Assembly (NCBI RefSeq): GCF_018780105.1
Contig: NZ_JADMKC010000005.1
Location: forward strand, 16,482 to 80,481
From: Thiobacillus sp.
GTDB taxonomy: Bacteria; Pseudomonadota; Gammaproteobacteria; Burkholderiales; Thiobacillaceae
Length of the DNA stretch: 64,000 bases
Reading direction: 5' to 3'
Shown here: piece after piece, positions 1 through 64,000 of the stretch
How positions within the stretch are numbered: position 1 is the stretch's first letter
Layout of the letters: every line of letters starts with the position of its first letter
Notes under the pieces: model-generated
The model's database searches: none
What the model saw: only the letters and a program-made list of their open reading frames with translations
Told to the model about the DNA's origin: nothing
Translations under genes and position numbers: made by a program

Positions 1-1549
<1,549 letters not shown>

Positions 1550-1555
1550 GCCCGG

Positions 1556-1580
1556 TGCCCGCCCGCCTGCCGGGCGGGCA
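1556..1580. other. GC-rich intergenic stem-loop after norB
   Basis: Perfect 10-bp stem TGCCCGCCCG/CGGGCGGGCA, 5-nt loop, no U tract. Confidence 0.5.
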
Positions 1581-1595
1581 GGGCATGAGACGATC

Positions 1596-2189
1596 TTGAA
1601 CATTGCAGTCGCGCTCCTCGCACCGCAAGGCCGCCGTCGCGATTTGCCCGGCGACCTGGCGATGTGGTTTTTCATCTTCGCCGAACTGCTGGTGTTCGGC
1701 GTCCTCTTTCTGGCATACGCATTTGCGCGTGCGCGCAACGTCGAGCTGTTCAACGCATCGCAGCTTGAGCTTGACCGGATCAGCGGCGCCATCAACACCG
1801 CGCTGCTGATCACCAGCAGCTACTTCGTGGTGCGTGCCGTGGACCGCATCCGTCATGGCGCCTCGCGCGCTTGTGTCCACTGGCTGGCCGCTGCCATGGC
1901 GTGTGGCGGCGCCTTCCTGGTGCTCAAGCTGGTCGAGTTCGGCGCCAAGTTCGACGCCGGCATCACCATGTCGACCAACACCTTTTTCATGTTCTACATC
2001 GGGCTCGGCTTCTTTCACTTCATGCACGTGGTACTCGGCATGGTCATCCTCGGCGCGGTCGCGCTCAAGGCGTGGCAAGGCGGATACAGCGCCGCCGATC
2101 ACACCGGCGTGGAGACTGGCGCGTCCTACTGGCACATGGTCGACCTGGTGTGGATCGTGCTATTTCCCCTCGTCTACGTGCTGCGCTGA
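1596..2189 (+). CDS. norE: NorE-like cytochrome c oxidase subunit III family protein
   Basis: MWFFIFAELLVFGVLF, F..FH..HV and YWHMVDLVWIVLFPLVY motifs; TTG start; nor cluster context. Confidence 0.8.
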   Translation: MNIAVALLAPQGRRRDLPGDLAMWFFIFAELLVFGVLFLAYAFARARNVELFNASQLELDRISGAINTALLITSSYFVVRAVDRIRHGASRACVHWLAAAMACGGAFLVLKLVEFGAKFDAGITMSTNTFFMFYIGLGFFHFMHVVLGMVILGAVALKAWQGGYSAADHTGVETGASYWHMVDLVWIVLFPLVYVLR

Positions 2190-2194
2190 ACGCG

Positions 2195-2458
2195 ATGAAA
2201 CAGGCGACCCTCCTGTGGCTGCTCCTGCTGGCGCTGACCACGCTGACGACGCAGGCCGCCACGTTGTCCGCAGCCGCAGGCTTGACCGGCTCGGCCGTGC
2301 CCCTGGTGCTGCTGGCGGCCCTGATCAAGGGCCGCGTCGTGATCGACCGTTTCATGGTGTTGCAGCATGTCGACGGCCCCTGGCGCTGGATCGTGCTGGG
2401 CTGGCTGCTGCTGGTGCTCGGCCTGATCGGCTACGCTTTCAACCTGAACCCGACCTGA
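2195..2458 (+). CDS. NorF-like / cytochrome oxidase subunit IV family membrane protein (87 aa)
   Basis: ATG at 2195; hydrophobic protein with IKGRVVIDRFMVL motif, following the CoxIII-like gene. Confidence 0.72.
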   Translation: MKQATLLWLLLLALTTLTTQAATLSAAAGLTGSAVPLVLLAALIKGRVVIDRFMVLQHVDGPWRWIVLGWLLLVLGLIGYAFNLNPT

Positions 2459-2471
2459 CTGGAGCCTCAGC

Positions 2472-3287
2472 ATGAACGACCTCACCGAATCCGGCCTGGC
2501 AAGCGCCGCTGCCATCCCCTGGTACCACCCGGTCGGCAAGGAATGCGAGCTGTTTGAATATGCATTCAGCAACCGCCTGCCACTGTTGATCAAGGGACCC
2601 ACCGGTTGCGGCAAGACGCGCTTCGTCGCGCACATGGCGGCGCGCCTGGGGCGGCCGCTGATTACCGTAGCCTGCCACGACGACCTCACCGCCGCCGACC
2701 TGGTCGGCCGCCATCTGATCGGCGATGGCCAGACCCTCTGGTCGGACGGCCCACTTACCCGCGCCGTGCGGCAAGGCGGCATCTGCTACCTCGACGAAGT
2801 GGTCGAGGCGCGCAAGGACACCACCGTGGTGCTGCACCCGCTGACCGACGACCGGCGCATCCTGCCGATCGAGCGCACCGGCGAGGAACTCCATGCGCCG
2901 GACGATTTCATGCTGGTGGCGTCCTACAATCCCGGCTACCAAAACCTGCTGAAAAGCCTGAAGCCCTCGACCCGCCAGCGCTTCATCGCAATCAGTCTCG
3001 GTTTCCCGCCGCGCGCGATCGAGGAAAAAATCGTGGTCGCCGAAACGGGTATTGCACCGGCACTGGCAGCCCGGCTGGTGACGCTGGTCGGACAGCTGCG
3101 TCAGCTCAAGGATCACGACTTGGAAGAAGCCGCCTCGACCCGCCTGCTGGTGTACGCAGGCAGCCTCATTGCCGCCGGCTGCGACCCGGTCGCCGCCTGC
3201 CACGCGGCACTGGTGGAGCCGTTGACCGACGACCCCGATACCGCCGAGGCACTGCTCGAAGTGGTGCGGGCGAGCTTCGGCACATGA
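2472..3287 (+). CDS. norQ: NorQ/NirQ/CbbQ MoxR AAA+ ATPase
   Basis: Walker A GPTGCGKT, Walker B YLDE, SYNPGYQ and STRLL motifs. Confidence 0.95.
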   Translation: MNDLTESGLASAAAIPWYHPVGKECELFEYAFSNRLPLLIKGPTGCGKTRFVAHMAARLGRPLITVACHDDLTAADLVGRHLIGDGQTLWSDGPLTRAVRQGGICYLDEVVEARKDTTVVLHPLTDDRRILPIERTGEELHAPDDFMLVASYNPGYQNLLKSLKPSTRQRFIAISLGFPPRAIEEKIVVAETGIAPALAARLVTLVGQLRQLKDHDLEEAASTRLLVYAGSLIAAGCDPVAACHAALVEPLTDDPDTAEALLEVVRASFGT

Positions 3288-3661
3288 GCGGCGTCCCGGC
3301 TCGGGCTTCTCCCGCAGTACAGGCTGAGGCGCTCTATCTGATCAACCTGCTGCTGGTGCCGGGGCTGGCGTTTCTGCTGTTGCTGCTGCTGTTCCGTCGC
3401 CATCGCAATAGCACCGATCCGCTGGTGCGCGGCCATGTGCGGCAAACCGTTGCGGCAAGCCTGCTGGCCGGGTTGCTGCTGGCGGGGGGGCCTGCGCTGA
3501 TGGTGCTGGCGGGCGATTTGAGTCGGCCTGGCGTCTGGATTGGCATGGTTTTGTATTTTGTGTGCTGCCACGGCACGCTGGTTTTGCTGGGAGTGTTCGG
3601 GCTCGCGCGCGCACTGGCTGGCAAGCCCTTCAGCTACCCGCTGCTCGGGCGCTACGCATGA
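3284..3661 (+). CDS. Small membrane protein, about 3 TM helices (125 aa)
   Basis: ATGA overlaps with the norQ stop and the next gene start; hydrophobic ORF MSGVPARASPAVQAEALYLINLLL...FSYPLLGRYA. Confidence 0.75.
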   Translation: MSGVPARASPAVQAEALYLINLLLVPGLAFLLLLLLFRRHRNSTDPLVRGHVRQTVAASLLAGLLLAGGPALMVLAGDLSRPGVWIGMVLYFVCCHGTLVLLGVFGLARALAGKPFSYPLLGRYA

Positions 3662-4689
3662 TCGGCACTCAGGCTACCGCCGCGATCCGCGCCGAGCTTG
3701 CCCGCCATGCCCGCAGCTGGCTGGGGCTGCCGGTGCAACGCTGGCGCCGCCTGACCCAGACAGGGTTTTTCCTGCTGTTCGTTTGTGCGCCCCTATTCGA
3801 CATTTTGCGTCTCGACCTCAACCTCGGGCATTTCATCCTGTTCGGTTTCGACTGGACGCTTGGTCTCGACGATTTCGCCGCCGGGCGCCTGTCCACCGCG
3901 CAAGCCTCGCTCAACATCGTGCTGCGCGGCTTCCTGCCGCTGGCGGCGGTCGCCGGCACGGTGCTTTATGTCGGCTGGAAATGGGGCCGCCTGTACTGCG
4001 GCTGGCTGTGTCCGCATTTCTCGGTGGTCGAGACGCTCAACCAGATGCTGCGGCGCGCGATTGGCAAGCAAAGCCTGTGGGACACAAAACAGCAGCCCGC
4101 GCGCAACCCTGATGGTAGCGAAACCCCGCGCGACGCGCTGTGGTGGTTTGCCGTGCTGCCGCTGACGATCGGCTTCGCGATGCTGTGGGCGGTGGTGCTG
4201 CTGACCTATCTACTGCCGCCGGCCGAGGTCTACGGCAACCTGCTCAATGGCACGCCAACGCGCAATCAGGCGATCTTTCTGACGGTTGCCAGCCTCGCGT
4301 TCTGCGTCGAATTCCTGTTCGCGCGCCACCTGTTCTGCCGCTACGGCTGCGCGGTCGGCCTGTTCCAGAGCCTGGCCTGGATGGGCAATGACAAGGCCAT
4401 GGTGGTTGGCTTCAGCCGAACGCGCGCGCGCGATTGCGCGAGCTGCCACTCGGCCTGCGACCAGGTCTGCCCGATGCGCCTCAACCCGCGCAACGTCAAA
4501 CGCATGATGTTCGCCTGCGTGCAGTGCGGACAGTGCGTGGATGCCTGCGACCACACCCAGGCCGCCAATCCGGACGGGGCACTGCTCAACTGGGTACACG
4601 ATCTGCGCGCCGAGTCCGAAGCCGCGTTCAACACCCGTGCCGCCCGTACCCTGCCGCCGGCGTGCGGTTCGGCACACACGGGATCCTAG
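3658..4689 (+). CDS. Membrane-bound polyferredoxin (NapH/FixG-like 4Fe-4S protein)
   Basis: CGWLCP, CRYGC, CASCHSACDQVCP and CVQCGQCVDAC motifs plus TM segments. Confidence 0.87.
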   Translation: MIGTQATAAIRAELARHARSWLGLPVQRWRRLTQTGFFLLFVCAPLFDILRLDLNLGHFILFGFDWTLGLDDFAAGRLSTAQASLNIVLRGFLPLAAVAGTVLYVGWKWGRLYCGWLCPHFSVVETLNQMLRRAIGKQSLWDTKQQPARNPDGSETPRDALWWFAVLPLTIGFAMLWAVVLLTYLLPPAEVYGNLLNGTPTRNQAIFLTVASLAFCVEFLFARHLFCRYGCAVGLFQSLAWMGNDKAMVVGFSRTRARDCASCHSACDQVCPMRLNPRNVKRMMFACVQCGQCVDACDHTQAANPDGALLNWVHDLRAESEAAFNTRAARTLPPACGSAHTGS

Positions 4690-4692
4690 GCC

Positions 4693-6534
4693 ATGGAAGA
4701 ATTTGTCGGCAGCCTGTGGGACAAGCTGATCACCCGCGCCGCCTATCGGGGTTTTCCCCGGGCACGCGTCGAACTGGCGCAGATCGAACGCATGGCGCCG
4801 GTGTACTTTCGTGCCCTTGGCGGCGACGCGGGCCTGGCGCTGCGTGCCGGCTGCGCCACCGCGCACGGCGCACGGCGCAACTGGATGGAGCGTGTGGCGG
4901 GAATCGGCGACAAGGTCGAGCTGGCGTGGCGCGACGACGCCACGTTGTATCTTCCGGCTGCGATCGAGGTGTTTCCGCAGCGTGAGCTGAACCGCGATCT
5001 ATATCTGTGGCTGATCGCACTGGCGGCGCACGATGTCGCGCCGAACACGCCGTGGATCGTGCGCAATCAGGCAGCGGCGCGTGCAACGCTCGCCGCATTG
5101 CCCGGCCTCGCGCCGCGCTATCGCAGGCTGGTCAATGCGCTGCTGGCGCTGCGCCCACCCCTGGATAGCCTCGTCGGGGCGGAGCAAGAGGCAGAAGTCG
5201 CGATCCGCGCCGCGCTGGATGCGCCGGGTTCGGTCGCAATCTTCGCGCCGGGTCGGCGGCGGCCGACGCCAGTGCCGCTATGGCTGCATCCCGAGCCGCC
5301 AGTCAATGCCGCCGCGCCGCGCCGGTCTGGCAGCGCGACGTCGCCGCAGCCGGCAGGCCCCCAATCCAGGGCCGACCGGGAAAAACGCAAGCGGCGCGCC
5401 GAGCGGGTCGACATGCCGCAGGCGAACAGCCCCTTCATGCTGTTGTTTCGTGCCGAAAGCCTGTTTTCCTGGGCAGAGTTCATCAAGGTTGACCGCCCGC
5501 TCGACGAGGACGAAAACGAGCACGCGGAAAAGGCCGCCAACGACCTCGATTTCCTCAGCATCGCCGACGGCGAAACGAGTGCCGCCAGCCGGGTGCGCTT
5601 CGATCTCGATCTGCCGTCCGAAGCCGACGACGACCGCAAGCTGGCCGACGGCATCCTGCTGCCGGAATGGGATTACCGCAGGCAGCGCCTGCAACCCGCG
5701 CACTGCCGGCTGCAAATGCTGCTCGCGCGCGACGCCGGGGACTGCGCCCTGCCGCCCCTCTTGCGCGCACCGGCGCGGCGGCTGCGCCAGCAGTTCCAGG
5801 CGTTGGCCACGCAAAACACGCGGCTGCGCGCCCAGATGGCCGGTAGCGATCTCGACATCGATGCCTGCGTCCGCTTTGCCGCCGACCGCACAGGCGGTGC
5901 GCACGCGCCCGAGCCGGGGCTGTATATCGACAGCCGCCGCCATCAGCGCGATCTGTCCTGCCTGTTGCTGGCCGATCTGTCGCTTTCAACCGACGCCTGG
6001 ATCAGCGATTCGGGGCGGGTGATCGATGTGATCCGCGACAGCCTGCTGCTGTTCAGCGAAGCGCTGGCAGCCACCGGCGACCGCTTCGCGCTGTACGGCT
6101 TTTCGTCGGTGCGGCGCGACAACGTGCGCTTTCACCTGCTCAAGGGTTTCGACGAGCGCTACGACGCGCGCATCCGTGGCCGTCTCATCGCCATCAAACC
6201 GGGCTACTACACCCGCATGGGAGCGGCGATCCGCCATGCCGCCGCGATCCTCGCAAGCCGCAAATCAGCGCGCCGCCTGCTGATGATCTTGACCGACGGC
6301 AAGCCGAATGATCTCGACAAGTACGAAGGCCGCTACGGCATTGAAGACACCCGCATGGCGATCATCGAGGCACGCCGACAGGGGTTGATCCCGTTCTGCG
6401 TGACCATCGATGCCAAGGCTGGAGATTACCTGCCGCACCTGTTCGGCGCGGCGGGTTATGTCGTGGTGCGCGATGCGGCCATGCTGCCCCAGGTACTGCC
6501 AAGCCTGTATACCAGGCTGACCGAAAACATTTGA
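4693..6534 (+). CDS. norD: NorD vWA-domain activation protein
   Basis: MEEFVGSLWDKLI start; MIDAS DLSLS; PGYYTRMGAAIRH and LTDGKPNDLDKYEGRYGIEDT. Confidence 0.93.
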   Translation: MEEFVGSLWDKLITRAAYRGFPRARVELAQIERMAPVYFRALGGDAGLALRAGCATAHGARRNWMERVAGIGDKVELAWRDDATLYLPAAIEVFPQRELNRDLYLWLIALAAHDVAPNTPWIVRNQAAARATLAALPGLAPRYRRLVNALLALRPPLDSLVGAEQEAEVAIRAALDAPGSVAIFAPGRRRPTPVPLWLHPEPPVNAAAPRRSGSATSPQPAGPQSRADREKRKRRAERVDMPQANSPFMLLFRAESLFSWAEFIKVDRPLDEDENEHAEKAANDLDFLSIADGETSAASRVRFDLDLPSEADDDRKLADGILLPEWDYRRQRLQPAHCRLQMLLARDAGDCALPPLLRAPARRLRQQFQALATQNTRLRAQMAGSDLDIDACVRFAADRTGGAHAPEPGLYIDSRRHQRDLSCLLLADLSLSTDAWISDSGRVIDVIRDSLLLFSEALAATGDRFALYGFSSVRRDNVRFHLLKGFDERYDARIRGRLIAIKPGYYTRMGAAIRHAAAILASRKSARRLLMILTDGKPNDLDKYEGRYGIEDTRMAIIEARRQGLIPFCVTIDAKAGDYLPHLFGAAGYVVVRDAAMLPQVLPSLYTRLTENI

Positions 6535-6556
6535 AGTTCAACCCAAAGGAGCACGC

Positions 6557-6814
6557 ATGAAAAACGAAACTCTCACCCTTATTGGCACAGTCTGCGCCGA
6601 AACCGCCGAACGCGCATGCGCCAGGCTCAAGGTTCTGCCGGGCGTACTGGATGCGACGTTCTTCGCCGACCCGGCGCGCCTGTGCGTGAGTCTCGACGAT
6701 GCTGCACCGTCCCGCGCGGAACTGGAAACGGAGCTCGCCAGGGCTGGCTTGCTGGTCGAAGCGGAGCGGCGCACTCACGCGAGCGGCGGTTGCTGCGGCG
6801 GCTGTGGGAGTTAG
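6557..6814 (+). CDS. Small HMA-like protein with Cys-rich tail (GGCCGGCGS)
   Basis: AAAGGAG RBS; 85 aa with HMA-like pattern (C...C..RLKVLPGV) and a terminal Cys cluster. Confidence 0.6.
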   Translation: MKNETLTLIGTVCAETAERACARLKVLPGVLDATFFADPARLCVSLDDAAPSRAELETELARAGLLVEAERRTHASGGCCGGCGS

Positions 6815-6862
6815 GCGGTTGCCGTGGCCGGGGGATTTTCAACCGGCCAGCGGCGGCGGGGC

Positions 6863-7468
6863 TCAGTGGCGGTGATGCGTGTTGCGGTTCATCGACTGGA
6901 TCAGTTCGGGCGTGACTTGTTTGAATTCCAGGGTCGTCCCGCCCTGGCCACGGGTAAAAGCGTCCGCTGCTGCGCGCGTGGAAAAGGCAGGCAAATCGGC
7001 GCCCCGCATCGGGCCCATTGTAGTTGAGCCCTGTACGAAAAAGGCATGCTGCGCTTCGATCCATTGCCCGGTTTCAAAGTCGGTGACATAGCTGGCGATA
7101 ATGTCTGCGGGCGCGTAGCGTGTTCTGCCGCGGCCACTTCTTTGCAGAAAGACAAACAGATCGACCGGTGTATCAAAGAAGTGCGACGCACCGTCCTGGA
7201 AAACGGTTTGCGCAGCCCAACGCGGAGTACGCGCCGGATACATGCCGCATATCGGGCAGCGTGCATCAACGGGAATCGATTTGGGTGCGCGCATCGCCAG
7301 ACCTGATGAGGCATCGTAGGGCGTTGCAGGGGCAACGATGCACAGCTCGTTCGTGACCGGACCGGCATTGAGGCTTGCCTGCTGGCCAGGGGGCAGGAGC
7401 GGATAGGCAGCGATTGCAACCACAGTTGCAGCCCCCCCCAGCAAGATCAAGTTTGCCGGCAGATGCAT
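6863..7468 (-). CDS. Second NosL-family copper-binding protein
   Basis: CPICGM, FFD, YVTDF, AFFVQGS and GPMRGADLPAF motifs; N-terminal hydrophobic anchor; ends THHRH. Confidence 0.85.
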   Translation of the reverse strand: MHLPANLILLGGAATVVAIAAYPLLPPGQQASLNAGPVTNELCIVAPATPYDASSGLAMRAPKSIPVDARCPICGMYPARTPRWAAQTVFQDGASHFFDTPVDLFVFLQRSGRGRTRYAPADIIASYVTDFETGQWIEAQHAFFVQGSTTMGPMRGADLPAFSTRAAADAFTRGQGGTTLEFKQVTPELIQSMNRNTHHRH

Positions 7469-7833
7469 CAGGCGGTTTCCCTGACTCCAAGCATGGGGTT
7501 GTCCAGCAAGGCGAGAATCAAGCTTCGCAGGTTGTCTTCCGGTGATGCATCGGGGCGGGTGATCGGATCTGCCATGATGCGGCCGCCCGCATCGTGAAAG
7601 TGGTTAGGGAAGCTTGCCAAATCCCGGTGCAGAGGGGCGGTATCGATGCCGGATTCGGCATCGCCATAGACCCAGCGCAGCGAATAGGCATCGGGCGCGG
7701 CATAGCGAACGTCCAGCGTGACGCCATTCTTCAGGTGGATGATCATTGCATCCTGCGTTTGTTCGACAGGGGAATCGAGGTCGCCCCCAAAGGCTTCATT
7801 AATCATGGTGCTGAGTTCAAGATGTTGGCTCAT
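7468..7833 (-). CDS. DUF6516/TumE-like protein (putative toxin)
   Basis: ATG at 7833 with AAGGAGG RBS; motif IDTAPLHRDLASFPNHFH resembles the DNAPHH...FPHHxH signature as recalled. Confidence 0.55.
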   Translation of the reverse strand: MSQHLELSTMINEAFGGDLDSPVEQTQDAMIIHLKNGVTLDVRYAAPDAYSLRWVYGDAESGIDTAPLHRDLASFPNHFHDAGGRIMADPITRPDASPEDNLRSLILALLDNPMLGVRETA

Positions 7834-8101
7834 TCCGATTGGCCTCCTTGAGTCTCTCAGCAAGCGTTGTACGGACTATTTCACGAGTGTCGGCAAGAAT
7901 TCTGGCTGCCAGGTAGTGCTCATAGGCTGGATGCTCAGCCACTTCGCCGGTCTGTATTTGCTGCAGCAGTGCGGTCTCATTTTCAGCGCCATGGTGTTTG
8001 AGAATGGCGTTGTGGTTCTCCCGCAATTCATAGGCCAGCCGGGACAACTGTTCGATTTCCGTTGCGGTCTCGAACGCGACGTGTTCAAAGAATTCGACCA
8101 T
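7817..8101 (-). CDS. Hypothetical protein, TumA-like antitoxin candidate (94 aa)
   Basis: ATG at 8101 just after the nosL stop; ILKHHGAENETALLQQIQTGEVAEHPAYEHYL; overlaps the next gene by 17 nt. Confidence 0.5.
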   Translation of the reverse strand: MVEFFEHVAFETATEIEQLSRLAYELRENHNAILKHHGAENETALLQQIQTGEVAEHPAYEHYLAARILADTREIVRTTLAERLKEANRNEPTS

Positions 8102-8106
8102 GATGT

Positions 8107-8628
8107 TTACATGCTCCTGTCGTGAAGGGCGCCGCCGTCGAGCACCACCATGTCGGGGGTAATGTCGGCGAAACGAAAAAGTTTCCCGCCATGCTCGGCG
8201 GCAAACTGGGTGGCATCCTTTTCCAGCGCGAAACTGGCGATCGTCGGCCCCATGGAGCCGAGCCGTTTGCTGCCATGCACGTAGTAGGCGGTCTTCGCAT
8301 CGATCCAGTGGTTCCGCGGCTGGTCCCAATCTGCCTTGCCCATGTCCTGCACGAAAATACCGAGCACGGCCCGAACCTGTTCGGGATTGAGAAACATGTG
8401 GAACATTTCCACCGTGTCGCAGAAGTAATCCGGCTCGGCCTGCCCGGCATAATGAATCTGTGCTTTGGGGCCGGGATAGTCGGCGAGCAGCATGCCGTCC
8501 AGGCTGCAGGATGTGCCCTGATCGATCTCCAGGGGAACCACTGCGGTTTCGGTTGCGGATTGCCCGCAACCCACCAGTACGGTGGCAGCGAAGGCGGCAA
8601 GAACAAATCTTTGTCGTACAGGTTTCAT
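8107..8628 (-). CDS. nosL: NosL lipoprotein copper chaperone
   Basis: Lipobox VLVGC, CSLDGM, YPGPKAQI, GSMGP; follows nosY. Confidence 0.9.
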   Translation of the reverse strand: MKPVRQRFVLAAFAATVLVGCGQSATETAVVPLEIDQGTSCSLDGMLLADYPGPKAQIHYAGQAEPDYFCDTVEMFHMFLNPEQVRAVLGIFVQDMGKADWDQPRNHWIDAKTAYYVHGSKRLGSMGPTIASFALEKDATQFAAEHGGKLFRFADITPDMVVLDGGALHDRSM

Positions 8629-9440
8629 TTGCGGAATCTCCAGCTTGCAATACCTAAGGGCGCGGCTATCCAGGCGAGCATCACCAGACCCAGCAGCCAG
8701 GGGTTGGCCAGTGTGGGTGGGAAAACAGTCGTCAGGCCGTACAGGGTGCGAACGTCGTCGAGGGCAAAGACATTCAGGATGCGGAACACGTCAGCGGGAT
8801 TGGCCAGCAGCAGATAGGGGAAAATCTCGCCGCCCCATTGACCGCCGGTCACGACCAGTGCGCCGAGCAGCAGCAGGTCGAACACCAGCACGAAGAAAAA
8901 CCATAGTGCAATCGCGAGTCCGGAAGCGCGCGTGCGATCACTGGCAAACACCGACAGCATCACCGCCAGACTCAGGAAGGCGCAGCCCAGCAACACCGAA
9001 CTGAACATGAAGCCGACGTAATGGAACAGCGCATCGAGATCGAGCTGCGGCGACAGCACGATCCCCGCCAGACCAAAGCCGGCCACGGTGGAAAATGTCA
9101 GCGCAGCAGCAAGCCCGAAATATTTGCCGAGCAGGATTTCCAGCCGGGTGATCGGCATCGACAGCAGCAGGTCGAGCGAGCCGCGTTCGCGTTCGCCTAC
9201 GATGGCATCGAAGCCCAGGATCAGCGCAATCAACGGGATCAGATAAATGACGAGACTCACCAGGCTGGCAATGGTGACGTCGATCGCGTGAAAGCCGACG
9301 GAGCCCTGCTGCGCCGCGCCGAAGTAGGCGATGACCAGTGCGAAGGCGGTGAATACCAGGGCCACGGCCAGCACCCAGCGATTGCGGATGCGGTCCCAGA
9401 ACTCCTTGCTGGCGAGGGTAGTGATTTGTTTGATTTCCAT
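8625..9440 (-). CDS. nosY: NosY ABC transporter permease
   Basis: KEFWDRIRNRW, DAIVGERERGSLDLLLSMP, NPADVFR; nos context. Confidence 0.92.
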   Translation of the reverse strand: MEIKQITTLASKEFWDRIRNRWVLAVALVFTAFALVIAYFGAAQQGSVGFHAIDVTIASLVSLVIYLIPLIALILGFDAIVGERERGSLDLLLSMPITRLEILLGKYFGLAAALTFSTVAGFGLAGIVLSPQLDLDALFHYVGFMFSSVLLGCAFLSLAVMLSVFASDRTRASGLAIALWFFFVLVFDLLLLGALVVTGGQWGGEIFPYLLLANPADVFRILNVFALDDVRTLYGLTTVFPPTLANPWLLGLVMLAWIAAPLGIASWRFRK

Positions 9441-9449
9441 GCTCGCCCT

Positions 9450-10385
9450 TTAATCCGAAAAACCGAAGAACACGTCTTCGAGCGAGGGTTCGCGCACGGT
9501 CATGTCGCGTACGCGTCCGCCCAGTGCGGCAAGCGCTTCGATCACCGCCATTTTGTTTTCGCGCCGGCACGGTACGGTCAGATGATCGGCGTGCGTCTCG
9601 ATTGCGCCGACAGGCAGATGGGCAAGCGCTGCGCGCACCGCGGCGAAATCCGCCTGCGCGGTGCGCACGGTAAACCACAGCGGCAGATCCATCTGCTCGC
9701 GCAAGGCCTGCACCGTGCCGCTGGCCTGTATCTTGCCGGCGGTCATGATGGCCAGGCGATCCACCCTTTCCTGGATTTCGGCGAGGATGTGGGAGGTGAT
9801 CACCATCGTCACGCCTTCGCTGCGAAGTTGCCGCAGGATCGCGTAGAAGCTGCGGATCGCCTCCGGGTCGAGCCCGGAAGTCGGCTCGTCGAGAAACAGG
9901 ATGCGCGGCTTGCCGAGCAGCGCCTGGGCAAAGCCGAGCCGCTGGCGCATGCCCTTGGAGTATTCGCGCACCCGCCGCCTGGCCGCCTGCGCCAGACCGA
10001 CACGTTCGAGCGCCGCGCCGCTTTCGGCCTGTGACACGCCTTTCAGGCGCGAAAAGAAGTGCAGTGTTTCAAGCCCGGTGAGGTTGTCGTAGAGCACGAC
10101 ATTTTCCGGCAGGTAACCGATCGTGCGCCGCACCGCGCGAAAATTTCCGCCACTCACCTGTGCGCCATCGATGCGGATGTCGCCCGCCGTGGCGGGGATC
10201 AGGCCGAGCATCATCTTGAACATCGTGCTCTTGCCGGCGCCGTTGTGGCCGATGAGGCCGAACAGTTCACCAGCGCGAATATCGAGGTCGACGCCATCGA
10301 CCGCATGAATCGGCCCGTAGTGCTTGTGTACGCCGCGCGCGACGATGACCGCCGTTCCCGCTTCAGTTTGTGTCTCAGTTTTCAT
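9450..10385 (-). CDS. nosF: NosF ABC transporter ATPase
   Basis: GHNGAGKST, YSKGMRQR, LFLDEP; between nosD and nosY. Confidence 0.92.
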   Translation of the reverse strand: MKTETQTEAGTAVIVARGVHKHYGPIHAVDGVDLDIRAGELFGLIGHNGAGKSTMFKMMLGLIPATAGDIRIDGAQVSGGNFRAVRRTIGYLPENVVLYDNLTGLETLHFFSRLKGVSQAESGAALERVGLAQAARRRVREYSKGMRQRLGFAQALLGKPRILFLDEPTSGLDPEAIRSFYAILRQLRSEGVTMVITSHILAEIQERVDRLAIMTAGKIQASGTVQALREQMDLPLWFTVRTAQADFAAVRAALAHLPVGAIETHADHLTVPCRRENKMAVIEALAALGGRVRDMTVREPSLEDVFFGFSD

Positions 10386-11652
10386 AATGGAAGTAACGGC
10401 TACGCCATTGGCCCCAGTCAGATTGGTACGGTTGCATCACGGGGGTGGGATCGACGACGCTGGGCGCGCGCAACAGCGGGAACTGCTGGCTGACCAGCCG
10501 CAGCGTCTGTACCGCCGGGCTGGCGAGCAGCAGCTTCATCATCGGGTGTTGCCAGGACAGACGGTCGACCAGATCGTTGGCCTCGTATTGCACATCGCCA
10601 ATGCCGTCGCCGTTGCGGTCCCAGCCCACATAGTTGCTCCAGAAGTTGCCACGGTCCTTGCCCCATATCACGTCCTGGCTGGCGACGTATTTGATCTGGG
10701 TACGGTTTGAGATGAAGTCGTTGCCGGTGACCTGGTTGTGGATCGAACCCGCCGCCAGATGCACGCCTGTGGTGTTGTCTACGATCAGGTTGTTGCGCAG
10801 GGTGTTGTACTCGGCATCGTAGATGAAGAAACCGCGTTCATTGCCCGCCACAATGTTGCCTTCGATGACCGAGTCCTGAATGGTGCGCAGCATGATGCCA
10901 TGATCCGAATTGCCCCAAGCGCGGTTATTGCGCACCACCTGATGGCGGGTCATCATCAGGGCGAGGCCGCCACGGTTGTGGTACGAGTCGTTGCCTTCCC
11001 ACACGTTGTAGTGGGAGTTCATGTAGTGGGTGCCGTAGCGGGAATGGTGGATGCGGTTGTTGCGGAATACTGCGTGGTGCGACACGTCGACGTAGATGCC
11101 GTCGCGCACGAAGCTGATGTTGTTGCCGATGATCTGCGCGCCTTCGGTGTTATAGAGCTGGATGCCGTTGCCGCGCCGGGGCGACCGATAATCGCGCTTG
11201 CCGGTGATGACATTGTTGCGGATCTCGACGTTCTTGGCCGTCTGGATATAAATGCCGAACAGGTTGTAGGTCAGGTCGCAGTTGCGCACCGCCGCGCGAT
11301 GCGCCCCCGGCTTGATGAAGATGCCGGCATTCTGGTCGATCAGTTCATCGCCCGAATCACGCACGATCAAGCCATCGATAACCACATCCTCTGCGGTGAT
11401 CCGGATCGTGTCGCCCTTGAAGCCGCCGCTCAGGGTAGGGCGGCCAATCCCTTTCAGCGTCAAGGGTTTGTCGATCACCAGTTGCTCCTGGTAATAGCCT
11501 TTTTCCACCCGGATCACGTCACCGGGCGAAGCCTGCACAATCGCCGCAGCGATGGACTGCCCTGTCTGCACGGTCAGTTCGGCAGCATCCCCGCTGCCGG
11601 CTGCCAGCAAGCAGAACCATGCAACCGCAAGCGGGGGGGGGCGGTAGCGCAT
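10375..11652 (-). CDS. nosD: NosD periplasmic maturation protein
   Basis: Parallel beta-helix repeats; RGNGIQLYN, SRYGTHYM, GNFWSNY.GWD; probable ATG at 11652 overlapping the nosR stop. Confidence 0.93.
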   Translation of the reverse strand: MRYRPPPLAVAWFCLLAAGSGDAAELTVQTGQSIAAAIVQASPGDVIRVEKGYYQEQLVIDKPLTLKGIGRPTLSGGFKGDTIRITAEDVVIDGLIVRDSGDELIDQNAGIFIKPGAHRAAVRNCDLTYNLFGIYIQTAKNVEIRNNVITGKRDYRSPRRGNGIQLYNTEGAQIIGNNISFVRDGIYVDVSHHAVFRNNRIHHSRYGTHYMNSHYNVWEGNDSYHNRGGLALMMTRHQVVRNNRAWGNSDHGIMLRTIQDSVIEGNIVAGNERGFFIYDAEYNTLRNNLIVDNTTGVHLAAGSIHNQVTGNDFISNRTQIKYVASQDVIWGKDRGNFWSNYVGWDRNGDGIGDVQYEANDLVDRLSWQHPMMKLLLASPAVQTLRLVSQQFPLLRAPSVVDPTPVMQPYQSDWGQWRSRYFHYEN

Positions 11653-14261
11653 CAATACAGCCATTGCAACGCTGGCAGGTCTTGCAGGAAGTCCAGCACG
11701 CCCATGCCTTTCATGACCAGGAACAAGGCGGCGGCGATCAGCAGGTTTTTGAACGCCACGTAGGCGGCCATGTCAGCCCAGGATGCCGGAACCAGATTGC
11801 GCCCCCACCAGGGGCCGTCTTTGACGTAGGGTTTGCAGCGCATGCGTACCACCATTTCGTACACGCTCCAGGCCAGCCACCAGCCCAGAATGATGCCGGG
11901 ACCAATACTGCCGGCCGCACCGAGCACCCACACCCAGGTCACCAGTATGGTGAGGGCGAACGTGGCTGCCTGCAGCAGGACCGGCTGCTGGAATACCTTG
12001 CGGCTCCAGGGGAACGCGTGGTCGAAGAACTCCTGCCCGATGAAGGCGGCCAGGCTTGGCCGCGCCGCAGCAGCAGGCGCCGCGACGACCGGGATGATGG
12101 GGATGAAGTAGCCGTCCGAACCGATCGCTGTCAGCGGCTCTCCGGCCTTGGTGCGGCGCTTGCGCTCCTGCGCCAGCGGTGGGCAGGCGTGGTCGTCGTA
12201 ATACAGCACCTGGCAGTCCAGACACAGCAGACATTCACGCTGGTCAATACGGCCCGAATCGTCGATGGCCTGGGATCCGCAGCCCACCTGGCACGCCGCA
12301 CATGGGCCACACTCTTGCTTGCGCTTGAGCCCCCACCAGCGGAACGTGGAGGGCACCGCCAGCGCTGCGCCGAGCGGGCACAGATACTTGCAGAACGGGC
12401 GCTCGAAAAAAGCCGAAGCGACAATCAAGACCGTCCAGAAAGTGACGAAAGGCCAGGAGCGGTTCCACACCCCGACCAGGAAAGTGGTTTTGAAGGGCTC
12501 GATTTCGGCGAGCTTTTCCGCCAGCCCGATGGAATAGAACGACACCCCGAGCAAAATCGCAAAAACGCCGTACTTGATCCATTTCAGGCGATCATGCCAG
12601 TTTTGCGGCAGCAGATGGCGCTGATAGCGCTTGAGGCCCAGTTTGCCGGCCACATGGTAGACCAGCTCGGCGAGCGAACCGTAGGGGCACATCCAGCCGC
12701 AAAACATCCCGCGTCCCCAGAAAAATACCGAGACGACAATGAAAATCCAGAACAGGAAGACGAACGGATCGGACAGGAACAATTCCCAGCGCCACTCGAA
12801 CAGGATGGCGTGGAACCAGGTCAGCACCTGCGTGATGGACGGCACGGCCAGCAGGTAAAACCCGACGAATCCGATCGACGTAGCCCATAGCAGGTATTTC
12901 GGGATGTCCTTCCAGCGCTTGTCTTTCATGGTTGAGCGACGAACCAGCTTGTCGCGCAATGCATACACCGTTCCCGCTGCGGTGAGCCAGAGCAGAAACA
13001 GGATGACCTCGACCTTGCGGGTTTTCCATACGGTCACCCAGGTCGCTTCCGGCTCGATGATTTCCGGACGGCCGCCTTCCAGATAGCGGCTGGGCAGCCA
13101 GTATTCCTGGTCGAAGTTGACGAAAGTCTTGGCGCGGGTTTGCCGATCCATCTTGTTGGCCAGAAACACCAGACTCCAGGGATAGGCCGCGCTGAATGTG
13201 GGCGAGCGGATGATGAAGATGGCCGACTCCCGGTAAGCGGGCGCACCGGCTGCCTTGATGTCGTAGAGATTGAGGTAATCCAGATCGCGGAAGGTGAAGG
13301 TATCGATGCCCTGGGCCACCTGCACCCGGTCATAAATCCCGCCGCGCACAAAGCCCGAGCCCTTGAACGATTCCACCCCGCTGGCGACGATAAAGATGGC
13401 ATGTTCGTCGGGCTTGAGCCGGGACATCAGGCTTTCGTAGACCGCGTCGCCGAGCACGCTACGCCCGACTCCCGGTGCGTTGAGGTAGCCAAAATACATA
13501 TCGATGTAGGGCTGGTCGGCACGGGGCATTCCGACCGCCTCGGTACTGACCTGAATGCGCTGGACGCTGCCTTCCTTGACCAGCTGACCCCAATCCAGTT
13601 TACCTTCGACCGGCCTGAACTTCGCCTGCGGCAGCACGGTGGGTTCGATGATGCCCACCTGCTTTGCAATGGCCAGGCCACTGCGAAGAATGACCTGGTT
13701 TTGGGCAATCACGGTCACCGTGGCTCCGGTGATGGCGTCCAGGCCGATCACGCCCTGATTCGGACGCCCTGCGCCCACTTCGATCTTTGAGCCGACAAAC
13801 TTGCCGAGGTATTGCTTGATGAACTTGGTGAGTTCCTCTTCCGGAATGCCCAGCAGCAGGATCGGCTCGGAGTGTTTGAGCACCCGAACGCCGGTGACGA
13901 TGCCCTGGGTATTCATGCCGATCAGGGTCACGACAGGTTTGCCTGAATAGGCGGGAATGTCGACGATGTCGGTGGAGAGAAAGACGTAACCAATCAGCTT
14001 GCGGTCGTTTTTCTCGCCAGGGTCGCTTTTCCTGCTCTGGTAGGCCTCGACATAGGCTGGCTTGCCCATGCGGTGGGAAAAACTGTCGGCACCGGGCAGC
14101 ACCTCCTTGCACGGGACGTACGCGCAGAGATCTGGATCGGTTGACAGCTGGACGGGCAGGGGCGCCTCATAACTTCCGCTTTCGCCAACGGCCAGACCCC
14201 ATGCGCAGATCAGGCAAAGCCCTGCCAGGAAACGGGTAAAAAAACCGGGGAGATAAGTCAT
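11652..14261 (-). CDS. nosR: NosR membrane FMN/Fe-S protein with C-terminal membrane extension
   Basis: FMN attachment motif DAITGAT; CGWMCP, CKYLCP, CGPCAACQVGC, CLLCLDC; ATG at 14261 (ORF open to 14303). Confidence 0.93.
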   Translation of the reverse strand: MTYLPGFFTRFLAGLCLICAWGLAVGESGSYEAPLPVQLSTDPDLCAYVPCKEVLPGADSFSHRMGKPAYVEAYQSRKSDPGEKNDRKLIGYVFLSTDIVDIPAYSGKPVVTLIGMNTQGIVTGVRVLKHSEPILLLGIPEEELTKFIKQYLGKFVGSKIEVGAGRPNQGVIGLDAITGATVTVIAQNQVILRSGLAIAKQVGIIEPTVLPQAKFRPVEGKLDWGQLVKEGSVQRIQVSTEAVGMPRADQPYIDMYFGYLNAPGVGRSVLGDAVYESLMSRLKPDEHAIFIVASGVESFKGSGFVRGGIYDRVQVAQGIDTFTFRDLDYLNLYDIKAAGAPAYRESAIFIIRSPTFSAAYPWSLVFLANKMDRQTRAKTFVNFDQEYWLPSRYLEGGRPEIIEPEATWVTVWKTRKVEVILFLLWLTAAGTVYALRDKLVRRSTMKDKRWKDIPKYLLWATSIGFVGFYLLAVPSITQVLTWFHAILFEWRWELFLSDPFVFLFWIFIVVSVFFWGRGMFCGWMCPYGSLAELVYHVAGKLGLKRYQRHLLPQNWHDRLKWIKYGVFAILLGVSFYSIGLAEKLAEIEPFKTTFLVGVWNRSWPFVTFWTVLIVASAFFERPFCKYLCPLGAALAVPSTFRWWGLKRKQECGPCAACQVGCGSQAIDDSGRIDQRECLLCLDCQVLYYDDHACPPLAQERKRRTKAGEPLTAIGSDGYFIPIIPVVAAPAAAARPSLAAFIGQEFFDHAFPWSRKVFQQPVLLQAATFALTILVTWVWVLGAAGSIGPGIILGWWLAWSVYEMVVRMRCKPYVKDGPWWGRNLVPASWADMAAYVAFKNLLIAAALFLVMKGMGVLDFLQDLPALQWLY

Positions 14262-14400
14262 GAAAGAATCAGAAGGCCTCGCTGCATCGCTTTGAACAAG
14301 CACAAAAAAGGCAGCGCCCCTGCGGACGCTGATTTGCTGCCGGATGATCGTAAAGGGTTCGTGCCGCGACTCGTCCCTCTACCGGGAACGGAGTCGCCGT

Positions 14401-16335
14401 TCAGGCCTCGACAATCATGCGGCTGCGCATTTCAAGATGCAGGGCGTGACAGAAGTGGGTGCAGTAACACCAGTAGACACCGGGCTTGTCGGCGATGAAG
14501 GTGACTGACTTGGTTTCCTGCGGGTTGACGATAAAGTTGATGTCGTACTTCGGCATTGCGAAACCGTGGGTCAGATCCTCCACCTTGTCGTGGTTGGTCA
14601 GAATGAGGGTCACTTCATCGCCCTTTTTGAGCTTGAATTCCCGCAGGCTGAAGGCCGGCGCCTGGCTGGTGAGCTTGACCGTCACCTTTTTGCCATTGCG
14701 GAAGACGCCTGATTCCGCTGGATCCTTCACTGCGTTCGGGAACTCGTCCATATCGTAGATCTGGCGCGTCTTGATGATGTCGCGGCGGACGATGATTGAG
14801 TCGTGCGGCTCAGAGAGCACCGAGTGGTCGTGCACCAGCTTCATTTTGTCGCCACTGATATCGATCAACTGTGCCGTCTCGCAGTGGAGAGGGCCTACAG
14901 GCAGGAAACGGTCCTTGGAGAACTTGTTGTCCGAGTTGAAGAAGCGGCCATCCGCTTCCCTTGTTTCGCCCATGGAGGTGAAGCCGTGGCCCGGCTGGTA
15001 ATGCACGTCGATACGGTCGACCACGGCCTTGGCAGTCTTGTCACCCTTGAATGCCTTGATCGCGGCTTCCACGTTCCACTTCACGATCTGGCTGTCGAGG
15101 AATAGCGTGGTGTAGGCATTGCCCTTGTTGTCGAATCCGGTGTGCAGCGGGCCGAGACCGATTTCGGGTTCTGCGACCACTGCGTCGCGTGCGTTAGGCA
15201 GTTCGCCGTCGAACCATTTCAGCACCAGTGCATGTTCGATCACTGAAGCAGTGGGAGAAAGCTTGCCCGAGCAGGCGTAATACTTGCCGTCCGGGCTGAT
15301 GTTCACGCCGTGCGGGTTCTTCGGGATCGGCACGTAGCAGGTCAGCGCGGTTTTCGGATCCTTGTTGGAAGCCCGTGTGCCGTCCACTACCGGAACCTTT
15401 GAGCTGCCGATGGTGGTGAACTTGCCGGCCTTGACGGCTTCTTCGACACGGGCCACGTTGAAGAACAGGCAGGCATCCATTTCGGCCGACATGGTTTCTT
15501 CATAATGGACGCCCATTTCGGTGTTGTACTGGTTGGTACAAGTCAGCTTGCCGTCGTAAGAGGTCGCCACCAGATCGCAGTTGCCATCAATCAGCACCTG
15601 CCAGCGCACATCCATGGTGTTGGAATCGATACAGGTGAACAGCGATTTGTACTTGCTGCCATCATCCATGTTGCGCCCGTCGTTGGGCAATGGAATCGAG
15701 AATTCTGCGCCACAGAACACACGGGTAGTGTGATTGATGCTGGCATCGACCGGGTCACGCTTGTCGGTGAAGGTGCCGTGAAAGCCCTGGATGTTGGGGA
15801 TTTCCGTAATCTTGTCGCATTCCATGGTGTCCATCCGGATGCGGGCCAGTCGGCCATGGATCTTGTCGTTCACGAACATGTACTTGCCGTCGTAGGTGCC
15901 GTCGGTGTAGGACTGGTGTACGTGGTGTGTGTCGCCGGTGGAGTATTTCAGAGAGCCATCGGGCCTGGTGCCGATGATGGCCTTGGATTCGTTGGTGATG
16001 CCCCAGCCCACCAGGTTGTCCGTGTTGAAGACCGGAATGCTCTTTAGTTGGCGACCGGATGGCAGGCCGTAGATGCGCACATCGCCGGAATGGCCGCCGC
16101 TCGAGAACGAGTAGTATTCATCGAGTTGGCCAGGTGGCACCTCATATGGGCTGTGCGTGGCTACTTCGCCTTTGGCGCTTGGCGCTTTCGCGCCTGGAGC
16201 CGATTCCTTGTTGCAGGCAGACAGACCAACAGACAGGCCGGCACCCGAGAGGCCGACAAGTGCGGCGGAGTTCAGAAATTTACGGCGTCCCAGATCGGGC
16301 TGGGTGTCGCGGTTTGTGGTGTCGTCCTGTGTCAT
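14401..16335 (-). CDS. nosZ: Nitrous oxide reductase, clade I (Tat-exported)
   Basis: Twin-Arg leader GRRKFL; CuZ His motifs (DTHH, KNPHG, GPLHT, HYQPGH, EPHD); CuA CTHFCHALHLEM. Confidence 0.98.
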   Translation of the reverse strand: MTQDDTTNRDTQPDLGRRKFLNSAALVGLSGAGLSVGLSACNKESAPGAKAPSAKGEVATHSPYEVPPGQLDEYYSFSSGGHSGDVRIYGLPSGRQLKSIPVFNTDNLVGWGITNESKAIIGTRPDGSLKYSTGDTHHVHQSYTDGTYDGKYMFVNDKIHGRLARIRMDTMECDKITEIPNIQGFHGTFTDKRDPVDASINHTTRVFCGAEFSIPLPNDGRNMDDGSKYKSLFTCIDSNTMDVRWQVLIDGNCDLVATSYDGKLTCTNQYNTEMGVHYEETMSAEMDACLFFNVARVEEAVKAGKFTTIGSSKVPVVDGTRASNKDPKTALTCYVPIPKNPHGVNISPDGKYYACSGKLSPTASVIEHALVLKWFDGELPNARDAVVAEPEIGLGPLHTGFDNKGNAYTTLFLDSQIVKWNVEAAIKAFKGDKTAKAVVDRIDVHYQPGHGFTSMGETREADGRFFNSDNKFSKDRFLPVGPLHCETAQLIDISGDKMKLVHDHSVLSEPHDSIIVRRDIIKTRQIYDMDEFPNAVKDPAESGVFRNGKKVTVKLTSQAPAFSLREFKLKKGDEVTLILTNHDKVEDLTHGFAMPKYDINFIVNPQETKSVTFIADKPGVYWCYCTHFCHALHLEMRSRMIVEA

Positions 16336-16624
16336 GATGGCCTGGCTCCCTATGTCAAGTTAACGGTTGCTGCCGGCTCGTAGATGGCAAGCTGCGATCC
16401 GGACCGAAAAAAAATGGCGGGGATGCATGTACCCGCTACTGCGTCAATATGTCGCACGCCCACATTAGCAAATATTGGGATAGATAAATCGAATTATCCG
16501 GGCGGGGCATGTGGCCAATACCCGCGTGGTGAGCCGACTGTGCTTATGCTTAATCGTGAAATAATGATTAACCAATTGTTTTGATTGAGGACATTTTTCC
16601 CGGTGTGACGTTATAGCGGCCTTA

Positions 16625-16645
16625 TACCTCTTTGGAGGTACCCAT
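16625..16645. promoter_or_regulatory. NarL-type 7-2-7 inverted heptamer plus overlapping extra heptamer
   Basis: TACCTCT-tt-GGAGGTA (16625-16640) and TACCCAT (16639-16645) match TACYYMT, between divergent nosZ and narXL. Confidence 0.7.
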
Positions 16646-16799
16646 TAATATCGGTCTGTTCATACCGTCTGCATAAGAAGCAAACTTAAAATCAAACGCC
16701 GGCATGGGCTGTTTGCGCTGGCGCGAAAGTGGGGCGGCGCAAATACTCTGCTTCTGAAGCTGGAATAAACCGCAATACCCGCGTAACAAGGAATAAGCG

Positions 16800-18728
16800 T
16801 TGACTGGATGGAGAAAACGGGTGCGCCATTTTCTGGGTAGGACCGCGCTGGGAAACACTTTGCAGAACTCGCTGCTGCTGCGGCTGGGCGGCATGTTTGT
16901 CGCCATCACCGTGCTGGCGGTGGCCAGCATGTCCACCTCGTGGATGGTGGCGGAGACCACCCAGGGCAGCGGCCAGGCGATCAATCTGGCGGGCAGCCTG
17001 CGCATGCAGAGCTGGCGCATGGCGTCGATCCATCAACAACTGCAGCAGACCGGCAGCCCCGGGTACCGGGACACGCTGCAACTGGCCATCGCCCGGTTTG
17101 AAAGCGACCTCCAGGCAGGCCCCATCCTGGCGGTGCTGCCGGACGATGAAACCATGCCGCTCAAGCAGGTGTACCGGCAGGTCGTCGACAGCTGGCACAC
17201 GCAGATCAAGCCCGGCCTGACCGAACCGGCGGCCGCAACGGACACGGCACTGCTGCAGCAGATTCCCGCATTCGTCGCCCGCATCAACGATCTGGTCAAA
17301 CAGATCGAGGATGCCGCCGAAGCGAAAATCCTCGTCATGCGCGTCATCCTCGGCGCGGCGGTCGTCGCCACGCTGCTGGTGGTGATCCTCTCCATCTATC
17401 TGGTCAACAACATCCTGGTTCACCCGTTGCGTGACCTGCTGGGTCTGGCCGACCGGATCGGCCAGGGCGATCTGGCGGCGCGCACCGATCTGGCCGGTGA
17501 AGACGAGATCGGACGGCTGGGGCAGGCCTTCAACCATATGGCGGAAGACCTCTCCAAGCTCTACCAGAATCTGGAAGCGCGCGTGGCGGAAAAGACCGCA
17601 GAGCTCACCATCGCCAATCGCTCGCTAGAACTTCTCTACCACTCGATCGCACGGCTGTATAACGGCCCGGTGGCGCCGGACACTTACGCCATCCTGCTCA
17701 AGGATCTGGAAAACGTACTGGGCGTGGGCCACGGTCAGGCTTGTCTGGTCGAGGCCGGCGAGTCGCACGCACGGATGATTGCGACGACGCTGGAACCCGC
17801 GCGTGGCGACGTCGATGTATGCGGTCTCATGAGTTGCGCCGAATGTCTGGCCAGCCCGTCGCTGGCCGTGCATGCGCTCAAAAACGGCAGCCGCGTGCTG
17901 TCGCTGCCGCTGCAGGACACCGAGCACCATTACGGCGTGCTGCAACTGGAAATGCCGCCCGGCAAGGAGCTGGTGGCCTGGCAGACTCAGTTGCTGGATG
18001 CGCTGTCGCGCCATATCGGCATTGCCATCGGCACCGCACGCCGCGCCGAACAAAGCCGCCGGCTGTCGCTGCTGGAAGAGCGCGCCGCACTGGCGCGCGA
18101 ACTGCACGACTCGCTGGCGCAGTCGCTGGCCTACATGAAAATCCAGGTCAGCCGCCTGAAGCCGCTGGTCGAACGCTCAGGCGCAGGCAGCGAGGCGGGC
18201 GAGGTGCTGGCCGAGTTGCGCGAGGGACTCAACAGTGCCTACCGCCAGTTGCGCGAGCTGCTCACCACCTTCCGTCTGCGCATCGAGGGCGAGGGACTGG
18301 CTGCCGCACTGGAAACGACGGTCGCCGAATTCTCCGGTCGCGGCAACATTCCCATTCGGCTGGACGTGCATCTGGCGGGCTGTACGCTCAGCCCCAACGA
18401 GGAAATCCATGCCCTGCAGATCGTGCGCGAGGCGCTGTCCAATGTGCTCAACCATGCCCAGGCGAAGCAGGCCGAGGTCAAGGTGCAGTGCAACAGCGAC
18501 GGCTCGGTGTCGGCCACCGTCACCGATGACGGCATCGGCATCCAGCAAAGCGCAGGAGTGCATCATTACGGCATGACCATCATGGACGAGCGGGCGAAAA
18601 ATCTGGGCGGTCAGCTGAGCGTCGAGAATTTGCCCGCATTGGGCACTCGCGTGACCCTGCATTTCATGCCGGCAAGCCGTCGCGAGACGATCATTCCCAT
18701 CCACCCTGTACACGCCAACGACGCATGA
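16800..18728 (+). CDS. narX: Nitrate/nitrite sensor histidine kinase NarX/NarQ
   Basis: P-box AINLAGSLRMQSW, HAMP, LARELHDSLAQSL H-box, HATPase; start codon uncertain (TTG 16800 or GTG 16821). Confidence 0.9.
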   Translation: MTGWRKRVRHFLGRTALGNTLQNSLLLRLGGMFVAITVLAVASMSTSWMVAETTQGSGQAINLAGSLRMQSWRMASIHQQLQQTGSPGYRDTLQLAIARFESDLQAGPILAVLPDDETMPLKQVYRQVVDSWHTQIKPGLTEPAAATDTALLQQIPAFVARINDLVKQIEDAAEAKILVMRVILGAAVVATLLVVILSIYLVNNILVHPLRDLLGLADRIGQGDLAARTDLAGEDEIGRLGQAFNHMAEDLSKLYQNLEARVAEKTAELTIANRSLELLYHSIARLYNGPVAPDTYAILLKDLENVLGVGHGQACLVEAGESHARMIATTLEPARGDVDVCGLMSCAECLASPSLAVHALKNGSRVLSLPLQDTEHHYGVLQLEMPPGKELVAWQTQLLDALSRHIGIAIGTARRAEQSRRLSLLEERAALARELHDSLAQSLAYMKIQVSRLKPLVERSGAGSEAGEVLAELREGLNSAYRQLRELLTTFRLRIEGEGLAAALETTVAEFSGRGNIPIRLDVHLAGCTLSPNEEIHALQIVREALSNVLNHAQAKQAEVKVQCNSDGSVSATVTDDGIGIQQSAGVHHYGMTIMDERAKNLGGQLSVENLPALGTRVTLHFMPASRRETIIPIHPVHANDA

Positions 18729-19384
18729 ATCCAGCCGAACCCCAGACCCTCCTGATCGTCGACGACCACCCGCTGTTTCGCAAAGGGGTGATCCAGCTGA
18801 TCCAGGCGACACCCGAATTCCGTCTGGTCGGCGAGGCCCCCAGCGGCAAAGAGGGCATGTCGCTCGCGCGTAGCCTGCTTCCCGACATGATCCTGCTCGA
18901 CCTTAACATGAAGGACATGAGCGGAATCGAGGTGCTGAAAACACTGAAGGATGAGGGGCTCGATGCGCGCATCATCATGCTGACCGTTTCCGATCACGCT
19001 GACGATCTGATGGCCGCCCTGCAGGCCGGCGCCGACGGCTATCTGCTGAAGGACATGGAGCCGGAAGACCTGATGCAGCAACTGGTCGAGGCGGCGCACG
19101 GCAAGATCACCATCAGCGAACGCCTCACGCAATTGCTGGTGGCCTCGCTACGCGAAAAGAGCCGCCCCCCGAGTCCTGCCGAAGCCGGGCTGACCGATCA
19201 GGAAAACCGCATCCTCGAACACCTGATCGCCGGCAAGAGCAACAAGCTGATTGCCCGCGACATGGACATCGCCGAGGGCACGGTGAAAGTGCATGTCAAA
19301 CACCTGCTGAAGAAACTCAACCTGCGTTCGCGCGTGGAAGCCGCGGTGTGGGCGGATCGCTGCCGGCGCCAGGGCAAGACATGA
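18725..19384 (+). CDS. narL: NarL/NarP response regulator
   Basis: REC (DDHP, LLDLNM) plus LuxR HTH (SNKLIAR...EGTVKVHVKHLLKKL); ATGA-coupled to narX. Confidence 0.9.
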   Translation: MNPAEPQTLLIVDDHPLFRKGVIQLIQATPEFRLVGEAPSGKEGMSLARSLLPDMILLDLNMKDMSGIEVLKTLKDEGLDARIIMLTVSDHADDLMAALQAGADGYLLKDMEPEDLMQQLVEAAHGKITISERLTQLLVASLREKSRPPSPAEAGLTDQENRILEHLIAGKSNKLIARDMDIAEGTVKVHVKHLLKKLNLRSRVEAAVWADRCRRQGKT

Positions 19385-19447
19385 GCGTGTTTGCCGCGAC
19401 CGCTCCGGCTAGAATACGCGTATGACGCCACCCGCCGCATCCCAGCC

Positions 19448-19822
19448 ATGACTGCCTTTCTTGCCGTGGGCATTGGCGCCGCACTCGGCGCCTGGCTGCG
19501 CTGGGGTCTCGGGCTGTGGCTCAACCCGGTCTACCCCGCGATGCCGCTCGGCACCCTGGCCGCCAATCTGGTCGGCGGCTATTTCATCGGCCTGATCATC
19601 GCCTGGTTTGCCGAGCATCCTGGCCTGCCGCCCGAGGCGCGGCTGTTCCTGATCACCGGCCTGCTCGGCGGCCTCACCACCTTCTCCACCTTTTCCGCCG
19701 AAGTCGTCACCGCGCTGATGCGCGGCCTCTGGGTCACCGGCGGCCTGATCGCCTTTAGCCACATGGCCGGCTCTTTCCTGGCGACCGGGCTGGGGTTTTA
19801 CAGCATGAGGCTCTTCAAATGA
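19448..19822 (+). CDS. crcB: Fluoride channel Fluc/CrcB
   Basis: [35 protein letters not shown]. Confidence 0.95.
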
Positions 19823-20130
19823 ATTGCGTGTGCCTGCAGGTTTTTGTCAGCGAATCCAGCCGCCATCACGGCAAGCTCACCTACGAATGGCTGCTCGATA
19901 CGGCGCAGCACATCGGGGTAACAGGCGGGTCGGCGTTTCAGGCCATCGCCGGATTCGGCCGTTCGCATCGGCACGATGCGGGCTTCTTCGAGCTGGCGGG
20001 CGAATTGCCGGTGGTGGTCGAGTTCTTTGTCGAGGCGGCTGTCGCGGACCAGTTGCTGCAAGCGATCGGTGCAGCCGGGCTGAAGCTGGTGTACACAAAA
20101 CTGCCCGCTGAAATCGGCATCACCGGCTGA
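19819..20130 (+). CDS. DUF190 PII-like protein
   Basis: [34 protein letters not shown]; usual crcB neighbour. Confidence 0.85.
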
Positions 20131-20148
20131 CGCATGCCCCCTTGAATT

Positions 20149-20904
20149 ATGCTCGACCAGATCATCCTGTTCGTCGCCTCGCTGGCGGCGAATTTTTTTT
20201 CGGCCCTGTCGGGTGGCGGCGCCGGGCTGATCCAGTTCCCGATGCTGATTTTTCTGGGGTTGAGTTTCGGCACCGCGCTCGCCACCCACAAGATCGCCAG
20301 CGTTGCGCTCGGCCTCGGCGCGACGCTGAGGCACCTCAGGGAGTCGCATCTCGAACGCCGCTTCTCGCTGATCATTCTGGGTGCCGGCCTGCCCGGCGTG
20401 GTGCTGGGCGCGCTCACCATCCTGCATATTCCCGAACGCGCCGCCACGCTGGCGCTGGGCGTGCTGACGCTGGGGCTGGGGGTGTATTCGGTGTTCAAGC
20501 CCCGGCTCGGCATGGAACATGCGCCCCGAAACCAGCAGGGCAGGGCACTCGCCGGCGGCATGGCAGGGCTGTTCGCGGTCGGCTTCCTCAACGGCTCGAT
20601 CACCAGCGGCACCGGCCTCTTTCTCACCGTCTGGCTGATTCGTTATTTCGGACTCGACTACACCCGCGCGGTCGCCTACACGCTGATTCTCTGTGGCCTG
20701 GTGTGGAACGGCACCGGCGCGCTGGTGCTGGGCGTCATCGGTACCGTGGCGTGGAGCTGGATGCCGGCGCTGCTGGCGGGCTCGATCATCGGCGGCTATC
20801 TCGGCAGCCACCTGGCGATCAAGAAGGGCAACCTGTGGATCAAGCGCTCGTTTGAAATTGTGACGATCCTGATCGGCCTGAAGCTGATCTTTGGCTCGTT
20901 GTAG
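20149..20904 (+). CDS. Sulfite exporter TauE/SafE (TSUP) family protein
   Basis: SALSGGGAGL, ALATHK, GSITSGTG; multiple TM segments. Confidence 0.85.
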   Translation: MLDQIILFVASLAANFFSALSGGGAGLIQFPMLIFLGLSFGTALATHKIASVALGLGATLRHLRESHLERRFSLIILGAGLPGVVLGALTILHIPERAATLALGVLTLGLGVYSVFKPRLGMEHAPRNQQGRALAGGMAGLFAVGFLNGSITSGTGLFLTVWLIRYFGLDYTRAVAYTLILCGLVWNGTGALVLGVIGTVAWSWMPALLAGSIIGGYLGSHLAIKKGNLWIKRSFEIVTILIGLKLIFGSL

Positions 20905-20912
20905 TTTCTCAG

Positions 20913-22511
20913 CTAGTCGTCGCTACTGCAGACGCGGTTGCGGCCGCCGTGCTTGGCCTGATACAGCGCCTGGTCGGCGGCCTTGATCAGCGCGTCGCCG
21001 GTTTGCACCAGCGGGTAGGTGGCGATGCCCACGCTGATGGTGGCGAGGAAATGGCTGTCGCCATGCGGGTGGTGGATTTGCGAGAAGTCGTGGCGGATGC
21101 GCTCCATGATGGCGAGCGCCTGCTCGGCATCGGTGTGCGGCAGGCCGATCAGGAATTCCTCGCCGCCGTAACGGCAGATCATGTCGTGCTTGCGCAGGCG
21201 CTGTTTGAGCAGCCACGACAGGCTGCGGATGACCTGATCGCCGACCGGGTGGCCGTAGCGGTCGTTGACCTGCTTGAAATGGTCGATATCGAGCATCACC
21301 GCCGACAGGAATCCGCCCTCGTGCACGATGCCGGACAGCACGACGTCCAGCGTGTGCTTGCCGCTGGCATGGTTGAGCAGGCCGGTCAGGCTGTCGTGGT
21401 ACATCGAGCGGCGCAGGGCGCGGTAACGCTCGATCTTGCTCTTGACGATGGTGTTGAGGAAAACCGGGTTGAACGGCTTGGTGAGGAAATGATCGCCGCC
21501 GAGGCGCATGGCGTCGACCTGCAGCGCGACGTTGGTTTCGCCCGACAGGTAGACGATCGGAATGCTGAGGAATTCGCTGTGCTGGCGGATGATGCGCGCG
21601 ACTTCGACGCCGGTGCAGCTGGGCATGTACATGTCCATCAGGATCAGATCCGGATTGAACTGCTTGAGCGCGTGCAGCGTTTCGCGCGGATCGTTGACGA
21701 TGTGCGCGTTGATCTGGATTTCCGCCAGGGTGCGGTGGATGAAGTGGCTGGCGGTTTTTGAGTCTTCGACGATCAGCACGCGGTAGGCTTCCTGATCGTG
21801 GCATTCGTTCAACTGCATGATGTGTTCGACGACGGCGTGAGACGGCGTGCCGGTCAGCAGACAACTGTCGCAGCCGCTCTTCAGCGCCAACTGCAGCTGG
21901 TCGAAATCGGACGCGACTTCGAGCGCGATCAGCTGTCCCATCCCGAAACGCTGTCGCAGTGTCTGGATCCGTTCATGCCATTCGGACGCGGGCAGCCCGC
22001 TCAGATCAAGCAGCAGCAGGGGGGCTGCATCCGCGCTGTCGGCGACCGGCTGATCCCAACTCACGAACTCGGTCGACATGCCGAAATAGCCCAGCTGCGT
22101 CAGCAGCTCGGACCAGCTGGCCTGCTGGTGTCCGATCAGCCAGGCGCGCGCGCTGCGCATGCTTTGCGGCGCAATGAATACGGGATCGCGCGGCAGGGTG
22201 TCGAGGCTGGAATTGGCGCGTGCCTGGGTCAGGCGCGCCAGCGCACGCACGCGCTCGTTGAGATCGTCCTGCGCGGCTTGCGGCAGCGGATGTTCGACCT
22301 CCTGGGTAAACAGCGTCAGCGTCACCTGTTCGAGCTGGTGGCTGGCGTGATGCAACGCCGCGATGCCTTTGTCGATGAGGAATTCTGTGAAGCTGTTGAT
22401 CGAGATGGCGAGCTCGACGAAATTTTCGAAACTGGGGCTCGCCAGATAGCGATCCCAGGTGTCGGTCAATGTCTGATTCTTTTGCAGCAGTGCCTCGGGT
22501 GAGCAGAGCAT
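20913..22511 (-). CDS. Response-regulator diguanylate cyclase (helical N-domain, degenerate REC, REC, GGDEF)
   Basis: VLIVEDS...LILMDMYMP REC; DSLTGL, DIDHFKQVNDRYGH, RYGGEEF. Confidence 0.9.
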   Translation of the reverse strand: MLCSPEALLQKNQTLTDTWDRYLASPSFENFVELAISINSFTEFLIDKGIAALHHASHQLEQVTLTLFTQEVEHPLPQAAQDDLNERVRALARLTQARANSSLDTLPRDPVFIAPQSMRSARAWLIGHQQASWSELLTQLGYFGMSTEFVSWDQPVADSADAAPLLLLDLSGLPASEWHERIQTLRQRFGMGQLIALEVASDFDQLQLALKSGCDSCLLTGTPSHAVVEHIMQLNECHDQEAYRVLIVEDSKTASHFIHRTLAEIQINAHIVNDPRETLHALKQFNPDLILMDMYMPSCTGVEVARIIRQHSEFLSIPIVYLSGETNVALQVDAMRLGGDHFLTKPFNPVFLNTIVKSKIERYRALRRSMYHDSLTGLLNHASGKHTLDVVLSGIVHEGGFLSAVMLDIDHFKQVNDRYGHPVGDQVIRSLSWLLKQRLRKHDMICRYGGEEFLIGLPHTDAEQALAIMERIRHDFSQIHHPHGDSHFLATISVGIATYPLVQTGDALIKAADQALYQAKHGGRNRVCSSDD

Positions 22512-22514
22512 GAT

Positions 22515-23471
22515 TTATTCCATGCCCTCTTGTTCCAGCCGGAGATACTGGTTGTACGCGTTGGCCCGGTTGGCCTCTTCGAAGGCCGGCAGATTGCGCC
22601 AGGCCGACCAGTCCGTCGCCGCATAAGCATCCTCGAAGGGCACCAGATCGCGTGCGGCCCGACCCATCTGCTCGCGTACGAACACAAGGTAGTCGCGGGT
22701 GAACACCAGATCGGCGCGTGGCGTGCGCGAAAACGCACCGTGGCCGGGCACCAGAACCCTGGGTTGCAGCGCGATCAGCTTGTCGAGCGCAGCGATCCAA
22801 CTGCGGCTGTCGGCATCGCCGACATAGGGCACCCGCCCCAGAAACACCAGATCGCCGGCATACAGCACGCCGTCTTCCTGCACCAGCATGGCCAGGTCTT
22901 CTGCCGAATGCGCAGGGCCGACGTGGCGCAACGCAAAGTGGAGGCCGCCCATTTCGAAATCGGTGTCGCCTTCCAGAAAAACATCCGCTTCCAGCAGGCG
23001 GGTGGTCTCGTTGACCCAGGGAAACAGCACGTCGCGGCGCTGCGCCAGGCGCTCGGCGGCCGCCTCGCTGCGGGTGCAGCCCTCGGCAGCACGGTGTGCC
23101 CAGATTTCGGCGCCGAGCGCCTTGAAGGTCTGCAGTCCGTAGAAATGGTCGGCGTGGCAATGGCTGAGGATCACGCGGCGGATCGGCTGCGGGGTGATCG
23201 TGCGGATCAGGCCGAGCAGTTTGTCGGCCAGCGGCGGCGAGGCCAGGGTATCGAATACCACCACACCCTCGCCGGTGACGACAAAGCCGGCATTCGACAT
23301 GAAGCCCTGGTTTTCGCTGGAGGCCGCGCCGGGCAAACCTTCCACGAAATAGCTGTGGGCGCCCAGCTTGACCGCCTTCATCGGCACGTCGACATCCACT
23401 AGATTGGCTGCGGCGGCAGGAAGGCAGACGCAGCAGATCAGCGAAAACAGGAGACGCAGCAGGCTATTCAC
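22515..23471 (-). CDS. Exported MBL-fold metallo-hydrolase (SoxH-like)
   Basis: Signal peptide; SHCHADH, AHS, AGDL and PGHG motifs. Confidence 0.82.
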   Translation of the reverse strand: MNSLLRLLFSLICCVCLPAAAANLVDVDVPMKAVKLGAHSYFVEGLPGAASSENQGFMSNAGFVVTGEGVVVFDTLASPPLADKLLGLIRTITPQPIRRVILSHCHADHFYGLQTFKALGAEIWAHRAAEGCTRSEAAAERLAQRRDVLFPWVNETTRLLEADVFLEGDTDFEMGGLHFALRHVGPAHSAEDLAMLVQEDGVLYAGDLVFLGRVPYVGDADSRSWIAALDKLIALQPRVLVPGHGAFSRTPRADLVFTRDYLVFVREQMGRAARDLVPFEDAYAATDWSAWRNLPAFEEANRANAYNQYLRLEQEGME

Positions 23472-23618
23472 AAAATTAATCAGGTTCTCGGGTAGGGCAT
23501 TATAAACAGTATGGCGATTCCGGTATGCCGGCTTTCAAACGGGACAGGCGTGTCCTGGATGACGACCGTCCGCGGCCCATGCTGTGATATCTTCAAAATG
23601 TGTAAGAGGGAGTCAGGC

Positions 23619-24146
23619 GTGTTCAAAAAACAGTGGCCAGCGTTCGTGCTGGCATTCGTATTGCCGCTCGTGGCGGTGTTCTGGTGGTGGGGCGGATTCA
23701 ACGCGGTGAGCGTGAGCGAAACCGAGGCCGGGCCTTACCGTTATGCCTACCTCGAGTACGAGGGGCCAATCAGCAATATCCGCAAGCCGCAGCGCACCGT
23801 GCTGGAGAAGTTCGATCTCGCCAAGGTGGAAGCGGGCGACACCATCAACGTGATCCTGAGCGATCCGCGCGCGACCCACGGCAAGGTGCGCGCGCAGGTG
23901 GGCTACACGCTCAGCGAAACGGCGGCGATTCCGGCCGGCCTGACCGAGGGCCGCATCGCCCGCCGTCCGGTGTACGCCGCCGAGGTGCATGCGGTCGTGC
24001 TGCTGGCTCCCTCCAAGACGTATCAAAAACTGGCCGATACGCTCGAAGCGCAGGGTAAAACGCTCACCATGCCGACGGTCGAACTGTATCGCCCGGCCGG
24101 GCAGAGCAATCGGGTGGGCCATTTCACCCTGGAAATGAATCGCTGA
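23619..24146 (+). CDS. Membrane-anchored GyrI-like small-molecule-binding protein
   Basis: GTG at 23619 after GAGGGAG; N-terminal TM; GPYRYAYLEYEGP and terminal VELY/LEM pattern. Confidence 0.6.
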   Translation: MFKKQWPAFVLAFVLPLVAVFWWWGGFNAVSVSETEAGPYRYAYLEYEGPISNIRKPQRTVLEKFDLAKVEAGDTINVILSDPRATHGKVRAQVGYTLSETAAIPAGLTEGRIARRPVYAAEVHAVVLLAPSKTYQKLADTLEAQGKTLTMPTVELYRPAGQSNRVGHFTLEMNR

Positions 24147-24151
24147 CCCGC

Positions 24152-25072
24152 ATGGCATTCTTCACCGTCCTCGCTGCCGTCACCCTCGAGCACATGCGCC
24201 CGCTGCGGCAGCCGTTGCCGCACTACCAGCAGTACGCGCGTTTCACCCAATGGCTGGAGCACAAGTTCAACGCCAACGCATTCAGCCACGGCGCCATCGC
24301 CTGGGGGCTGGCGGTGGTGCCGCTGCTGCTCGGCGTGTGGCTGGTCGACCGCCTGCTGAGCGGCATCAGCCCGTTTCTGGGCTGGGTGTGGAGTGTGGCG
24401 GTGCTGTATTTCACCCTCGGCTTCAAATATTTCAGCGACGACGCCGAACGCATCGCACGCCTGCTGCGGGCCGGTGAACTCGATGCCGCGCGCGCGCAAC
24501 TCATCGCCTGGCGCGGCGGCGACGCCAGCCAGTTCAGTGCCGACGAAGTCGCACGCGTCACCATCGAGCAGGTCATGGAGGCCAGCCATCGCCAGATGTT
24601 CGGCGTGCTGCTGTGGTTCGTGCTGCTGATTCCGCTCGGGCCGGTCGGCGCGGTGCTGTTCCGCACCGCCTCGATCCTGGCGCGGCGCTGGCTGGGGGCA
24701 CAGGGTGCGTTCGGTGCATTTGCACAGCGCGCCTTTCATGCGATCAACTGGCTGCCCCTGCGGCTGACAGCGCTGACCTACGCCATCGCAGGCAACTTCG
24801 AGGACGCGACGTTTTGCTGGCGTACCCAGGCGGCCGGCTGGCCGGAGCCGGAAGACGGCGTGGTGCTGGCGGCCGGCGCCGGTGCGATGGGCATTCGGCT
24901 GGGGCAGCCGCTCAATGTCGGCGGCGAAACCGTGTGGCGCCCCGAGCTGGGTAGCGGCCAGACCGACCCCGACCCCGACAGCATCGACAGCGCGGTCAGC
25001 ATGATCTGGCGCGGGCTGGTGATCTGGATGGTGGCCGGGCTGCTGATCGTGATCGCAGGCTGGGTGACCTGA
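24152..25072 (+). CDS. CobD/CbiB family membrane protein
   Basis: INWLPLRLTALTYAIAGNFE, AAGAGAMGIRLG; TM-rich. Confidence 0.8.
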   Translation: MAFFTVLAAVTLEHMRPLRQPLPHYQQYARFTQWLEHKFNANAFSHGAIAWGLAVVPLLLGVWLVDRLLSGISPFLGWVWSVAVLYFTLGFKYFSDDAERIARLLRAGELDAARAQLIAWRGGDASQFSADEVARVTIEQVMEASHRQMFGVLLWFVLLIPLGPVGAVLFRTASILARRWLGAQGAFGAFAQRAFHAINWLPLRLTALTYAIAGNFEDATFCWRTQAAGWPEPEDGVVLAAGAGAMGIRLGQPLNVGGETVWRPELGSGQTDPDPDSIDSAVSMIWRGLVIWMVAGLLIVIAGWVT

Positions 25073-25078
25073 CGTCCC

Positions 25079-26317
25079 ATGCTGAACGTTTTATGGGTCG
25101 GCTTCTTTGTCGCCGCCTTTGTGATCGCCCTGTTCAAACTGCTGGTGCTGGGCGATGCCGGAATATTCGCCGGCCTGGTCAAGGCGCTGTTCGACAGCAG
25201 CAAGGCGGCGTTTGAAATCGCGCTCGGCCTGACCGGCGTGATGACGCTGTGGCTAGGCGTCATGAAAATCGGCGAGCGTGCCGGCATGCTGGAACTGCTG
25301 ACGCGCGGCCTGGCGCCACTGTTCAAACGCCTGTTTCCCGAAGTTCCGCCCAACCACCCGGCGCTCGGCGCGATGACCATGAACATGGGCGCCAACATGC
25401 TGGGTCTCGACAATGCCGCCACGCCGCTCGGCATCAAGGCGATGCAGGAACTACAGACGCTCAACCCCCTGCCCGATACCGCCAGCGACGCGCAGGTCCT
25501 GTTCCTGGTGATCAACACGGCCTCGGTGACCCTGCTACCGGTGACCATCTTCACCTATCGCGCCCAGCTCGGCGCAGCCGATCCGACCGACGTATTCGTG
25601 CCGCTGCTGATCACCACCTACATCGGCACGCTGTGTGGACTGCTGGTCACTGGCATGTATCAGCGCCTGCACCTGTGGAACCGCGTCACCCTGGCTTACT
25701 TGGGCGGCGCGACCGCGCTGATCGGCGGACTGGTGGCCTGGTTCGGCAGCCTCGACGCGGCCGAGATGACGCGGCAGTCGTCGATCCTCAGCAACGTGCT
25801 GCTGTTCGGCCTGATCGTCACCTTCCTGCTGATGGCGGTGCGCAACCGGGTCAACGCCTACGAGGCCTTCATCGAAGGCGCGAAGGAGGGCTTTCACACC
25901 GCTGTCACGATCATTCCGTATCTTGTTGCAATGCTGGTGGCCATTGCTGTGTTCCGCGCCAGCGGCGCGCTCGACTTGCTGATGAATGCTGTGCGTAGCG
26001 GCGTGCTGGCGCTGGGCTTCGACACGCGCTGGGTCGATGCCCTGCCGACGGCGCTGATGAAACCCTTTTCCGGCAGCGGTGCGCGCGCGATGATGATCGA
26101 CACCATGCAGGCGCACGGTGCCGACTCCTTTGCCGGACGCCTCGCTTCCATCGTGCAGGGCAGCACCGAAACCACCTTTTACGTGCTGGCGGTTTACTTC
26201 GGCGCGGTCGGCATCAAACGCGTGCGCCATGCCGTGACCTGCGGGCTGATCGCCGACGCCGCCGGCATCCTCGCCGCCATCGGCATGGCCTATCTCTTCT
26301 TTGGCAACAGCGCATGA
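25079..26317 (+). CDS. SpmA/SpmB fusion (nucleoside recognition gate) membrane protein
   Basis: ANMLGLDNAATPLGIKAM and GSTETTFYVLAVYFG motifs. Confidence 0.88.
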   Translation: MLNVLWVGFFVAAFVIALFKLLVLGDAGIFAGLVKALFDSSKAAFEIALGLTGVMTLWLGVMKIGERAGMLELLTRGLAPLFKRLFPEVPPNHPALGAMTMNMGANMLGLDNAATPLGIKAMQELQTLNPLPDTASDAQVLFLVINTASVTLLPVTIFTYRAQLGAADPTDVFVPLLITTYIGTLCGLLVTGMYQRLHLWNRVTLAYLGGATALIGGLVAWFGSLDAAEMTRQSSILSNVLLFGLIVTFLLMAVRNRVNAYEAFIEGAKEGFHTAVTIIPYLVAMLVAIAVFRASGALDLLMNAVRSGVLALGFDTRWVDALPTALMKPFSGSGARAMMIDTMQAHGADSFAGRLASIVQGSTETTFYVLAVYFGAVGIKRVRHAVTCGLIADAAGILAAIGMAYLFFGNSA

Positions 26318-27798
26318 AAACCTACGACACCCTCGCCGCCGTCGACCTCGGCTCCAACTCTTTTCGCCTCGAAGTGGTGCGGGTGTCCGGCGACCAGCTT
26401 TATCCGCTCGATTCGCTGAAGGAAACCGTGCGCCTCGCCGGCGGCCTGACCGATGACAAGCAGCTCGACGAAGCCACCCAGACGCGCGCGCTGGCCTGCC
26501 TGCACCGCTTCGGCGAGCGCCTGCGCGGCCTGTCGCCGGAAGCCATCCGCTGCGTCGGCACCTCGGCCCTGCGCATCGCCAAGAACGCCGACATCTTCAT
26601 TCCCAAGGCCGAAATCGCGCTCGGCCACCCGATCGAAATCGTCGCCGGCCGCGAGGAAGCGCGGCTGATTTATCTGGGCGTCGCGCATTCGCTGTTCCCC
26701 TCGCCCGACAAGCGGCTGGTGGTCGACATCGGCGGCGGCTCCACCGAATTCATCATCGGCCAGGGCTTGAAGCCGCTGGAACGCGAAAGCCTGCACATGG
26801 GCTGCGTCAATTTTTCGCGGCGATTTTTCCCCGAAGGCGTGATCGACAAGGCCTCGATGAAAGCCGCCGAGACGGCGGCGCGCGCCGAAGTCGAGCGCAT
26901 CGCCCGCGAGTTTTCCCATGGCAACTGGCAGCAGGCGATCGGCTCGTCCGGCACCGCGCGTGCGCTGCGCGAACTGCTCGAACTCAATGGCCTGTCCGAT
27001 ACCGGTATCACCGCGCACGGCCTGACCCAGCTGCGCAGCCTGATGGTCAAGGCGGGGCATATCGACGCGCTCGACCTCGTCGGGCTGACGCGCGACCGCC
27101 GCCCGGTGATCACCGGCGGCTTTGCCATCATGATGGGTCTGTTCGCCGAGCTCGGCATCGAGCAGATGGACGTCGCCGAAACCGCGATGCGCGAAGGCAT
27201 CCTGTACGACCTGCTGGGGCGCTTTCACAAGCAGGACATGCGCGAGGCGACGGTGGACGAATTCATGCGCCGTTACCACATCGACAACCAGCAGGCCGCG
27301 CGCGTCAACCGCGTGGCGCTCAAGCTGCTGAGCGCGGCGGGGGGCGAGGCGGCGAGCGAGAACGACGTGCAGTTTCTCGACTGGACCGCGCGCCTGCATG
27401 AAATCGGCCTGTCGGTGTCGCACGGCGGCTATCACCGCCATTCCGCCTACATTCTGGAAAACGCCGACATGCCCGGTTTCTCGCGCTCCGACCAGTCGCG
27501 GCTGGCCCTGCTGGCACGCGCCCAGCGCGGCGCGCTGAACAAGCTGCCGGAATTTGCCCCGGAAGGCGGTTTGCCGGACAACGACCGACTGCTGGTGTGG
27601 CTACTGCGCCAGGCTGTGATCCTCTGCCGCAACCGCGCCGAACCGCGTCTGCCCGACATCAAGGTGGAGACCAGCGGCAGGCGTTTCCGCCTGACCCTGC
27701 CCGAAGGCTGGCTGGAACGCCGCCCGCTGACGCGCCGCGCGCTGGAAGACGAATCGGTCCACTGGCACGCAGTGGGCATCAAATTCCTGTTCGCCTGA
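26314..27798 (+). CDS. ppx: Exopolyphosphatase Ppx/GppA
   Basis: AAVDLGSNSFR, GREEARLIYLG, VDIGGGSTE, HEIGLSV HD-like domain. Confidence 0.93.
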   Translation: MKTYDTLAAVDLGSNSFRLEVVRVSGDQLYPLDSLKETVRLAGGLTDDKQLDEATQTRALACLHRFGERLRGLSPEAIRCVGTSALRIAKNADIFIPKAEIALGHPIEIVAGREEARLIYLGVAHSLFPSPDKRLVVDIGGGSTEFIIGQGLKPLERESLHMGCVNFSRRFFPEGVIDKASMKAAETAARAEVERIAREFSHGNWQQAIGSSGTARALRELLELNGLSDTGITAHGLTQLRSLMVKAGHIDALDLVGLTRDRRPVITGGFAIMMGLFAELGIEQMDVAETAMREGILYDLLGRFHKQDMREATVDEFMRRYHIDNQQAARVNRVALKLLSAAGGEAASENDVQFLDWTARLHEIGLSVSHGGYHRHSAYILENADMPGFSRSDQSRLALLARAQRGALNKLPEFAPEGGLPDNDRLLVWLLRQAVILCRNRAEPRLPDIKVETSGRRFRLTLPEGWLERRPLTRRALEDESVHWHAVGIKFLFA

Positions 27799-27806
27799 AC
27801 CGGGAT

Positions 27807-28538
27807 TTATTTCGCGTATTTCGCCTGCATGGTCTGTGATGGCAGTGCGGGCTGAATGTCGGATTCCACCAGAGCGTCTTCCGGTTCGCAGTGGTCCAGC
27901 TGATAGAGCGCGACCACCAGACCGATCGACGAAATCAGCAGGAAATACGGCCCAAACAGCCAGAATACCAATGGCACCGCAAAAAAGAAGGCGCGCATGC
28001 CAATTGCAAACATGTTGCCGGCACGGTGCAACCGCCGCGCAACCGCCCTGGGTGAGAGATTGTGATGGGCGTCATGCTCAGGCACGTTCACCATGAACAC
28101 GACATGGTTGGCCAGGCGCACCGACATGGCGAAGGCAAAGAAGGCCACGATGAAATCCAGCAGCAGGAACATCACCTTGACGATCCAGATCTCGGTGGCA
28201 AATGAGCCTTCGAGGTTCAGTACATGCCAGTTCGGTGCAATGTGCTCGGCTTGACCTGAAAGGGTCAGGGTGCCGATGATGAGCAGCGCAGCGGTCGACG
28301 CCATGAGCGAGGAGCCCATGATGAAATTCCGCATGGTTTGCACTGCCATGATGTCCTTGCTGGAGTTGCGCATGATGTGTTCCACCCACAGGGTGCGCGC
28401 CAGGGCATTGACACCGTGGATGGTGTAGGTGGGGTTGGCCCGCACCTTCATGTTGAGAAAGCCGTAATAGGCGGCAACGATGGCGGCGCTGACGGCGAAC
28501 GCCATGAAATCGATTTCAAAGTCGGCGAATGTGGCCAT
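27807..28538 (-). CDS. DUF599 family membrane protein
   Basis: IMAVQTMRN...S..MAS, FFAFAMSVR, GMRAFFFAVPLVFWLFGP. Confidence 0.85.
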   Translation of the reverse strand: MATFADFEIDFMAFAVSAAIVAAYYGFLNMKVRANPTYTIHGVNALARTLWVEHIMRNSSKDIMAVQTMRNFIMGSSLMASTAALLIIGTLTLSGQAEHIAPNWHVLNLEGSFATEIWIVKVMFLLLDFIVAFFAFAMSVRLANHVVFMVNVPEHDAHHNLSPRAVARRLHRAGNMFAIGMRAFFFAVPLVFWLFGPYFLLISSIGLVVALYQLDHCEPEDALVESDIQPALPSQTMQAKYAK

Positions 28539-28541
28539 GTC

Positions 28542-28733
28542 TTACACCGCGCCCTGGATGTGCCCGAGGAGAGGCGCGTTGTCCGGTGACGGGCTATTCG
28601 CTTTGGGCTCTTTCGTCCGGTCGGTGGCGTTGTCCGGCACGTCAATCTCGCGCAGCAGGTTTTTGAATTCGTCCAGGTTGCCCGCGTTGGCAAAAGACAG
28701 GGCATTGAAAAACAATTTGGTGTGGGTTTTCAT
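28542..28733 (-). CDS. Small hypothetical protein (63 aa)
   Basis: ORF directly downstream of a sigma54 promoter and 3 nt before the DUF599 start. Confidence 0.6.
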   Translation of the reverse strand: MKTHTKLFFNALSFANAGNLDEFKNLLREIDVPDNATDRTKEPKANSPSPDNAPLLGHIQGAV

Positions 28734-28771
28734 GGCGAGTTCGCTCCGGGCGGTTGGGATGAACTTATAAA

Positions 28772-28787
28772 GGCATAATGCGTGCCA
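28772..28787 (-). promoter_or_regulatory. Sigma54 (-24/-12) promoter
   Basis: Minus strand TGGCACGCATTATGCC with exact GG-N10-GC spacing, about 40 nt upstream of the ATG at 28733. Confidence 0.78.
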
Positions 28788-28853
28788 TTAGTGTATCCAA
28801 TTGAATTTAAAAGAATGTTCGTGCCCTTGCTCGGATTAATCAGGGTTTCATGT

Positions 28854-28970
28854 GTTGCATTAAGCAACTTTTAAAAATTGAATTGTTTTTCTATATGTAT
28901 GTTTATAAATGGTTAATTATTAAATTAATGCGGGCGTTGAACTTATGCATCGGTTGTTGCAAAATGCAAC
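28854..28970. promoter_or_regulatory. Two palindromic GTTGC-N5-GCAAC sites (candidate enhancer sites)
   Basis: GTTGCATTAAGCAAC (28854-28868) and GTTGCAAAATGCAAC (28956-28970) flank an AT-rich tract. Confidence 0.65.
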
Positions 28971-28996
28971 CATTCAGGTCGAATTGATGCAAAAAC

Positions 28997-30501
28997 ATGG
29001 ATTCCACACCGCTTTCTGATCCCGGCACCTTATCGCGCCATTCCCTGCGAGGCAAAATCACCCTGGGCTATTACGCAGTGGCGGCGATCATTCTGGTGGC
29101 CTCACTGTTTTTCGTGGGCGAGCTGCGCACGCTGGAAGCGCGGGTGGTGCTGGGGCAGCGGGCTACCGACCTGTTCAATACCGCGCTTGAGATACGTCGT
29201 TTCGAGCGCAACTATTTTCTTTATCATCAGGCCGCCGACCTGACGGAAAACGGCCGCTATATTGAGCAGGCGCAGGCCATGCTTACAGCCAACCGGGCCG
29301 ATTTCGCGGCGATCGCCAGCGAAGCGCGCCTGACCCAACTGCATACGCGTCTGAATGACTATCAGCGGCAGATCTCGGTTTTAGCGGCCGCTGACCCGCG
29401 CCAGTTCGCCGCAGCCGAGCCGCGGGTGCGTCAACTCGGGCAGGCGGTCGTAGCCATCGCCGAGGAGATGGCGGGCACCGAGCGGCACCAGATTCAAACC
29501 ACCCTGGCTTCTTTTCGCAGCTTGCTGCTGGGCGTCATTGTGAGCATGGCGCTGCTGATCGTGGTGATCGGTCGCGCATTGTCGCAACGGGTGGTGAAGC
29601 CGCTCAAGGAAATGGAAACCAGCGTGGCGGCCATTTCAGCCAATTACCGTGAAACCCTGCTGGCGCCTTCCAACGATCGCGAGATCCTGTCCATCATCGC
29701 GGCGTTCAACCACATGCTGAAAGAGCTGGATCTGCGGCAGAAGTCGCTGATGCGGTCGGAGCGCATGGTTTCGCTCGGAACCATGCTGTCCGGGGTGGCG
29801 CACGAACTGAACAACCCGCTGTCGAATATCTCGACCTCCTGCCAGATCCTGCTGGAAGAAGTGGGCGAAAACGATGCGGCGACGCAAAAACGCTACCTGG
29901 AACAGATCGACCAGCAGACCGAACGGGCGCGCACCATCGTCCGTTCGCTGCTGGATTTTTCGCGCGAACGGGCGTTCCGCAAGGAGGCCGTGCTGCTGCG
30001 GCCGCTGGTGGCGCAAACGGTCGGTTTCGTGCGCGGCGAGGTATCGGCCAAGTCGGTGGTGCAGCTGTCCATCCCGGACAACCTGAGCGTGCCGGCCGAT
30101 GCCCAGCGCCTGCAGCAAGTGTTCGTCAACCTGATCCGCAACGCCATGGAAGGACTCGGACCGCAGGGGCGCATCGATATCGCGGCGCAAATCGTGCAGG
30201 CCAGCGAGCCGCCTGCGGGCACGGCCCTGGGCGAGGGCTGCACGACAAAAGGCGCAATGGTGGAAATCCGTGTGACGGACAACGGGCCGGGCATTGCGCC
30301 GGATATTCTGCCGCGCATTTTCGATCCCTTCTTCACCACCAAAGACGTTGGCCATGGCATGGGACTGGGCCTGTTTGTGGTCTATGAAATCGTCGATGAG
30401 CATGGCGGCTGCATCGCCGTGCAAAGCACGCCGGGGCAGGGCGCGCAGTTCTGCATCCGGCTTCCCGTCTTCAACTTGGACACTCAACAGGGAGCGCATT
30501 A

Positions 30502-30502
<1 letters not shown>
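28997..30502 (+). CDS. Sensor histidine kinase (NtrB-like)
   Basis: Two TM segments, HAMP, GVAHELNNPL, N-box QVFVNLIRNA, DNGPG, GLGL. Confidence 0.92.
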
Positions 30503-31863
<1,361 letters not shown>

Positions 31864-31867
31864 TCGT

Positions 31868-32581
31868 TCAAGGACACGCCGGCCGCATCAGCGCCTGCAT
31901 CGTTTTGCCCTGCGCATCCAGCACGAACGCCGTCACGCCGAGATTCGCAAGCTGCCATCCCGGCGCCACGGCAAAACGGTAACGCGCGCGTTGGGGGTCG
32001 AGCGGCCCGACCAATTGACGCACCACGTAATCGTGCTGCAGCGTGCGCTGCGCGTTCTCGCCTGCCGTGATCCTGGAACTGAGCCGGTTTTCATACAGGG
32101 CCAGATACACCTGCGCATTGCGCGCAGCGCCAGATGACACGAAGCGGCTTTCCACCTGCGCCTCGATGACCGCTGGCGTCTGATTGATTTCGAGACTCAG
32201 GCTTACCGTGGCAGGGGCGCGCAAGCGGGCAGGCAGCCCGCCTTGCCAGCTGCGGAAATCCTCGCCATCAAGCATCACCTGCGGCGTATAGACCCAGCCT
32301 GGCCCGCTGTTGCGGGCGCGCTGGCGCTGGCCGAACGCGGCCTGGGCGAACGGGTCGCGCCAGCCCAGCCGGTCCCAGTAATCAACATGGAAGGCCAGCG
32401 GCACCACGCCGCTGTTTGCCGGCAGTTGCGACAGCCAGCGGTCGGCGGGCGGGCAGGAACTGCAGCCTTCCGAGGTGTAGAGCTCCAGCAGGCGGTTTCG
32501 GGTGTCGCCACTGACGGCGCTGCAGGCTGCGGCGTGAACCGTCGGGGCGAGAAGGGCGCATAGCAATATGAAAACGCGCAT
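31868..32581 (-). CDS. DUF1223 thioredoxin-like exported protein
   Basis: ELYTSEGCSSCPPAD, AFHVDYWDRLGWRDPF, YTPQ. Confidence 0.88.
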   Translation of the reverse strand: MRVFILLCALLAPTVHAAACSAVSGDTRNRLLELYTSEGCSSCPPADRWLSQLPANSGVVPLAFHVDYWDRLGWRDPFAQAAFGQRQRARNSGPGWVYTPQVMLDGEDFRSWQGGLPARLRAPATVSLSLEINQTPAVIEAQVESRFVSSGAARNAQVYLALYENRLSSRITAGENAQRTLQHDYVVRQLVGPLDPQRARYRFAVAPGWQLANLGVTAFVLDAQGKTMQALMRPACP

Positions 32582-32770
32582 GAACAACTCCTGTTGGATT
32601 TTGTCTTGGTCGCGTCATGTGGATATTCCTTACGGATTTAATCCGGGTTTGTCTCCGCGGGCAAAAGCGCCAGAGACTGATGGTCTGGCAGGGTGTGACT
32701 GTGTCACGGGAAGACGCATTCGCCACTCGGGACTAGAATAAGGGACAGAGTTGTCCTGAAAGCGATTGCC

Positions 32771-35700
32771 ATGACCCGCATGCTCACCATCGACGGCAAC
32801 GAGGCCGTTGCCCGCATCGCCTACCTCGGCAACGAGATCATCGCCATTTACCCGATCACGCCGGCGTCCAGCATGGGCGAATGGGCCGACGAATGGGCAT
32901 CGCAGGGCCGGCCCAATTTGTGGGGTGCGGTGCCGACCATCATCGAAATGCAGTCGGAAGGGGGCGCCGCCGGCGCATTGCACGGCGCGCTCACGTCCGG
33001 CGCGCTGGCGACCAGCTTTACCGCCAGCCAGGGGCTGCTGTTGATGATCCCCAACCTGTACAAGATCGCCGGCGAGTTGACGCCTTTTGTGTTGCATGTG
33101 GCAGCGCGGACGCTGGCGACGCACGCACTGTCGATCTTTGGCGACCAGTCCGACGTCATGGCCTGCCGCGCCACCGGCTGCGCCATGCTCGCCGCAAACT
33201 CGCCGCAGGAGGCGCAGGATTTCGCGGTCATCGCGCAGGCGGCCACGCTGGCCGGGCGTATCCCGGTGATTCATTTCTTCGACGGCTTCCGGACCTCGCA
33301 CGAGGTGGCGAAGATCACCGCGGTGGAAGCCGATAGCGTGCGCGCCATGCTCGACGCTGATTTGATCGCGGCGCATCGCGCCCGCGCGCTGTCACCCGAG
33401 CATCCGGTGTTGCGCGGCACCTCGCAGAACCCGGACGTGTTTTTCCAGTCGCGCGAACGCGCCAACCCGTTCTACGACCGTTTTCCGCAGATCGTGCAGG
33501 ACGCGATGAACCGCTTCGGCGAATTGACCGGGCGCCATTACACGCTGTTCGAGTATGTCGGCGCGGCCGACGCCGAGCGCGTCATCGTGCTGATGGGGTC
33601 TGGCGCCGAGACGGTGCACGAGACGGTCGATCATCTGCTGGCCCGCGGCGAAAAAGTGGGGGTGTTGAAGGTGCGGCTGTACCGGCCATTTTCGCCAACT
33701 GCATTGCTGGACGCGCTACCGCACACCGTAACATTCATCGCCGTGCTCGACCGTTGCAAGGAGCCGGGCGCCGACGGCGAACCACTCTACAAGGACGTGG
33801 TGACCGCATTGGCGCAGGCGGCGGCGGACGGCGCGCGCAGCATGCCGCGTGTCATCGGCGGCCGCTATGGTCTGGCGAGCAAGGAATTCACGCCCGGCAT
33901 GGTGAAAGCGGTGTTTGATGCGCTGCGCGCTCACTCTCTCCCCAGCCCCTCCCCTCTCAAGGGGGAGGGGCTTGATGTCCCCTCTCCCTTGAGGGGAGGG
34001 GGTGGCCCGCAGGGCCGGGAGAGGGTGGGCGCGCAGCGCCAGGATGGAGTGAAACGCCAGTTCACCATCGGCATCGACGACGATGTCACCCACCTGTCGC
34101 TGCCGTGGGACGAGACGTTCCGCACCGACGCGTCGCGCCAACTCCAGCATGCCGTGTTCTGGGGGCTGGGCGCAGACGGCACGGTGTCGGCCAACAAGAA
34201 CTCGATCAAGATTCTCGGCGAAGCCACCGACCTGCAGGCGCAGGGCTATTTTGTCTACGATTCGAAGAAATCCGGTGCGGTGACGGTATCGCACCTGCGC
34301 TTCGGACCGGCGGCGATCCGTTCCACCTATCTGATCGAGGCGGGCATGGCCGGCTTCGTCGCCTGCCATCAGCCGGTGTTCGTCGAGCGCTATGACCTGT
34401 TGGCACATGCCGCACCCGACGGGGTGTTTCTGCTCAACACCCCGGCGCCGCCGGATCAGGTGTGGGATAGCTTGCCCGAGACTATGCGCGCGCAGATCCG
34501 CGACAAGCGCCTGCATCTGTGGGTGATCGACGCCTACGCCGTGGCCGCCGAGGCTGGCATGGGGCGGCGCATCAACACCATCATGCAGACCTGCTTCTTC
34601 GCCATCTCTGGCATCCTGCCGAAAGACGAAGCGATCGCCGCGATCAAGCATGCGGTCGACAAGACCTACGGTAAAAAAAGCAAGCGCCTGGTCGAGCTGA
34701 ATTACCGCGCCATCGATACGACGCTGGCGGAGTTGCATCAAGTTGTCATCCCGGCGGATACCCTGAAGGGCACAAGCGCCGGGATCCAGTCGGATGAAAA
34801 ACGCTGGGCCCCGGCGTTCGCCGGGGTGACGGATGTCCCCGACTTCGTGCGCGATCTCACCCTGCCGATCTACCAGGGTCACGGCGATCGTCTGCCGGTG
34901 TCGTTGCTGCCGGTAGATGGCACCTATCCGCTGGGCACCGCGCGCTACGAAAAGCGCAACATCGCGCTGGAAATCCCGGTGTGGGAAGCTGACATTTGCA
35001 CCCAGTGCGGCAAGTGCGTGTTCGTCTGCCCGCACAGCGCGATCCGCGCACGCGCTTTCAGCGCTGAAGCTGCAGCCCACGCGCCGCCGGGCTTCAAGCA
35101 CGTGCCGGCCAAGAGCAAGGATTTGCCAGCCGGCACCCGCATCAGCTACCAGGTCGCGCCGGAGGACTGCACCGGCTGCGGCGACTGTGTCGAAGCCTGC
35201 CCGATTCACGACAAGTCGAATGTTTCTCGCAGGGCGGTGAACATGGCGCCGGTCGGCCCCTTGCGCGATCAGGAGCGCGACAATTTCACTTTCTTCCTGC
35301 GCCTGCCCGAGTTCGACCGTAGCATGATTAAGCATGGCACCCTCCCGGGTTCGATGCTGCTCGACCCCTTGTTCGAGTTTTCCGGCGCCTGCGCCGGCTG
35401 CGGCGAAACGCCCTACATCCGTCTTGCCACGCAACTGTTCGGCGACCGCATGCTGGTCGCCAACGCCACCGGGTGTTCGTCGATCTACGGCGGCAATTTG
35501 CCCTCCACACCCTACACGGTGAACGGCGCCGGGCGCGGTCCGGCGTGGAGCAATTCGCTGTTCGAGGACAACGCCGAATTCGGCCTGGGCATGCGGCTCG
35601 CTGCCGACCAGCTGATGGCGTATGCGAAACAGCTGGTGCGTGAACAGGCGAACGACATCGGTGGCGACCTGGCCGAGGCACTGGTCAACGCCGACCAGCG

Positions 35701-36478
35701 CGAGGAGGCGGGCATAGTTGAACAGCGCGGCCGCGTTGCCCTGCTGCTCGACAAACTGGTGGCCTCCCGCCACCCGCGCGCGAAGGAATTCACCAGCGTC
35801 GCCGAATGGCTGATCCGCCGCTCGGTATGGATCATCGGCGGCGACGGCTGGGCCTACGACATCGGCTACGGCGGACTCGACCACGTGCTGGCGTTGCCGT
35901 ACGACGTCAACATCCTGGTGCTCGACACCGAGGTCTATTCCAATACCGGCGGGCAAACTTCCAAAGCGACGCCGATCGGCGCCGTCGCCAAGTTCTCTGC
36001 CGGCGGCAAGGCCACCGCCAAGAAAGACCTCGCCAAGCTCGCCAGCGACTACAGCCACGTCTATGTTGCAACCACGGCCTACGGCGCCAAGGACGTGCAG
36101 ACCCTGCGCGTGTTCCACGAAGCCGAGTCCTACGACGGCCCCTCGCTGATCGTCGCCTACAGCCCGTGCATCGCCCACGGCTACGACCTGCTCTACAACC
36201 AGCGCCAGCAGGATCTCGCAGTGAAGAGCGGGCACTGGCCGCTGTTCCGTTCCGACCCGCGTCTGGCAGAAGCGGGCGGCAATCCCTTCAAGCTCGATTC
36301 CGCCGCGCCGAGCCAGCCGATCAAGGCCTTCATGGAATCGGAAACCCGCTTCGCCATGCTGCAGCGCAGCCATCCCGAGGCCGCGCAACGTTTCCTGGAC
36401 CAGGCGCAGCAGGACGCCGAACGGCGCTTCAAGATGGTTCAGGACATGGCAGCGGCAGAGCGCAAGCCGGACAAGTGA
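32771..36478 (+). CDS. nifJ: Pyruvate:ferredoxin/flavodoxin oxidoreductase
   Basis: IYPITPAS, MQSEGGAAG, GLGADGT, CTQCGKC, CTGCGDC, ACAGCGE, ANATGCSSIYGG, GGDGWAYDIG; two non-canonical in-frame insertions. Confidence 0.97.
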   Translation: MTRMLTIDGNEAVARIAYLGNEIIAIYPITPASSMGEWADEWASQGRPNLWGAVPTIIEMQSEGGAAGALHGALTSGALATSFTASQGLLLMIPNLYKIAGELTPFVLHVAARTLATHALSIFGDQSDVMACRATGCAMLAANSPQEAQDFAVIAQAATLAGRIPVIHFFDGFRTSHEVAKITAVEADSVRAMLDADLIAAHRARALSPEHPVLRGTSQNPDVFFQSRERANPFYDRFPQIVQDAMNRFGELTGRHYTLFEYVGAADAERVIVLMGSGAETVHETVDHLLARGEKVGVLKVRLYRPFSPTALLDALPHTVTFIAVLDRCKEPGADGEPLYKDVVTALAQAAADGARSMPRVIGGRYGLASKEFTPGMVKAVFDALRAHSLPSPSPLKGEGLDVPSPLRGGGGPQGRERVGAQRQDGVKRQFTIGIDDDVTHLSLPWDETFRTDASRQLQHAVFWGLGADGTVSANKNSIKILGEATDLQAQGYFVYDSKKSGAVTVSHLRFGPAAIRSTYLIEAGMAGFVACHQPVFVERYDLLAHAAPDGVFLLNTPAPPDQVWDSLPETMRAQIRDKRLHLWVIDAYAVAAEAGMGRRINTIMQTCFFAISGILPKDEAIAAIKHAVDKTYGKKSKRLVELNYRAIDTTLAELHQVVIPADTLKGTSAGIQSDEKRWAPAFAGVTDVPDFVRDLTLPIYQGHGDRLPVSLLPVDGTYPLGTARYEKRNIALEIPVWEADICTQCGKCVFVCPHSAIRARAFSAEAAAHAPPGFKHVPAKSKDLPAGTRISYQVAPEDCTGCGDCVEACPIHDKSNVSRRAVNMAPVGPLRDQERDNFTFFLRLPEFDRSMIKHGTLPGSMLLDPLFEFSGACAGCGETPYIRLATQLFGDRMLVANATGCSSIYGGNLPSTPYTVNGAGRGPAWSNSLFEDNAEFGLGMRLAADQLMAYAKQLVREQANDIGGDLAEALVNADQREEAGIVEQRGRVALLLDKLVASRHPRAKEFTSVAEWLIRRSVWIIGGDGWAYDIGYGGLDHVLALPYDVNILVLDTEVYSNTGGQTSKATPIGAVAKFSAGGKATAKKDLAKLASDYSHVYVATTAYGAKDVQTLRVFHEAESYDGPSLIVAYSPCIAHGYDLLYNQRQQDLAVKSGHWPLFRSDPRLAEAGGNPFKLDSAAPSQPIKAFMESETRFAMLQRSHPEAAQRFLDQAQQDAERRFKMVQDMAAAERKPDK
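33920..34039. repeat. 120-bp imperfect palindromic element inserted in frame in nifJ
   Basis: Outer 11-bp perfect IR GCGCTGCGCGC/GCGCGCAGCGC enclosing an inverted pair of CCCCTC(T/C)CCC..GGGGAGGGG units; 40 codons, no stop. Confidence 0.8.
34745..34831. repeat. 87-bp REP-like doublet inserted in frame in nifJ
   Basis: GTCATCCCGGC...GCCGGGATCCAG (34745-34789) and CTGGGCCCCGGCGTTCGCCGGGGTGACG (34804-34831); first unit 40/45 identical to the reverse complement of 36856-36900. Confidence 0.88.
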
Positions 36479-36762
36479 AACAGCCCTGCGTTTATATGCT
36501 GGCGAGCCAGCGCAACGGCACGCTCTACATCGGCGTGACGTCCGACCTGATCAAGCGGGTGTGGGAGCACAAGCAGGATCTGGTCGAAGGATTTACCAAA
36601 AAGTATGGCGTGCATGATCTGGCCTGGTTTGAACAGCATGCGGACATGCTGACCGCGATTGCGGGGGAGAAGACGCTCAAGGAATGGAAGCGGGCGTGGA
36701 AACTGGAGCTGATCGAGAAGATGAATCCTGAATGGAAGGATTTGTATGCAGGGCTGGTTTAA
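36475..36762 (+). CDS. Stand-alone GIY-YIG nuclease (95 aa)
   Basis: GTG overlaps the nifJ stop (GTGA); VYMLASQRNGTLYIGVTSDLIKRVWEHK...EKTLKEWKRAWKLELIE..NPEWKDL. Confidence 0.88.
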   Translation: MKQPCVYMLASQRNGTLYIGVTSDLIKRVWEHKQDLVEGFTKKYGVHDLAWFEQHADMLTAIAGEKTLKEWKRAWKLELIEKMNPEWKDLYAGLV

Positions 36763-36796
36763 GGGTTTTCAGGCGAAGGCCAGGTCGTCTGATTTT

Positions 36797-36999
36797 CTGG
36801 ACCCCGTGTCGTGGCACGGGGTGACGAACAATAAGGCTGAGGCTTTTTTGTCTGTCTGGGTACCGGCCCTTGTGCCCTTCAGGGTATTCGCCGGTATGAC
36901 GTCAGCTACAGGCTACTTCTCATGCACGCCACGACAGCGGAGCAAGTACAGACGCCCCTTGCATCCCGCCGTCACCCCGTGCCACGACACGGGGTCCAG
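36797..36999. repeat. Cluster of CGTC-type palindromic (REP-like) repeats
   Basis: Perfect 30-bp IR (36797-36826 / 36970-36999), long-loop unit 36856-36901, degenerate unit 36919-36946 sharing GCCACGACA. Confidence 0.88.
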
Positions 37000-37040
37000 C
37001 CAATTAAAACAGCCCAGCAACTGAATTTCAGGAGCCCCGC

Positions 37041-38054
37041 ATGATCGATCTCTCCACCGACTACCTCGGTCTCACACTCAAAAACCCGCTGGTGCCCTCG
37101 GCCTCGCCGCTGTCGAAAAACATCGACACTGCGCTGCGGCTGGAAGACGCCGGCGCCGCCGCGCTGGTGATGTATTCCCTGTTCGAGGAAGAATTGCGGG
37201 CGGAAGACGCGATGACGGATCGCTTCCTGCTGCATTCGGGCATTGGGCACGGCGAGGCGGATGGGTTCCTGCCTGATGGCGGTGATTTCCAGGGCGGGCT
37301 GGAACGCTATCTGTCGCACTTGCATCAGCTCAAGCGGCGGCTGGAAATCCCCGTGGTCGCCAGCCTCAACGGCGTCTCCCCGTCCGGCTGGGTGGAACTC
37401 GGCCGCGAATTGCAACAGGCCGGTGCCGATGCCCTGGAGCTCAACGTCTATCACGTGGCGGCCGACATGCAGCAATCCGGCGCCGAGGTGGAGGCCCGTT
37501 ACATCGAGCTGCTGACCGAACTGCGTCAGGTGGTGAGCCTGCCCATCGTGATGAAGCTGTCGCCGTACTTTTCTTCGCTGCCGCATTTTGTGAAGCAGCT
37601 GGAAATGGCTGGGGCAAACGGTGTCGCGCTGTTCAATCGCTTCTACCAGCCCGACATCGACCTCGAAGCATTACGCATGGTCGATCAGCTGCACCTGTCA
37701 CATCGCGACGAGGCGCTGCTGCGCATCCGCTGGATCGCCATCCTGCATGGCCGCACCCGCCTCACGCTGGCGGCCACGGGTGGCGTTCACGGCCTGGACG
37801 AAACCCTGAAACTGCTGCTGGCCGGCGCCGATGTGGTGCATCTCGCCTCCTGCCTGCTGCAGCATGGGCCCGACAAGCTGACCGAAATCCTGGCGTTTTT
37901 GCAGAACTGGATGGAAGAGAAGGAATACGAATCGGTCGCGCAACTGAAAGGCAGCATGAGCCAGCAAAACCTGCCCGATCCTTCGGTGCTGGCGCGTGCG
38001 AGTTATTTGCGCGTGCTGGACAGCTTTACGACGCGACCGGGCGTGTGGTCCTGA
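37041..38054 (+). CDS. Dihydroorotate dehydrogenase-like flavoprotein
   Basis: YLGLTLKNPLVPSASP, SLFEE, ALELN, MKLSP, FNRFYQPDID, ATGG. Confidence 0.88.
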   Translation: MIDLSTDYLGLTLKNPLVPSASPLSKNIDTALRLEDAGAAALVMYSLFEEELRAEDAMTDRFLLHSGIGHGEADGFLPDGGDFQGGLERYLSHLHQLKRRLEIPVVASLNGVSPSGWVELGRELQQAGADALELNVYHVAADMQQSGAEVEARYIELLTELRQVVSLPIVMKLSPYFSSLPHFVKQLEMAGANGVALFNRFYQPDIDLEALRMVDQLHLSHRDEALLRIRWIAILHGRTRLTLAATGGVHGLDETLKLLLAGADVVHLASCLLQHGPDKLTEILAFLQNWMEEKEYESVAQLKGSMSQQNLPDPSVLARASYLRVLDSFTTRPGVWS

Positions 38055-38272
38055 ATCTGCTTCGGCTACAGGCTCACAGCCCCTGTTCCGCATCGGTCCG
38101 GATGGGCATGAGGAAAGTCGTTCCCCCGGGGGCGCAAGGTTTGAGTTGAACGGGCGTAGCGGGCAGGTTATTGATCCGGCCAGTTGAAGTTTGAAGTGGC
38201 AGAAAAACTCGATCTGGCGTGGCGGTTCAACAATGGCAATAGTCCAGTCTGTCGCCTGTTATTGAACAAAAA

Positions 38273-38695
38273 TCAAACCTCTTTTTCAGGGGTGGGTTGA
38301 TTGCGCCGGGGCGGGACGTACCACCATGTGGCAGCGACGACCAGCCCAAACAGGGTGTAGACCAGCGTGAATACCCAGCCAGGCGCTTCGAAGTACAGCA
38401 CGTTCTGCAGCCAATACTCGATGAAGCTTCCCGAGTAGATTGTTTCCCGGGCTCTGGCGCGCAGCCACATTTCAATAGCGGTCAGTGGGCACGCTGCGCC
38501 AAGCCAGGATTGGGCGACAACCACCGTGATGGCGGCCAGGTGCGCCAGACGGAACCACAGAGACCTGGCCCAGCGCCAGTCGCGCAAATTGCCCACGACA
38601 ATGAAGACCAGCCCGCCCACGACAAACACGACGAAGGCGAAGTGCACAAACAGCACCGCGTCGGCGAGGAGTTGATAGGGCGGGGTGACGCTCAC
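38273..38695 (-). CDS. DUF2784 membrane protein
   Basis: LADAVLFVHFAFVVFVV, WFRLAHL, CPLTAIEMWLR, SFIEYW. Confidence 0.85.
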   Translation of the reverse strand: MSVTPPYQLLADAVLFVHFAFVVFVVGGLVFIVVGNLRDWRWARSLWFRLAHLAAITVVVAQSWLGAACPLTAIEMWLRARARETIYSGSFIEYWLQNVLYFEAPGWVFTLVYTLFGLVVAATWWYVPPRRNQPTPEKEV

Positions 38696-38792
38696 AAGCC
38701 GTGCCTGACGCCCGGATGAATCGCGGGCCCCGTTAACCGGAATTCAATCCCGCTGCGGATGTGCGTCACGGATGTCATGCTCGTGGCCGGGA

Positions 38793-39446
38793 TCAGGGAT
38801 GACGCGCGCGCTGTGCCGTCATCAAGAAAACGGGGTAGTCCCGTGTCCCGTCCTCGCGTTCCTTGGCAATATTGAACACCGTCTGAAACCGGATATCGGT
38901 AAAACCGGCCTGCGCAGCGCGCCGGCCCAGGTCGGCCTGATCGAAGCCGTGGTGCACGTCGACTTCCGGGCCGTGAAACGAGCCGTCTTCCTGGTCGAGG
39001 TCGGCGACGCACAGATACCCGCCAGGCTGCAGCAGACCGTGGAAGATACGCAGGATGGCGTCGGTGTCGGGCACATGGTGCAGCGTCATCGCGGTGGCGA
39101 TCAGGTCGAATCTTTCGGCCGGAGCCGGGTCGCTCAGCAGGTCCAGCTGCAGCGCCGTTATGTGGTGCACGTCTTGCGCGGCAATCTTCTCGCGCACCAC
39201 ATCGAGCATCCCGTTCGAGCTGTCCGCCAGCAGGATCGCGCCGAGTTCATCCTTGAGCGGAAACGACAGCAGGCCCGTGCCGCAACCGTAATCGAGCGCA
39301 CGCATCTGCGGATGCAGAGGCACGGCCTGGCGGATGGCCTGCGCGATTTTCAGCCCGCGTTCACGGAACACCGGGTTGTCGTCCCATCGGCGGGCTTTGC
39401 TGTCGAAATGTGAAGCGTCGAGCTTGGTGGGGGGCATGTGGGTCAT
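38793..39446 (-). CDS. Class I SAM-dependent methyltransferase
   Basis: FDSKARRWD, LDYGCGTG, LHHVPD, ADLDQEDGSFH; start uncertain. Confidence 0.88.
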   Translation of the reverse strand: MTHMPPTKLDASHFDSKARRWDDNPVFRERGLKIAQAIRQAVPLHPQMRALDYGCGTGLLSFPLKDELGAILLADSSNGMLDVVREKIAAQDVHHITALQLDLLSDPAPAERFDLIATAMTLHHVPDTDAILRIFHGLLQPGGYLCVADLDQEDGSFHGPEVDVHHGFDQADLGRRAAQAGFTDIRFQTVFNIAKEREDGTRDYPVFLMTAQRARHP

Positions 39447-39460
39447 GGTGAGGCGAGGTT

Positions 39461-40597
39461 TCAAAGGGATTGGGTCTGGTTGCGGCCATGGGCCTTGGCC
39501 TTGTAAAGCGCCCGGTCTGCGCGGGTCTGCAAAGCCGCCAGCGAGTCATCCTGACCCAGCCATTCCGAAATGCCAATACTGACAGACCAGGCGATCGGCT
39601 GGCCTGTTTTTCCTGCCTGGTGCAGGCGGTCGGCTGTGAGCATGGCGTGTTCGGCATCCGTGTCCGGGAGGATGGCCATGAATTCATCGCCGCCAAAACG
39701 CGTGAGCCGGTCGGTCTCCCGGAGCGCGGTTTTGGCCTTGCCGGAAAAATCGACCAGCACCTTGTCGCCCTCAAGGTGGCCGTGCGTGTCGTTGATGTTC
39801 TTGAAATTGTCCAGATCGATAAGCATGATCGACAGCTTGTTGTCGTGACGTTTGGTCCAGGCAATTTCCCGCTGCAGCTCTTCCATCGCCGCTTTTTTGT
39901 TGAGGCATTGCGTCAGGTCGTCGTAGCGGCTGATGAATTCCAGGTCCCGGTGCAGTTTTTCAGCGGCGAGCAAGATGAGGCTGATCGTTCCTAGCGGAAT
40001 CGTGATGGAAGGAATGGCGATATAGACAAGCTGCGGAATCGAGGGGTCGAACACACCCACAGGCTGATCGAATCCGAGCATCAAGCCGCCCAGCCGGACG
40101 AGCCTGGGCACGACCAGGATAACCAGCGAAGCGACCAGGATATGGCGTCCTGTCGTTGGGGGCAGTTTCTTCAGCACAAAAACCAGCTGATCGAGAATGA
40201 CGACGAGGGTAAACAGGCTCATGGTCGCAATCCGCATCCCGATATTCGGGTGGATGAAGGTGAACCACACAAACAGCGAAACATAGGCAAGCACGAACAA
40301 AACCAGCGCCACCCGGTTCGACCGGGGTGGCGCCCCTGCAAATTTCCTGACGCCCTGATTCATCATCATGAAGCCGATCAGGATCATCAGATTGGCCAAC
40401 ACAATGCTGAATACGTCCGGAATCACGCCCCTGGCAATGAACAGCGGCAGACTGAGTCCGATGACGAGCGCGGCCGCACTCCATTCGGTCAGGCCGCGTA
40501 TGCTTTTGGGATAGGTCTTCGCAATCGTGAACAGGATCGCGCCCATGGCCAGCGCCACAAAGCACGAGATCGTCAGGATTATCAGGGGGGCGTTCAT
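39461..40597 (-). CDS. Membrane-bound diguanylate cyclase
   Basis: Multi-TM N-terminus; DDLTQCLN, DLDNFKNINDTHGH, RFGGDEF. Confidence 0.9.
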   Translation of the reverse strand: MNAPLIILTISCFVALAMGAILFTIAKTYPKSIRGLTEWSAAALVIGLSLPLFIARGVIPDVFSIVLANLMILIGFMMMNQGVRKFAGAPPRSNRVALVLFVLAYVSLFVWFTFIHPNIGMRIATMSLFTLVVILDQLVFVLKKLPPTTGRHILVASLVILVVPRLVRLGGLMLGFDQPVGVFDPSIPQLVYIAIPSITIPLGTISLILLAAEKLHRDLEFISRYDDLTQCLNKKAAMEELQREIAWTKRHDNKLSIMLIDLDNFKNINDTHGHLEGDKVLVDFSGKAKTALRETDRLTRFGGDEFMAILPDTDAEHAMLTADRLHQAGKTGQPIAWSVSIGISEWLGQDDSLAALQTRADRALYKAKAHGRNQTQSL

Positions 40598-40713
40598 GGG
40601 GGTGGTTTGTGTGTTGCCAGGTCGATTGCTGCATCGGAAGCAATGCTCGTCCTGGATGAGTCGGGACAGAAACCGCCATTATCCTAGGGAAATGCCTGGT
40701 GTGTTTCAGCTCG

Positions 40714-41265
40714 CTACAGTCGATTTGTTCCGCGATCAAAAATATTCGGGTCTGGCTGATCCGGGTTTTGCAGCACGGCCGCCCAGCGTGCCAGCTTTTC
40801 TTCAAACGGCATCGCTGCATGGGCCGGGCTGGTGGACGGCAGCGTTGCGGTGCGGATGGCGCGCAGACCGGCCGGCAAGCCGGGCAGCACCTGCCGGCGG
40901 AAGAGGTCGGCCGCCTTGCCGCCGTTGAAGCCGATCAGGCCGATGCCCGGATGGTTTGCAAGGAACGCGGTCAGGTCGTTCGGCACCACGCTCGAATGCA
41001 CGATCGCGGCGTCGAGGCTGCCCGGCCGTTGCGCAGAAGCGCAGACATCCCACAGCGCGATCCCGTTCAAGACAAGGCGCTGCGCGCGTTCTGCGTAAGG
41101 CCGTTCCGGGCCCGCGTCGAACAGCCGGCCCATGATTTTCCAAAACGCGTTTTGCGGCTGGGCGTAATACTGCTGCCGCTGCAGCGATACCTGTCCGGGC
41201 AGGCTGCCGAGAATCAGAATGCGCGCGTGCGCGTCGGCGATGGGCGGGAAACACTTGTCATGCAT
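40714..41265 (-). CDS. DNA-deoxyinosine / mismatch-specific glycosylase (UDG superfamily)
   Basis: ILILGSLPG..SL...QYYA.PQNAFW, ALWDV, FNGGKA, LPSTSPAHA. Confidence 0.88.
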   Translation of the reverse strand: MHDKCFPPIADAHARILILGSLPGQVSLQRQQYYAQPQNAFWKIMGRLFDAGPERPYAERAQRLVLNGIALWDVCASAQRPGSLDAAIVHSSVVPNDLTAFLANHPGIGLIGFNGGKAADLFRRQVLPGLPAGLRAIRTATLPSTSPAHAAMPFEEKLARWAAVLQNPDQPDPNIFDRGTNRL

Positions 41266-42115
41266 AGACTGACTCGCCCCGTTCAAAACACGTCAGCCGC
41301 ACATCCACGCTGAGCGACAGCGCCGTCAAGGCAGCGGCCTGTGCGCGGCCCTCTGCGCTGGCGCGGTAGAGATGCGGCGTCATCGTCAGCAGATCGGCAA
41401 TCTGTTCGGCGCTAGTCAGATCGATCGAGAAGCGCAGCGCTTCCGTCGGTAGGCGGCTGAAGCCTGCCGGGGTGGGCGGCTCGGCCGTGCGTTCCGGTTT
41501 CAGGCTGGGGTAGATGATCTCGCGCAGCTCGCGCAGATGGTCCGGCCCGGCATCGACCTGCAGCAGTCGACCGCCCGGCTTCAACACCCGCGCAAACTCC
41601 GCATACACCGGGAAGCCGAACATGCACAGCACGCGATCCAGCGTGCCCGGCAGCACCGGGAGGTTGGCGTTGCTGCCCACCACCCAGTTGGGTCGCTGGT
41701 CCTGTTTGGCCGCCGACAATACCGCCCATTTGGAAATATCCAGTCCCAGCAACGCCAGCGTTTGCCCCTCCGGCACCGCTGCCGCCAACTGGCGCAGGTA
41801 GTAGCCTTCGCCACAGCCGGCATCGAGACAACTGATGCTTGCGTCAGCAGGCAGATCGGCCAGCACCGCCCGGCTCACCGCAGCGGCAACCGGCTGGTAA
41901 AAGCCGGCCGCCAGAAAACGCCGCCGCGCCGCGATCATCTCCTTGCTGTCGCCCGGATCGCGTGAGCGCTTGTTTTGCACCGGCAACAGATTCGTGTAGC
42001 CCTGGCTGGCGATGTCGAAACTGTGGCCGGTCGCGCAGCGCCAGGCGGAACCGGTGCAATGCAAGGGTGTGCCGTCCAGCGGACAGGCCAGTGCCTGGAA
42101 TGGGGTGATGCTCAT
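41258..42115 (-). CDS. RlmA-like putative RNA methyltransferase
   Basis: N-terminal CPLDG...C..GHSFDIASQGY zinc knuckle, GDSKEM, LDAGCGEGYY, MTPH. Confidence 0.88.
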   Translation of the reverse strand: MSITPFQALACPLDGTPLHCTGSAWRCATGHSFDIASQGYTNLLPVQNKRSRDPGDSKEMIAARRRFLAAGFYQPVAAAVSRAVLADLPADASISCLDAGCGEGYYLRQLAAAVPEGQTLALLGLDISKWAVLSAAKQDQRPNWVVGSNANLPVLPGTLDRVLCMFGFPVYAEFARVLKPGGRLLQVDAGPDHLRELREIIYPSLKPERTAEPPTPAGFSRLPTEALRFSIDLTSAEQIADLLTMTPHLYRASAEGRAQAAALTALSLSVDVRLTCFERGESVYA

Positions 42116-42303
42116 TGACTATGGTCCAGACAGCTTATGGTGTGCGCTAATTTAGTGCGAAAACCGTCATTTTTCTGGCTTATTCGAAACTTTAACGATG
42201 TACTGGTCATGGGGCTTGTAAACATATTTACGCCAACTATGCTTGATTTCGCATTTGGGTTTTTCTGTTGCATTGGGCCAGTTCGTTGTTCAAGGGGCAC
42301 GCC

Positions 42304-43128
42304 ATGAAACTGCATCGAACATTGTTCGGATTCACACTGGTTACCGTTGCAGTTCTCGTCGGCAATCAGGCCCATGCGACCGCCACACTCGGCGGGGTGG
42401 TGTCCCTCGTCGGAGGCTCTGGTGCCTGTAATTTCAGCCAGCTGGTTCCGCTCAACACCCAGCAGGATACCTTTGTGCTCAACGGAGCGACCGGTTGTCT
42501 GGGCACTTCATCCAGCGTCGATCTGCATGGAGAGGCGGCGACCGGTACGATCGGCCTGCGCGCGACGTCGAGTGGCAACGGGTTGGGTAGCAGTCAAGCT
42601 GCAGCGCAAGTGTATTACAGCGACCATTGGCTGCTTACGCCACCAGCAGGTTTGGCTAATGGAACGTACAGCATTCCCGTCTCACTCACGCTGGAGGGCA
42701 ACATTTCTCCCGGGGCATTGTACGGTTTTCAATTTAACCGTTTTCTGGACTACAGCTTGTCGGTACGTGATTTATACGCAGGGATATCTCCCTCAACCCT
42801 GTTCAGTGCTAACGGCTCGATTTCCACTACCGGGGCGTTTACACAAACCTTCAACGGCAATGTGAATTTCCGCTATTTCGGTCCAGGTTCAGCCTTGCCG
42901 ATGACTGCCGAGGTCATCGCCAGCCTTTCCCTGCCTGGCTTGAATGAGGGTGTCGTCGATTTCTACAATACGGCATCGATTTCGATGCAACTACCGTCTG
43001 GGTTTTCGGCCGCCACCTCATCGGGGTTGCCATTGGTTTTCCAGCCTGTGCCTGAGCCACGCACTAGCGCGATGATGTTCGTGGGCCTGGGACTTCTTGC
43101 ATGGCGTGTGCGTCACCAGTACACGTAA
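42304..43128 (+). CDS. PEP-CTERM exosortase-targeted surface protein
   Basis: Signal peptide; C-terminal VPEPRTSAMMFVGLGLLAWRVR; visibly lower GC than flanks; only plus-strand gene in this block. Confidence 0.85.
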   Translation: MKLHRTLFGFTLVTVAVLVGNQAHATATLGGVVSLVGGSGACNFSQLVPLNTQQDTFVLNGATGCLGTSSSVDLHGEAATGTIGLRATSSGNGLGSSQAAAQVYYSDHWLLTPPAGLANGTYSIPVSLTLEGNISPGALYGFQFNRFLDYSLSVRDLYAGISPSTLFSANGSISTTGAFTQTFNGNVNFRYFGPGSALPMTAEVIASLSLPGLNEGVVDFYNTASISMQLPSGFSAATSSGLPLVFQPVPEPRTSAMMFVGLGLLAWRVRHQYT

Positions 43129-43159
43129 GGCGCAGGGCATCAATAGGCGAAGCACATTG

Positions 43160-43240
43160 CGCGCAGCGCCAGGCGGAGCCGTCTGGATGCAAGGGCCTGC
43201 CGTCCAAGGGGTAGGCCAGCGCCGGTGATGCTCATTGACT
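43160..43240 (-). pseudogene. Decayed copy of the 5' end of the rlmA-like gene
   Basis: 68 of 81 positions match 42032-42120 by manual alignment, with an 8-nt frameshifting deletion. Confidence 0.8.
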
Positions 43241-43261
43241 GGTTCACCGTACGACGAGCGT

Positions 43262-45316
43262 TCAAAACGCCATATGGTAAGCCGTCGCCAGCCACATATT
43301 GGGTGCAGCGCCTTCGGTCGTCACATTCAGCATGAGCGAAGCCATGCCATCGCCCAGTTTTCCTTCCACGCCGCCCCCTGCGCGCAGCCAGGTTTGCTTG
43401 TTGTCGGTGCCGGCAATATCGAAGCTGAACAGCCCCACCACCTGACCATGGGTGTCGGCCTGATTTTCCTGAAACAGGTGGGCGGCTTCGACGATGCCAA
43501 TCAGACGCATGGTGCCGGCAAGCGGACGGCTGGCGTTGGCACCGATGCGCAGCTCGGTCGCCTTGTTCGTGCGCGCGTCGTAAGCCACCGGAAACCCGCC
43601 GCCGGTTTCCGTGTAGGCATCCGTGCGCGTTTCGCTGTGGCTCAAGTCGGCATAAGGCGTGAGGCTGACCTGCTCGAATGCCAGCGCGTCATCCCAGTCG
43701 AGCCGGGCGCGCAACCCCCAGGTAAACGTATCGGTATTGCCGTCGGACGTCGTCGGCAAGCCCGCATTCAGATAGCCGCGACGAATATCCGCCTCGCCCC
43801 ACATGCCGTAGGCATCAAACGTCGCCCACAGCTTGTTGGGCAGGGGCAGCAGGGCCTCGGCCATCAAATAGGTGCCATCGGCCTGGGCTTCGCCAGCCAG
43901 CGAGAGATTTTGCTTTCCCCAGGCCTGCCCCAGCGACAGATTGAGTTGCACGCTGCCCAGATTCGCCCCGCCCCCCAGCTCGGCCGCGCCCAGACTGCCG
44001 TTGCGCGTGTCGTGGTTGTCCGTGCCCCAATCGCCCGATACCCAGACCACCTTCTGGCCGGCCGCCACCCGGCGTGCCAGTGGCCGGCTGTGCTCGCCAT
44101 GCATCACCAGATTGCTCATCCCAAGCGTCATGTCGCCCGCACGGCTGGCTTCGAGCAGACTTTGCTGCAAGCCGGCCAGGCTGACCGCGCCGCTGCCCAC
44201 AGCCGACACGCGCGCCAGAAAGGCTTCGGCGCCGGACGGGCCGTACGATTCCCCGACCACCGTACTGCCATCCGCCGAAACGTCCTTGGCACTGGCCAGC
44301 AGATAGCCCGGCGCGACCGTCACGCCCGCGGCCGCGAGCCAGTCGGTCACGCTTTGCATCCCGCCCGCCTGCGTCCAGCGGAACGCCTGCTGGTTGTTGC
44401 TGGCGTTAACGCCGCGTCCCACCACCACTGAGCCATCGCTATTGACCGCATTGGCCACGCTGTCGAACATCCCGCCTGCCAGATCGCCGAGGCCCACCAT
44501 CCCGCCCGCCTGGGTCCAGCGGAACGCCTCCTGGCCGCTGGCGCTCGTGCTATATCCCACCACTACCGCGCCATTGCCACTCACGCCAAAGGCTTCACTG
44601 AAAAAACTCCCGCCTGTCAGATCGCCCAGGCCCACCATCCCGCCTGCCTGCGTCCAGCGGAACGCCTCATTGCCGCTGGCGCTGCTGCCCATTCCCACCA
44701 CGACCGAGCCATCATCATTCACGCCGAGGGCGAAACTGGAAGTCCCGCCGCCTGCCAAGTCGCCGAGGCCCACCATCCCGCCCACCTGGGTCCAGCGAAA
44801 CGCCTCAGAGCTGAAGCTGGCGTTGTTGCCATACCCCACCACCACCGACCCATCGCCGTTCGTGGCGAAAGCCGTGCTTTCAAACTGTCCCCCCGGCAGA
44901 TCGCCGAGGCCCACGATCCCGCCCGCCTGCGTCCAACGGAACGCCTCGAACTGGCTGCTGGCGTTGCGGCCGCGTCCCACGACCACTGCGCCATCGCCGC
45001 TCACGCCATAGGCCAGACTCTCGAACAGCCCGCCCGGCAGATCGCCCAAGCCCACCATGCCGCCCGCCTCGGTCCATCGGATCGCCTCGTAGCCACTGGC
45101 ACCGATGCTGCGCCCCACCACGACTGTGCCGTCATCGCTTACGCCCGCGGCATAACTCGCAAACCCACCACCTGTCAGATCGCCCAATGGCGTGAATTCG
45201 GATGCGCCGACTGCCAGCGGGGCAAGGCAGGCCACATACAGTGCTGCCCGCAACAAGGGCAGGGTGAGTTTGGGCTGGAATGAAGAAGCCAAGCCGGTAG
45301 AACGGATGGGGTGCAT
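43262..45316 (-). CDS. Autotransporter with HAF-type extracellular repeats
   Basis: About seven 44-47 aa repeats (LGDL.GG...S.A..V..DG.VVVG......EAFRWTQAGG) followed by a beta-barrel-like domain ending in F; start uncertain (ORF open to 45409). Confidence 0.85.
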   Translation of the reverse strand: MHPIRSTGLASSFQPKLTLPLLRAALYVACLAPLAVGASEFTPLGDLTGGGFASYAAGVSDDGTVVVGRSIGASGYEAIRWTEAGGMVGLGDLPGGLFESLAYGVSGDGAVVVGRGRNASSQFEAFRWTQAGGIVGLGDLPGGQFESTAFATNGDGSVVVGYGNNASFSSEAFRWTQVGGMVGLGDLAGGGTSSFALGVNDDGSVVVGMGSSASGNEAFRWTQAGGMVGLGDLTGGSFFSEAFGVSGNGAVVVGYSTSASGQEAFRWTQAGGMVGLGDLAGGMFDSVANAVNSDGSVVVGRGVNASNNQQAFRWTQAGGMQSVTDWLAAAGVTVAPGYLLASAKDVSADGSTVVGESYGPSGAEAFLARVSAVGSGAVSLAGLQQSLLEASRAGDMTLGMSNLVMHGEHSRPLARRVAAGQKVVWVSGDWGTDNHDTRNGSLGAAELGGGANLGSVQLNLSLGQAWGKQNLSLAGEAQADGTYLMAEALLPLPNKLWATFDAYGMWGEADIRRGYLNAGLPTTSDGNTDTFTWGLRARLDWDDALAFEQVSLTPYADLSHSETRTDAYTETGGGFPVAYDARTNKATELRIGANASRPLAGTMRLIGIVEAAHLFQENQADTHGQVVGLFSFDIAGTDNKQTWLRAGGGVEGKLGDGMASLMLNVTTEGAAPNMWLATAYHMAF

Positions 45317-45522
45317 GAGTTTCCTGGCTTGAAGGGAAAGAACTTCCGGGGACACGATGCCGTCGGTTGGCGGCGTCGTTGCAGATGCTTGATATAACGC
45401 TTCAATCACGGCGTACTTGAGGCATCTGACAAAGGCCGGGCGGAGCTAAGCCCGCTAGCATCTCCCCAAACCGCATAGGGGCAAGGGCCCGCCACCCATG
45501 CATGCATGGGTCGATAACGAAT

Positions 45523-45903
45523 TTACGCCGGGGTTTGCAATGCCGCCTGCATCGCCTGCTCGCTCACCGGGTAGGTCAACACAGCATGGATGGGAAACAG
45601 TTCCAGCAGCTTGCCGATATGCGGTTCTTCACGCGGATGCATGAACACGATCACCTTCGCCTGTGGCGCAAAGCGTTGCAGGGTGCGGATCGTGACGTCC
45701 AGGTTCGAGACGTTTGCGCCGGCGTAATTGTTGCCCCAGCCGTAGACGAATTCCCCGACGAAAAAACCCGGCGGCTGCTTCTGCAACGCCCGATGGAGAT
45801 TGCGGGCCGTGTCGAAGCGCTCCGCCGTAATGCCCAGCTTTTGGTACAGGGCACTGAAGTCGGGAGGGAAGGGGGATTCGGTCAGGGAGAAAAGTGTTGG
45901 CAT
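45523..45903 (-). CDS. Hypothetical protein, possibly receiver-like fold (126 aa)
   Basis: Clean ORF with alternating beta/alpha pattern; no family recognised with certainty. Confidence 0.65.
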   Translation of the reverse strand: MPTLFSLTESPFPPDFSALYQKLGITAERFDTARNLHRALQKQPPGFFVGEFVYGWGNNYAGANVSNLDVTIRTLQRFAPQAKVIVFMHPREEPHIGKLLELFPIHAVLTYPVSEQAMQAALQTPA

Positions 45904-46178
45904 GTTGCGGGCGTTTACATCGGAACGCGTTGATTATCGTCCTGACAGGCTGGCGCCGGAAATGGAGCGAGATGCTCATTTTTATTTCCGATGTTGACCC
46001 CTTTAGTCCACGAAGGAAACCGTGGTTCTTATCACGCACCCAATTACGCAAATGCCACCCTCGGCAGGGGCCTCCGGAGGCGAAAGCCTTGCCCGGAGGC
46101 CGGACAACCGGTCCCAGCCAGCTTGCACAGGCTTACGCGGGTGGTGTCAGCCTACAGCCACCGGGGGCTAGGCCGAGA

Positions 46179-46904
46179 TCAGGGCTTGTGGTCCAACTGG
46201 TTCGGGGCAGAGACGTCCCTACCGCCGAGTATCGTGGACCAGTTGCCGGTGGCTGAATTGTTATAGCCGCCGACCACCGCCGAGTAATAGCCCCCAGCTG
46301 TGTTGCCGGTGCCGCCATAGACCGATGCCATGTAGTTGGTGCTGATGTTGTTGGAGCCTGCGATGATCGCCCCGGCGCTGGAGTAGTTGTTCTGCAGTCC
46401 CATGATGAGGTTGTGGGAGCCGGTTCGGGTGTTCACCACGCCGGCGCCGGAACGCAACTCGTTGTAGCCGATGGTCAGGTTGCCGAGCCCGTTCACCCCG
46501 GCAGCGAAGGAAGCGCCTTTGCCATTGCGGAGGTGCAGATTGGCGCCGGTGATGTAGACATCGGTGCCGATGCGGCTGAAGTAGACCAGCTTGTCGGCCA
46601 CCGGCGCCACCTTGTTGTCGCAATAGGTCTTGGCATCCGCTACCCCCGTGTTCACTGACGCCTGCAGGGCCGTGATGGCGGCGGCTTGCTGGTTGATGGT
46701 GTTTTGCGCCGAGGCCAGGGCAGCGCCCTGTTGAGTGATGGTGGCCTGCGCCGCCGTCAGGGTCGTGTTCAGGCTGTCGATCTCGGCCTTCAGGGAGGTC
46801 AGCGAGAGGCGCTCCGCGCTGGTGGCTGTGGCCGCGTGGGCCAGAAACAGCGCGCCAACCAGCGCCTTCAACATCAATCCTGAGTATCCGTTCTTTTCTT
46901 TCAT
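46179..46904 (-). CDS. Exported coiled-coil / Gly-rich fibre or adhesin-like protein
   Basis: Signal peptide, heptad Ala/Gln/Thr stretch, C-terminal GG.N.A..S.V.GG repeats. Confidence 0.7.
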   Translation of the reverse strand: MKEKNGYSGLMLKALVGALFLAHAATATSAERLSLTSLKAEIDSLNTTLTAAQATITQQGAALASAQNTINQQAAAITALQASVNTGVADAKTYCDNKVAPVADKLVYFSRIGTDVYITGANLHLRNGKGASFAAGVNGLGNLTIGYNELRSGAGVVNTRTGSHNLIMGLQNNYSSAGAIIAGSNNISTNYMASVYGGTGNTAGGYYSAVVGGYNNSATGNWSTILGGRDVSAPNQLDHKP

Positions 46905-46970
46905 GGTCCGCTCCTCTGTGATGGGTCGTATGGTTCAAAACACAAACGTGCCGCCCACGCGGCACGCATC

Positions 46971-47001
46971 AAAAAACAGCCCCCTGGGGGAGGCCGGCTG
47001 T
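46971..47001 (-). terminator. Probable intrinsic terminator after the second PEP-CTERM gene
   Basis: Minus strand ACAGCC...GGCTG stem followed by T6; a second 8-bp hairpin lies at 46947-46966. Confidence 0.5.
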
Positions 47002-47116
47002 CACTGTTCTATGGCTGATAACGCTGTGAAGAGGCTCTACGCATTCCAGCAGGGACCAATGCACGCTCCCGTGAGCGCCTCCGATCGAATGGAATACGTG
47101 AATTGCCGCGCCGGCT

Positions 47117-47836
47117 TCAAGCCAGGCCGTCAGAACCTCTACGCACTGCGCGCCGCGTGGTGCGGACGCCCAGCAGGCCCAGGCCGGCCATCAGCATGGC
47201 CCAGGTGCCCGGTTCCGGAACCTGGGCCACGGCGGTCACGACGTCATCGGCGTTCCATAGGAAATAGCCGCTCTGGCCGTCATGGGAGGTGGTCACGCTA
47301 GCCGCAGTAAAGGTGGCTGTGGGATCGACGATGCCCAGGAAGTAGACCGAAGTGCCGTCGTTCAGGGTGTACTGCAGGTCCGCGCTGGAGAGGCTGGCCG
47401 AGAACGAACCTACCGTGAGCTGGAAGTCGTCGTCGATGAGCCCGTCCAGGGACATCACATAGAGGCCCACGGCGTTGCGCGCGCCAAAGCCCAGCTGGAA
47501 ATCGTCGCCGTCCTGAAGCATGCCGAGGTCATTGGTGCCGAGGAAGTTGGGTGCCGAGGTGGTGTCGGCCCCGTCGGTGACCTGCAGGCTCACGCCGCCC
47601 AGGTCGTAGCTGAAGCTGATCCCGTCCACGGTGTCGCCACTAGCGATCAGGTCACCCGCCGTCAGGCCGTCGAAGTTCAGGGTGGTGATGCTCACATTGC
47701 TCAGCCCCGCCACCGCCGCATCGTAGGTGCCGCGGTCGGTAAACGCGTTGGGGGCCGCCTGGACCAGGCCGGCATACGCCAGAGTGCAGCAAATGGCCGA
47801 ACTGCTTAGCAGGGCCTGGACCAACCGATTTCCCAT
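47117..47836 (-). CDS. PEP-CTERM surface protein
   Basis: Signal peptide; C-terminal VPEPGTWAMLMAGLGLLGVRTTRR. Confidence 0.9.
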   Translation of the reverse strand: MGNRLVQALLSSSAICCTLAYAGLVQAAPNAFTDRGTYDAAVAGLSNVSITTLNFDGLTAGDLIASGDTVDGISFSYDLGGVSLQVTDGADTTSAPNFLGTNDLGMLQDGDDFQLGFGARNAVGLYVMSLDGLIDDDFQLTVGSFSASLSSADLQYTLNDGTSVYFLGIVDPTATFTAASVTTSHDGQSGYFLWNADDVVTAVAQVPEPGTWAMLMAGLGLLGVRTTRRAVRRGSDGLA

Positions 47837-47913
47837 GACTCTCTCCTGAAAGGGGTACTGCTCTTATTGGGTTCGTCCGCCAAGCTCGCGGCCGAGGATG
47901 TTCGTTGTATACA

Positions 47914-48013
47914 AGCAAGTAAAATGCCAGTATAAAAATACCGATATAAAACATGATGTTGTGCGTCACCCATCGGCCAGGGCCTACACAAGTGGCAAAA
48001 AATCCGACACTTG
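47914..48013 (-). promoter_or_regulatory. Sigma54 promoter (47914-47929) and upstream enhancer-like box (47989-48013)
   Basis: Minus strand TGGCATTTTACTTGCT (GG-N10-GC); CAAGTG-GCAAAAAATCCGA-CACTTG about 60 nt further upstream. Confidence 0.75.
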
Positions 48014-48103
48014 GGCCTGGTCAGGGAACAAATGGGGTCACCCTGGCCCCTTTGATTTTGTAGCGATCGCCTGACGGGTAAATGATCCTGCCGCGCCGGG
48101 CGT

Positions 48104-48490
48104 TTAGCAGCCTGCTTGCTTGGCCAGCGCGTTGCGCATGCCATCAGACCAGTCCGAAATGAACACCTCGATTGACTCGGCGAATTCAGGATCGGGTTGC
48201 GTCTTGTCGATCGTACAGTGAACGATCAGCGCCTCATTCGCCTCATCTGCGGTGAGCGTCCATGTCAGCGCATGCGGGCAGTCGAGCAGCGCATAACGGA
48301 CACCTTTCCGAATCTCGTCGCGTCGCAGACTGAACGCACCCCAGAGGCAGTAGATATTGCCGGCGTTGCTGCTGTCCGACGTGGCCGAGCTGATGGAGGC
48401 GCACAGACTTGGCAGATTGTCGATGGTCAGGAGATTCTTGAGCGCAGGGATGTCGAGGTGAGGGTGTTGGATTTCGCTAAAAAATTCCAT
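48104..48490 (-). CDS. Hypothetical protein (128 aa)
   Basis: Clean ORF, co-oriented with neighbours; no family recognised. Confidence 0.65.
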   Translation of the reverse strand: MEFFSEIQHPHLDIPALKNLLTIDNLPSLCASISSATSDSSNAGNIYCLWGAFSLRRDEIRKGVRYALLDCPHALTWTLTADEANEALIVHCTIDKTQPDPEFAESIEVFISDWSDGMRNALAKQAGC

Positions 48491-48562
48491 GCGTATTTTC
48501 TTTAGAACGTGTGAGCTGAAAGTCGTCGCGTTGCCTCTTTCTCGTAGCTGTCCAATGCAACG

Positions 48563-49105
48563 CTAAACGCCGTATGGGAGTTTGGAGGCCATCATCTTCC
48601 TCCGGTCAAGCTTGCGCCCATCGACAATGAACGTTCCGTCGCCGACAGCGTGAACCGTGCGCTTCTCCTTGCGTGCGGTATCGATGTATGCGGCAACCGC
48701 CTGTAACACGACGATGTTGTGCTTCTTGACGATGTCTATGACCTTGCACTCCATGTTGGCGAGGCACTCCTTGATCAAGGGCGACGTGACGAATTTGCCC
48801 GGCACAGGTGTGAGCTTGAACTTGGCAAACTTGTCTGTATCAGCCCCAGAGCACGTCCCTATACCGACGACCTTATCCAGCATGTCAACCGTGGGAATGG
48901 CAATGACGCACTCCCTATTCTTTCGCAACGCCGCGAAAGAATGATTCCATTCACCCGTGGTGATGGCAAATAGCGGAGTGAAATCCATCACCATGGTCCA
49001 GGAGATAGTCATGATGTTGTCTTTCTGCCCATCATGGGTCGTCACGAGGACAACAGGCCCTGATTCCATCAGGGTAAAGGCCTTGTTCAGTTTCAACTGC
49101 CGCAT
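48563..49105 (-). CDS. Flavin reductase-like protein
   Basis: GPVVLVTT, NIMTISW, ECVIAIP, GTCSG..TDKF, PLIKECLANMEC. Confidence 0.88.
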   Translation of the reverse strand: MRQLKLNKAFTLMESGPVVLVTTHDGQKDNIMTISWTMVMDFTPLFAITTGEWNHSFAALRKNRECVIAIPTVDMLDKVVGIGTCSGADTDKFAKFKLTPVPGKFVTSPLIKECLANMECKVIDIVKKHNIVVLQAVAAYIDTARKEKRTVHAVGDGTFIVDGRKLDRRKMMASKLPYGV

Positions 49106-49295
49106 GAGAGCTCCTCGTGATATTCCTTTGGCATCGACGATATCGGAAGCTGACCCCTTTGCGAGGCGAAGCCTGCTGTAAGCCTGTCACCGTTGAGGGA
49201 TGGGTGTTCAGGTGTCATGCGTGAAACCGGCGGCTACAGGAAAAATGGAGTCTGACCTCATTTACCTTTCGAGCCAGCCCTTTGATTCCCCTGAC

Positions 49296-49691
49296 CTAAG
49301 CGCAGCCGCATGCGCCGCTTGCGGGCGTGCCGGCACTTTTGCCTTCGGTCGGGTGGCCGTCGCGCTTCCACCAGTCGAGTCCCCCGATCAGTTCCCTGAC
49401 CTTGAAGCCGAGCCTGGTCATGTTGAGCGCGCCCTTGGTCGAGGCGTTACAGCCGATGCCATCGCAGTAGGTCACGATGAGGCTCGCCTTGTCGAAGCCG
49501 GCGGTCGTGGCCGCGTCCATCGTGCGATGCGGGATGGATACGGCACCCGGAATGTGTTCCGCCGCATAGGCTTGGGGCGACCGTGTGTCGATCACGATCA
49601 CGGACTCGCTGTTCTCGAGGGCTACCTTCAGGTCCCACGAATCGATCTCGTAGGCCAGTTTGTCGGAGTAATGCTTGATCTGATCGTTCAT
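49296..49691 (-). CDS. Rhodanese-like domain protein
   Basis: IDTRS..AY..EHIPGA, YCDGIGCNAS, ELIGGLDWW; ends ACGCA. Confidence 0.9.
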   Translation of the reverse strand: MNDQIKHYSDKLAYEIDSWDLKVALENSESVIVIDTRSPQAYAAEHIPGAVSIPHRTMDAATTAGFDKASLIVTYCDGIGCNASTKGALNMTRLGFKVRELIGGLDWWKRDGHPTEGKSAGTPASGACGCA

Positions 49692-49758
49692 GTTCAGGAT
49701 GGGATAGGAAGCGCGGGGTTCATTAGAAATATTCGAGCCTGGCCCCTTTAACTCGTTG

Positions 49759-51114
49759 TTATGTGTTGAGGCGAACCATTAAATTACTAAGTCTCGCATT
49801 CGCTTTATCTAGCATTTGATCGGGGTCGTTTGGGTACCGAATTTTGTCCAAGCCAGACTCAATATCTTCTCGAGTCGCGAGCAGTGCATTATGCGTAGCC
49901 AGTTGATCTACTTGAGCGGCAATCTGGTCGCGCGGCAGTCGACACACAAGTACAGCGAAAACCGATGCTGGGTGCCCACTGCTCGCCAATGATTTTGAAA
50001 GTGAACCGCGTCTATCCACGAGCTTACCCAATTTTGAGGCGAAGTCGGCTATTCGAGTGGTGCACTCCACAACGATTAGTTTCCCTCCTGGCGTTGTTAC
50101 GACAATGTCAGGGGAGTTTGTTTCGATAGGAATTACCGGTGTGAAGCCGAGTAAAAAAAGAAGCGCGGCGATACCTTGTTCAAACTTCGATGAGTCTGCT
50201 GATTCAAGAAGTGCGTTTCTAACCATGCGCAAGTCTTTATCGAAGTGTTGAATAGCAAGAAACCTATTGTTTCTCGCCTTCGTTGCGTCGATAAACCATT
50301 GCCTTCGCACTGGGGACGACTTAATCATTAGTACGCCGAACACGCTGTCAGCGTGAGTCAAAACAATGTTTGCAGTGCCCACCCGAAGGCCATCTTTGAC
50401 GCGCCCCCAACGGATTTGACTAGCGATTTGCTGGCGTGCGTTAAGCCCCGCACCAGGTACTGTGCGTATCATCAGCGCGACATCATTCACGTTGAATTTT
50501 GGATGTGCATGGAGGGTTACTTGAAGCCGGTCGTCAATGAGAGAACACTTTTCGAAAATTATGTCGACAGGCGGGCCAATGTGAATATTGATAGATGGTG
50601 GATTTGAATTGGCCAGCGGCGATACGAGACCTAGCCAAGCGGTAACGTCTGATATCCCATCAAAGGGATTGTTGGCCACGCGGAGCGCATTGTCGAAACC
50701 TCTAAGCTGAGTTTGAGCCGGGAGTGGGATACGGCCGCCGCTGATTCGAAGATGGAGGGGGGAGTACCACGGTTCGCTATGACTCGTGTTCGAATAAAGA
50801 TCAAGAGATGCCCGCTCAGGCAACGGCAACGTCAATCGCTTACCAGGGAGGGTGAGTACTCCATCGACCGCGTTTGAGAGCAGCGTTAATAGAACCCTCT
50901 TGTTGCGCGGGAACTCTTGTATGTGCCCAACATGCCAGCCGTCCCCATCAATTTGAAACGATGTGTCCTTCTCGGACGGAAGCGGATTTAGTGCGATTGA
51001 CGCGTCCATGATTCCGTCTGGACTAGCTAGAAATCTAACATCGAGCGAATAGCCGTTACACACCCACGCTTCGGCAGCCTGAAGGAAAGTTGTTTTTCTG
51101 ATGTCGTTGGTCAA
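49759..51114 (-). CDS. Lower-GC hypothetical protein with C-terminal PD-(D/E)XK-like nuclease motif
   Basis: 451-aa ORF in visibly AT-richer DNA; FEQGIAALLFLLGF...PDIVV...VVECTT; TTG start with GAGGAG RBS. Confidence 0.6.
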   Translation of the reverse strand: MTNDIRKTTFLQAAEAWVCNGYSLDVRFLASPDGIMDASIALNPLPSEKDTSFQIDGDGWHVGHIQEFPRNKRVLLTLLSNAVDGVLTLPGKRLTLPLPERASLDLYSNTSHSEPWYSPLHLRISGGRIPLPAQTQLRGFDNALRVANNPFDGISDVTAWLGLVSPLANSNPPSINIHIGPPVDIIFEKCSLIDDRLQVTLHAHPKFNVNDVALMIRTVPGAGLNARQQIASQIRWGRVKDGLRVGTANIVLTHADSVFGVLMIKSSPVRRQWFIDATKARNNRFLAIQHFDKDLRMVRNALLESADSSKFEQGIAALLFLLGFTPVIPIETNSPDIVVTTPGGKLIVVECTTRIADFASKLGKLVDRRGSLSKSLASSGHPASVFAVLVCRLPRDQIAAQVDQLATHNALLATREDIESGLDKIRYPNDPDQMLDKANARLSNLMVRLNT

Positions 51115-51157
51115 AGAATCACTCCTCAGAACAAATGGGGGGTGGACACCATATTTA

Positions 51158-51445
51158 TCATTGGTGAACCGGCGTAGCAGAGAGCCTGACCCCCAGCGCG
51201 TGCAGCAGCTTGAGCATGGTGTCGTAGCGGGGCTTGGCGCCGGGTGTCAGCGCCTTGTACAGGCTTTCGCGTCCCAGCCCGGCATCCTTGGCGAGCTGCG
51301 CCATGCCGCGGGCACGGGCTACGTCACGCACAGCGGTCAGAAAGACATCGGGGTTAGGGTCGTCCAGTGCGGCGGTGATGTATTCCGCGATGGTTTCCTC
51401 GTTGTCGAGGTAATCGGCGGCGTCGAAGGTGGAAAATTTGGTCAT
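51158..51445 (-). CDS. Addiction module antidote (HTH antitoxin)
   Basis: FDAADYLDNEETIAEYI, ARARGMAQLAKDAGLGRESLYKAL. Confidence 0.92.
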   Translation of the reverse strand: MTKFSTFDAADYLDNEETIAEYITAALDDPNPDVFLTAVRDVARARGMAQLAKDAGLGRESLYKALTPGAKPRYDTMLKLLHALGVRLSATPVHQ

Positions 51446-51448
51446 GAT

Positions 51449-51748
51449 TCACTCCTTGTTTAGCGTTCGCGCCATTTCCATGGCACGTTTGATGTCGCGC
51501 TTCTGCGAGGACTTGTCGCCGCCTAGCAGGAGCAGATAAATAACCTCGCCGCGCCGGGTGTAGTAGAGCCGATAACCTGGCCCGGCGTGGATGAGCATTT
51601 CGGAAACGCCTTCGCCAATGGGTTCGCAGTCGCCAAAGTTGCCATGCTCGGCGGAACGGATGCGATGAATGATGCGGGCACGTCCGACCTTGTCCTTTAG
51701 CGCCGCAAGCCAAGCGCCGAATTCTTCCGAGCGCAGAAAGGTGTTCAT
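51449..51748 (-). CDS. RelE/ParE/HigB-type addiction module killer protein
   Basis: F..WL..LKD..GRARI..RI...GNFGD...GEGVSE....GPGYRLYY...LLLGGDKSSQKRDI. Confidence 0.92.
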   Translation of the reverse strand: MNTFLRSEEFGAWLAALKDKVGRARIIHRIRSAEHGNFGDCEPIGEGVSEMLIHAGPGYRLYYTRRGEVIYLLLLGGDKSSQKRDIKRAMEMARTLNKE

Positions 51749-51753
51749 GTCTC

Positions 51754-51782
51754 AATGTATCCAATCGGATACCGGATTGCAA
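51754..51782 (-). promoter_or_regulatory. Sigma70 promoter with overlapping palindromic operator of the TA operon
   Basis: TTGCAA-17 nt-TACATT; GTATCC-AATC-GGATAC palindrome at 51757-51772. Confidence 0.75.
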
Positions 51783-51804
51783 CTGAATATTTGGGGCAGA
51801 CATG

Positions 51805-51833
51805 AAAAAGCGCGACTGATTGCTCAGTCGCGC
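51805..51833 (-). terminator. Intrinsic terminator after htpG
   Basis: Perfect 10-bp stem GCGCGACTGA/TCAGTCGCGC, 4-nt loop, T5 on the minus strand. Confidence 0.8.
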
Positions 51834-51867
51834 CTGGTTACAGCTTGATCCTGTTGGTGATTGGCGT

Positions 51868-53766
51868 TCAGCCCGGCAGCATCGCCAACAACCCATTCAA
51901 GCGCCGCACAAAACTCGCTGGGTCATCAAGCTGGCCGCCTTCCGCCAATAGGGCCTGCTCGAACAGCAGGTTGGCCCAGTCGGCGAAGCGGGCGTCGTCG
52001 GTTTCACTGTTGAGCCGCGTGACCAATGCATGTGACGGGTTGATTTCCAGCGTCGGTTTCACCGTGGGCGCGGACTGGCCGGCGGCCTTGAGCAGGCGCT
52101 CGAGGTTGGCGCTCATGTCGGCTTCGCCGGTGACGAGGCAGGCGGGCGAGTCGGTGAGGCGGTGGGTGACGCGCACTGCTTTGACGCGCTCGCCGAGGGC
52201 TGTTTTCACGCGCTCGACCAGCGGCTTCATGGCGTCTTCGGCTTCTTTCTGCGCAGTCTTCTCGGCTTCGTCTTCCAGTTCGCCCAGATCGAGGCCGCCC
52301 TTGGCGACGGACTTGAGCGGCTTGCCGTCAAATTCACTGAGGTTGCCGGACAGCCATTCGTCGACGCGGTCGGACAGCAGCAGGACTTCGATGCCTTTCT
52401 TGCGGAAGATTTCGAGGTGGGGGCTGTGCTGGGCGGCGGCGAAGCTGTCGGCGGTGATGTAGTAGATGGCGGTCTGGCCTTCTTTCATGCGCGCCACGTA
52501 ATCCTTGAGCGAGACGATCTGCGCGTCGCTGTCGGAGTGGGTGGAGGCAAAGCGCAGCAGGGCGGCGATGCGGTCCTTGTTGGCGTAGTCCTCGCCGGGG
52601 CCTTCCTTCATCACTTTGCCGAAGGCTTTCCAGAATTCGGCGTATTTCTCGGGCTGGTTTTCGGCCAGGTCTTCCAGCAGGCCCAGCACTTTTTTCACCG
52701 AGCCGGCCTTGATGGATTCGATGTCGCGGCTGTGCTGCAGGATTTCGCGCGAGACGTTGAGCGGCAGGTCGGCCGAGTCGATCACGCCGCGCACGAAGCG
52801 CAGGTATTGCGGCATCAGCTGTTCGGCGTCGTCCATGATGAAGACGCGGCGCACGTAAAGCTTGATGCCGTGGCGGTGTTCGCGGTCGTACAGGTCGAAC
52901 GGCGCGCGTGCCGGCAGATACAGCAGCGAGATGTATTCCTGCTTGCCTTCCACGCGGTTGTGCGACCACGCCAGCGGCGCTTCGGAGTCGTGTGCGACGT
53001 GCTTGTAGAACTCGTTGTATTCGTCTTCCGTTACGTCCTTTTTGGCGCGCGCCCACAGGGCCGAGGCGCGGTTGACTGTTTCGTCTTCGTCGGTGGGGGT
53101 TTCGACGCCGTCTTTCCATTCGGTCTGCTTCATCACGATGGGCAGGGTGATGTGGTCGGAGTAAGTGCGGATGACCGACTTGATCTTCCAGTCGGAGAGG
53201 AACTCGTCTTCGGCTTCGCGCAGGTGCAGCACGATCTCGGTGCCACGCGTGGGCTTTTCGACGGTTTCCAGGGTGTAGTCGCCGGCACCTTCGGATTCCC
53301 AGCGCACGCCGTGTTCGGGGGTGAGGCCGGCGCGGCGGGTGGTGAGCGTCACGCGGTCGGCGACGATGAAGGCGGAGTAGAAGCCGACGCCGAATTTGCC
53401 GATCAGGGCGGCGTCTTTCTTCTGGTCGCCCGACAGCTGCGAGAAGAATTCATGGGTGCCGGACTTGGCGATGGTGCCGATGTGGTCGATGACTTCCTGC
53501 CGGCTCATGCCGATGCCGTTGTCGCTGATGGTCAGCGTGCGCGCGTCGCGGTCGAAGGCGACGCGGATTTTCAGCTCGGAGTCGCCTTCAAACAGGGCGG
53601 GGTCGGACAGCGCTTCGAAGCGCAGCTTGTCGGCGGCGTCGGAGGCGTTGGAAATCAGTTCGCGCAGGAAAATGTCCTTGTTGGAATACAAGGAATGGAT
53701 CATCAGCTGCAGCAGTTGTTTGACTTCGGCCTGAAAGCCCAGGGTTTCTTTGGTGGTGGCGGACAT
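51868..53766 (-). CDS. htpG: Hsp90 chaperone
   Basis: [50 protein letters not shown]. Confidence 0.97.
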
Positions 53767-53806
53767 GCCTTCTTTCTCCATCATGGTTGAAACGATGGGA
53801 CGGCAT

Positions 53807-53833
53807 ATTGGGGCATGGGGCGTGGGTTTCAAG
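53807..53833 (-). promoter_or_regulatory. Sigma32 (RpoH) promoter of htpG
   Basis: Minus strand CTTGAAA-13 nt-CCCCAAT. Confidence 0.8.
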
Positions 53834-53931
53834 CCCTGCCTGGTCACGATTTCCTGGTCGAATGATCTATAAATAAAAGCCCATTTTGGGTATCCGGAAG
53901 TGCCGGATCGAGGGGGCTAAGGAGGTACAGC

Positions 53932-54129
53932 ATGGCACGCAAATTTATCGATTGCCGGGAATATCCGAGCGAAATGAACTGCACAGTATTCATGTCGGCA
54001 GACCGCGAAGACGAACTGCTGGAAGCGGCCGTTCAGCATGCCGTGGCCGTTCACGGCCACACCGACACACCTGAGCTGCGCGAAACGCTACGCTCGATGT
54101 TCAAAGAGGAGCTCAGGAAAGCTGCCTGA
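53932..54129 (+). CDS. DUF1059 small metal-binding protein
   Basis: RKFIDCREYPSEMNC...ELLEAAVQHAVAVHGH; AAGGAGG RBS. Confidence 0.85.
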   Translation: MARKFIDCREYPSEMNCTVFMSADREDELLEAAVQHAVAVHGHTDTPELRETLRSMFKEELRKAA

Positions 54130-54255
54130 GCATTTCGCCATCGGGCGGCGGTGCGCCCGGCGGTTTGTGGCCTGTTGCAGTATGCTGGAGAGTGGGGCGG
54201 ATTGCAGAATCCGCCCCGGGCGGTGATTTTGCATGGAGATAGCGCCTACCGTTCC

Positions 54256-55272
54256 TCAGGCCGCCGCGGCTTCCAGGCGAAACGGCCGCAAATGGCCGAC
54301 GAACTGCTCGGTGGCTGCGCGCCAGGAGAACTTTTCGGCGTGGGCGCGGGCGTGGCCGCGTTCGATGTCGAGCGCGGCGAGGCAGGCGATGCGCAGGTCG
54401 TTGTGCATGACGCCGGCGGTCGAGTTGCCGAGTACGTCGATCGGCCCGCTGACCGGGTAGGCCGCGACCGGCAGGCCGCAGGCCATGGCTTCCAGCAGCA
54501 CCAGGCCGAAGGTGTCGGTTTTGCTGGGGAACACGAAGACGTCGGCGGCGGCATAGATTTCGGCCAGTTCGGGCTGCTTCATCACCCCGAGGTAGTGGGC
54601 GTCGGGATACTGTGCGCGCAGGCCAGCCAGCGCTGGACCGTCGCCGACCACCCATTTGGAGCCGGGCAGGTCGAGCTTGAGGAAGGCCTCGACGTTCTTT
54701 TCGACCGCCACCCGGCCGACATACAGAAAGATCGGGTGTTCGCTGTCGAGACGATGCGAGGGCTGCAGCCGGAACACGTCGAGATCGACCCCGCGCGACC
54801 ACAGCACCACGTTGTCGAAGCCGAAGGTTTCGAGGTCGGTCTTGACCGCCTGGGTGGGCGTCATCACCGCGCTGGCGGGGCCGTGAAACCAGCGCAGAAA
54901 GCGGTAGGTCCAGGCCAGCGGAATGCCGGTGCGGGCTTTGACGTATTCGGGAAAACGCGTGTGGTAGGCGGTGGTGAAGGGCAGGCCGTTGCGGATGGCG
55001 TAGCGGCGCGCGGCGAGGCCGAGCGGTCCCTCGGTGGCGATGTGCAGCGCGTGCGGATCGTAGTCGCGGATGCGCCGGTGCACCGCGTTGCCGGCCAGCA
55101 CCGACAGGCGGATGTCGGGATAGGTGGGGCAGGGCAGGGTGCGGAATTCGAGCGGGGTGAGGATGTCCACCTGATGCCCCATGGCTTCCATTTCGCGGCG
55201 CGTGGTGGTGAGGGTGCGCACGACGCCATTGACCTGGGGTGCCCAGGCGTCGGTCACGATCATGACTTTCAT
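54256..55272 (-). CDS. GT4 glycosyltransferase, Agt-like glycolipid synthase
   Basis: TDAWAPQVNGVV, HIATEGPLG, YHTRFPEY, DTFGLVLLEAMACG; coupled to a plcP-like gene. Confidence 0.85.
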   Translation of the reverse strand: MKVMIVTDAWAPQVNGVVRTLTTTRREMEAMGHQVDILTPLEFRTLPCPTYPDIRLSVLAGNAVHRRIRDYDPHALHIATEGPLGLAARRYAIRNGLPFTTAYHTRFPEYVKARTGIPLAWTYRFLRWFHGPASAVMTPTQAVKTDLETFGFDNVVLWSRGVDLDVFRLQPSHRLDSEHPIFLYVGRVAVEKNVEAFLKLDLPGSKWVVGDGPALAGLRAQYPDAHYLGVMKQPELAEIYAAADVFVFPSKTDTFGLVLLEAMACGLPVAAYPVSGPIDVLGNSTAGVMHNDLRIACLAALDIERGHARAHAEKFSWRAATEQFVGHLRPFRLEAAAA

Positions 55273-56186
55273 GGCATCTCCAGAACGGGGACGACGGCTT
55301 CGACGGGCGCCTTGTGGGCATCCAGGCAGTGCGTCCAGTGGATGATTTCGAGCGTGCCGTCGGCGGTTTCGGCCAGCGCGGTGAGGCTTTCCACCCAGTC
55401 GCCGTCGTTGCAGTACATCAGGCCGTCGAGCATGCGGATCTCAGCCTTGTGGATGTGGCCGCAGATGACGCCGTCGCAGTCGCGGCGGCGCGCTTCGTCG
55501 GTCATCACTTTTTCGAACGCGGTGATGAAGCTGACCGCATTCTTGACCTTGTGCTTGATGTATTGCGACAGCGACCAGTAGGGATAACCCATGCGCGTGC
55601 GCAGGCCGTTGAACCAGCGGTTGAGCGCGAGGATCAGGGTGTAGCCCGAGTCGCCCAGATAGGCCAGCCAGCGCGCGTGCTGCATCACGCCGTCGAACAG
55701 GTCGCCGTGGGTGACGAGGAAGCGCCGGCCGTCGGCGGTGACGTGGATCACTTCATCCGCCACCTCGATGTCGCCAAACGCCAGCCCCATGAACTGGCGC
55801 GCCATCGAGTCGTGGTTGCCCGGCACGTAGATCACCCGGGTGCCCTTGCGCGCCTTGCGCAGCAGCTTCTGCACCACGTCGTTGTGCGCGCGCGGCCAGT
55901 ACCAGCCTTTGCGCAGCTGCCAGCCGTCGATGATGTCGCCCACCAGGTAGAGCGTGTCGGATTCGTTGTGCTTCAGGAAGTCGAGCAGGTAGCGCGCCTG
56001 ACAGCCGGCGGTGCCGAGGTGGACGTCGGAGATCCACAGCGTGCGGTAGTGGCGGGAGGGACTGTCAGCTGCAGTCTGGTCGGGCGGGGAAGCGGAGAGG
56101 CTGGGAGACCAGGGCGGCGTACCCACGGGGGCTTGAGGCAGGGCATCCGGGCGTGCGCGGAGCAGATTCGTGACGCGATTCAGCAT
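55269..56186 (-). CDS. plcP: PlcP-like metallophosphoesterase (LpxH family)
   Basis: ISDVHLGT, VGDIIDGW, PGNHD, HGDLFD, CGHIH, NDGDWVES; GT4 gene and Pho boxes adjacent. Confidence 0.75.
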   Translation of the reverse strand: MLNRVTNLLRARPDALPQAPVGTPPWSPSLSASPPDQTAADSPSRHYRTLWISDVHLGTAGCQARYLLDFLKHNESDTLYLVGDIIDGWQLRKGWYWPRAHNDVVQKLLRKARKGTRVIYVPGNHDSMARQFMGLAFGDIEVADEVIHVTADGRRFLVTHGDLFDGVMQHARWLAYLGDSGYTLILALNRWFNGLRTRMGYPYWSLSQYIKHKVKNAVSFITAFEKVMTDEARRRDCDGVICGHIHKAEIRMLDGLMYCNDGDWVESLTALAETADGTLEIIHWTHCLDAHKAPVEAVVPVLEMP

Positions 56187-56208
56187 GGCGCTATGAAGCC
56201 ACGCCCAG

Positions 56209-56248
56209 ATGACAGCGGCGTGGCAGCCCGGTGAAGCTTTGTTGACCT
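56209..56248 (-). promoter_or_regulatory. Pho-box array (four heptamers, 11-bp period)
   Basis: Minus strand AGGTCAA-caaa-GCTTCAC-cggg-CTGCCAC-gccg-CTGTCAT, 22 nt before the plcP ATG. Confidence 0.72.
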
Positions 56249-56276
56249 TTTCACCCCCGCGCGGGGCGGCTGGCGG

Positions 56277-58337
56277 TCAGCGTGAAAACAGTTCCAGCAG
56301 TGCGGTTTGCGCCTGGTAGGCCTTGGCTCGGCCGGGCTTCTTGCAGCGGTAGGTGCCGTCGGACTGCATTTCCCAAGCCTGCACGTTGTCGCGCAGATAG
56401 GGTTTGAGGCCTTCGGCGATGACGCGCTTTTTGAGCTTGGGGCTGAGGATCGGGAAGCCGGTTTCGATGCGGCGGAAGAAGTTGCGGTCCATCCAGTCGG
56501 CGGACGACAGATAAACCAGTTCGTCGCCGTCGTTCCTGAAGTAGAAAATCCGCGTGTGTTCGAGGAAGCGGCCGACGATGGAGCGCACCCGGATGTTCTC
56601 CGACAGCCCGGCAATGCCGGGACGCAGCGCGCACACGCCGCGGATGATGAGGTCGATTTTGACGCCAGCCTGCGAGGCGGCGTAGAGGGCGGCGATCACC
56701 TGCGGTTCCAGCAGCGCGTTCATCTTGGCGACGATGGCGGCAGGCTTGCCGGCGACGGCCAGCTCGGTTTCGTGCTGGATCGCAGCGATCACTTCGCTGT
56801 GCAGGGTGAACGGCGCCTGCCACAGGCGCTTGAGCTTGCCGGCCTTGCCGAGCCCGGTGATCTGGGTGAATAGGCTGTTGGCGTCGGCGGTGATGGCTTC
56901 GTCGCAGGTCATCAGCCCGAAGTCGGTGTACATGCGGGCGGTGCGCGCGTGGTAATTGCCGGTGCCGAGGTGGGCGTAGCGCTTGAGCTGGCCGTCTTCG
57001 CGGCGGATCACCAGGGCCAGCTTGGCGTGGGTCTTGTGGCCGAGCACGCCGTAAATGACGTGCGCGCCGACTTCTTCCAGCCGCGAGGCCCAGTTGATGT
57101 TGGCTTCTTCGTCGAAGCGCGCCATCAGTTCCACCACCACGGTGACTTCCTTGCCCGACTGCGCCGCGCGGATCAGCGCCATCATCAGCTGCGAATCGGT
57201 GCCGGTGCGGTAGACCGTCTGGCGGATGGCGACCACGTTGGGGTCGGCCGCCGCCTGCTCGATGAAGCTGATCACCGGCTGGAAGGATTCGAAGGGATGG
57301 TGCAGCAGGATGTCGGCCTTGCGGATCTGGGCAAAGATGTCTTCCTGCTTGTCCAGCCGCGCGGGCAGGGCCGGGGTGAACGGGGTGTACTTGAGTTCGG
57401 GGCGGTCGACCCAGTCGGGCACCTGCATCAGGCGCACCAGGTTGACCGGGCCGTTGACCTGGTAGAGGTCGTCGCGTTCGAGTTCGAACTGTTCGAGCAG
57501 GAAGGCCGCCATCGATTCCGAGCAGTTGTCCGCCACTTCGAGCCGCACGGCCGCGCCGAAATGGCGCTGCGGCAGTTCGCCCTGCAGCGACTGGCGCAGG
57601 TTCTTGGTTTCTTCGTCGTCGACGAACAGGCCGGAATTGCGGGTGACGCGAAACTGGTAACAGCCTTCCACCGTCATCCCGGTGAACAGTTCGCCGACGT
57701 GGGCGTGCAGGATCGACGACAGAAAGACGAAGCCGTATTCGCAGCCGGCGATTTCTTCGGGCATGCGGATGAAGCGCGGCAGCGCGCGCGGCGCCTGCAC
57801 CACGGCGGCGCCGGAACTGCGGCCGAAGGCGTCGCGGCCGGACAGCTCGACGGCAAAATTCAGGCTCTTGTTGAGCACGCGCGGGAACGGGTGCGAGGGA
57901 TCGAGCCCCACCGGGGTGAGTACCGGCATCAGTTCGCGCAGGTAATACTCGCGGATCCACGCCGCCTGGGCTTCGGTCCAGTGGGTGCGGCGGAAGAAGT
58001 GGATGTCGCGCTTGGCCAGCGCGGGGATCACGCTGCGGTTGAGCAGTTCGTATTGCTTGGCGACCAGGTCGTGCGCCATGGCGGATACGGCGCGGTATTG
58101 CTGCAGCGGGGTGAGCCCGTCGTCCGAGCGCTGGGTGGAGTTGGCGCGGATCTGTTCCTTGAGCCCGGCCATCCGTACTTCGAAGAATTCGTCCATATTG
58201 CTGGACACGATGCAGAGGAACTTCAGTCTTTCCAGCAGCGGCACATCGGTGTCTTCGGCTTGGGCCAGCACGCGGCGGTGAAAGGCCAGAATGCCGAGTT
58301 CGCGGTTGATCAGGGTGTCGGGACTGGGAAGATTCAT
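56277..58337 (-). CDS. ppk1: Polyphosphate kinase 1
   Basis: INRELGILAFHRRV, NMDEFFEVR, DILLHHPFESF, ELMARFDEEANI, KTHAK, SADWMDRN. Confidence 0.96.
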   Translation of the reverse strand: MNLPSPDTLINRELGILAFHRRVLAQAEDTDVPLLERLKFLCIVSSNMDEFFEVRMAGLKEQIRANSTQRSDDGLTPLQQYRAVSAMAHDLVAKQYELLNRSVIPALAKRDIHFFRRTHWTEAQAAWIREYYLRELMPVLTPVGLDPSHPFPRVLNKSLNFAVELSGRDAFGRSSGAAVVQAPRALPRFIRMPEEIAGCEYGFVFLSSILHAHVGELFTGMTVEGCYQFRVTRNSGLFVDDEETKNLRQSLQGELPQRHFGAAVRLEVADNCSESMAAFLLEQFELERDDLYQVNGPVNLVRLMQVPDWVDRPELKYTPFTPALPARLDKQEDIFAQIRKADILLHHPFESFQPVISFIEQAAADPNVVAIRQTVYRTGTDSQLMMALIRAAQSGKEVTVVVELMARFDEEANINWASRLEEVGAHVIYGVLGHKTHAKLALVIRREDGQLKRYAHLGTGNYHARTARMYTDFGLMTCDEAITADANSLFTQITGLGKAGKLKRLWQAPFTLHSEVIAAIQHETELAVAGKPAAIVAKMNALLEPQVIAALYAASQAGVKIDLIIRGVCALRPGIAGLSENIRVRSIVGRFLEHTRIFYFRNDGDELVYLSSADWMDRNFFRRIETGFPILSPKLKKRVIAEGLKPYLRDNVQAWEMQSDGTYRCKKPGRAKAYQAQTALLELFSR

Positions 58338-58401
58338 GGTCTAGTATCCGTAGGGGTCACGCATGATAAACGGCTGCATTGATAGTGAATATGACAATTC
58401 T

Positions 58402-59949
58402 ATGAACACGCCCCACCCACTTGAGGTCGAACTCAAGCTGGCCCTGCCGCCGCCGCAGGTCGCAGCATTTCTGCGGCTGATGGTGCGGCGGCGTGTCGCG
58501 CCCGAGCAGCAAAGCCTGCTGACTCGATATTTCGACACGCCGGCGTTTTCCTTGAGCCGGCAGGGAATCGCTCTGCGGGTGCGGCGCATCGGCCGCCGCT
58601 GGGTGCAGACGCTGAAAACCGAAGGCGAGCGCCACGGCGGTTTGTCGCGCCGCGCCGAATACGAGGTGCCGATCAGCGGCCGTGTACCGGACTGGAGCCG
58701 GTTTCCGGCCGAAGCGCAGGCCTGGGTGCCGCAAGCCTTGCGGGCGCAACTGGTGCCGGTGTTTGAAACCGAATTCAAGCGTACTGCCTGGCTGCTGGCG
58801 GGCGGGCAGGGCGCGGCGATCGAAGTGGCGCTGGATGTGGGCGAAGTGCGCGTTCCGGACGATTCCGGCGACGCTGCGCTGCGCCAACCGATTTGCGAAA
58901 TCGAGCTGGAACTGAAAAGCGGCCAGCCGGAAGAGCTGTTCACGCTGGCGCTGGACTGGGCATCGCAGCTGGACCTGCTGCCGCTGGATATCAGCAAGGC
59001 CGATCGCGGCGTGCAGCTGGCGCTGCGCCAGCCGCTGGAGCCGGTGAAGTCGCTGCCGCTGACGCTCGACAAGAACATGAGCGTCGAAGATGGTTTTGCC
59101 GCGGTATGTCAGGATTGTCTGGCGCAGTTTCAGGCCAACCTGCCGGGCGTGCTGGAGGAGGATGACATCGAGTACGTCCATCAGGCGCGGGTGGCGTTGC
59201 GACGCCTGCGTGCAGCGTTGCGCATCTTTCGCCGGGTGTGCGCGGTGTCGCCCGACTTGCTGGCGCAACTGCGCGAGCTGGCCGGTACGCTCGGCCCCGC
59301 GCGCGACTGGGATGTGCTGATGAGCGAAACGCTGCCGCAGGTGGCTGAGCATTTTCCGGACGCGGCGGCCTGGCAGCAGGGGGTAAGCCGGCTGGAAGCG
59401 CTGCGCGCCGAGGTGCGCGCCAACATGCGGACGCGGCTGCTGCAGGCGCATCCGGGCGCCTGGCTGCTGGCGTTTCAGCGCTGGCTATTGCAGCGCGGCT
59501 GGCGTCGCAATTCCGCCGGGGGGATGGCCAGCGAGGCGCAGCGTTTCGTCCAGCTGGCGGCGCTGCGGCCCTGGGCACAGCGGGCGCTGCGGAAAGGCCG
59601 GCGCCCGGTAATGCGCGGTGCGCAGGTGTTTGGCGAGTTGAACGCGCAGCAACGGCATCGCCTGCGTATCGCCATCAAGCGCCACCGCTATGCCACCGAG
59701 TTTTTTCAGGCACTGTTCGGCGGTCGCCGCTATGTCCGCTATCAGGCGGCGTTGCGCTGCGCGCAGGACAGTCTCGGGTGCTATCGCGATGCGCAGGTGG
59801 CGAGCGATTTTCTGTGGCAGGCCGATGCAGGCGCGATGGCGGAGTTTGCCCGCGGCTGGCTGGCCGCGCGCCAGACGGAGGTCATCCCGACCGAGAGCGC
59901 GGCCGCCGTGCAGGCCTTGCTGGCGCTGAAGTTGCCGGATGGGCTGTAG
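58402..59949 (+). CDS. CYTH-CHAD domain protein
   Basis: EVELKL, YFDTP, ALRVRR, EIELELK, SKADRG; CHAD HQARVALRRLR and HRLRIAIKRHRY. Confidence 0.9.
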   Translation: MNTPHPLEVELKLALPPPQVAAFLRLMVRRRVAPEQQSLLTRYFDTPAFSLSRQGIALRVRRIGRRWVQTLKTEGERHGGLSRRAEYEVPISGRVPDWSRFPAEAQAWVPQALRAQLVPVFETEFKRTAWLLAGGQGAAIEVALDVGEVRVPDDSGDAALRQPICEIELELKSGQPEELFTLALDWASQLDLLPLDISKADRGVQLALRQPLEPVKSLPLTLDKNMSVEDGFAAVCQDCLAQFQANLPGVLEEDDIEYVHQARVALRRLRAALRIFRRVCAVSPDLLAQLRELAGTLGPARDWDVLMSETLPQVAEHFPDAAAWQQGVSRLEALRAEVRANMRTRLLQAHPGAWLLAFQRWLLQRGWRRNSAGGMASEAQRFVQLAALRPWAQRALRKGRRPVMRGAQVFGELNAQQRHRLRIAIKRHRYATEFFQALFGGRRYVRYQAALRCAQDSLGCYRDAQVASDFLWQADAGAMAEFARGWLAARQTEVIPTESAAAVQALLALKLPDGL

Positions 59950-60046
59950 CGCACGCCAGTGGCGGCCAGATTGTCATGCTTTGGTCGCATAGCGGGCGGA
60001 CAATGGCCGGTTGAATTCAAGCGATGAATATTTGTGAGGAAGCAGG

Positions 60047-60499
60047 ATGGAACTGATTTTATGGCGGCACGCCGAGGCGGACGACACGACGCCGGACATG
60101 GAACGCAAGCTGACCGGGCGCGGACGCAAGCAGGCTTCGCGCATGGCCGACTGGCTCAACCCGCGTTTGCCGCCGGATATCCGGGTGCTGGCGAGCCCCG
60201 CCACGCGCGCCTGGCAAACCGCGCAGGCGCTGGGGCGCGATTACGAACTGGTGCCCGAACTGGCGCCGAACGCCAGTGCAGACGATCTGCTGCGCGTGGC
60301 CAACTGGCCGGATTCGTCCTATCCAGTGTTGATCGTGGGGCATCAACCTAGCTTGGGTCGGGTGGCGATGCAGTTGCTGGCCAGGCAGGACGGCGATCTG
60401 CCGGTTAAAAAAGGCGGCATCTGGTGGTTTGTGAGCCGCGAGCGCGCGGGCGAATTGCAGGTGGTATTGCGCGCTGTGGCGGGGCCTGACTGGTTATAA
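60047..60499 (+). CDS. sixA: SixA-like histidine phosphatase
   Basis: LILWRHAEA, SPATRAWQTA, VGHQPSLG. Confidence 0.85.
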   Translation: MELILWRHAEADDTTPDMERKLTGRGRKQASRMADWLNPRLPPDIRVLASPATRAWQTAQALGRDYELVPELAPNASADDLLRVANWPDSSYPVLIVGHQPSLGRVAMQLLARQDGDLPVKKGGIWWFVSRERAGELQVVLRAVAGPDWL

Positions 60500-60574
60500 T
60501 CGCCATGTGACTATTCCACCCATCCCGCATCGGGCCAACCCGCAGTACACGGCCATGCCGACGAGGCTTTTCCT

Positions 60575-61933
60575 GTGTCGGGCTGGCTGAGCGCGCTGCG
60601 CGACCTGATCGTGGACGCGTCGCCGCGGCGACGTTTCATGCTGGCGCTGCTGGTCTTGCTGCCGCTGCTCATGTTGTCCAGCGCGTACTGGTGGCTCAAC
60701 CCGCCGGCCTACCGCGTGCTGTATCCGCAACTCTCCGACCGCGCCAGCGGCGAGGTCATCGCCGCCCTCGAACAACTCGATATTCCCTATCGCCTGGCGG
60801 CCGACAGCGGCCGCGTCGAAGTCGCCGCCGATCAACTGCATCTGGCGCGCTACCGGCTGGCTGCGCTGGGACTGCCCAAGTCGGATGCCGAAGCCGAAGA
60901 TGCCATCGACCGCGCGCCCAGCTTCGGCGCGTCGTCGCTGCAGGAACAGCAGCGCTACCAGCACGCGCTGGAAATCGACTTGGCGCGGTCGATCCAGAAG
61001 ATCCAAACCATCGAACTGGCGCGGGTGCATCTCGCCCTGCCCAAGGCGTCGCCTTTCTTGCGCGATGCGCCACTGGCCACGGCTGCAGTTTTGCTGCGCC
61101 TGCGTTCGGGCGCACGGCTGTCGGCCGAGCAGGTGGCCAGCATCCAGACCCTGGTGGCGGCCAGCGTGCCGCGCCTGAAGCGCACCGAAGTGCAGGTGCT
61201 GGACCAGAACGGCGTAGTGCTGGGCGCTGCGGTCCCCGAGCCGGTGCAGTCGCAGCAGCTGGTGCTGGAACAGGATCTGGCACGGCGCGCGCTGGCGGTG
61301 CTGACACCGTGGCTGGGACAGGATCGGGTCAGCGTGCAGATCACGGCGACGCTGGACGACAGCGAAAGCCGGCAGACCGTCGAGCGCGTGCGCCTTGGGG
61401 TGGTGGGCGGCCAGGCGCGCCCGCAGGAAACCACCGTGCTCACCACGCGGATTCCGCAAGGTCGTATCCAGCGCCTGCATGCCATCGTGATTCTGGGCTT
61501 CGACGCCAGCGCAGCCGAGCTGAAACGCGCCGGGCAGCTGACGCGTCAGGCGCTGGGCGTGGTGCCGGCGCGGGGCGACAGCGTGAACGTCTATGCGCTG
61601 CCGCGCACCGCCGCTGCGGCGCCCGCTGAAGCGGGCATGATCGCGCGGCCGCAGGCGCCGGCTGCCTTGCCCCCCGTTTCCATCCCGCAGGTGCGTGTCC
61701 AGCCCGATGCATCGCCCGCCGGCACGGCGTCCGAATTGCCGCTGGGCTGGCTGGCGGCCGGGCTGGGCAGCCTGGTGCTGCTCGGCGCAGCCGGCTGGTG
61801 GCGCCGGCGTCAGCCGCCGGCGCTGGAACTGTCGGTGGACGACTTCGAGGTCGAACTCGACAACGCCCGTAATCAAGCCTTGCTCGATCCGCGCGTGACG
61901 GCCGATGTCATCAAGTTATGGATGCGCGCATGA
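60575..61933 (+). CDS. fliF: Short, divergent FliF MS-ring protein
   Basis: YQHALEIDLARSI, ARVHLALPK.SPF, TAAVLL.L, VLDQNG, terminal ADVIKLWM; only 452 aa. Confidence 0.8.
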   Translation: MSGWLSALRDLIVDASPRRRFMLALLVLLPLLMLSSAYWWLNPPAYRVLYPQLSDRASGEVIAALEQLDIPYRLAADSGRVEVAADQLHLARYRLAALGLPKSDAEAEDAIDRAPSFGASSLQEQQRYQHALEIDLARSIQKIQTIELARVHLALPKASPFLRDAPLATAAVLLRLRSGARLSAEQVASIQTLVAASVPRLKRTEVQVLDQNGVVLGAAVPEPVQSQQLVLEQDLARRALAVLTPWLGQDRVSVQITATLDDSESRQTVERVRLGVVGGQARPQETTVLTTRIPQGRIQRLHAIVILGFDASAAELKRAGQLTRQALGVVPARGDSVNVYALPRTAAAAPAEAGMIARPQAPAALPPVSIPQVRVQPDASPAGTASELPLGWLAAGLGSLVLLGAAGWWRRRQPPALELSVDDFEVELDNARNQALLDPRVTADVIKLWMRA

Positions 61934-62895
61934 GTCAGGCCGGCATCGAAAAATCCGCCGCCCTGCTGCTTGCGCTGGGCGAAGAGGCAACCGCTGCGGT
62001 ATTCCGCTACCTGAGCCCGCTGGAAGTCAGCCGGCTGGGCACGGCGATGCGCGAGATGGGCGTGCTGCCGCGCGAGCGGGTCCGCCTGATTCTGCGCGAT
62101 TACGCCGCCGAGGCGGCCGAGCAGACCGGCTTCGCCGCCGATGCCGGCCGCTTTCTGGACGACAGCCTCAAGCTGGCCTGGAGCCCGGAACGCGCGCAGG
62201 CGGTGCTGCAGCGGCTGGGCGGGGCCGCCGGCCAGGCGCAGGAAAAGTTGGCCGGACGCGAGCCGGCGCAGATCGCCGGTCTGCTGGAAGAACAGCCGCC
62301 GCAACTGATCGCCATGGTGCTGGCACAACTGCCGCGCGATGTCGCCGCTGCGGTGCTGGATGCGCTGCCCGGCAGCGCGCGGGCCGGGACGCTGCTGAGT
62401 CTGGCGCACAGCGATGCGCCGCACCCCGACATGCTGACCGAACTGGACGAGTGGCTGGCCAGCCTCGATGCGCCGGCTTCCTCGCAGGGCGAAGCCGCCG
62501 TCGCCAGCCTGCTGGGGCAGATGAGCGAGGGCAGCGCCGCCGCCGCGCTGAGCCAGATCGATCACGACGATGCGGAGCTGGCCGCGCGCTTGAGGGTGCG
62601 GCATCTGGCGTTCGAGGATCTGGCGCGTCTGCCCGAGGCCAGCCGTAAAACCTTTTTGCGCAACGTCGGCGCGCGCGCGCTGCTGCTGGCCCTGAAAGGC
62701 AACGACGGCCGGGTGCTGGACGCGCTGGCTGCCGTGATGAGCCCGACCGCGGCGCAGCGCATGCGCGATGATCTGGATACGCTGGGCGCCGTGCCCGTGA
62801 CCGAGGTGCAGCTTGCGCAGGAGGAAGCCAGCGCTACCCTGCGACGGCTGGCGGCGGAGGGGGCGATCCTGCTCCCGCAAGAGGAGGCCGCATGA
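61930..62895 (+). CDS. fliG: Divergent FliG switch protein
   Basis: GIEKSAALLLALGE, ALKG, RDDL, LRRLAAEG; ATGA-coupled to fliF. Confidence 0.82.
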   Translation: MSQAGIEKSAALLLALGEEATAAVFRYLSPLEVSRLGTAMREMGVLPRERVRLILRDYAAEAAEQTGFAADAGRFLDDSLKLAWSPERAQAVLQRLGGAAGQAQEKLAGREPAQIAGLLEEQPPQLIAMVLAQLPRDVAAAVLDALPGSARAGTLLSLAHSDAPHPDMLTELDEWLASLDAPASSQGEAAVASLLGQMSEGSAAAALSQIDHDDAELAARLRVRHLAFEDLARLPEASRKTFLRNVGARALLLALKGNDGRVLDALAAVMSPTAAQRMRDDLDTLGAVPVTEVQLAQEEASATLRRLAAEGAILLPQEEAA

Positions 62896-63500
62896 ATACG
62901 CACGACGAACAGACGAGGCAGGAAGCCACCGCATTCGAGCAGTGGGAAGTGGTGGAACTGGCAGCATCCGCGGCGCAAGTGGCTACGGATACGCAGGCCG
63001 CCGAGCTGGCCAGACTGCGCGACACGGCCCGCGCCGAAGGCTATGCCGAAGGTCTGGCCGCCGGGCAAGCCAGAACCGAGCAGGCTTGCGCGCAGTTCAA
63101 GCAGCTGGCCGAAAGCTTCGACAACACGCTCGACAACCTCGACTTCCATCTGGCCGACATGGTGCTGGAACTGGCGCTCGACGTGGCGCGCCAGGTGATC
63201 GCCGGCGAACTGGCGGTGCGCCCGCAACACATTCTCGACGTGGTGAACCAGGCGCTGAAATTGATGGCCGAGTCGAGCCGCGGCGCCCGCCTGCTGCTCA
63301 ATCCGGAGGATGCCGCGCTGGTGCGGCCGCACCTCGATCAGGTGCTCGACAAGAACCGGCTGCGCATCGTCGAGGACGTGCGCATCGTGCGCGGCGGCTG
63401 CCTGATCGAAACCCCGCAGGGCGACCTCGACGCCACCCTGGTCTCGCGCTGGCGTCAGGTGGTGCAGGTGCTGGGGTCCAACCAGAACTGGCTTGAGTAA
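62892..63500 (+). CDS. fliH: FliH export ATPase regulator
   Basis: AEGYAEG, LNPEDA, RGGCLIETPQGDLDAT..RW. Confidence 0.85.
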   Translation: MNTHDEQTRQEATAFEQWEVVELAASAAQVATDTQAAELARLRDTARAEGYAEGLAAGQARTEQACAQFKQLAESFDNTLDNLDFHLADMVLELALDVARQVIAGELAVRPQHILDVVNQALKLMAESSRGARLLLNPEDAALVRPHLDQVLDKNRLRIVEDVRIVRGGCLIETPQGDLDATLVSRWRQVVQVLGSNQNWLE

Positions 63501-63513
63501 GCGGCAGAGGATG

Positions 63514-63808
63514 ATCCTAAAAACCGCAGTTGACCGCTTGTCACCTTGAGGAATGCCGCATGAATACTGAGTTTATTGCCTCCGATCACGTTCACTATCT
63601 GGGTGAGTCCGCTACGCACCCGCTGGCACGCCCGCTCGTGCGCCTGCCTTTGTCCCCGCGAGGGGGAGGCCGGATTCGTAAAGCCGCTGAAGCGGCAACG
63701 AATCCGCTCTCGCGCCTCCTTGCGGGCCCCGGCCCGCAGCGTCGTTGCTTCGCGGCAGACACCCGATCAGACGCACCATCGGGCGCGTCCAACTGCGGTT
63801 TCTAGGAT
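63514..63808. mobile_element. 295-bp MITE with 19-bp TIRs and 4-bp target duplication
   Basis: ATCCTAAAAACCGCAGTTG (63514-63532) / CAACTGCGGTTTCTAGGAT (63790-63808), one mismatch; GATG on both sides (63510-63513, 63809-63812); no transposase. Confidence 0.85.
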
Positions 63809-63809
63809 G

Positions 63810-64000
63810 ATGGAACGCACCGTCCGTTTACGCGAATACCTGGCGGCGTGCCGGCGCGCCGTCAGCGGCGCCACGCCGATCTCCGGCAGCGGTCGCCTGA
63901 CCCGCGTGTCCGGCCTGGTGATGGAAGCGGTGGGCCTGCGCATGCCGGTGGGCAGCCAGTGCCAGATCCAGGTGCCGGGCGGGCAGAACATCGAAGCCGA
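63810..64000 (+). CDS. fliI: FliI export ATPase, N-terminus (truncated by window edge)
   Basis: MERTVRLREYL...SGRLTRVSGLVMEAVGLRMPVGSQCQI; follows fliH. Confidence 0.88.
   Translation, partial: MERTVRLREYLAACRRAVSGATPISGSGRLTRVSGLVMEAVGLRMPVGSQCQIQVPGGQNIEA

Follow-up and report, generated by a model that had tools for sequence, protein, structure and literature searches.

NosP and NosQ orthologues in a Thiobacillus nos operon are related to the TumA/TumE toxin-antitoxin family

In a Thiobacillus nos operon with two nosL genes, the two small genes that separate them are orthologues of nosP and nosQ, a pair already known under these names and an ordinary part of clade-I nos clusters. The explanation that I consider very probable as a whole is that the Thiobacillus proteins are NosPQ orthologues, derived from a TumA/TumE pair, and protect the maturation of the N2O reductase NosZ.

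The window, by which I mean the whole stretch of 64,000 nucleotides that was analysed, carries the nos genes on its minus strand, where translation and Pfam matches give the order nosZ-nosR-nosD-nosF-nosY-nosL1-orf94-orf121-nosL2. The nosZ gene (14401–16335) is of clade I and encodes an RRKFL Tat signal; nosR (11652–14303), nosD (10375–11664), nosF (9450–10385) and nosY (8625–9440) were likewise assigned by Pfam. The first NosL, encoded by nosL1 (8107–8628), is a lipoprotein-type protein of 173 amino acids with an LVGC lipobox (Pfam NosL, E = 1.2e-50). The second, encoded by nosL2 (6863–7468), has 201 amino acids (Pfam NosL, E = 1.2e-22); it is anchored by a hydrophobic N-terminus and contains the conserved motif ARCPxCGMYPAR and, C-terminally, HxH. 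Between these lie orf94 (7817–8101, 94 amino acids), the nosP orthologue, and orf121 (7468–7833, 121 amino acids), the nosQ orthologue. The genes norB, norQ and norD converge on the nos cluster from its other side.

Five nucleotides separate the TAA stop codon of nosL1 (8109–8107) from the ATG of orf94 (8101–8099), orf94 and orf121 overlap by 17 nucleotides (7817–7833), and the stop codon of orf121 shares one base with the start codon of nosL2, as TGATG (7470–7466). An earlier note on this DNA had given the same three junctions, and direct reading of the sequence reproduces them. Direct reading also places two Shine-Dalgarno-like sequences on the minus strand: AGGAG (8114–8118), within the 3′ end of nosL1 and 12 nucleotides before the nosP ATG, and AAGGAGG (7843–7849), within the 3′ end of nosP and 9 nucleotides before the nosQ ATG. 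The same note had seen no room for a promoter or terminator, and a consensus scan agrees with it, finding no sigma-70-like promoter on the minus strand between positions 6300 and 9000 and nothing resembling a terminator between the two nosL genes. Judging by gene spacing, orf94 and orf121 are probably co-transcribed with the nos genes in this Thiobacillus genome.

The names nosP and nosQ come from work on Trinickia sp. Z7 (Wang et al., bioRxiv 10.64898/2025.12.16.694761, 19 Dec 2025). According to it, the clade-I nos clusters of Trinickia and Paraburkholderia carry nosP (88 amino acids) and nosQ (135 amino acids) behind nosL, Dyella has a fused version, and the genes occur “mainly in Beta- and Gammaproteobacteria”. 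Homology of the window genes to the Trinickia proteins was established through the accessions in Table S5 of that preprint. Exact-sequence look-up identified the T. denitrificans DSM 12475 homologues of orf94 and orf121 as WP_018077131.1 and WP_018077132.1, respectively 64% and 79% identical to the window proteins (locus L029), and the orf121 homologue of Thiobacillus sp. 63-78 as WP_296647280.1 (locus L058; 65% identity for orf94 and 67% for orf121). All three accessions appear in Table S5 as BLAST matches to NosP or NosQ (E = 1e-7, 4e-23 and 5e-17, in the order given here), as does a 90 amino acid protein of Thiobacillus sp. 63-78, WP_296647282.1 (E = 3e-21); the table puts the identity between Trinickia and Thiobacillus at about 36–54% for NosP and 42–45% for NosQ (Wang et al., 2025). 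Because these exact Thiobacillus homologues are in the table, orf94 can be equated with nosP and orf121 with nosQ.

The setting of the window pair is also the published one, namely a clade-I nosZ cluster, a position downstream of nosL, a Tat-type (RRKFL) NosZ, and two proteins without a leader. NosP and NosQ have no signal peptide (Wang et al., 2025), and direct reading of the N-termini of orf94 (MVEFFEHVAFETATE) and orf121 (MSQHLELSTMINEAF) reveals no hydrophobic leader in either; both products are predicted to be cytoplasmic. The Thiobacillus and Trinickia pairs thus share small size, lack of a leader, a place after nosL in a clade-I cluster, and fused variants in other taxa. They differ in their surroundings: in Trinickia, nosL and nosR flank the pair together with a c-type cytochrome gene, whereas in Thiobacillus the flanking genes are nosL and a translationally coupled second nosL paralogue, of which no mention was seen in the available parts of the preprint (Wang et al., 2025).

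The relation of orf121 to toxins is that of a divergent TumE/DUF6516 protein, with homology at the superfamily level that falls short of Pfam's own membership rule. The window protein matches Pfam TumE (PF20126, formerly DUF6516) with E = 8e-4 and 19.8 bits, below the gathering cut-off of 23.4 bits; its relatives in the taxonomic family all match the same model at E ≤ 0.01 (18/18, best E = 2.2e-6). A profile built from those 18 relatives retrieved 141 representative clusters from 1.84 billion proteins, and a word-index protein search gave 197 homologues at E ≤ 0.001. One protein found by the profile, P0190, passes the Pfam TumE cut-off with 52.4 bits on PF20126 and aligns to the orf121 profile over 104 columns (hhalign 98.9%, E = 3e-17), and a nos-linked member, P0171, is also above that cut-off, at 36.7 bits. 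The AlphaFold2 model of orf121 (pLDDT 88.7) consists of a helix (residues 3–18), a sheet of six strands of at least three residues plus short strand stretches, and a second helix (residues 98–111), and thereby matches the TumE fold, described as a pair of helices lying against an antiparallel sheet (Durairaj et al., Nature 2023, PMC10584680). Searches of PDB structures and sequences with orf121, orf94 and a fusion model returned nothing significant, and the TumE family likewise has no PDB match according to its authors (Durairaj et al., 2023). The window genome encodes no TumE-like protein besides orf121.

The partner shows the corresponding relationship. Directly upstream of the gene for P0190, and overlapping it by 4 nucleotides, is a gene for a 93 amino acid protein labelled PF27273 “MJ0235” (the label is taken from precomputed hits, the model being apparently absent from the Pfam copy used), and on metagenome contigs the two genes stand beside toxin-antitoxin genes of the HepT/MNT type. 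The orf94 profile aligns to this partner (hhalign 97.8%, E = 8e-13), with the motif GEHPAYE-YL in common, which places orf94, by sequence comparison, in the family of TumA-like partners (PF27273 “MJ0235”) encoded upstream of TumE. Its NosP relatives are 87–90 amino acids long, and the part corresponding to orf94 folds into three helices in an AlphaFold2 model of a natural fusion. Matches of orf94 to MukF_C (E about 1e-4, below cut-off) were set aside, as they are best read as noise from helical composition. NCBIfam has no model for orf94 or orf121, and PADLOC gave no defence-system match for the pair.

The earlier note had likened orf121 to DUF6516/TumE and orf94 to a TumE partner, quoting a motif from each. 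Both motifs are present (IDTAPLHRDLASFPNHFH in orf121, GEVAEHPAYEHY in orf94), and both comparisons held when followed up, that for orf121 with HMM comparisons and a structural model (the hhalign match to P0190, which itself passes the TumE cut-off), and that for orf94 with the hhalign match and its EHPAYE-YL motif. Given the Pfam matches, the hhalign results on both proteins and the agreement in fold, the likeness to TumE and its partner is real at the superfamily level, and the sequence comparisons are firm evidence for the descent of both halves from a toxin-antitoxin pair of the TumA/TumE kind.

This descent raises the question of whether the pair could still be a working type II toxin-antitoxin module, in which NosQ/TumE would inhibit translation as the toxin and be countered by NosP/TumA as the antitoxin, the pair either stabilizing the nos cluster against loss or arresting growth during N2O respiration. 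Both proteins are homologous to TumE and an upstream partner located in a toxin-antitoxin island, the partner-first order and ATGA overlap are those of TumA-TumE pairs, the His-rich motif of the TumE family is kept, and six gammaproteobacterial TumE proteins are toxic in E. coli (Durairaj et al., 2023). The distribution of the genes and their evolution argue against such a module.

Among 121 genomes of the taxonomic family, orf121 is present in 18, exactly the 18 with clade-I nosZ (at least 71% identity), and the pair in none of the remaining 103; orf121 is absent both from the 11 family genomes with clade-II-like nosZ and from all those without nosZ. By tblastn, every one of the 18 carriers has the arrangement nosY-nosL1-orf94-orf121, followed by nosL2 in 16. 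A sample of 401 genomes from the order contained 17 with a strong orf121 match, all of them among the 27 genomes with a close clade-I nosZ (17/27), and no match in any genome without nosZ. There is one weak match (32 bits) in this sample where the only nosZ match is clade-II-like; this may be an ordinary TumE. Two further families with nosY-nosL-orf94-orf121 were found in a class-wide sample.

A survey of nos clusters had been proposed in the earlier note as a check, and a scan of one genome per species gave 116 confirmed loci, the best 80 of which were read. These 80 belong to Thiobacillus, Aromatoleum, Azoarcus, Thauera, Zoogloea, other Rhodocyclaceae and some otherwise-labelled MAGs, and the pair recurs after nosL in all of them, with nosL, orf94 and orf121 on one strand (80/80 of the best 80 of 116). 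Usually nosZRDFY is upstream of the pair in these best 80 of 116 loci, and nosL2 is downstream in most, being absent in Aromatoleum. The junctions recur as well: the gap from nosL to orf94 is 2–22 nucleotides in 75 of 77 loci, orf94 and orf121 meet in an ATGA overlap in 61 of 79, and orf121 and nosL2 overlap by one nucleotide in 39 of 52.

Median pairwise dN/dS (Nei-Gojobori, 81 loci) is 0.28 for orf94 and 0.31 for orf121, with 0.28 for nosL1, 0.31 for nosL2, 0.14 for nosY, 0.22 for nosF and 0.25 for nosD as comparison. These values and the recurring tight junctions indicate that orf94 and orf121 are not chance products. Many spurious ORFs do overlap this GC-rich region, and one could imagine that the two frames arose by chance, or are decaying, in the DNA between the nosL genes; however, with a dN/dS of about 0.3, 197 homologues and 141 representative clusters, conserved start positions and overlaps, and confident models (pLDDT 88.7 and 91.7), I give this practically no probability, and chance ORFs are ruled out by the conservation data. 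A mobile toxin-antitoxin insertion private to this strain is ruled out in turn by conservation and synteny.

Protein distances of both genes follow those of NosD, NosF and NosY combined (Mantel r = 0.74 for orf94 and 0.75 for orf121, p = 0.001) and each other's (r = 0.83). About 40 of the 141 profile-search representatives are longer, at 197–231 amino acids, and match the orf121 profile with their C-terminal half. Those inspected have an orf94-like N-terminal half and are therefore natural fusions of the pair. Three of the four fusions looked up adjoin NosL genes, and the fourth, on a short contig, shows none. The AlphaFold2 model of a natural fusion (206 amino acids, pLDDT 91.7, pTM 0.87) has three N-terminal helices followed by a TumE-like domain, and is consistent with the fusion being one compact unit.

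The pair behaves as a component of the operon, unlike a mobile addiction module, as seen from its fixed position in nos clusters, its absence without clade-I nosZ, its co-divergence and the fusions. Toxin-antitoxin genes are expected to have a patchy distribution independent of neighbouring operons, and this is not what was found for orf94-orf121. A working module therefore appears highly improbable: the position is fixed in 80/80 of the best 80 of 116 loci with strong matches only alongside clade-I nosZ, the pair co-diverges with nosDFY, the genes leave no space for a promoter between them, both halves are joined in many natural fusions, the window genome has no further TumE copy, and deletion in Trinickia has a specific NosZ-maturation phenotype, with NosPQ binding NosZ (Wang et al., 2025).

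The pair shares with TumE-TumA the fold and family motif of orf121 and an upstream, overlapping partner gene, but differs from it in that orf121 stays under the Pfam cut-off (19.8 against 23.4 bits), and in having a constant place in a respiratory operon instead of being dispersed among mobile toxin-antitoxin genes. It differs also in that the role with experimental support, in Trinickia, is a chaperone-like binding of NosZ and not inhibition of translation. There, deletion of nosPQ abolishes N2O reduction at pH 4.8 and leaves it intact at pH 6.8, and NosZ that has matured at neutral pH remains active at low pH (Wang et al., 2025). In the cryo-EM structure of NosZ2P2Q2 (2.4 Å, PDB 9X7X), NosP and NosQ are linked by a bridging zinc ion, the route by which ions enter the CuZ site is plugged by NosP, and the complex sits on the surface of NosZ that is used by NosD; its authors propose that NosPQ and NosZ assemble in the cytoplasm and are then co-exported (Wang et al., 2025). 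The same work reports that nosPQ abundance is unrelated to soil pH, and that moving nosPQ into three other denitrifiers brought little or no gain (Wang et al., 2025); given the first of these results, NosPQ may do more than protect against acid.

Gene anatomy, homology of both proteins, linkage to nos, co-divergence, purifying selection and the fusions were observed in this analysis; the heterodimer with its zinc, the binding to NosZ and the phenotype at low pH are taken from the preprint, so that the functional role comes from one study, not peer reviewed, in Trinickia (Wang et al., 2025). By analogy, complex formation, zinc, NosZ binding and a low-pH role probably hold in Thiobacillus too. 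NosP and NosQ would then be produced in the cytoplasm from the transcript of the nos operon, in translational coupling with nosL and nosL2, and would form a zinc-bridged heterodimer, as judged from homology with the Trinickia proteins. The dimer would dock on apo-NosZ, on the surface later used by NosD, plug the channel to the CuZ histidines, and probably travel with NosZ through the Tat pathway, so that assembly of the copper site would be shielded against protonation when periplasmic pH is low. As to evolution, a TumA/TumE-type pair would have been captured once by a clade-I nos cluster and retained as a maturation accessory. Besides a toxin-antitoxin module, the earlier note had offered a domesticated His-rich pair acting in copper or NosZ maturation, and this second alternative matches both the comparative data and the NosP/NosQ experiments. 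Its copper component is borne out in part: it is the CuZ site of NosZ that is shielded, but the metal reported between the two proteins is a bridging zinc, and the role reported is not one of copper delivery (Wang et al., 2025).

D28, D64, H69, H78, H80 and D89 are invariant in two-gene forms of NosQ, the three histidines being so among 68 such sequences; among 48 more diverse members H78 is invariant and H80 nearly so, and H69 is lost in several fused forms. NosP has E56, H57, P58, Y60 and E61 as invariant residues. NosQ H78, H80 and often H69, together with the EHP..E motif of NosP, are candidate metal and interface residues, and D64, H69, H78 and H80 of NosQ and E56, H57 and E61 of NosP are conserved candidate zinc ligands. 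The His-rich NosQ and EHP..E NosP motifs are also found in free TumA/TumE pairs, and the His-rich motifs may represent zinc or interface residues rather than a hydrolase site.

Retention of these motifs could also be read as a dual role, in which NosPQ would act as a NosZ chaperone while free NosQ would still be toxic in the manner of TumE, imbalance or failed NosZ loading feeding back on translation. The TumE motif D-T-A-P-x-H ... P-x-H-x-H is indeed invariant in two-gene forms, and some nos-linked members, such as P0171 at 36.7 bits, are above the Pfam TumE cut-off. The conserved histidines are, however, equally well explained as zinc ligands between NosP and NosQ, the fused halves and the loss of H69 in several fusions fit a purely structural role, and no report of NosQ toxicity was found in the literature searched. 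I therefore regard a dual role as improbable, though less so than a working module. A related idea, which I hold to be somewhat less doubtful and still rather unlikely, is that NosPQ re-uses the ancestral toxin-antitoxin interface, such that a zinc site formed by the TumE histidines (the predicted hydrolase site) and the EHPxYE of TumA would exist in ordinary TumA-TumE pairs as well, and that free NosQ might inhibit translation, coupling NosZ maturation to growth.

No biological sink for N2O, a strong greenhouse gas, is known other than N2O reductase. That acid soils emit N2O has long been explained by failed maturation of NosZ at low pH. Other accessory genes at the tail of nosDFYL, namely nosX/apbE, tatE and nosL, resemble nosPQ in that position and in serving NosZ maturation rather than catalysis, but NosPQ has neither sequence nor fold in common with their products. 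NosX is responsible for flavinylating NosR and NosL for copper delivery, whereas NosPQ would, by analogy with Trinickia, be cytoplasmic and bind NosZ itself.

As NosPQ has already been proposed as the adaptation that overcomes this failure, and Thiobacillus is already in Table S5 (Wang et al., 2025), the window adds just another carrier. The connection with TumA/TumE appears to be unreported in the literature searched, since neither paper, as far as searched, mentions the subject of the other. A toxin-antitoxin relationship is not mentioned in the main text of the preprint or in the searched part of its supplements, “DUF6516 family protein” appearing in Table S5 solely as an NCBI name (Wang et al., 2025), and the TumE paper has no mention of nos, NosL or copper (Durairaj et al., 2023). 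With this descent, NosPQ is a clear example of how a toxin-antitoxin pair can be recruited to the maturation of a metalloenzyme, and the NosZPQ structure probably offers a template for the TumA-TumE interface, of which the searches yielded no solved structure. In Thiobacillus and many Rhodocyclaceae, the pair is moreover translationally coupled to a second NosL paralogue that bears Cys and His residues.

The nos-linked arrangements are not all alike. At locus L115, the pair follows nosRDFY and is itself followed by apbE. Another TumE-like pair linked to nos was also seen, in which nosRDFYL is followed by a gene for an 88 amino acid PF27273 protein and then by one for a 117 amino acid PF20126 protein.

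The nosP gene of the window (orf94, positions 7817–8101, minus strand) encodes 94 amino acids and overlaps nosQ (orf121, positions 7468–7833, minus strand) by 17 nucleotides (7817–7833), whereas nearly all of its relatives encode 87–90 amino acids and are joined to nosQ through an ATGA overlap. The difference stems from a slightly shifted stop codon, which is otherwise seen only in very close relatives. The name NosP already denotes a nitric-oxide-sensing protein in Pseudomonas, Vibrio and Legionella, and in one JGI record a homologue of orf94 goes under the label ‘GTP cyclohydrolase III’, apparently through mis-annotation.

In the natural single-protein form of the pair, the fused NosPQ, a broad and diverse alignment of nosQ relatives (A3) reveals that H69 and the LATFP loop are replaced in seven proteins (P0134, P0135, P0149, P0154, P0158, P0162 and P0169). 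H78 is kept in all seven, as is H80, save in P0135. Since H69 is replaced in several fused proteins, the conserved histidines are not all essential in this form.

Variant layouts were identified at several homologous loci of other genomes. At L115/L116 (3720–5447) the order is nosY-nosP-nosQ-apbE, with no intervening nosL, while nosL1 is present in two copies ahead of nosP at L074 and L082. A c-type cytochrome gene adjoins nosP-nosQ at L104 and L108, likewise in the Trinickia nos cluster. Within the nosL1 coding sequence of the window, a hairpin with a T-run (CCGCCGAGCATGGCGG GAAACTTTTT; positions 8186–8201, minus strand) is a putative terminator by consensus match alone.

The second gene with a NosL domain in the window, nosL2 (positions 6863–7468, minus strand), is coupled to nosQ through a TGATG junction. 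Its product possesses an N-terminal hydrophobic anchor, the conserved motifs C..VAPA and ARCPxCGMYPAR, and a C-terminal HxH tail. Near-full-length nosL2 was recovered at 52 of the 81 loci compared, among which Aromatoleum lacks it; no discussion of this gene was found in the accessible portion of the NosPQ preprint (Wang et al., bioRxiv 10.64898/2025.12.16.694761).

On the plus strand, positions 173–6534 encode norB, a norQ-type AAA ATPase, a ferredoxin-type membrane protein and norD, which carries a VWA domain. These genes run convergent to the nos operon end, and the window therefore contains a compact island for the reduction of NO and N2O.

Follow-up and report, generated by a model that had tools for sequence, protein, structure and literature searches.

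REP repeats are usually linked to HUH tyrosine transposases (RAYT). A pairing of hairpin repeats with a GIY-YIG nuclease is known from the Ssn/SRM (NTS) system described by Chenal et al. (Nat Commun 2025;16:2388; PMC11893778), in which the NTS is defined as CGTCATTCCCGCGMAVGCGGGAATCYRG, Ssn-related motifs (SRM) are present in the flanks of 71% of ssnA homologs, and Ssn cleaves single-stranded DNA (ssDNA) only, upstream of the hairpin; cleavage by SsnA of Neisseria meningitidis requires a catalytic Tyr-Tyr-Glu triad (Y6, Y17, and E64). That study showed the association across genomes and had already drawn the analogy with IS200/RAYT-REP (PMC11893778), and because the nuclease-repeat pairing was published in 2025 it is not new.

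Here we analyzed a 64,000-nucleotide stretch of DNA from Thiobacillus sp. (the window), in which a small GIY-YIG gene lies between nifJ and a dihydroorotate-dehydrogenase-like (DHOD-like) gene. We conclude, with a probability of roughly 0.85, that the gene at 36475-36762 is a member of the Ssn family, that the GTCA-hairpin-CCAG units are its cognate SRM, and that it is an old, selected, single-copy resident. The features of the locus are as follows.

32771 to 36478, plus strand: nifJ, encoding pyruvate:ferredoxin(flavodoxin) oxidoreductase (PFOR), 1235 aa; open reading frame list, Pfam POR_N, PFOR_II, POR, EKR, Fer4, and TPP_enzyme_C.
34745 to 34789, plus strand: SRM unit, forward long-loop variant, an in-frame part of the PFOR interdomain linker; 9-bp stem, DNA fold -11.3 kcal/mol, z = -3.0.
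34759 to 34776, plus strand: 18-nt loop module TACCCTGAAGGGCACAAG, encoding TLKGTS; lacking in the orthologous unit of genome G025 (GCGGA^CGCC).
34804 to 34831, minus strand: SRM unit, second half of the in-frame doublet; degenerate SRM motif, 7-bp stem, z = -2.8.
36475 to 36762, plus strand: ssn-type gene for a single-domain GIY-YIG nuclease of 95 aa (P0001); GTG start, Pfam PF01541 (E = 5.9e-13).
36769 to 36792, no strand assigned: weak hairpin with a T-run behind it, perhaps a reverse unit that has decayed and serves as a terminator; fold z = -1.8.
36797 to 36826, minus strand: SRM unit CGTCACCCCGTGCCACGACACGGGGTCCAG; SRM motif match, 8-bp stem, z = -2.6.
36856 to 36901, minus strand: SRM unit, long-loop variant with the 18-nt module at 36869-36886; fold and match to the nifJ unit.
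36970 to 36999, plus strand: SRM unit; SRM motif match and fold.
36996 to 37018, plus strand: relic of the cassette leader and first ssn codons (CCAG..AAAACAGCCCAGC); direct repeat, 78% identical to 36467-36489.
37041 to 38054, plus strand: DHOD-like gene; Pfam DHO_dh.

PF01541 is the sole Pfam match of P0001 (residues 4 to 77), and the AF2 model (pLDDT 96) has the topology bb-a-a-b-a-a-a, with the GIY-YIG domains of UPF0213 (1zg2), Slx1, and UvrC as its best Foldseek matches. Like Ssn proteins, P0001 is a single GIY-YIG domain of about 94 aa without a DNA-binding extension. Y7, Y18, R28, and H32 do not vary among 63 homologs, and E65 is almost invariant (at least 90%); the catalytic Tyr-Tyr-Glu triad is present in P0001 as Y7, Y18, and E65, which match Y6, Y17, and E64 of SsnA by position only. 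Translation starts at the GTG at 36475, and homologs open with MKQPCVY; an 88-aa call from the ATG at 36496 is wrong because the first catalytic Tyr would be lost. This GTG overlaps the nifJ stop as GTGA, which bears out the initial annotation of this DNA, where a 95-aa GIY-YIG gene coupled to the nifJ stop had been described. Homologs with 63 to 72% identity to P0001 are flanked by exact NTS-consensus units (e.g., at loci L066, L086, and L115), and relatives with NTS-fitting units served as our proxy for Ssn membership, standing in for a tblastn search with SsnA (E < 1e-10) or CDD cd10448.

At the nifJ/DHOD locus, too, the gene is flanked by hairpin repeats. Three intact units, two reverse and one forward, lie within 240 nt 3' of ssn (36797-36826(-), 36856-36900(-), and 36970-36999(+)), where the initial annotation had counted four, two in each orientation; the interval 36901-36969 folds no better than shuffles (z = -0.04). 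Orthologous loci carry an intact reverse unit directly after the ssn stop, in the place of the weak hairpin at 36769-36792, and the terminator-like match of the latter is not above shuffle expectation. Unit stems span 7 to 9 bp, with z = -2.6 to -3.0 in four units and -1.15 for the intergenic 36856-36900, and the non-palindromic flanks CGTCA and TCCAG are conserved across all copies and orient the hairpin, such that the units are stable, oriented DNA hairpins. We scanned for the published SRM motif, HGTCWYN(0-2)YYVSBRHN(0-5)WNVSBRGN(0-2)RNCYNB, which fits 36797-36826(-), 36970-36999(+), and 34804-34831(-); the long-loop units 34745-34789 and 36856-36900 fall outside it, their loop being ~20 nt versus a published maximum of 5 nt. 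The 36797-36826 unit is a 100% identical inverted copy of 36970-36999, and together with the 36856-36900 unit it makes up a 105-nt module, whose orientation is reversed compared with sister genome G010 (85/105 identical on the opposite strand versus 51 in the same-strand control). In G001, G010, and L063, too, the relic leader sequence comes after the final forward unit; the unit upstream of ssn is decayed in the present genome and intact in the G001 orthologue.

Across genomes, we examined 80 homologous loci from many phyla: 75 have an SRM unit within 300 nt of the gene and 49 have one on both sides. In the usual layout, the start is preceded at 12 to 17 nt by a forward unit and the stop is followed at 0 to 2 nt by a reverse unit. 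Unit density at these 80 loci is ~2 to 3.5 per kb within 300 nt versus 0 to 0.3 per kb (mostly 0.05 to 0.2) beyond 600 nt, which is 10- to 70-fold higher near the gene than in the outer flanks, and YhbQ-like GIY-YIG loci (33 to 39% identical) have no units. The stem classes form clusters on the Ssn tree (9 changes versus 20.9 in shuffles; 0 of 500 shuffles as low), and in G010, G025, and G027 the paralogues have another hairpin, GTCATTGCGAG...CAATCCAG, in their flanks. At L005, L007, and L025, units are nested within the loops of other units. The checks proposed in the initial annotation favor the link: the repeats are strongly enriched near GIY-YIG homologs, their sequence co-varies with nuclease phylogeny, and the Y1_Tnp genes elsewhere in the genome, which could have pointed to a RAYT as the partner, have none of these repeats near them.

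The locus resembles Ssn/NTS in its single-domain GIY-YIG protein of ~94 aa, its oriented 27- to 30-nt hairpin units (CGTCAYYCC..GGRRTCCAG), the inverted units that bracket the gene, the solo and paired units across the genome, and a hairpin sequence that co-varies with the nuclease (PMC11893778). The present host, Thiobacillus, is, however, a free-living chemolithotroph with ~13 units compared with the hundreds of NTS in Neisseria, and only 2% of the NTS of N. meningitidis are intragenic, whereas here a doublet is translated in PFOR (PMC11893778). Further differences are that the Thiobacillus upstream unit appears to have been absorbed into the nifJ coding tail and lost, that ssn is translationally coupled to nifJ, and that the long-loop units carry an 18-nt insert outside the published motif.

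The doublet inside nifJ (34745-34831, 87 nt), which the initial annotation had recognized as translated within PFOR, comprises units 34745-34789(+) and 34804-34831(-) and is read in frame as VIPADTLKGTSAGIQSDEKRWAPAFAGVT. We reproduced the reported 40/45 identity of 34745-34789 to the reverse complement of 36856-36900, including a single compensatory stem change (C6-G to A6-T); the match extends to 53/66, with a genome-wide BLAST E-value of 4e-8. In the PFOR orthologue of G025 the 34745-34789 unit is present but lacks the loop insert, and the reading frame of the SRM doublets in the PFOR linker differs between Thiobacillus species, with two frames seen. The 18-nt module recurs exactly at 36869-36886(-) and, on contig C51, within a YhcH-like gene; in the YhcH-like gene of two non-sister species, the module is in frame and flanked by a 5-nt repeat (AGTAC or AGCAC). 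The in-frame copy within PFOR is an unusual side effect, and it recalls the Rickettsia palindromic elements (RPE) and other palindromic inserts read in frame, where housekeeping enzymes likewise tolerate such a repeat at a surface or in a linker; unlike these, the PFOR insert is much shorter, belongs to the SRM family, and fills the native linker, adding no new segment. The two-frame PFOR doublets, the 18-nt loop module, and the inverted 105-nt module go beyond the report of Chenal et al.

Within Thiobacillus, the four ssn-bearing genomes have 7, 9, 38, and 28 strict units, and 25 of 36 other genomes have none; one of the genomes without ssn (G003) nevertheless holds 36 strict units, so the units persist without needing the gene. 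The present genome has ~13 SRM copies at 6 loci, mostly inverted doublets; the loose published motif is not enriched genome-wide (28 versus 24.5 ± 2.5 in Markov simulations), and the strict hairpin form alone stands out. At the nifJ/DHOD locus ssn is present as a single copy per genome and is syntenic in four species (G000, G001, G010, and G025), with 84 to 89% DNA identity versus 80 to 91% in the flanks, and its dN/dS of 0.05 to 0.11 at a dS of 0.4 to 1.0 indicates strong purifying selection. In 11 relatives without ssn the junction is empty (...CCATGCCGACGAATCGAAACCCGGAGCCTGACATG), with the DHOD-like ATG 1 nt past the nifJ stop, and comparison with these reveals neither a target-site duplication nor a clean boundary. 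The junction is filled in four non-sister lineages, which requires at least 4 changes on the PFOR tree.

In the initial annotation the gene and its repeats were proposed as a possible selfish REPtron-like unit with a different catalytic fold that had inserted into the nifJ/DHOD interval and was seeding repeats locally. The nuclease-repeat link and the different fold are upheld by the cross-genome tests, but an active selfish element, that is, an autonomous hairpin-ssn-hairpin transposon mobilized by its own GIY-YIG nuclease and seeding copies nearby, appears unlikely. Such an element would accord with the IS-like layout in which inverted hairpin ends hug the open reading frame, with the 63 to 75% identical proteins in unrelated phyla (which imply horizontal spread), with the patchy occurrence of ssn within the genus, and with the repeated filling of the junction, the nested units, and the in-frame doublets within genes. 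However, with one copy per genome, ssn does not show the marks of an autonomous IS (multiple copies, near-identical copies at other sites, and a target-site duplication), and because its divergence equals that of the flanks there has been no recent movement at nifJ/DHOD. The nifJ doublet, moreover, is also present in the distant species G025 and is therefore no product of fresh local seeding. Like the junction, the short doublet on contig C14 has no visible target-site duplication or clean boundary, and the long doublet on contig C37 is embedded in a MITE-like element of greater length, which has ATCCAT-type terminal repeats of its own along with a duplicated 5-nt ATGAA; this suggests that units may travel as passengers of another transposase. 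Strand-transfer activity is not known for Ssn (PMC11893778). IS200/IS605 elements also recognize ssDNA hairpins and cut a short distance away, as Ssn would by homology, but their ends are direct with both cuts on one strand, whereas the ssn cassette ends are inverted and the predicted cuts therefore fall on opposite strands; transposition is not in evidence for the cassette.

GIY-YIG homing enzymes are well known, and a free-standing homing endonuclease that cuts the empty allele as double-stranded DNA (dsDNA), with repair copying the gene in and the hairpins incidental, would fit the occupation of one junction in four non-sister lineages. We regard this as very unlikely given the single 95-aa domain without a DNA-binding extension, the flank-like divergence of ssn, the many unrelated contexts of its homologs with hairpins near 75 of 80, and the fact that characterized relatives leave dsDNA uncut (PMC11893778). 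There is next to no chance that a RAYT (HUH Y1 transposase) from elsewhere in the genome drives the units as ordinary REPs, with the GIY-YIG gene an unrelated neighbor: no Y1/RAYT gene was found in the window, in agreement with the initial annotation, and although the genome holds two Y1_Tnp genes (C24:178298 and C24:180236), neither has a GTCA-hairpin-CCAG unit within 1.5 kb, as a REPtron would. The locus does share with REP/BIME-RAYT systems (REPtrons; REPINs) short hairpins with an oriented head, often in inverted doublets, and a single-copy, vertically inherited nuclease gene between its own repeats, but the fold is GIY-YIG rather than HUH, the head is GTCA rather than GTAG, strand-transfer chemistry is not known for Ssn, and the cross-phyla association of the units with the GIY-YIG gene is very strong. 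It is extremely improbable that the units act at the RNA level, as terminators or attenuators in the nifJ operon, and that the coding copy resembles them by chance; the terminator-like hairpin 3' of the ssn stop points that way, but an Rfam search gave no match, the terminator count is not above shuffles, units are present on both strands with conserved non-palindromic flanks, and the 53/66 match of the coding copy has an E-value of 4e-8.

On our preferred reading of an old resident Ssn gene with cognate SRM, P0001 would be a site-specific ssDNA endonuclease with a single GIY-YIG domain, and its SRM would be of the Neisseria NTS/dRS3 type. By homology with characterized enzymes, the protein would bind the hairpin only in ssDNA, on the strand CGTCA...TCCAG, and then cut a few nucleotides 5' of it. 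The usual cassette consists of a forward unit, ssn, and a reverse unit, and in some Thiobacillus it lies at the nifJ/DHOD junction; there its forward unit would have been taken into the C-terminal tail of nifJ and then have decayed in the present genome, and ssn would have become translationally coupled to nifJ. One SRM doublet is tolerated in frame within the poorly conserved PFOR interdomain linker. A more speculative and quite doubtful extension is that SRM units and the module TACCCTGAAGGGCACAAG may be pasted into ssDNA at hairpin loops and SRM-like sites by Ssn-dependent cut-and-join, which would fit the units nested in other units' loops, the PFOR-linker doublets in two frames in different species, the occupation of the nifJ/DHOD junction in four non-sister lineages, and the 18-nt module with 5-nt repeat flanks in the YhcH-like gene of two non-sister species. 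If true, ssDNA elements that target hairpins would be a new kind of element, with Ssn as their enzyme.

Systems that pair a tiny GIY-YIG nuclease with oriented DNA hairpins are real and have been recognized only recently. The practical value of the nifJ/DHOD locus is modest, with P0001 a candidate Ssn of distinct predicted hairpin specificity (CACCCCGTG-type plus long-loop units) for ssDNA tools. The locus adds an Ssn/SRM example from a free-living sulfur oxidizer and independently replicates the published association, and it provides a natural case in which SRM doublets can become part of an enzyme's interdomain linker.

The source genome (G000) is a 3.3-Mb draft of 62% GC, with the window on its contig C29, and the locus combines a small GIY-YIG gene with short palindromic units of the GTCA-hairpin-CCAG family (generic unit, CGTCATTCCGGCGAAAGCCGGAATCCAG). 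The features on which the analysis rests are as follows.

32771-36478: nifJ, encoding PFOR (ORF list, Pfam)
34745-34789, + strand: first unit of a doublet within nifJ, with a long loop as in 36856-36900
34804-34831, - strand: second unit of the nifJ doublet
36475-36762, + strand: GIY-YIG ORF of 95 aa, starting at GTG and joined to the nifJ stop by a GTGA overlap
36797-36826, - strand: intact unit 3' of the GIY-YIG gene
36856-36900, - strand: intact unit 3' of the GIY-YIG gene, with a loop of ~20 nt
36970-36999, + strand: intact unit 3' of the GIY-YIG gene

BLAST and a genome-wide scan with the pattern GTCA-stem (6 bp or longer)-loop-CCAG recovered ~13 units over 6 loci, for the most part inverted doublets. 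The initial annotation claimed four units 3' of the GIY-YIG gene, but we found only the three intact ones, and the stretch at 36901-36969 folds no better than its shuffles. The 40/45 identity that it gave between the nifJ and intergenic units is exact and belongs to a longer match of 53/66, and the compensatory stem change (C-G to A-T) is real. Rfam returned no matching family.

The GIY-YIG domain was the sole Pfam match of the encoded protein, P0001 (E = 5.9e-13). The GTG at 36475 is the correct start: homologues begin with MKQPCVY and the recorded 88-aa call drops the first catalytic tyrosine. An AlphaFold model built on a 63-sequence alignment was confident (pLDDT 96) and was used in place of an unusable AF2 model from 11 sequences (pLDDT 53); its top PDB matches were GIY-YIG domains throughout, including the UPF0213 protein 1zg2, Slx1, and UvrC. 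In the family sample Y7, Y18, R28, and H32 never vary, and E65 is nearly invariant (at least 90%). A PDB sequence search returned spurious WD40 matches only; there is no deposited Ssn structure.

A nuclease of this kind, together with its repeats, has recently been described as the Ssn family of single-strand DNA nucleases (Chenal et al., Nat Commun 2025; PMC11893778). SsnA (NMV_0044 of N. meningitidis) is a 94-aa protein with a single GIY-YIG domain (cd10448) that binds and cuts single-stranded DNA only, on one strand, just upstream of a hairpin; the hairpin unit, or NTS, was defined as CGTCATTCCCGCGMAVGCGGGAATCYRG alongside a degenerate SRM motif, SRMs were found in the flanks of 71% of ssnA homologues, and the NTS-ssnA-NTS arrangement was explicitly likened to insertion sequences and to RAYT/REP (PMC11893778). 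P0001 agrees with the Ssn family in every membership feature that we tested and is a probable member. Three of the local units fit the degenerate SRM motif; across the whole G000 genome, at 62% GC, the loose published motif was uninformative. Literature searches for GIY-YIG together with REP, REPIN, MITE, or RAYT gave nothing relevant, and no later paper on Ssn was found in the library searched. The initial annotation had suggested that nuclease and repeats may form a REPtron-like unit; apart from the unit count its observations hold, and its interpretation stands in essence, though it had been published in 2025.

The small GIY-YIG nuclease and the GTCA-hairpin-CCAG repeats are linked. Among the relatives, every locus with a protein at least 64% identical to P0001 has units within ~300 nt, and the loci of YhbQ-like GIY-YIG proteins (33 to 39% identical) have none. 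The flanking of the nuclease by repeats, which the initial annotation proposed to test across genomes, was borne out in a sample of 80 loci from many phyla (proteins 58 to 89% identical), where a unit lies within 300 nt of the gene at 75 loci and on both sides at 49. Unit density in this sample is ~2 to 3.5/kb beside the gene versus 0 to 0.3/kb (mostly 0.05 to 0.2) beyond 600 nt, and in the usual layout a forward unit lies 12 to 17 nt 5' of the start codon, with a reverse unit 0 to 2 nt 3' of the stop. Repeat sequence also covaries with nuclease phylogeny: on the protein tree the two stem classes, CCGG and CCCG, are clustered, with 9 changes versus 20.9 in shuffles (0 of 500 shuffles as low), and more distant paralogues in three relatives (G010, G025, and G027) bear another hairpin, GTCATTGCGAG...CAATCCAG.

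Strict units number 7, 9, 38, and 28 in the four genus genomes that have this ssn; of the 36 other genomes, 25 have none. The exception is one relative (G003), whose assembly is 99% complete: it has 36 strict units and lacks any Ssn homologue at E <= 1e-5, so these repeats persist where the nuclease is absent. G000 also contains two adjoining Y1_Tnp genes (IS200/RAYT-like; 351 and 286 codons; contig C24:178298-180562), and neither has any GTCA-hairpin-CCAG units within 1.5 kb.

Doublets on two other contigs were examined for a clean insertion footprint. A type-1 SRM doublet lies at C14:233819-233900, a spot that is empty in most other relatives compared (G022, G003, G005, G001, and G030) and whose orthologous intergenic position in G025 holds a GTCATTGCGAG...CAATCCAG-type doublet (locus L229). 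Comparison of the short C14 doublet with empty sites revealed no clean footprint and no target duplication. On contig C37 (244425-244610) a long SRM doublet, with a central hairpin between its two units, is embedded in a ~170-nt MITE-like element. This element has ATCCAT-type terminal inverted repeats and a 5-nt ATGAA duplication, and its insertion site is the start codon of the next gene downstream. An element with similar ends and different cargo occupies the same ATGAA in G010. The larger C37 element apparently carries the long doublet as cargo. The outer sequence ATCCATTAGCC of the C37 element also precedes units in another family (locus L025).

At the nifJ/DHOD junction ssn is present in G000, G001, G010, and G025 alike. 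Eleven relatives lack it there, and in these only 1 to 3 nt (usually 1 nt) separate the nifJ stop from the DHOD start codon, with a similar tail, ...CCATGCCGACGAAnCnAAACCCGGAGCCTGACATG, at 9 of the 11 empty junctions. The four occupied genomes are non-sister on the PFOR tree, so at least four changes are needed. We considered whether ssn had entered the junction recently and rejected this on account of its divergence and dN/dS: DNA identity of the gene among the four genomes is 84 to 89%, on par with 80 to 91% in the flanks, and dN/dS is 0.05 to 0.11 with dS of 0.4 to 1.0. These values argue that ssn is old and functional, a single-copy gene that is polymorphic for presence and absence. In G001 the last PFOR residues are encoded by a forward unit, whose counterpart at the nifJ end of G000 has decayed, and a 105-nt module (36797-36901), bracketed by two identical inverted 30-mers, is in reverse orientation compared with G010, which matches it at 85/105 positions on the opposite strand. 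A different element of ~65 nt, with core GCACCCTGAAGGGCATAAAG, is inserted, with the frame kept, in the C-terminal tail of nifJ in three relatives (L142 in G005, L145 in G009, and L194 in G032), just upstream of the conserved CCATGCCGACGAA at the nifJ 3' end, where G009 also has a REP-like hairpin, GTGGTTGTAGAGCCGACAAGTCGGCAACAACCAC.

The doublet translated within PFOR takes up the linker that runs from LAELHQV to PDFVRDL, a segment of poor conservation, and encodes 29 aa of it. The distant species G025 shares this doublet in a form that lacks an 18-nt loop insert (VIPADAGIPSDEKRWAPAFAGVT). In G012 and G030 a doublet sits at a slightly shifted offset and is read in another frame (DVARHAGAGRHPAEIELDSGVRRND), and most PFOR orthologues have a native-looking linker. 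We considered that the linker of the whole genus derives from a decayed doublet and rejected this, as a linker of the usual, equal length starting V-x-(V/I)-P-A is also seen in PFORs from beyond Thiobacillus (six genomes, one from the same family and five from others). The doublet therefore took the place of a native linker, lengthening it by ~9 aa. The native linker coding sequence resembles half a unit, a likeness that may favour recombination there.

The 18-nt loop insert, TACCCTGAAGGGCACAAG, is a separate module. It has three exact copies, two in SRM hairpin loops (34759-34776 and, on the - strand, 36869-36886) and one in a YhcH/YjgK/YiaL-like gene (G000 C51:166124-166141), and the orthologous G025 unit lacks it. 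The C51 copy is an in-frame insertion (TLKGTS) that nearly every other Thiobacillus orthologue examined lacks; the non-sister G036 has it at the same codon, and the flanks resemble 5-nt target site duplications (AGTAC..AGTAC in G000, AGCAC..AGCAC in G036). Copies of the module lie 18 nt apart in G009 and G012, and other small elements contain related forms; one such element is inserted in the tail of nifJ in G005, G009, and G032.

A second, unrelated palindromic element with C/G runs is translated in frame in nifJ at 33920-34039 (…ALRAHSLPSPSPLKGEGLDVPSPLRGGGGPQGRERVGAQRQDG…); G005, G025, G030, and G034 have insertions at the same point, and G001 and G028 have another insert of 18 aa ~40 residues upstream. 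Thiobacillus PFOR seems to collect small in-frame repeats. The locus as a whole is probably a further example of the published Ssn system, plus a few local curiosities.

What the first reader, a model, noticed from the sequence alone, without database searches (positions are those of the whole stretch)
33920..34039. Second, unrelated 120-bp palindromic element in frame in the same nifJ gene
Seen: an 11-bp perfect outer IR encloses an inverted pair of C/G-run units and encodes ALRAHSLPSPSPLKGEGLDVPSPLRGGGGPQGRERVGAQR between VKAVFD and QDGVKRQFTIGID, where PFOR normally has about ten residues (recalled). Two different repeat families in one enzyme gene suggests a tolerant insertion hotspot. The G-runs could also form G-quadruplexes or hairpins (inference). 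Exact boundaries are ambiguous (96-120 bp).
Basis: partly seen in the sequence, partly recalled or inferred. Interest (0 to 1): 0.65.

Follow-up and report, generated by a model that had tools for sequence, protein, structure and literature searches.

The report
Translated BoxC repeat inside PFOR gene
A 126-base palindromic copy of the old, unexplained "BoxC/triplex" DNA repeat sits in frame in a floppy linker of a Thiobacillus pyruvate:ferredoxin oxidoreductase gene. It comes and goes, and even flips, among related species without breaking the enzyme, so it is a new example of a known kind of selfish, tolerated insertion.

Summary
**Observation confirmed.** Window 33920-34045 is a strong palindrome inside an intact 1235-aa nifJ/PFOR ORF: a 23-nt outer inverted repeat, two inner hairpins and a mini-hairpin (RNA fold z = -8.75).

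**What it is.**
- It is a head-to-head dimer of the BoxC / PIT / TMECO intrastrand-triplex repeat, consensus CCCTCNCCC-N3-6-GGGNGAGGG-N3-GGGNGAGGG (Holder 2015).
- The genome holds about 14 such units; shuffled genomes hold none.
- Its arms match the 5' inverted end plus leader of DUF559-nuclease cassettes.

**What it did to the gene.**
- 44 codons replace the 7 linker codons of the sister allele. The site lies between Moorella PFOR residues 382 and 385.
- AlphaFold models the insert as coil (pLDDT about 30).
- nifJ stays under purifying selection (dN/dS 0.10-0.18).

**Spread among relatives.**
- About 80 of 112 Thiobacillus PFOR clusters have the empty site.
- 8 carry BoxC-derived inserts, in both orientations and at least six lengths, all in frame.
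- 24 carry an unrelated palindromic element within the same linker, and 2 of the 8 BoxC-bearing clusters carry that element as well.

**Other in-frame copies.** Other BoxC units in this genome sit in frame in MetRS and HypF linkers.

**Verdict.** This is a tolerated, unstable, selfish repeat translated as a disordered loop. It is a new member of a known kind. The lead on its mechanism is the cross-phylum pairing of BoxC with DUF559.

The parts
32771..36478 (+). nifJ / pyruvate:ferredoxin (flavodoxin) oxidoreductase, intact 1235-aa ORF and the only copy in the genome
   Evidence: Pfam finds POR_N, PFOR_II, POR, EKR, 4Fe-4S and TPP_enzyme_C. It matches PDB 6CIN and 1B0P at E = 0. The genome holds a single match. 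dN/dS is 0.10-0.18.
33920..34045 (.). Whole palindromic element: an inverted dimer of BoxC/TM units, each with an 11-17-nt leader-like tail
   Evidence: The inverted repeats are and the fold. Both halves align to the 5' end of DUF559 cassettes through GCGCGC(A)AGCGCC(A/T)GGAT.
33920..33942 (.). Left outer arm of the inverted repeat: GCGCTGCGCGC plus the reverse-complemented third arm TCACTCTCTCCC
   Evidence: pair I1: 23 nt, 91% complementary to 34017-34039.
33931..33970 (-). Left BoxC/TM unit in reverse orientation: third arm 33931-33943 and hairpin 33946-33970
   Evidence: It matches the Holder consensus with at most 1 mismatch per arm (C29:50415-50450 equals window 33934-33969).
33971..33978 (.). 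8-nt spacer CTTGATGT between the two hairpins. It reads ACATCAAG in the flipped alleles.
33979..34028 (+). Right BoxC/TM unit in forward orientation: hairpin 33979-34002, atypical 14-nt second loop 34003-34016 holding the mini-hairpin GGCCCGCAGGGCC, and third arm 34017-34028
   Evidence: The alignment shows a 9-nt surplus in loop 2 relative to cassette ends.
34029..34045 (+). Leader-like tail GCGCGCAGCGCCAGGAT, homologous to the sequence between the 5' inverted end and the ATG of class-A DUF559 cassettes
   Evidence: own C37, L036, L037; L180.
33920..34051 (+). Codons A384-V427: 44 codons that stand in place of the 7 native linker codons (ELSRSAP in sister allele G022)
   Evidence: Searches give the site lengths (180 nt against 69 nt). 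One search gives the gap in the PDB alignment (query 388 to 428).
34012..34029 (+). The only canonical G-quadruplex motif, GGGCCGGGAGAGGGTGGG
   Evidence: Regex scan of both strands. No structural test was possible.

Best explanation
The element is a gene-less, palindromic pair of BoxC / PIT / TMECO 'intrastrand triplex motif' repeats. Each unit is a hairpin CCCTCNCCC-loop-GGGNGAGGG followed by a second G-arm.

**Origin.** Each half also carries the short leader that follows the 5' inverted end of DUF559 (Vsr-like nuclease) cassettes. The element therefore derives from the ends of that cassette family.

**Where it landed.** It sits in a short surface linker after the last helix of PFOR domain II, where 44 codons now replace 7.

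**Why it persists.**
- Five of the six reading frames of the unit are free of stop codons.
- Those frames encode Pro/Ser/Gly/Leu/Arg-rich peptide.
- An insert whose length is a multiple of three is therefore read through as a disordered loop and the enzyme survives.

**What it does.** It is a passenger with no function for PFOR. Selection acts only on frame and tolerance. The DNA itself is unstable: hairpin units are gained and lost, and the core flips between its inverted arms.

**Shown:** family identity, copies elsewhere, the empty site, in-frame polymorphism in both orientations, purifying selection on nifJ, and homology to cassette ends.

**Inferred:** that the loop is translated and harmless, how the element arrived, and that hairpin or template-switch events cause the remodelling.
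For: **Family identity.**
- The units fit the published consensus (PMC4666352; regex).
- One of this genome's own units matches 5403 of 5426 E. coli genomes at 80-95% identity, median 15 places per genome.

**Dispersed family.** The loose regex finds 12 units. The atypical right nifJ unit and a truncated copy bring the total to about 14. Five shuffled genomes gave 0.

**Cassette origin.** Both nifJ halves align to the 5' end plus leader of DUF559 cassettes.

**Empty site and polymorphism.**
- 11 of 15 congeners first examined have the empty site.
- Six genomes in the genus have BoxC inserts at this codon, of +54 to +177 nt, all in frame. Three of them are flipped, with the spacer reverse-complemented.
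- Among 112 protein clusters, about 80 are empty, 8 are BoxC-derived and 24 hold the other family.

**The gene is alive.** dN/dS is 0.10-0.18, the same as between empty alleles, and nifJ is single-copy.

**Loop placement.** The gap falls between 6CIN residues 382 and 385. The AlphaFold model gives coil with pLDDT about 30 for the insert, and mostly 75-95 for the flanking domain II and 82-95 for domain III.

**Same behaviour elsewhere.**
- BoxC units lie in frame in MetRS and HypF interdomain linkers of this genome.
- They also lie in frame in bioA of two congeners.

**Published precedent.** Partial deletion of 'palindromic TM' pairs is described in E. coli.
Against: - Translation of the insert is not shown.
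- No target-site duplication or clean boundary can be defined, and 21 native bases are missing. The insertion mechanism is therefore unknown.
- The right unit has a 14-nt second loop instead of the canonical 3 nt.
- The patchy distribution on the nifJ tree needs several same-site gains, transfers or losses. G000 is nested among empty alleles and shows no long co-conversion tract. A purely random passenger model does not predict that.
- In E. coli the family is reported as always intergenic.
- The AlphaFold model is mediocre overall (mean pLDDT 66) and was built on a truncated construct.
Confidence: 0.8

Rival explanations
1. Homing or short-patch conversion element. The insert is not a random passenger. 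It is the gene-less form of a DUF559-nuclease cassette that is actively targeted to this nifJ site, and to the bioA site, by nuclease cutting and repair. That would explain its recurrence at one codon in divergent alleles.
For: - TM-bearing nifJ alleles are scattered among empty ones, yet they share odd derived features: the 8-nt spacer and the GGCCCGCAGGGCC mini-hairpin.
- The same bioA site holds either the whole TM-DUF559-TM cassette or a gene-less dimer, depending on the species.
- DUF559 genes are flanked by inverted TM units in 53 of 80 loci across phyla, and on both sides in 31 of 80.
- TM counts track DUF559 presence in 41 congeners. The median is 7 with DUF559 and 0 without (p = 5e-6).
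- The putative catalytic D, E-x-D and Q-H positions of DUF559 (role assumed by analogy with Vsr, not tested) are invariant in all 22 aligned sequences.
Against: - No nuclease activity, cut site or target duplication is known.
- G000 flanks show no co-conversion tract.
- G005 and G046 carry the nifJ insert but have no strong DUF559 match.
- The gene-less form is arranged like abutted ends, [arm3'][H]-[H][arm3]. It is not a simple deletion of the cassette.
- Repeated loss, or ordinary recombination between strains, could give the same pattern.
Confidence: 0.12
2. Adaptive nucleic-acid structure. The very stable hairpin is kept because it does something at the domain II/III boundary. It might pause ribosomes to aid co-translational folding, control mRNA decay, or act as a recombination or replication signal.
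For: - The fold is extreme (-111.5 kcal/mol, z = -8.75).
- The position is exactly at a domain boundary.
- The palindrome, not the peptide, is what is conserved between flipped alleles.
Against: - About 70% of Thiobacillus PFORs lack any insert here, including the closest sister alleles.
- Lengths and hairpin numbers vary freely, from 1 to 3 hairpins.
- An unrelated element occupies the same linker in others.
- According to the Holder 2015 text, PIT elements showed no promoter or terminator activity in E. coli.
Confidence: 0.05
3. Programmed invertible segment. The core flips within a population to switch the linker peptide between two versions.
For: - Both orientations exist between species, with the same outer junctions.
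- DUF559 proteins are enriched 14-fold among predicted inversion targets (PMC9881135).
Against: - No invertase is nearby.
- The inverted-repeat arms are only about 23 nt.
- The orientations are fixed differences between species, not shown within one population.
- The peptide sits in a disordered loop with no evident role.
Confidence: 0.02
4. Assembly artefact: a palindrome created by the assembler.
For: Palindromic joins can arise in short-read assemblies.
Against: - The element lies deep inside a 374-kb contig.
- Homologous inserts occur at the same codon in five other genomes and in seven other protein clusters from independent sources.
Confidence: 0.01

Closest known systems
BoxC / PIT (potential intrastrand triplex) / TMECO triplex-motif repeats (Holder et al. 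2015, PMC4666352; earlier Bergler 1992, Bachellier 1999 and Hoyne & Maher 2000 as cited there)
   Same: - The three-block architecture and consensus are the same: CCCTCNCCC-N3-6-GGGNGAGGG-N3-GGGNGAGGG.
- Both are dispersed multi-copy families.
- Copy number varies strongly between close relatives.
- Inverted ('palindromic') pairs occur and get partly deleted.
- There is direct sequence similarity to E. coli copies.
   Different: - Here the units are inside genes and read in frame, whereas E. coli copies are reported as always intergenic.
- The right unit has a 14-nt second loop.
- The element carries the leader of a DUF559 cassette.
- The paper found no link to mobile elements, whereas here the units are the inverted ends of DUF559 cassettes.
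Rickettsia palindromic elements (RPE), in-frame selfish DNA in protein genes (Ogata et al. 2000, from memory; discussed in PMC3733652 and PMC10969869)
   Same: - Both are palindromic repeats inserted in frame in housekeeping enzymes.
- Both are tolerated in loops and are present or absent among relatives.
- Neither has a known function for the host protein.
   Different: - The sequence family and the host clade are unrelated.
- RPEs have no associated nuclease gene.
- Here the same site is re-used by two families and the core is found in both orientations.
Intragenic GTAG/CGTC-tagged REPs (Di Nocera, De Gregorio & Rocco 2013, PMC3733652)
   Same: Both are REP singletons or dimers inside ORFs. 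They encode 20-80 extra residues, often in modular proteins such as tRNA synthetases.
   Different: - The BoxC unit has no GTAG or CGTC tag.
- It has a third arm.
- Its candidate partner is a PD-(D/E)XK-type DUF559 protein, not a RAYT tyrosine transposase.
REPIN-RAYT and other nuclease-plus-hairpin-repeat pairs (PMC3116915, PMC2817692, PMC3333891; Ssn/NTS of Chenal 2025 known to me only from an earlier AI note)
   Same: - A small enzyme gene is bracketed by inverted copies of a dispersed hairpin repeat.
- Gene-less doublets are scattered through the genome.
   Different: - The enzyme fold differs (Vsr-like DUF559).
- No activity has been shown.
- Here both the cassettes and the doublets enter reading frames.

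Membership tests
BoxC / PIT / TMECO intrastrand triplex motif | A 9-nt C-rich arm CCCTCNCCC, then a 3-6-nt loop, then the complementary G-arm GGGNGAGGG | tested here: met
   - Left unit (reverse strand): CCCTCCCCC-TTGAG-AGGGGAGGG.
- Right unit: CCCTCTCCC-TTGAG-GGGAGGGGG.
- Each has at most 1 mismatch per arm.
BoxC / PIT / TMECO intrastrand triplex motif | A second G-arm GGGNGAGGG after a loop of about 3 nt | tested here: inconclusive
   - The left unit meets it (GCTG + GGGAGAGAG, 1 mismatch).
- The right unit has the arm GGGAGAGGG, but after a 14-nt loop that holds a mini-hairpin.
BoxC / PIT / TMECO intrastrand triplex motif | Dispersed, over-represented multi-copy family, with sequence similarity to described copies | tested here: met
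   - The genome has 12 loose or 7 strict matches, against 0 in shuffles and 0 for the reversed pattern.
- blastn matches E. coli copies at 80-95% identity in 5403 of 5426 genomes.
- A canonical BoxC lies beside ycjD/fabI in K-12.
BoxC / PIT / TMECO intrastrand triplex motif | Forms an intrastrand purine-motif triplex as single-stranded DNA (CD/NMR in the paper) | not testable with these tools
   Only hairpin energetics could be computed. Triplex folding is not modelled.
BoxC / PIT / TMECO intrastrand triplex motif | Intergenic location (a descriptive feature in E. coli, not a definition) | tested here: not met
   The units lie in frame inside nifJ, MetRS and HypF here.
In-frame palindromic selfish insertions (RPE-like / intragenic REP phenomenon) | The repeat is also found elsewhere in the genome, the insert length is a multiple of 3 with no stop, and the host ORF is intact | tested here: met
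   All eight BoxC-derived variants are in frame.
In-frame palindromic selfish insertions (RPE-like / intragenic REP phenomenon) | The empty site is present in orthologues, and the insert lies in a loop or linker | tested here: met
In-frame palindromic selfish insertions (RPE-like / intragenic REP phenomenon) | The insert is retained in mRNA and protein | not testable with these tools
MITE (miniature inverted-repeat transposable element) | Terminal inverted repeats plus a target-site duplication, with ends shared with an autonomous element | tested here: inconclusive
   - Terminal inverted repeats are present.
- The ends are shared with DUF559 cassettes.
- No target duplication is detectable, 21 native bases are lost, and the partner is not a known transposase.
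REP / REPIN-RAYT | A GTAG- or CGTC-tagged hairpin with an associated RAYT (Y1 transposase) | tested here: not met
   The units carry no such tag. The associated gene is DUF559. A RAYT search was not run.

The most novel reading that the evidence does not exclude
The nifJ insert would be the gene-less 'abutted-ends' form of a mobile cassette whose only protein is a DUF559 (Vsr-like) nuclease and whose ends are BoxC triplex motifs.

The nuclease would recognise these folded ends, or the sites they occupy, and drive short-patch copying of the element into specific permissive codons. That would explain three things:
- why the same odd composite reappears at one nifJ codon in divergent alleles;
- why one bioA site carries either the whole cassette or the doublet;
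- why BoxC abundance follows DUF559 presence.

This would give the 30-year-old orphan BoxC repeat its enzyme. It would also define a class of mobile element that lives inside reading frames.
Probability: 0.22. Interest if true: 0.85.

Novelty: new member of a known kind. Interest (0 to 1): 0.5.

Why it matters
- It shows that BoxC/triplex repeats, reported as always intergenic in E. coli, can be carried inside essential-type enzyme genes and be read through as linker peptide.
- The gene family gives a natural series for study: empty site, 1, 2 or 3 hairpins, both orientations, and a second repeat family within the same linker. These can be used to test how much disordered insertion PFOR tolerates and how palindromes are remodelled in vivo.
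- It warns annotators that PSPLRGEG- or GERVG-type peptides in proteins are repeat-derived.
- It adds independent, quantitative support to the DUF559-BoxC pairing. That support comprises homology of the insert arms to the cassette 5' end and leader, alternative occupancy of the same bioA site, and the correlation of copy number with DUF559 presence. The origin of BoxC can now be tested at the bench.

Tried and rejected
- **Rfam.** Scanning 33700-34300 at E <= 10 gave only sub-threshold hairpin look-alikes (miRNA precursors and the like). The best was 30 bits against a gathering score of 91. The element is not a known RNA family.
- **Exact pattern in the window.** The only copy in the 64-kb window is the one in nifJ. 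Other copies lie on other contigs.
- **Conserved protein insertion.** Rejected. The peptide differs between orientations and is absent from most orthologues.
- **Single ancestral insertion shared with G005.** Rejected as sufficient. G000 is sister to empty alleles G022, G278 and G260.
- **Long co-conversion tract from a TM-bearing donor.** Not found.
- **Simple internal deletion of a DUF559 cassette as the origin.** Rejected, because the arm order is the opposite one.
- **Target-site duplication or common target motif.** None could be defined.
- **Family-2 element in this genome.** Its core has 0 copies here.
- **C14 host ORF.** It has no Pfam hit at 1e-5. Its identity (VWA-like by eye) is left open.
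- **Literature.** 25 papers mention DUF559 and none links it to BoxC. Only the inversion-target enrichment is in print.
Full report
**1. The observation**

Window 33920-34039 is as described.
- The outer inverted repeat is 23 nt at 91% complementarity (33920-33942 / 34017-34039). It includes the perfect 11-mer pair GCGCTGCGCGC / GCGCGCAGCGC.
- It encloses two hairpins, 33946-33970 and 33979-34002, separated by CTTGATGT.
- A mini-hairpin GGCCCGCAGGGCC lies at 34004-34016.
- As RNA, 33910-34050 folds at -111.5 kcal/mol against -72.3 +/- 4.5 for shuffles (z = -8.75).

The element lies in frame in an intact 1235-aa ORF, 32771-36478 (+). That ORF has the full PFOR domain set and is the only nifJ in the genome. 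No Rfam family reaches threshold.

**2. What the unit is**

Other copies in the genome show the repeating unit. It is a hairpin CCCTCTCCC-TTGA-GGGAGAGGG, 2-3 nt, and then a second G-arm GGGGAGAGGGTGA.

This is the BoxC / PIT / TMECO 'intrastrand triplex motif', consensus CCCTCNCCC-N3-6-GGGNGAGGG-N3-GGGNGAGGG (Holder et al. 2015, PMC4666352).
- A regex for that consensus, allowing 1 mismatch per arm, finds 12 units in the 3.3-Mb genome. Five shuffled genomes gave 0.
- One of this genome's own units matches 5403 of 5426 E. coli genomes at 80-95% identity, median 15 places per genome.
- A canonical BoxC lies next to ycjD/fabI in K-12.

The nifJ element is two such units head to head with the third arms outward: [tail'][arm3'][H]-8 nt-[H][arm3][tail].

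The paper describes such 'palindromic TM' pairs, and their partial deletion to a residual hairpin. It also states that E. coli copies are always intergenic and not linked to mobile elements.

**3. The empty site and the structural position**

The solved Moorella PFOR aligns to query residues 6-388 and 428-1227. The surplus therefore falls between 6CIN residues 382 and 385.

Most same-genus orthologues read ...VFDEL-xxxAP-KRQFT.... In G000, 132 nt (codons A384-V427) stand where the sister allele G022 has 21 nt (ELSRSAP), a net gain of 111 nt.

An AlphaFold2 model of residues 250-700 has mean pLDDT 66.
- The helix ending at ...VFDALRA is well modelled.
- The insert is modelled as coil at pLDDT about 30.
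- Domain II is mostly at 75-95, with low-confidence loops, and domain III at 82-95.
- The model is only moderate, and the low confidence just after the insert probably reflects the truncated construct.

nifJ is under purifying selection. dN/dS is 0.10-0.18 for G000 against relatives, and 0.10-0.125 between empty alleles.

**4. Polymorphism**

Across 113 genomes of the genus (Thiobacillus, by the source names), six carry BoxC inserts at this codon.

| Genome | Net gain (nt) | Form |
|---|---|---|
| G000 | +111 | two hairpins |
| G005 | +54 | one hairpin with both third arms |
| G292 | +156 | pair plus an unrelated element in tandem |
| G046 | +135 | core inverted |
| G050 | +111 | core inverted |
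| G041 | +177 | core inverted, three hairpins |

- In the flipped alleles the spacer reads ACATCAAG, the reverse complement of CTTGATGT, while G046 keeps the outer junctions seen in G000. The core therefore turned over in place.
- All variants keep the frame, and the two orientations encode different peptides.
- Among 112 PFOR protein clusters, about 80 are empty and 8 are BoxC-derived (27-67 residues between the anchors).
- 24 carry an 18-residue insert of an unrelated palindromic family (PHKGTPTFYGLKPVKDRM) a few codons away, and 2 of the 8 BoxC-bearing clusters carry it too.

On a tree of 2.1 kb of nifJ flanks, the BoxC-bearing alleles are scattered.
- G000 is nested among empty alleles G278, G022 and G260.
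- G050 and G041 sit far away.
- G000's flanks remain closest to empty G022 up to the junction: 98% in the last 60 nt and 93% in the next 60 nt. The figure is 92% for BoxC-bearing G005.
- Yet the inserts share odd derived features, the 8-nt spacer and the mini-hairpin in loop 2.
- One gain plus vertical descent therefore does not fit. Same-site re-acquisition, very short-patch transfer or repeated loss is needed. This remains unresolved.

**5. Where the element comes from**

The genome has two DUF559 (PF04480, Vsr-like fold) genes.
- The one at C37:215302-215610 is bracketed by inverted BoxC units, [H][arm3]-gene-[arm3'][H].
- Both halves of the nifJ element align with the 5' end of such cassettes, beyond the BoxC unit and into the leader that precedes the ATG. 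The nifJ tail reads GCGCGCAGCGCCAGGAT and the cassette leader reads GCGCGCAAGCGCCTGGAT. A congener cassette matches 54 nt at 93%.

The pairing is general.
- In the genus, 9 of 10 best DUF559 loci have BoxC on both sides.
- Across families of the class, 15-19 of 29 loci have BoxC nearby. Density is 3.1 per kb within 150 nt, against 0.14 per kb further out.
- Across phyla, 53 of 80 loci have BoxC nearby and 31 of 80 have it on both sides. In most of these the upstream unit is forward at about -45 to -75 and the downstream unit is reverse at about +10 to +45.
- In 41 congeners, strict BoxC counts have median 7 (range 1-59) with DUF559 and median 0 (range 0-8) without (p = 5e-6). The reversed-pattern control found 0 everywhere.
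- That comparison has two caveats: the genomes are phylogenetically related, and their completeness varies.

No paper in the library links DUF559 with BoxC. DUF559 is only listed as enriched among predicted inversion targets.

Earlier AI notes of this scan hold the same lead from other genomes. I reached it independently here, but those notes are not independent evidence.

**6. Other in-frame copies**

In this genome, BoxC units also lie in frame in two confirmed enzymes and one unidentified ORF.
- MetRS, between the anticodon domain and the tRNA-binding domain.
- HypF, between the zinc fingers and the YrdC-like domain.
- A 795-aa ORF without a Pfam hit.

Five of the six frames of the unit have no stop codon; only the forward frame that reads the loop as T-TGA does. 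I derived this by reading the sequence.

In congeners, the whole BoxC-DUF559-BoxC cassette is read through in frame inside bioA (five genomes) and inside a DNA methyltransferase. In two further genomes, the same bioA site carries a gene-less doublet arranged like the nifJ one.

**7. Mechanism**

*Best-supported reading (0.8).* This is a gene-less, unstable BoxC doublet derived from cassette ends. It is tolerated because it landed in a short surface linker, has a length that is a multiple of three, and encodes a Pro/Ser/Gly-rich disordered loop. It does nothing for PFOR.

*Rivals.*
- Nuclease-driven homing or short-patch conversion (0.12).
- An adaptive nucleic-acid structure (0.05).
- A programmed invertible segment (0.02).
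- An assembly artefact (0.01).

*Not shown.*
- Translation of the loop.
- Any DUF559 activity.
- The insertion chemistry. No target duplication is seen, and 21 native bases are lost.

*G-quadruplex idea.* It rests on one motif, 34012-34029. For this family, NMR in the literature favoured a triplex over a G4.

**8. Novelty**

In-frame palindromic repeats are known, for example RPE and intragenic REPs. BoxC is also known. A translated BoxC doublet in PFOR is a new member of that kind.

Three features go beyond the usual case: re-use of the same linker by two families, the in-place flip, and the homology to DUF559 cassette ends. I set interest at 0.5.

The bold reading is that DUF559 is the enzyme of BoxC and drives site-specific spread. 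I put it at about 0.22.

Noticed in passing
G000:C37:215141-215681 (outside the window): An intact DUF559 nuclease gene (215302-215610, minus strand) is bracketed by inverted BoxC units used as roughly 40-nt inverted ends. A further head-to-head BoxC pair with a 53-nt spacer lies just downstream. The stop of the upstream gene and the C-terminus of DUF559 both run into the repeats.
   Followed up: yes
L043, L044, L041, L049, L050 (bioA of G052, G010, G047, G008, G041); L178, L179 (bioA of G050, G274): A whole BoxC-DUF559-BoxC cassette is read through in frame inside bioA, between ...GFGRTGTMFAxEQA and PDFICLSKGLTGGY, giving ORFs of 604-650 aa. In two other species the same site holds a gene-less BoxC doublet, also in frame.
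   Followed up: partly
G000:C1:4437-4474; G000:C37:232010-232108; G000:C14:180818-180855: BoxC units lie in frame in the MetRS linker before the tRNA-binding domain. A tail-to-tail pair lies in HypF between the zinc fingers and the YrdC-like domain. Another unit lies in a 795-aa ORF with no Pfam hit.
   Followed up: partly
L003 (G009), L004 (G020), L006 (G001), L087 (G292); proteins P0003, P0004, P0014-P0117: A second, unrelated palindromic element has a DNA core ACGGGCTGAAGCCCGT and encodes PHKGTPTFYGLKPVKDRM. It occupies the same nifJ linker in 24 of 112 clusters, and 2 of the 8 BoxC-bearing clusters carry it too. It sits at another nifJ site in G001. It has no copy in G000.
   Followed up: partly
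L005, L007, L010, L011, L027 (5' of nifJ); L002, L003 (3' end): Several congeners have further repeat-like stretches in the open frame just upstream of the nifJ start (TTLHPQGVGRGSKDAKAS) and at its 3' end (PEGEHPEGHKDLAAYPSRVQ). nifJ therefore seems generally surrounded by small repeats in this genus.
   Followed up: no
L040 (G014:C3:24931-27562): A BoxC-DUF559-BoxC cassette lies in frame inside a large N6-adenine DNA methyltransferase-like ORF (NPPF motif, open frame over 870 aa to the contig end).
   Followed up: no
G000:C14:442397-442900; L045-L047, L051: A second DUF559 subfamily is followed by a different repeat of triplex-type layout, CCCCCC-TTTGAAAAA-GGGGGG-CA-GGGGGG, in inverted pairs. 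This suggests that each DUF559 lineage has its own repeat.
   Followed up: no
L085:4040-4840 (E. coli K-12 ycjD-fabI spacer): ycjD ends in TCACCCTCTCCC. A degenerate duplicate of its last roughly 45 nt lies about 60 nt downstream of its end, and a canonical BoxC about 170 nt downstream.
   Followed up: partly
window 34745-34831: This is the 'first' palindromic element of nifJ, in the linker between domain III and the EKR domain. It adds about 7-10 residues relative to congeners (GIQSDEKRW...). It was handled in an earlier report of this scan.
   Followed up: no

Follow-up and report, generated by a model that had tools for sequence, protein, structure and literature searches.

In Neisseria, intergenic repeat mosaics are formed by dRS3/NIME and Correia elements, and the minimal mobile elements of this genus were reportedly described by Saunders & Snyder in 2002. 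IS200/IS605 elements contain a Y1 transposase and subterminal hairpins, lack TIRs and occur in multiple identical copies, and a CALIN does not require an IntI next to its array. TIRtrons are a known but little-studied class, in which a RAYT-like HUH/Y1 gene is located between long TIRs that are unrelated to the GTAG REPs (Di Nocera, De Gregorio & Rocco 2013, BMC Genomics 14:522, PMC3733652). TIRtron TIRs share the sequence GGGGWSAS and are moderately abundant as singles, dimers and clusters, and a genome may contain TIRs without the enzyme or the enzyme without TIRs (PMC3733652). The comparison with REP/REPIN-RAYT systems made below draws on Nunvar 2010, Bertels & Rainey 2011, Ton-Hoang 2012 and Corneloup 2021 (PMC8266576).

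The window analyzed here is a 64-kb stretch of DNA (64,000 nt) from Thiobacillus sp. (GCF_018780105.1, NZ_JADMKC010000005.1:16482-80481). An array at 45953-51131 occupies a hypervariable hotspot that extends from a conserved 126-aa gene to HigBA-htpG (Table 1). Between 45523 and 51748 there are nine genes, all of them on the minus strand and unrelated in function; an earlier sequence-only reading of this DNA had described the genes at the motif junctions as co-oriented and functionally unrelated. The same reading had placed three motif copies close to stop codons, and gaps of 6 nt (stop 49296), 4 nt (stop 49759) and 2 nt (stop 51158) bear this out.

Table 1. Genes and TIR-derived motifs between the conserved anchors of the hotspot (positions in the window).
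Feature	Position	Strand	Remark
Conserved 126-aa gene	45523..45903	-	left anchor of hotspot
B-like palindrome CGGAAATGGAGCGAGATGCTCATTTTTATTTCCG	45957..45990	+	inner left edge of array
A2-type TIR tail ATGTTGACCCCTTTAGTC	45991..46008	+	left breakpoint cluster
241-aa secreted protein	46179-46904	-	unique to genome; Pfam
PEP-CTERM protein	47117-47836	-	unique to genome; Pfam
B-type TIR head AAATGGGGTCACC fused to A-type half TIR CTGGCCCCTTTGATTTTGTAG	48030..48063	+	
p128 unit (gene 48104-48490)	48076..48525	-	patchy within genus
Flavin-reductase-like gene	48563..49105	-	PF01613
A2-type TIR remnant TCGGAAGCTGACCCCTTTGCG	49143..49163	+	TGRCCCCTTT match
B-type mini element AAATGGAGTCTGACCTCATTT, then degenerate A-type TIR TTCGAGCCAGCCCTTTGATTCCC	49243..49290	+	
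Rhodanese-domain gene	49296..49691	-	PF00581
Best motif-A copy AGAAATATTCGAGCCTGGCCCCTTTAACTCG	49725..49755	+	nhmmer 31.3 bits; 4 nt from stop 49759
451-aa gene, 50% G+C	49759..51114	-	unique to genome
Degenerate B-type TIR AAATGGGGGGTGGACACCATATTT	51133..51156	+	right array edge; 2 nt from HigA stop
HigA-like antidote	51158-51445	-	PF21716 / PF05973 (Pfam) assigned to module 51158..51748
Gp49/HigB-like toxin	51449-51748	-	PF21716 / PF05973 (Pfam) assigned to module 51158..51748
htpG	51868..53847	-	conserved right anchor

Judged by their sequence, the motifs in this array are TIRYT/TIRtron ends and new members of that class. They are not one family: at least three TIR families are represented, by ends that are solo or miniature, and the sub-types are A (ATTCGAGCCTGGCCCCTTTRAT), A2 (GAAGCTGACCCCTTT) and B (AAATGGGGTCAGAC / GTCTGACCCCATTT), which have the core CTG(A/G)CCCC in common. 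The six related motifs of the sequence-only reading all exist at their positions, but they are a mixture of the three sub-types with a single near-consensus copy (49725-49755), most of the others being degenerate. Likewise, the head-to-head hairpins attributed to some copies are limited to two sites with noticeable folding, 45955-45990 (z -2.9) and 48025-48065 (z -1.7). The palindrome at the first of these has a DNA fold of -7.6 kcal/mol and is kept in two relatives (G022 and G030), and the composite at the second, a weak hairpin, includes an nhmmer motif-A match at 48040-48058. No stable structure was found on folding 49243..49290, a segment with a blastn match to C50:16313 and an nhmmer match at 49268-49288. 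The A2-type tail agrees in type with the right end of subfamily-2 TIRYT elements (GCTGACCCCTTTAGTT), and the A2-type remnant matches a subfamily-2 TIRYT right end as well (GAAGCTGACCCCTTT).

The sequence TGRCCCCTTT has four matches in the 64-kb window (45995, 48044, 49151 and 49740), all intergenic, on the plus strand and within 3.8 kb; the shuffle expectation for the whole window is 0.24, none of 100 shuffles reached four, and the whole genome contains 14. AAATGGRG is not enriched in the whole window (5 versus 3.5 expected), and four of its five copies are intergenic, on the plus strand and inside 45960-51140. CTGACCCC at 51186, inside the HigA-like gene, is probably a chance match. The best copy, AATTCGAGCCTGGCCCCTTTRAT, represents a motif A that is present in only about 13 copies, clustered at four loci of the 3.3-Mb Thiobacillus genome; motif C has about 14 copies there and motif B about 5. 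Of 61 relatives, 21 contain the motif-A 18-mer, in clusters in every case (reversed control, 0), and the exact 21-mer was found at more than 120 loci in Beta- and Gammaproteobacteria. Both singlets and inverted doublets are found in 12 genomes; the doublets fold strongly (z -5.2) and have T-rich tails after the hairpin, and the singlets are unfolded.

The motifs are ends of several TIRtron families, in which a RAYT-like HUH/Y1 gene (TIRYT) lies between TIRs of about 25 bp carrying GGGG(T/C/A)CAG. In other genomes, each sub-type forms an inverted pair around such a gene, so the motif-flanked Y1/HUH transposase suggested by the sequence-only reading does exist. Motif A brackets a 244-aa gene matching PF01797 and NF047646 in a full element of 840 bp (L009 5916-6757), near which lies a 175-bp internal-deletion derivative, and it also flanks TIRYT genes in G010:C16, G054:C3 (three copies), L059, L092 and L165. 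Four further TIRYT subfamilies are flanked by A2 (L155-157), B (L160-162 and L169-171), C (G000 C24) and a GGGGACAG type. The best NCBIfam match of the enzyme is REP-associated tyrosine transposase, and TIRYT-like Y1 genes are present in one to three copies per genome. The ends of types A2, B and C read GGGGTCAG and those of subfamily 5 read GGGGACAG, showing the GGGGWSAS feature; motif A reads GGGGCCAG and differs from the published sequence at one position. GGGG(A/T)(C/G)A(C/G), which the sequence-only reading had named as ends flanking some Y1 transposases, is the consensus of Di Nocera et al. 2013. No TIRYT gene was found in or near the array; the two TIRYT genes of the genome are flanked by type C, which is non-cognate to types A, A2 and B of the window, and no TIRYT gene was detected at E < 1e-10 in five genomes that contain motif arrays (G009, G022, G023, G029 and G030).

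The conserved flanks enclose DNA of very different distribution. The 126-aa gene, which has no match in Pfam or NCBIfam, adjoins a variable region in at least nine species (75-94% aa identity); on the other side, htpG is 86-95% identical at the aa level in 33 of 41 genus genomes, the HigA/HigB module is common to about 15 species with matches of 85-91%, and motif-A matches lie 1-4 kb downstream of htpG in at least nine species. Among 113 genomes of the genus, this one alone has three of the six array genes. DNA homologous to 46179..47836 is absent from these 113 genomes, the PEP-CTERM tail excepted, and the 451-aa gene has no match in Pfam, NCBIfam or PADLOC and one distant homologue among 400 genomes of the order. 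The flavin-reductase-like gene has genus matches elsewhere of only 74-75% at the DNA level, and the rhodanese gene is 87% identical over 49296-49707 to DNA of another species (G029:C14), where it is motif-free on both sides. The p128 unit recurs at 92-96% DNA identity in four relatives (G461, G022, G062 and G444) with different neighbors, and its 3' flank always carries an A-type TIR or doublet. The junctions 46905-47116 and 48491-48562 are motif-free.

Thiobacillus species carry wholly different accessory or defense-type genes at this hotspot, with the motifs at its seams. Across species, the interval from the 126-aa gene to htpG measures 1.7-9.5 kb and differs in gene content; in G488 the points matching window positions 45952 and 51132 are 66 nt apart, and in other species defense-type genes occupy the hotspot. 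The sole strain variant found has an unchanged gene order. C50 carries another motif-rich array, also strain-variable, with a motif-A doublet at its boundary, and the same two chromosomal sites hold arrays in many species. The copies thus cluster in strain-variable regions and are not evenly spread in core intergenic DNA, in line with the sequence-only reading. On C50, 5.3 kb lie between duplicates of the 3' end of a GGDEF gene (about 150 bp), and the copy at the duplicated piece exactly adjoins a B-type mini element; the G023 array contains a duplicated htpG 3' end. These 3'-end duplications of flanking core genes indicate that genes were gained, at least by one route, through ordinary homologous recombination.

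The edges of the motifs are where homology to relatives is interrupted (45983-46008, 48043, 48076, 49753 and 51132), and therefore the motifs mark real DNA joints. On the left side, homology with five relatives stops at 45983-46008, the furthest end lying 7 nt after CCCC, and homology with G488 stops at 45952. G461 has different DNA between 45994 and 48042 and resumes homology exactly at 48043; it carries CTGACCCCTTTGGTTTTGTAG, with a GTCTGTCCC-type motif ahead of it. Homology with G448 ends at 49753, again 7 nt after CCCC, and homology with G506 and G488 begins at 51132, where G506 has CAAATGGGGTCAGCACCATTT. Altogether, three independent junctions share one offset, exactly 7 nt past the CCCC run; at the 48525 junction, the motif is present in four relatives and missing in the window. 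A unit encoding a 248-aa methyltransferase recurs in several species with differing neighbors, its homology ending at TIR motifs as for p128, and three TIR types occupy one position at its 3' end in three genomes. About 16 intergenic block ends were compared across 11 species, and 13 of them have a TIR-like motif no more than 25 nt away, with motifs judged by eye and a rough intergenic-corrected expectation of 37%. By a strict regular expression, 6 of the 34 ends are no more than 20 nt from a motif, versus 1.06 expected (P = 0.0002 against random positions, although breakpoints and motifs are both intergenic). The sequence-only reading had proposed that gene-content differences break at the motifs, and between species they do so, in several cases to the nucleotide.

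These features show the window motifs to be solo, half and miniature two-ended TIRtron derivatives located where the parts of a gene-flux hotspot meet, and it is probable that they came there as follows. TIRYTs of ancestors or donor genomes would have inserted elements or miniatures into single-stranded DNA immediately downstream of genes, and part of the copies may have come in with imported DNA. The outer end, which the junction sequences place at 7 nt past CCCC, would be the terminus where incoming DNA met the flank. Co-oriented, near-identical repeats of 20-30 nt, together with conserved flanks, could then serve as sites for deletion, replacement and homologous exchange, and we propose that gene content breaks at the motifs because the repeats and flanks gave such exchange points. 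As the window copies are decayed and the genome has no cognate enzyme, they are most likely inactive relics.

The sequence-only reading had considered a gene-capture system, and an active platform of this kind, in which a TIRYT acting in trans cuts co-oriented TIRs, moves single genes and builds integron-like arrays at fixed sites, seems unlikely to us. One- or two-gene units are bracketed by co-oriented motif copies, the p128 and methyltransferase units change neighbors with homology ending at TIRs, three TIR types share the methyltransferase 3' position, junctions keep the fixed +7 position, and in many species the arrays recur at the same two sites of the chromosome; in addition, E. coli TnpA_REP is reported to cut single-stranded REP DNA and join it again in vitro (PMC8266576). 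These features would suit TIRYTs that cut in trans 7 nt past CCCC and exchange single-gene units downstream of htpG and the GGDEF gene, a mechanism that we likewise hold to be improbable. Such a system would be an HUH-transposase counterpart of the integron, stocking defense or accessory genes in sulfur- and iron-oxidizing Proteobacteria. However, arrays lack a TIRYT gene at or near them and persist in the five TIRYT-free relatives, the window types are non-cognate to the type C ends at the TIRYT genes of the genome, window copies are mostly degenerate, some junctions are motif-free, and G029 has the rhodanese gene without motifs. Orientation toward the neighboring gene is not fixed across 186 motif copies (36 versus 28), the window copies are direct repeats, unlike the inverted left-end/right-end layout around TIRYT genes, and the duplications of flanking genes indicate homologous recombination.

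Those duplications (the GGDEF 3' end on C50 and the htpG 3' end in G023) would also fit a turnover carried out wholly by homologous recombination within the conserved flanks or by unseen integrative elements, with the coincidence of motifs and breakpoints having no mechanism behind it. The motifs would then have ridden in on foreign DNA or settled in tolerant intergenic DNA. Breakpoints and motifs are both confined to intergenic DNA, motifs persist in TIRYT-less genomes, and the exact 21-mer common to different classes suggests horizontal spread with cargo DNA; nevertheless, nucleotide-exact breaks at the same +7 offset are finer than an intergenic location predicts, one junction position has different TIR families in different genomes, and the copy at the GGDEF duplicate abuts its mini element exactly, and we give this explanation little credence. 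It is highly improbable that the motif is a host cis-element selected at gene ends as a terminator, an mRNA-stabilizing 3' structure or a protein-binding site. Within 30 nt, 64 copies lie near stop codons versus 37 near starts, the doublets are strong hairpins with T-rich tails, and 48034-48050 scores as terminator-like, but on the strand opposite the genes. Moreover, singlets are unfolded, stem covariation is not significant (p = 0.15), Rfam gives no match, the motif is missing from most core genes and many genus genomes, and true terminators are found where the motif is missing (46946-46996).

Compared with known systems, the array resembles integrons and CALINs in its co-oriented, unrelated and mostly single genes, a recurring site near the stop codon, and a fixed chromosomal place with strain-specific content. 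It differs in that the motif site has no conserved structure, no orientation is obligatory, and attC is lacking. As the sequence-only reading had noted, attC, integrase and transposase are all missing: attC-like sites (RYYYAAC-N40-130-GTTRRRY) gave 0 matches in 45400-51900, and no integrase or transposase gene was found in the array region. The sole above-cut-off TIGR02249 match, an integron integrase, lies on another contig (C37:3269-4210) with classical attC sites, those at the start of C37 having been read directly; a stricter filter combining a regular expression with folding finds true attC on C9, C14, C53 and C29:333307. Integron or CALIN identity was rejected on these grounds, and a motif-A TIRtron inside the true cassette array of one relative indicates that TIRtrons and integrons are separate entities. 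IS200/IS605 was likewise set aside, given that inverted repeats form the ends, NF033573 (IS200) scores far under its cut-off, and there are one to three copies per genome.

With REP/REPIN-RAYT systems, the motifs share the enzyme superfamily, repeats inverted around the gene and located downstream of genes, and inverted doublets that resemble REPINs. The single repeat, in contrast, has no GTAG tag and is non-palindromic, about 13 clustered copies at four loci stand against tens to hundreds of dispersed ones, and an exact sequence shared across classes suggests horizontal and not purely vertical inheritance. A classical REP/REPIN (RAYT groups 2 and 3) was rejected for the motif-A consensus, which is unfolded and without significant stem covariation; the traits that differ from REPs are those of the IS-like "Group 1" RAYTs (Bertels et al. 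2017). The minimal mobile elements of Neisseria are similar in having strain-differing genes between two conserved genes, short repeats at the seams and an exchange that is probably homologous recombination after DNA uptake, and differ in their repeat families and associated enzyme. TIRtrons share with the motifs described here the inverted TIRs on a Y1 gene, GGGGWSAS, the occurrence as singles, dimers and clusters, and the presence of TIRs without the enzyme and of the enzyme without TIRs. The window differs in that its TIRs, of three families, are all solo or decayed and no TIRYT gene accompanies them, with motif A one position off the consensus, and, as a feature unreported in PMC3733652, its TIRs are concentrated at seams of hypervariable hotspots with nucleotide-precise homology breaks.

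In the window (C29:16482-80481, from a genome, G000, of 3.3 Mb and 62% G+C), every gene in 45523-53847 lies on the minus strand. Six of these genes form the array proper (45953-51131), which is placed between a 126-aa gene on the left and HigBA-htpG on the right. The motifs of the sequence-only reading were all confirmed to be present at their positions. The string TGRCCCCTTT matches four times in the window (45995, 48044, 49151, and 49740), always on the plus strand and always in intergenic DNA, where whole-window shuffles give an expectation of 0.24, and it has only 14 matches genome-wide. AAATGGRG shows no enrichment over the window as a whole, and four of its five window matches fall in the same 5.2 kb on the plus strand. 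Within the array, a single long intergenic gap is free of such motifs, and it contains two good intrinsic terminators (46946-46996), both in minus-strand orientation.

Genes of the minus-strand series 45523-53847, in order of position
Gene	Position	Strand	Remarks
126-aa gene		-	First of the series; no family match
241-aa secreted protein		-	After the 126-aa gene
PEP-CTERM protein		-	After the 241-aa secreted protein
p128, 128-aa protein	48076-48525 (unit)	-	After the PEP-CTERM gene; function not assigned
Flavin-reductase-like protein		-	After p128
Rhodanese		-	After the flavin-reductase-like gene
451-aa protein	49759-51114	-	After rhodanese; function not assigned; only 50% G+C
HigA-like antidote and Gp49/HigB-like toxin		-	After the 451-aa gene
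htpG		-	Last of the series

TIRYTs are RAYT-like genes with long flanking terminal inverted repeats (TIRs), and the whole element is designated a TIRtron (Di Nocera et al. 2013, PMC3733652). TIRYT TIRs have GGGGWSAS in common (Di Nocera et al. 2013, PMC3733652), which is exactly the consensus given in the sequence-only reading for the ends of some Y1 transposases. In the related genome G043, an inverted pair of motif A, one of the TIR types of the window, brackets a 244-aa gene of TIRYT subfamily 1 (5971-6705 of locus L009; start MPRRPRIHLDGLPLHIVQRGHNRE) with the Pfam domain Y1_Tnp, whose best NCBIfam match is 'REP-associated tyrosine transposase'. This element is 840 bp long, with the left end AATCAAAGGGGCCGGGCTCGAATT and the right end CAATTCGAGCCTGGCCCCTTTTATT. 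In a 175-bp copy 1.8 kb from it, only the gene's final 100 nt remain between the left end and the right end. Y1 genes bracketed by motif A are also found in G010, in G054 (three copies), and at three further loci. Among the flanks extracted from 25 Y1 genes of this kind, the inverted pair is specific to each TIRYT protein subfamily; one core is common to all pairs. Subfamily 2 (protein start MPRRPRIKLAG; TIR GAAGCTGACCCCTTT) corresponds to sub-type A2, as at 49143 and 45991, and subfamily 4 (protein start MARLPRYVIPGQ; TIR AAATGGGGTCAGACACGAT / ATCGTGTCTGACCCCATTT) to sub-type B, as at 49243, 48030, and 51133. Subfamily 5 (protein start MPRRPRLSLPE; TIR GGGGACAGACC) has a sub-type without a name, none of which was identified in the window, and subfamily 6 (protein start MARPLRLEFAG, with an extra HTH domain; TIR GGGGTCAGGTCTTGC) has sub-type C. 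The motifs of the window are TIRtron ends. As each subfamily has its own pair, the six motifs, regarded earlier as related, are ends of three different families instead of a single one. The expectation of a Y1 transposase flanked by the motif is borne out in other genomes but not in this one, whose only two Y1 genes (C24:178241-179158 and C24:180200-181057) belong to subfamily 6 and carry another TIR. Tandem repetition ('stutter') of the 8-12 nt at the outer tip of the TIR is frequent in all subfamilies, at TIRYT flanks (L032, L159, L162, L164, and L171) as well as at tails (L035, L041, L078, and L093), for example AAAGGCCGGGGTCA... in four units upstream of the C24 TIRYT and CTTTGATTCCCG in three. 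At 4077-4124 and 6717-6767 of L009, the right end of the motif-A element is readable as a 15-16-codon ORF (MSELEKQFEPGPFDS) with a good AGGAGG ahead, which is probably due to chance since it is absent from other copies.

Searches seeded with 49725-49755 (short-word BLAST and an nhmmer profile) found about 13 relatives of this motif-A copy in the genome. C50 has at least eight of them, the window three or four, and C53 and C14 one each. Allowing at most one mismatch, 21 of 61 related genomes contain the 18-mer TTCGASCCNGGCCCCTTT, some of them from other families of the order; it is locally clustered in every case, and the reversed control gave zero matches. An even spread of the motif, which would have counted against the sequence-only reading, is not seen. 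The consensus of 38 copies from 12 genomes is (G)AAAWCAATTCGAGCCTGGCCCCTTTGATT, and copies come as singlets and as inverted doublets, the latter folding strongly (z -5.2). The exact 21-mer TTCGAGCCTGGCCCCTTTRAT is found at more than 120 loci, in hosts that include Thiobacillus, Sulfuritalea, Gallionella, Sideroxydans, Nitrotoga, Rugosibacter, Dechloromonas, Sedimenticola, Parabeggiatoa, Thiomargarita, methanotrophs, Thiorhodospira, and one Desulfobacter record, with no conservation around it past about 24 nt.

Gene-content differences between genomes break at the motifs, as had been anticipated, with junctions at 45983-46008, 48043, 49753, and 51132. At the left boundary, homology with five species stops at 45983-46008, inside GATGTTGACCCCTTTAGTC. 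In G461, homology restarts at 48043 with CTGGCCCCTTTGATTTTGTAG, and another TIR type lies on the far side. In G444, G062, and G022, the p128 flank (GGGTAAATG) starts directly after an A-type doublet ending in CCCCKTTGATT. G448 retains a remnant of 112 nt, in which motif A and the region upstream of the rhodanese gene are preserved along with the 5' end of that gene. The remnant stops at 49753 directly after CCCCTTTAACT and is cut on the other side by a perfect B-type mini palindrome. For the HigBA module, homology in G506 and G488 begins at 51132 with CAAATGGGG. These ends of homology provide three independent junctions 7 nt after the CCCC run of the motif, which suggests a precise terminus at this position. 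A 248-aa methyltransferase unit common to three species is flanked by a C-type TIR on the 5' side, and at its 3' end one and the same position is taken by three different TIR types in the three genomes. Under a strict motif definition, 6 of the 34 ends of internal blocks are no more than 20 nt from a motif (1.06 expected for random positions, P = 0.0002), and 13 of about 16 intergenic block ends lie at a motif when degenerate motifs are allowed (chance about 37%, a rough estimate). The statistic over all blocks is swamped by the ends of flanking genes and is not significant (7 observed vs 5.6 expected); only the internal blocks are informative. The motif edges mark true DNA joints, and the hotspot that holds them turns over its content.

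Where one contig carries both anchors (nine species), the stretch from the 126-aa gene to htpG measures 1.7 to 9.5 kb and differs in gene content. Downstream of htpG, at a distance of 1-4 kb, motif-A matches occur in at least nine species. The points matching 45952 and 51132 are just 66 nt apart in G488, relative to which the G000 array is a 5.2-kb insertion bracketed by the first and last motifs of the sequence-only reading. In this near-empty hotspot (L182, G488:C387, 1100-1165), the gap between the 126-aa gene and HigA comprises only one GGTCTGTCCC-type and one B-type TIR remnant. Among 113 genomes of the genus searched with 45900-51900, the 241-aa, PEP-CTERM, and 451-aa genes were found in G000 alone, the rhodanese gene is shared by one species (87%), the p128 unit is common to G000 and four species (92-96%), and HigBA is common to about 15 species. 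An exact-protein look-up for strain-level variation returned the same gene order only, including one 97.8% strain variant. The gene adjoining htpG in other species is often defence-like, such as PDC-S06 (E = 1e-226), an OLD/GajA-like ATPase, a DrmC/PLD-like nuclease, or a Schlafen/AlbA protein. The 451-aa gene adjoins HigBA, where other species have defence genes, and is a candidate defence gene; it has no Pfam, NCBIfam, or PADLOC match. One distant homologue is all that 400 genomes of the order yielded, which makes the gene too rare for a travelling cassette.

C50 carries a second motif-rich array, which is missing between conserved flanks in eight relatives and has a motif-A doublet exactly at its boundary. 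In L006 (G000:C50:10000-28000), a direct repeat of about 150 bp (6100-6270 and 11440-11590), comprising a motif-A doublet and the last 95 nt of a GGDEF gene, surrounds 5.3 kb of strain-specific genes, and its first copy abuts a B-type mini element exactly. In L020 (G023:C7), a second partial copy (about 290 bp) of the htpG 3' end and terminator lies within the variable region at about 11727-12019. Between it and the real htpG are a DrmC/PLD-like gene and a HigA fragment. L006 also contains a 75-80-nt sequence (2292-2370 and 15786-15859; 85-96% identity) that each of the eight relatives searched has in many copies; it may represent an unrelated family of repeats or be tRNA-like.

The motifs had been proposed to belong to a gene-capture system that builds integron-like arrays. 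Among the 186 motif copies examined, the orientation to the stop of the neighbouring gene is not fixed (36 vs 28 within 30 nt); the copies are only nearer to stops than to starts. Co-orientation within one array could simply result from insertion into single-stranded DNA of one particular strand, by analogy with the known mechanism of IS200/IS605 elements. No TIRYT gene lies in or near the array, the two TIRYT genes on C24 being of a non-cognate type, and G009, G022, G023, G029, and G030 have motif arrays yet no TIRYT gene. The window copies are mostly decayed, two array junctions have no motif, and the rhodanese gene of G029 has a motif on neither side. The duplicated 3' ends of flanking core genes (about 150 bp of GGDEF on C50 and about 290 bp of htpG in G023) indicate that genes were gained by homologous recombination. 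The proposal of a gene-capture system is therefore not accepted. An attC nature of the motif, already denied in the sequence-only reading, is likewise contradicted, as a regex-plus-fold scan found no attC-like site in 45400-51900, the integron integrase lies elsewhere, and the attC-like fixed orientation to the upstream gene's stop is not seen in the 186 copies. The true integron of the genome has intI at C37:3269-4210 (TIGR02249, 494 bits; within L001, C37:1-4210) and classical GTCTAAC...GTTAGCG attC sites upstream of it, among which an IS110-family transposase is inserted, and its array continues past the contig end. Further attC sites are located on C9, C14, C53, and elsewhere on C29. In G043, a complete motif-A TIRtron (L009, G043:C55, 5858-6782) lies within a true integron cassette array, flanked by a GCCTAAC... 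attC half and GTTAGGC, and appears to have been inserted in or beside an attC site.

Further readings were also rejected. No Rfam family matches the window region or the C50 array. An AATCAA...TTGATT stem closing a conserved loop lacks significant covariation (Fisher p = 0.15). Visual inspection gives a spacing incompatible with the GG-N10-GC of sigma-54 promoters, and arms unlike the dif arms that XerCD would require. Against a sigma-54 or sigma-70 promoter, a consensus scan places no promoter at the motifs, and the sole terminator-like match at a motif sits on the strand opposite the genes. A search for literature on the 'PEP-CTERM box' as a lead found no paper.

The cassette-like array, whose repeats are TIRtron ends, can be accounted for without a new recombination system. 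At least five TIR families, defined by sequence comparison, are now paired with their putatively cognate TIRYT subfamilies in Thiobacillus and relatives, and the copies are concentrated at seams in hotspots of gene flux and defence. The motifs and TIRYTs offer concrete substrates for a first biochemical test of a TIRYT, and the htpG hotspot, in more than 100 Thiobacillus genomes, would be a tractable natural system in which to ask whether modular exchange of genes is promoted by HUH-transposase ends. The class has been known since 2013, when TIR families were described as moderately abundant, occurring as singles, dimers, and groups, with no strict correlation between the presence of TIRYT genes and that of repeats (Di Nocera et al. 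2013, PMC3733652). The corresponding IS-like 'Group 1' RAYTs have about 12 copies of the flanking 16-mer (Bertels et al. 2017).
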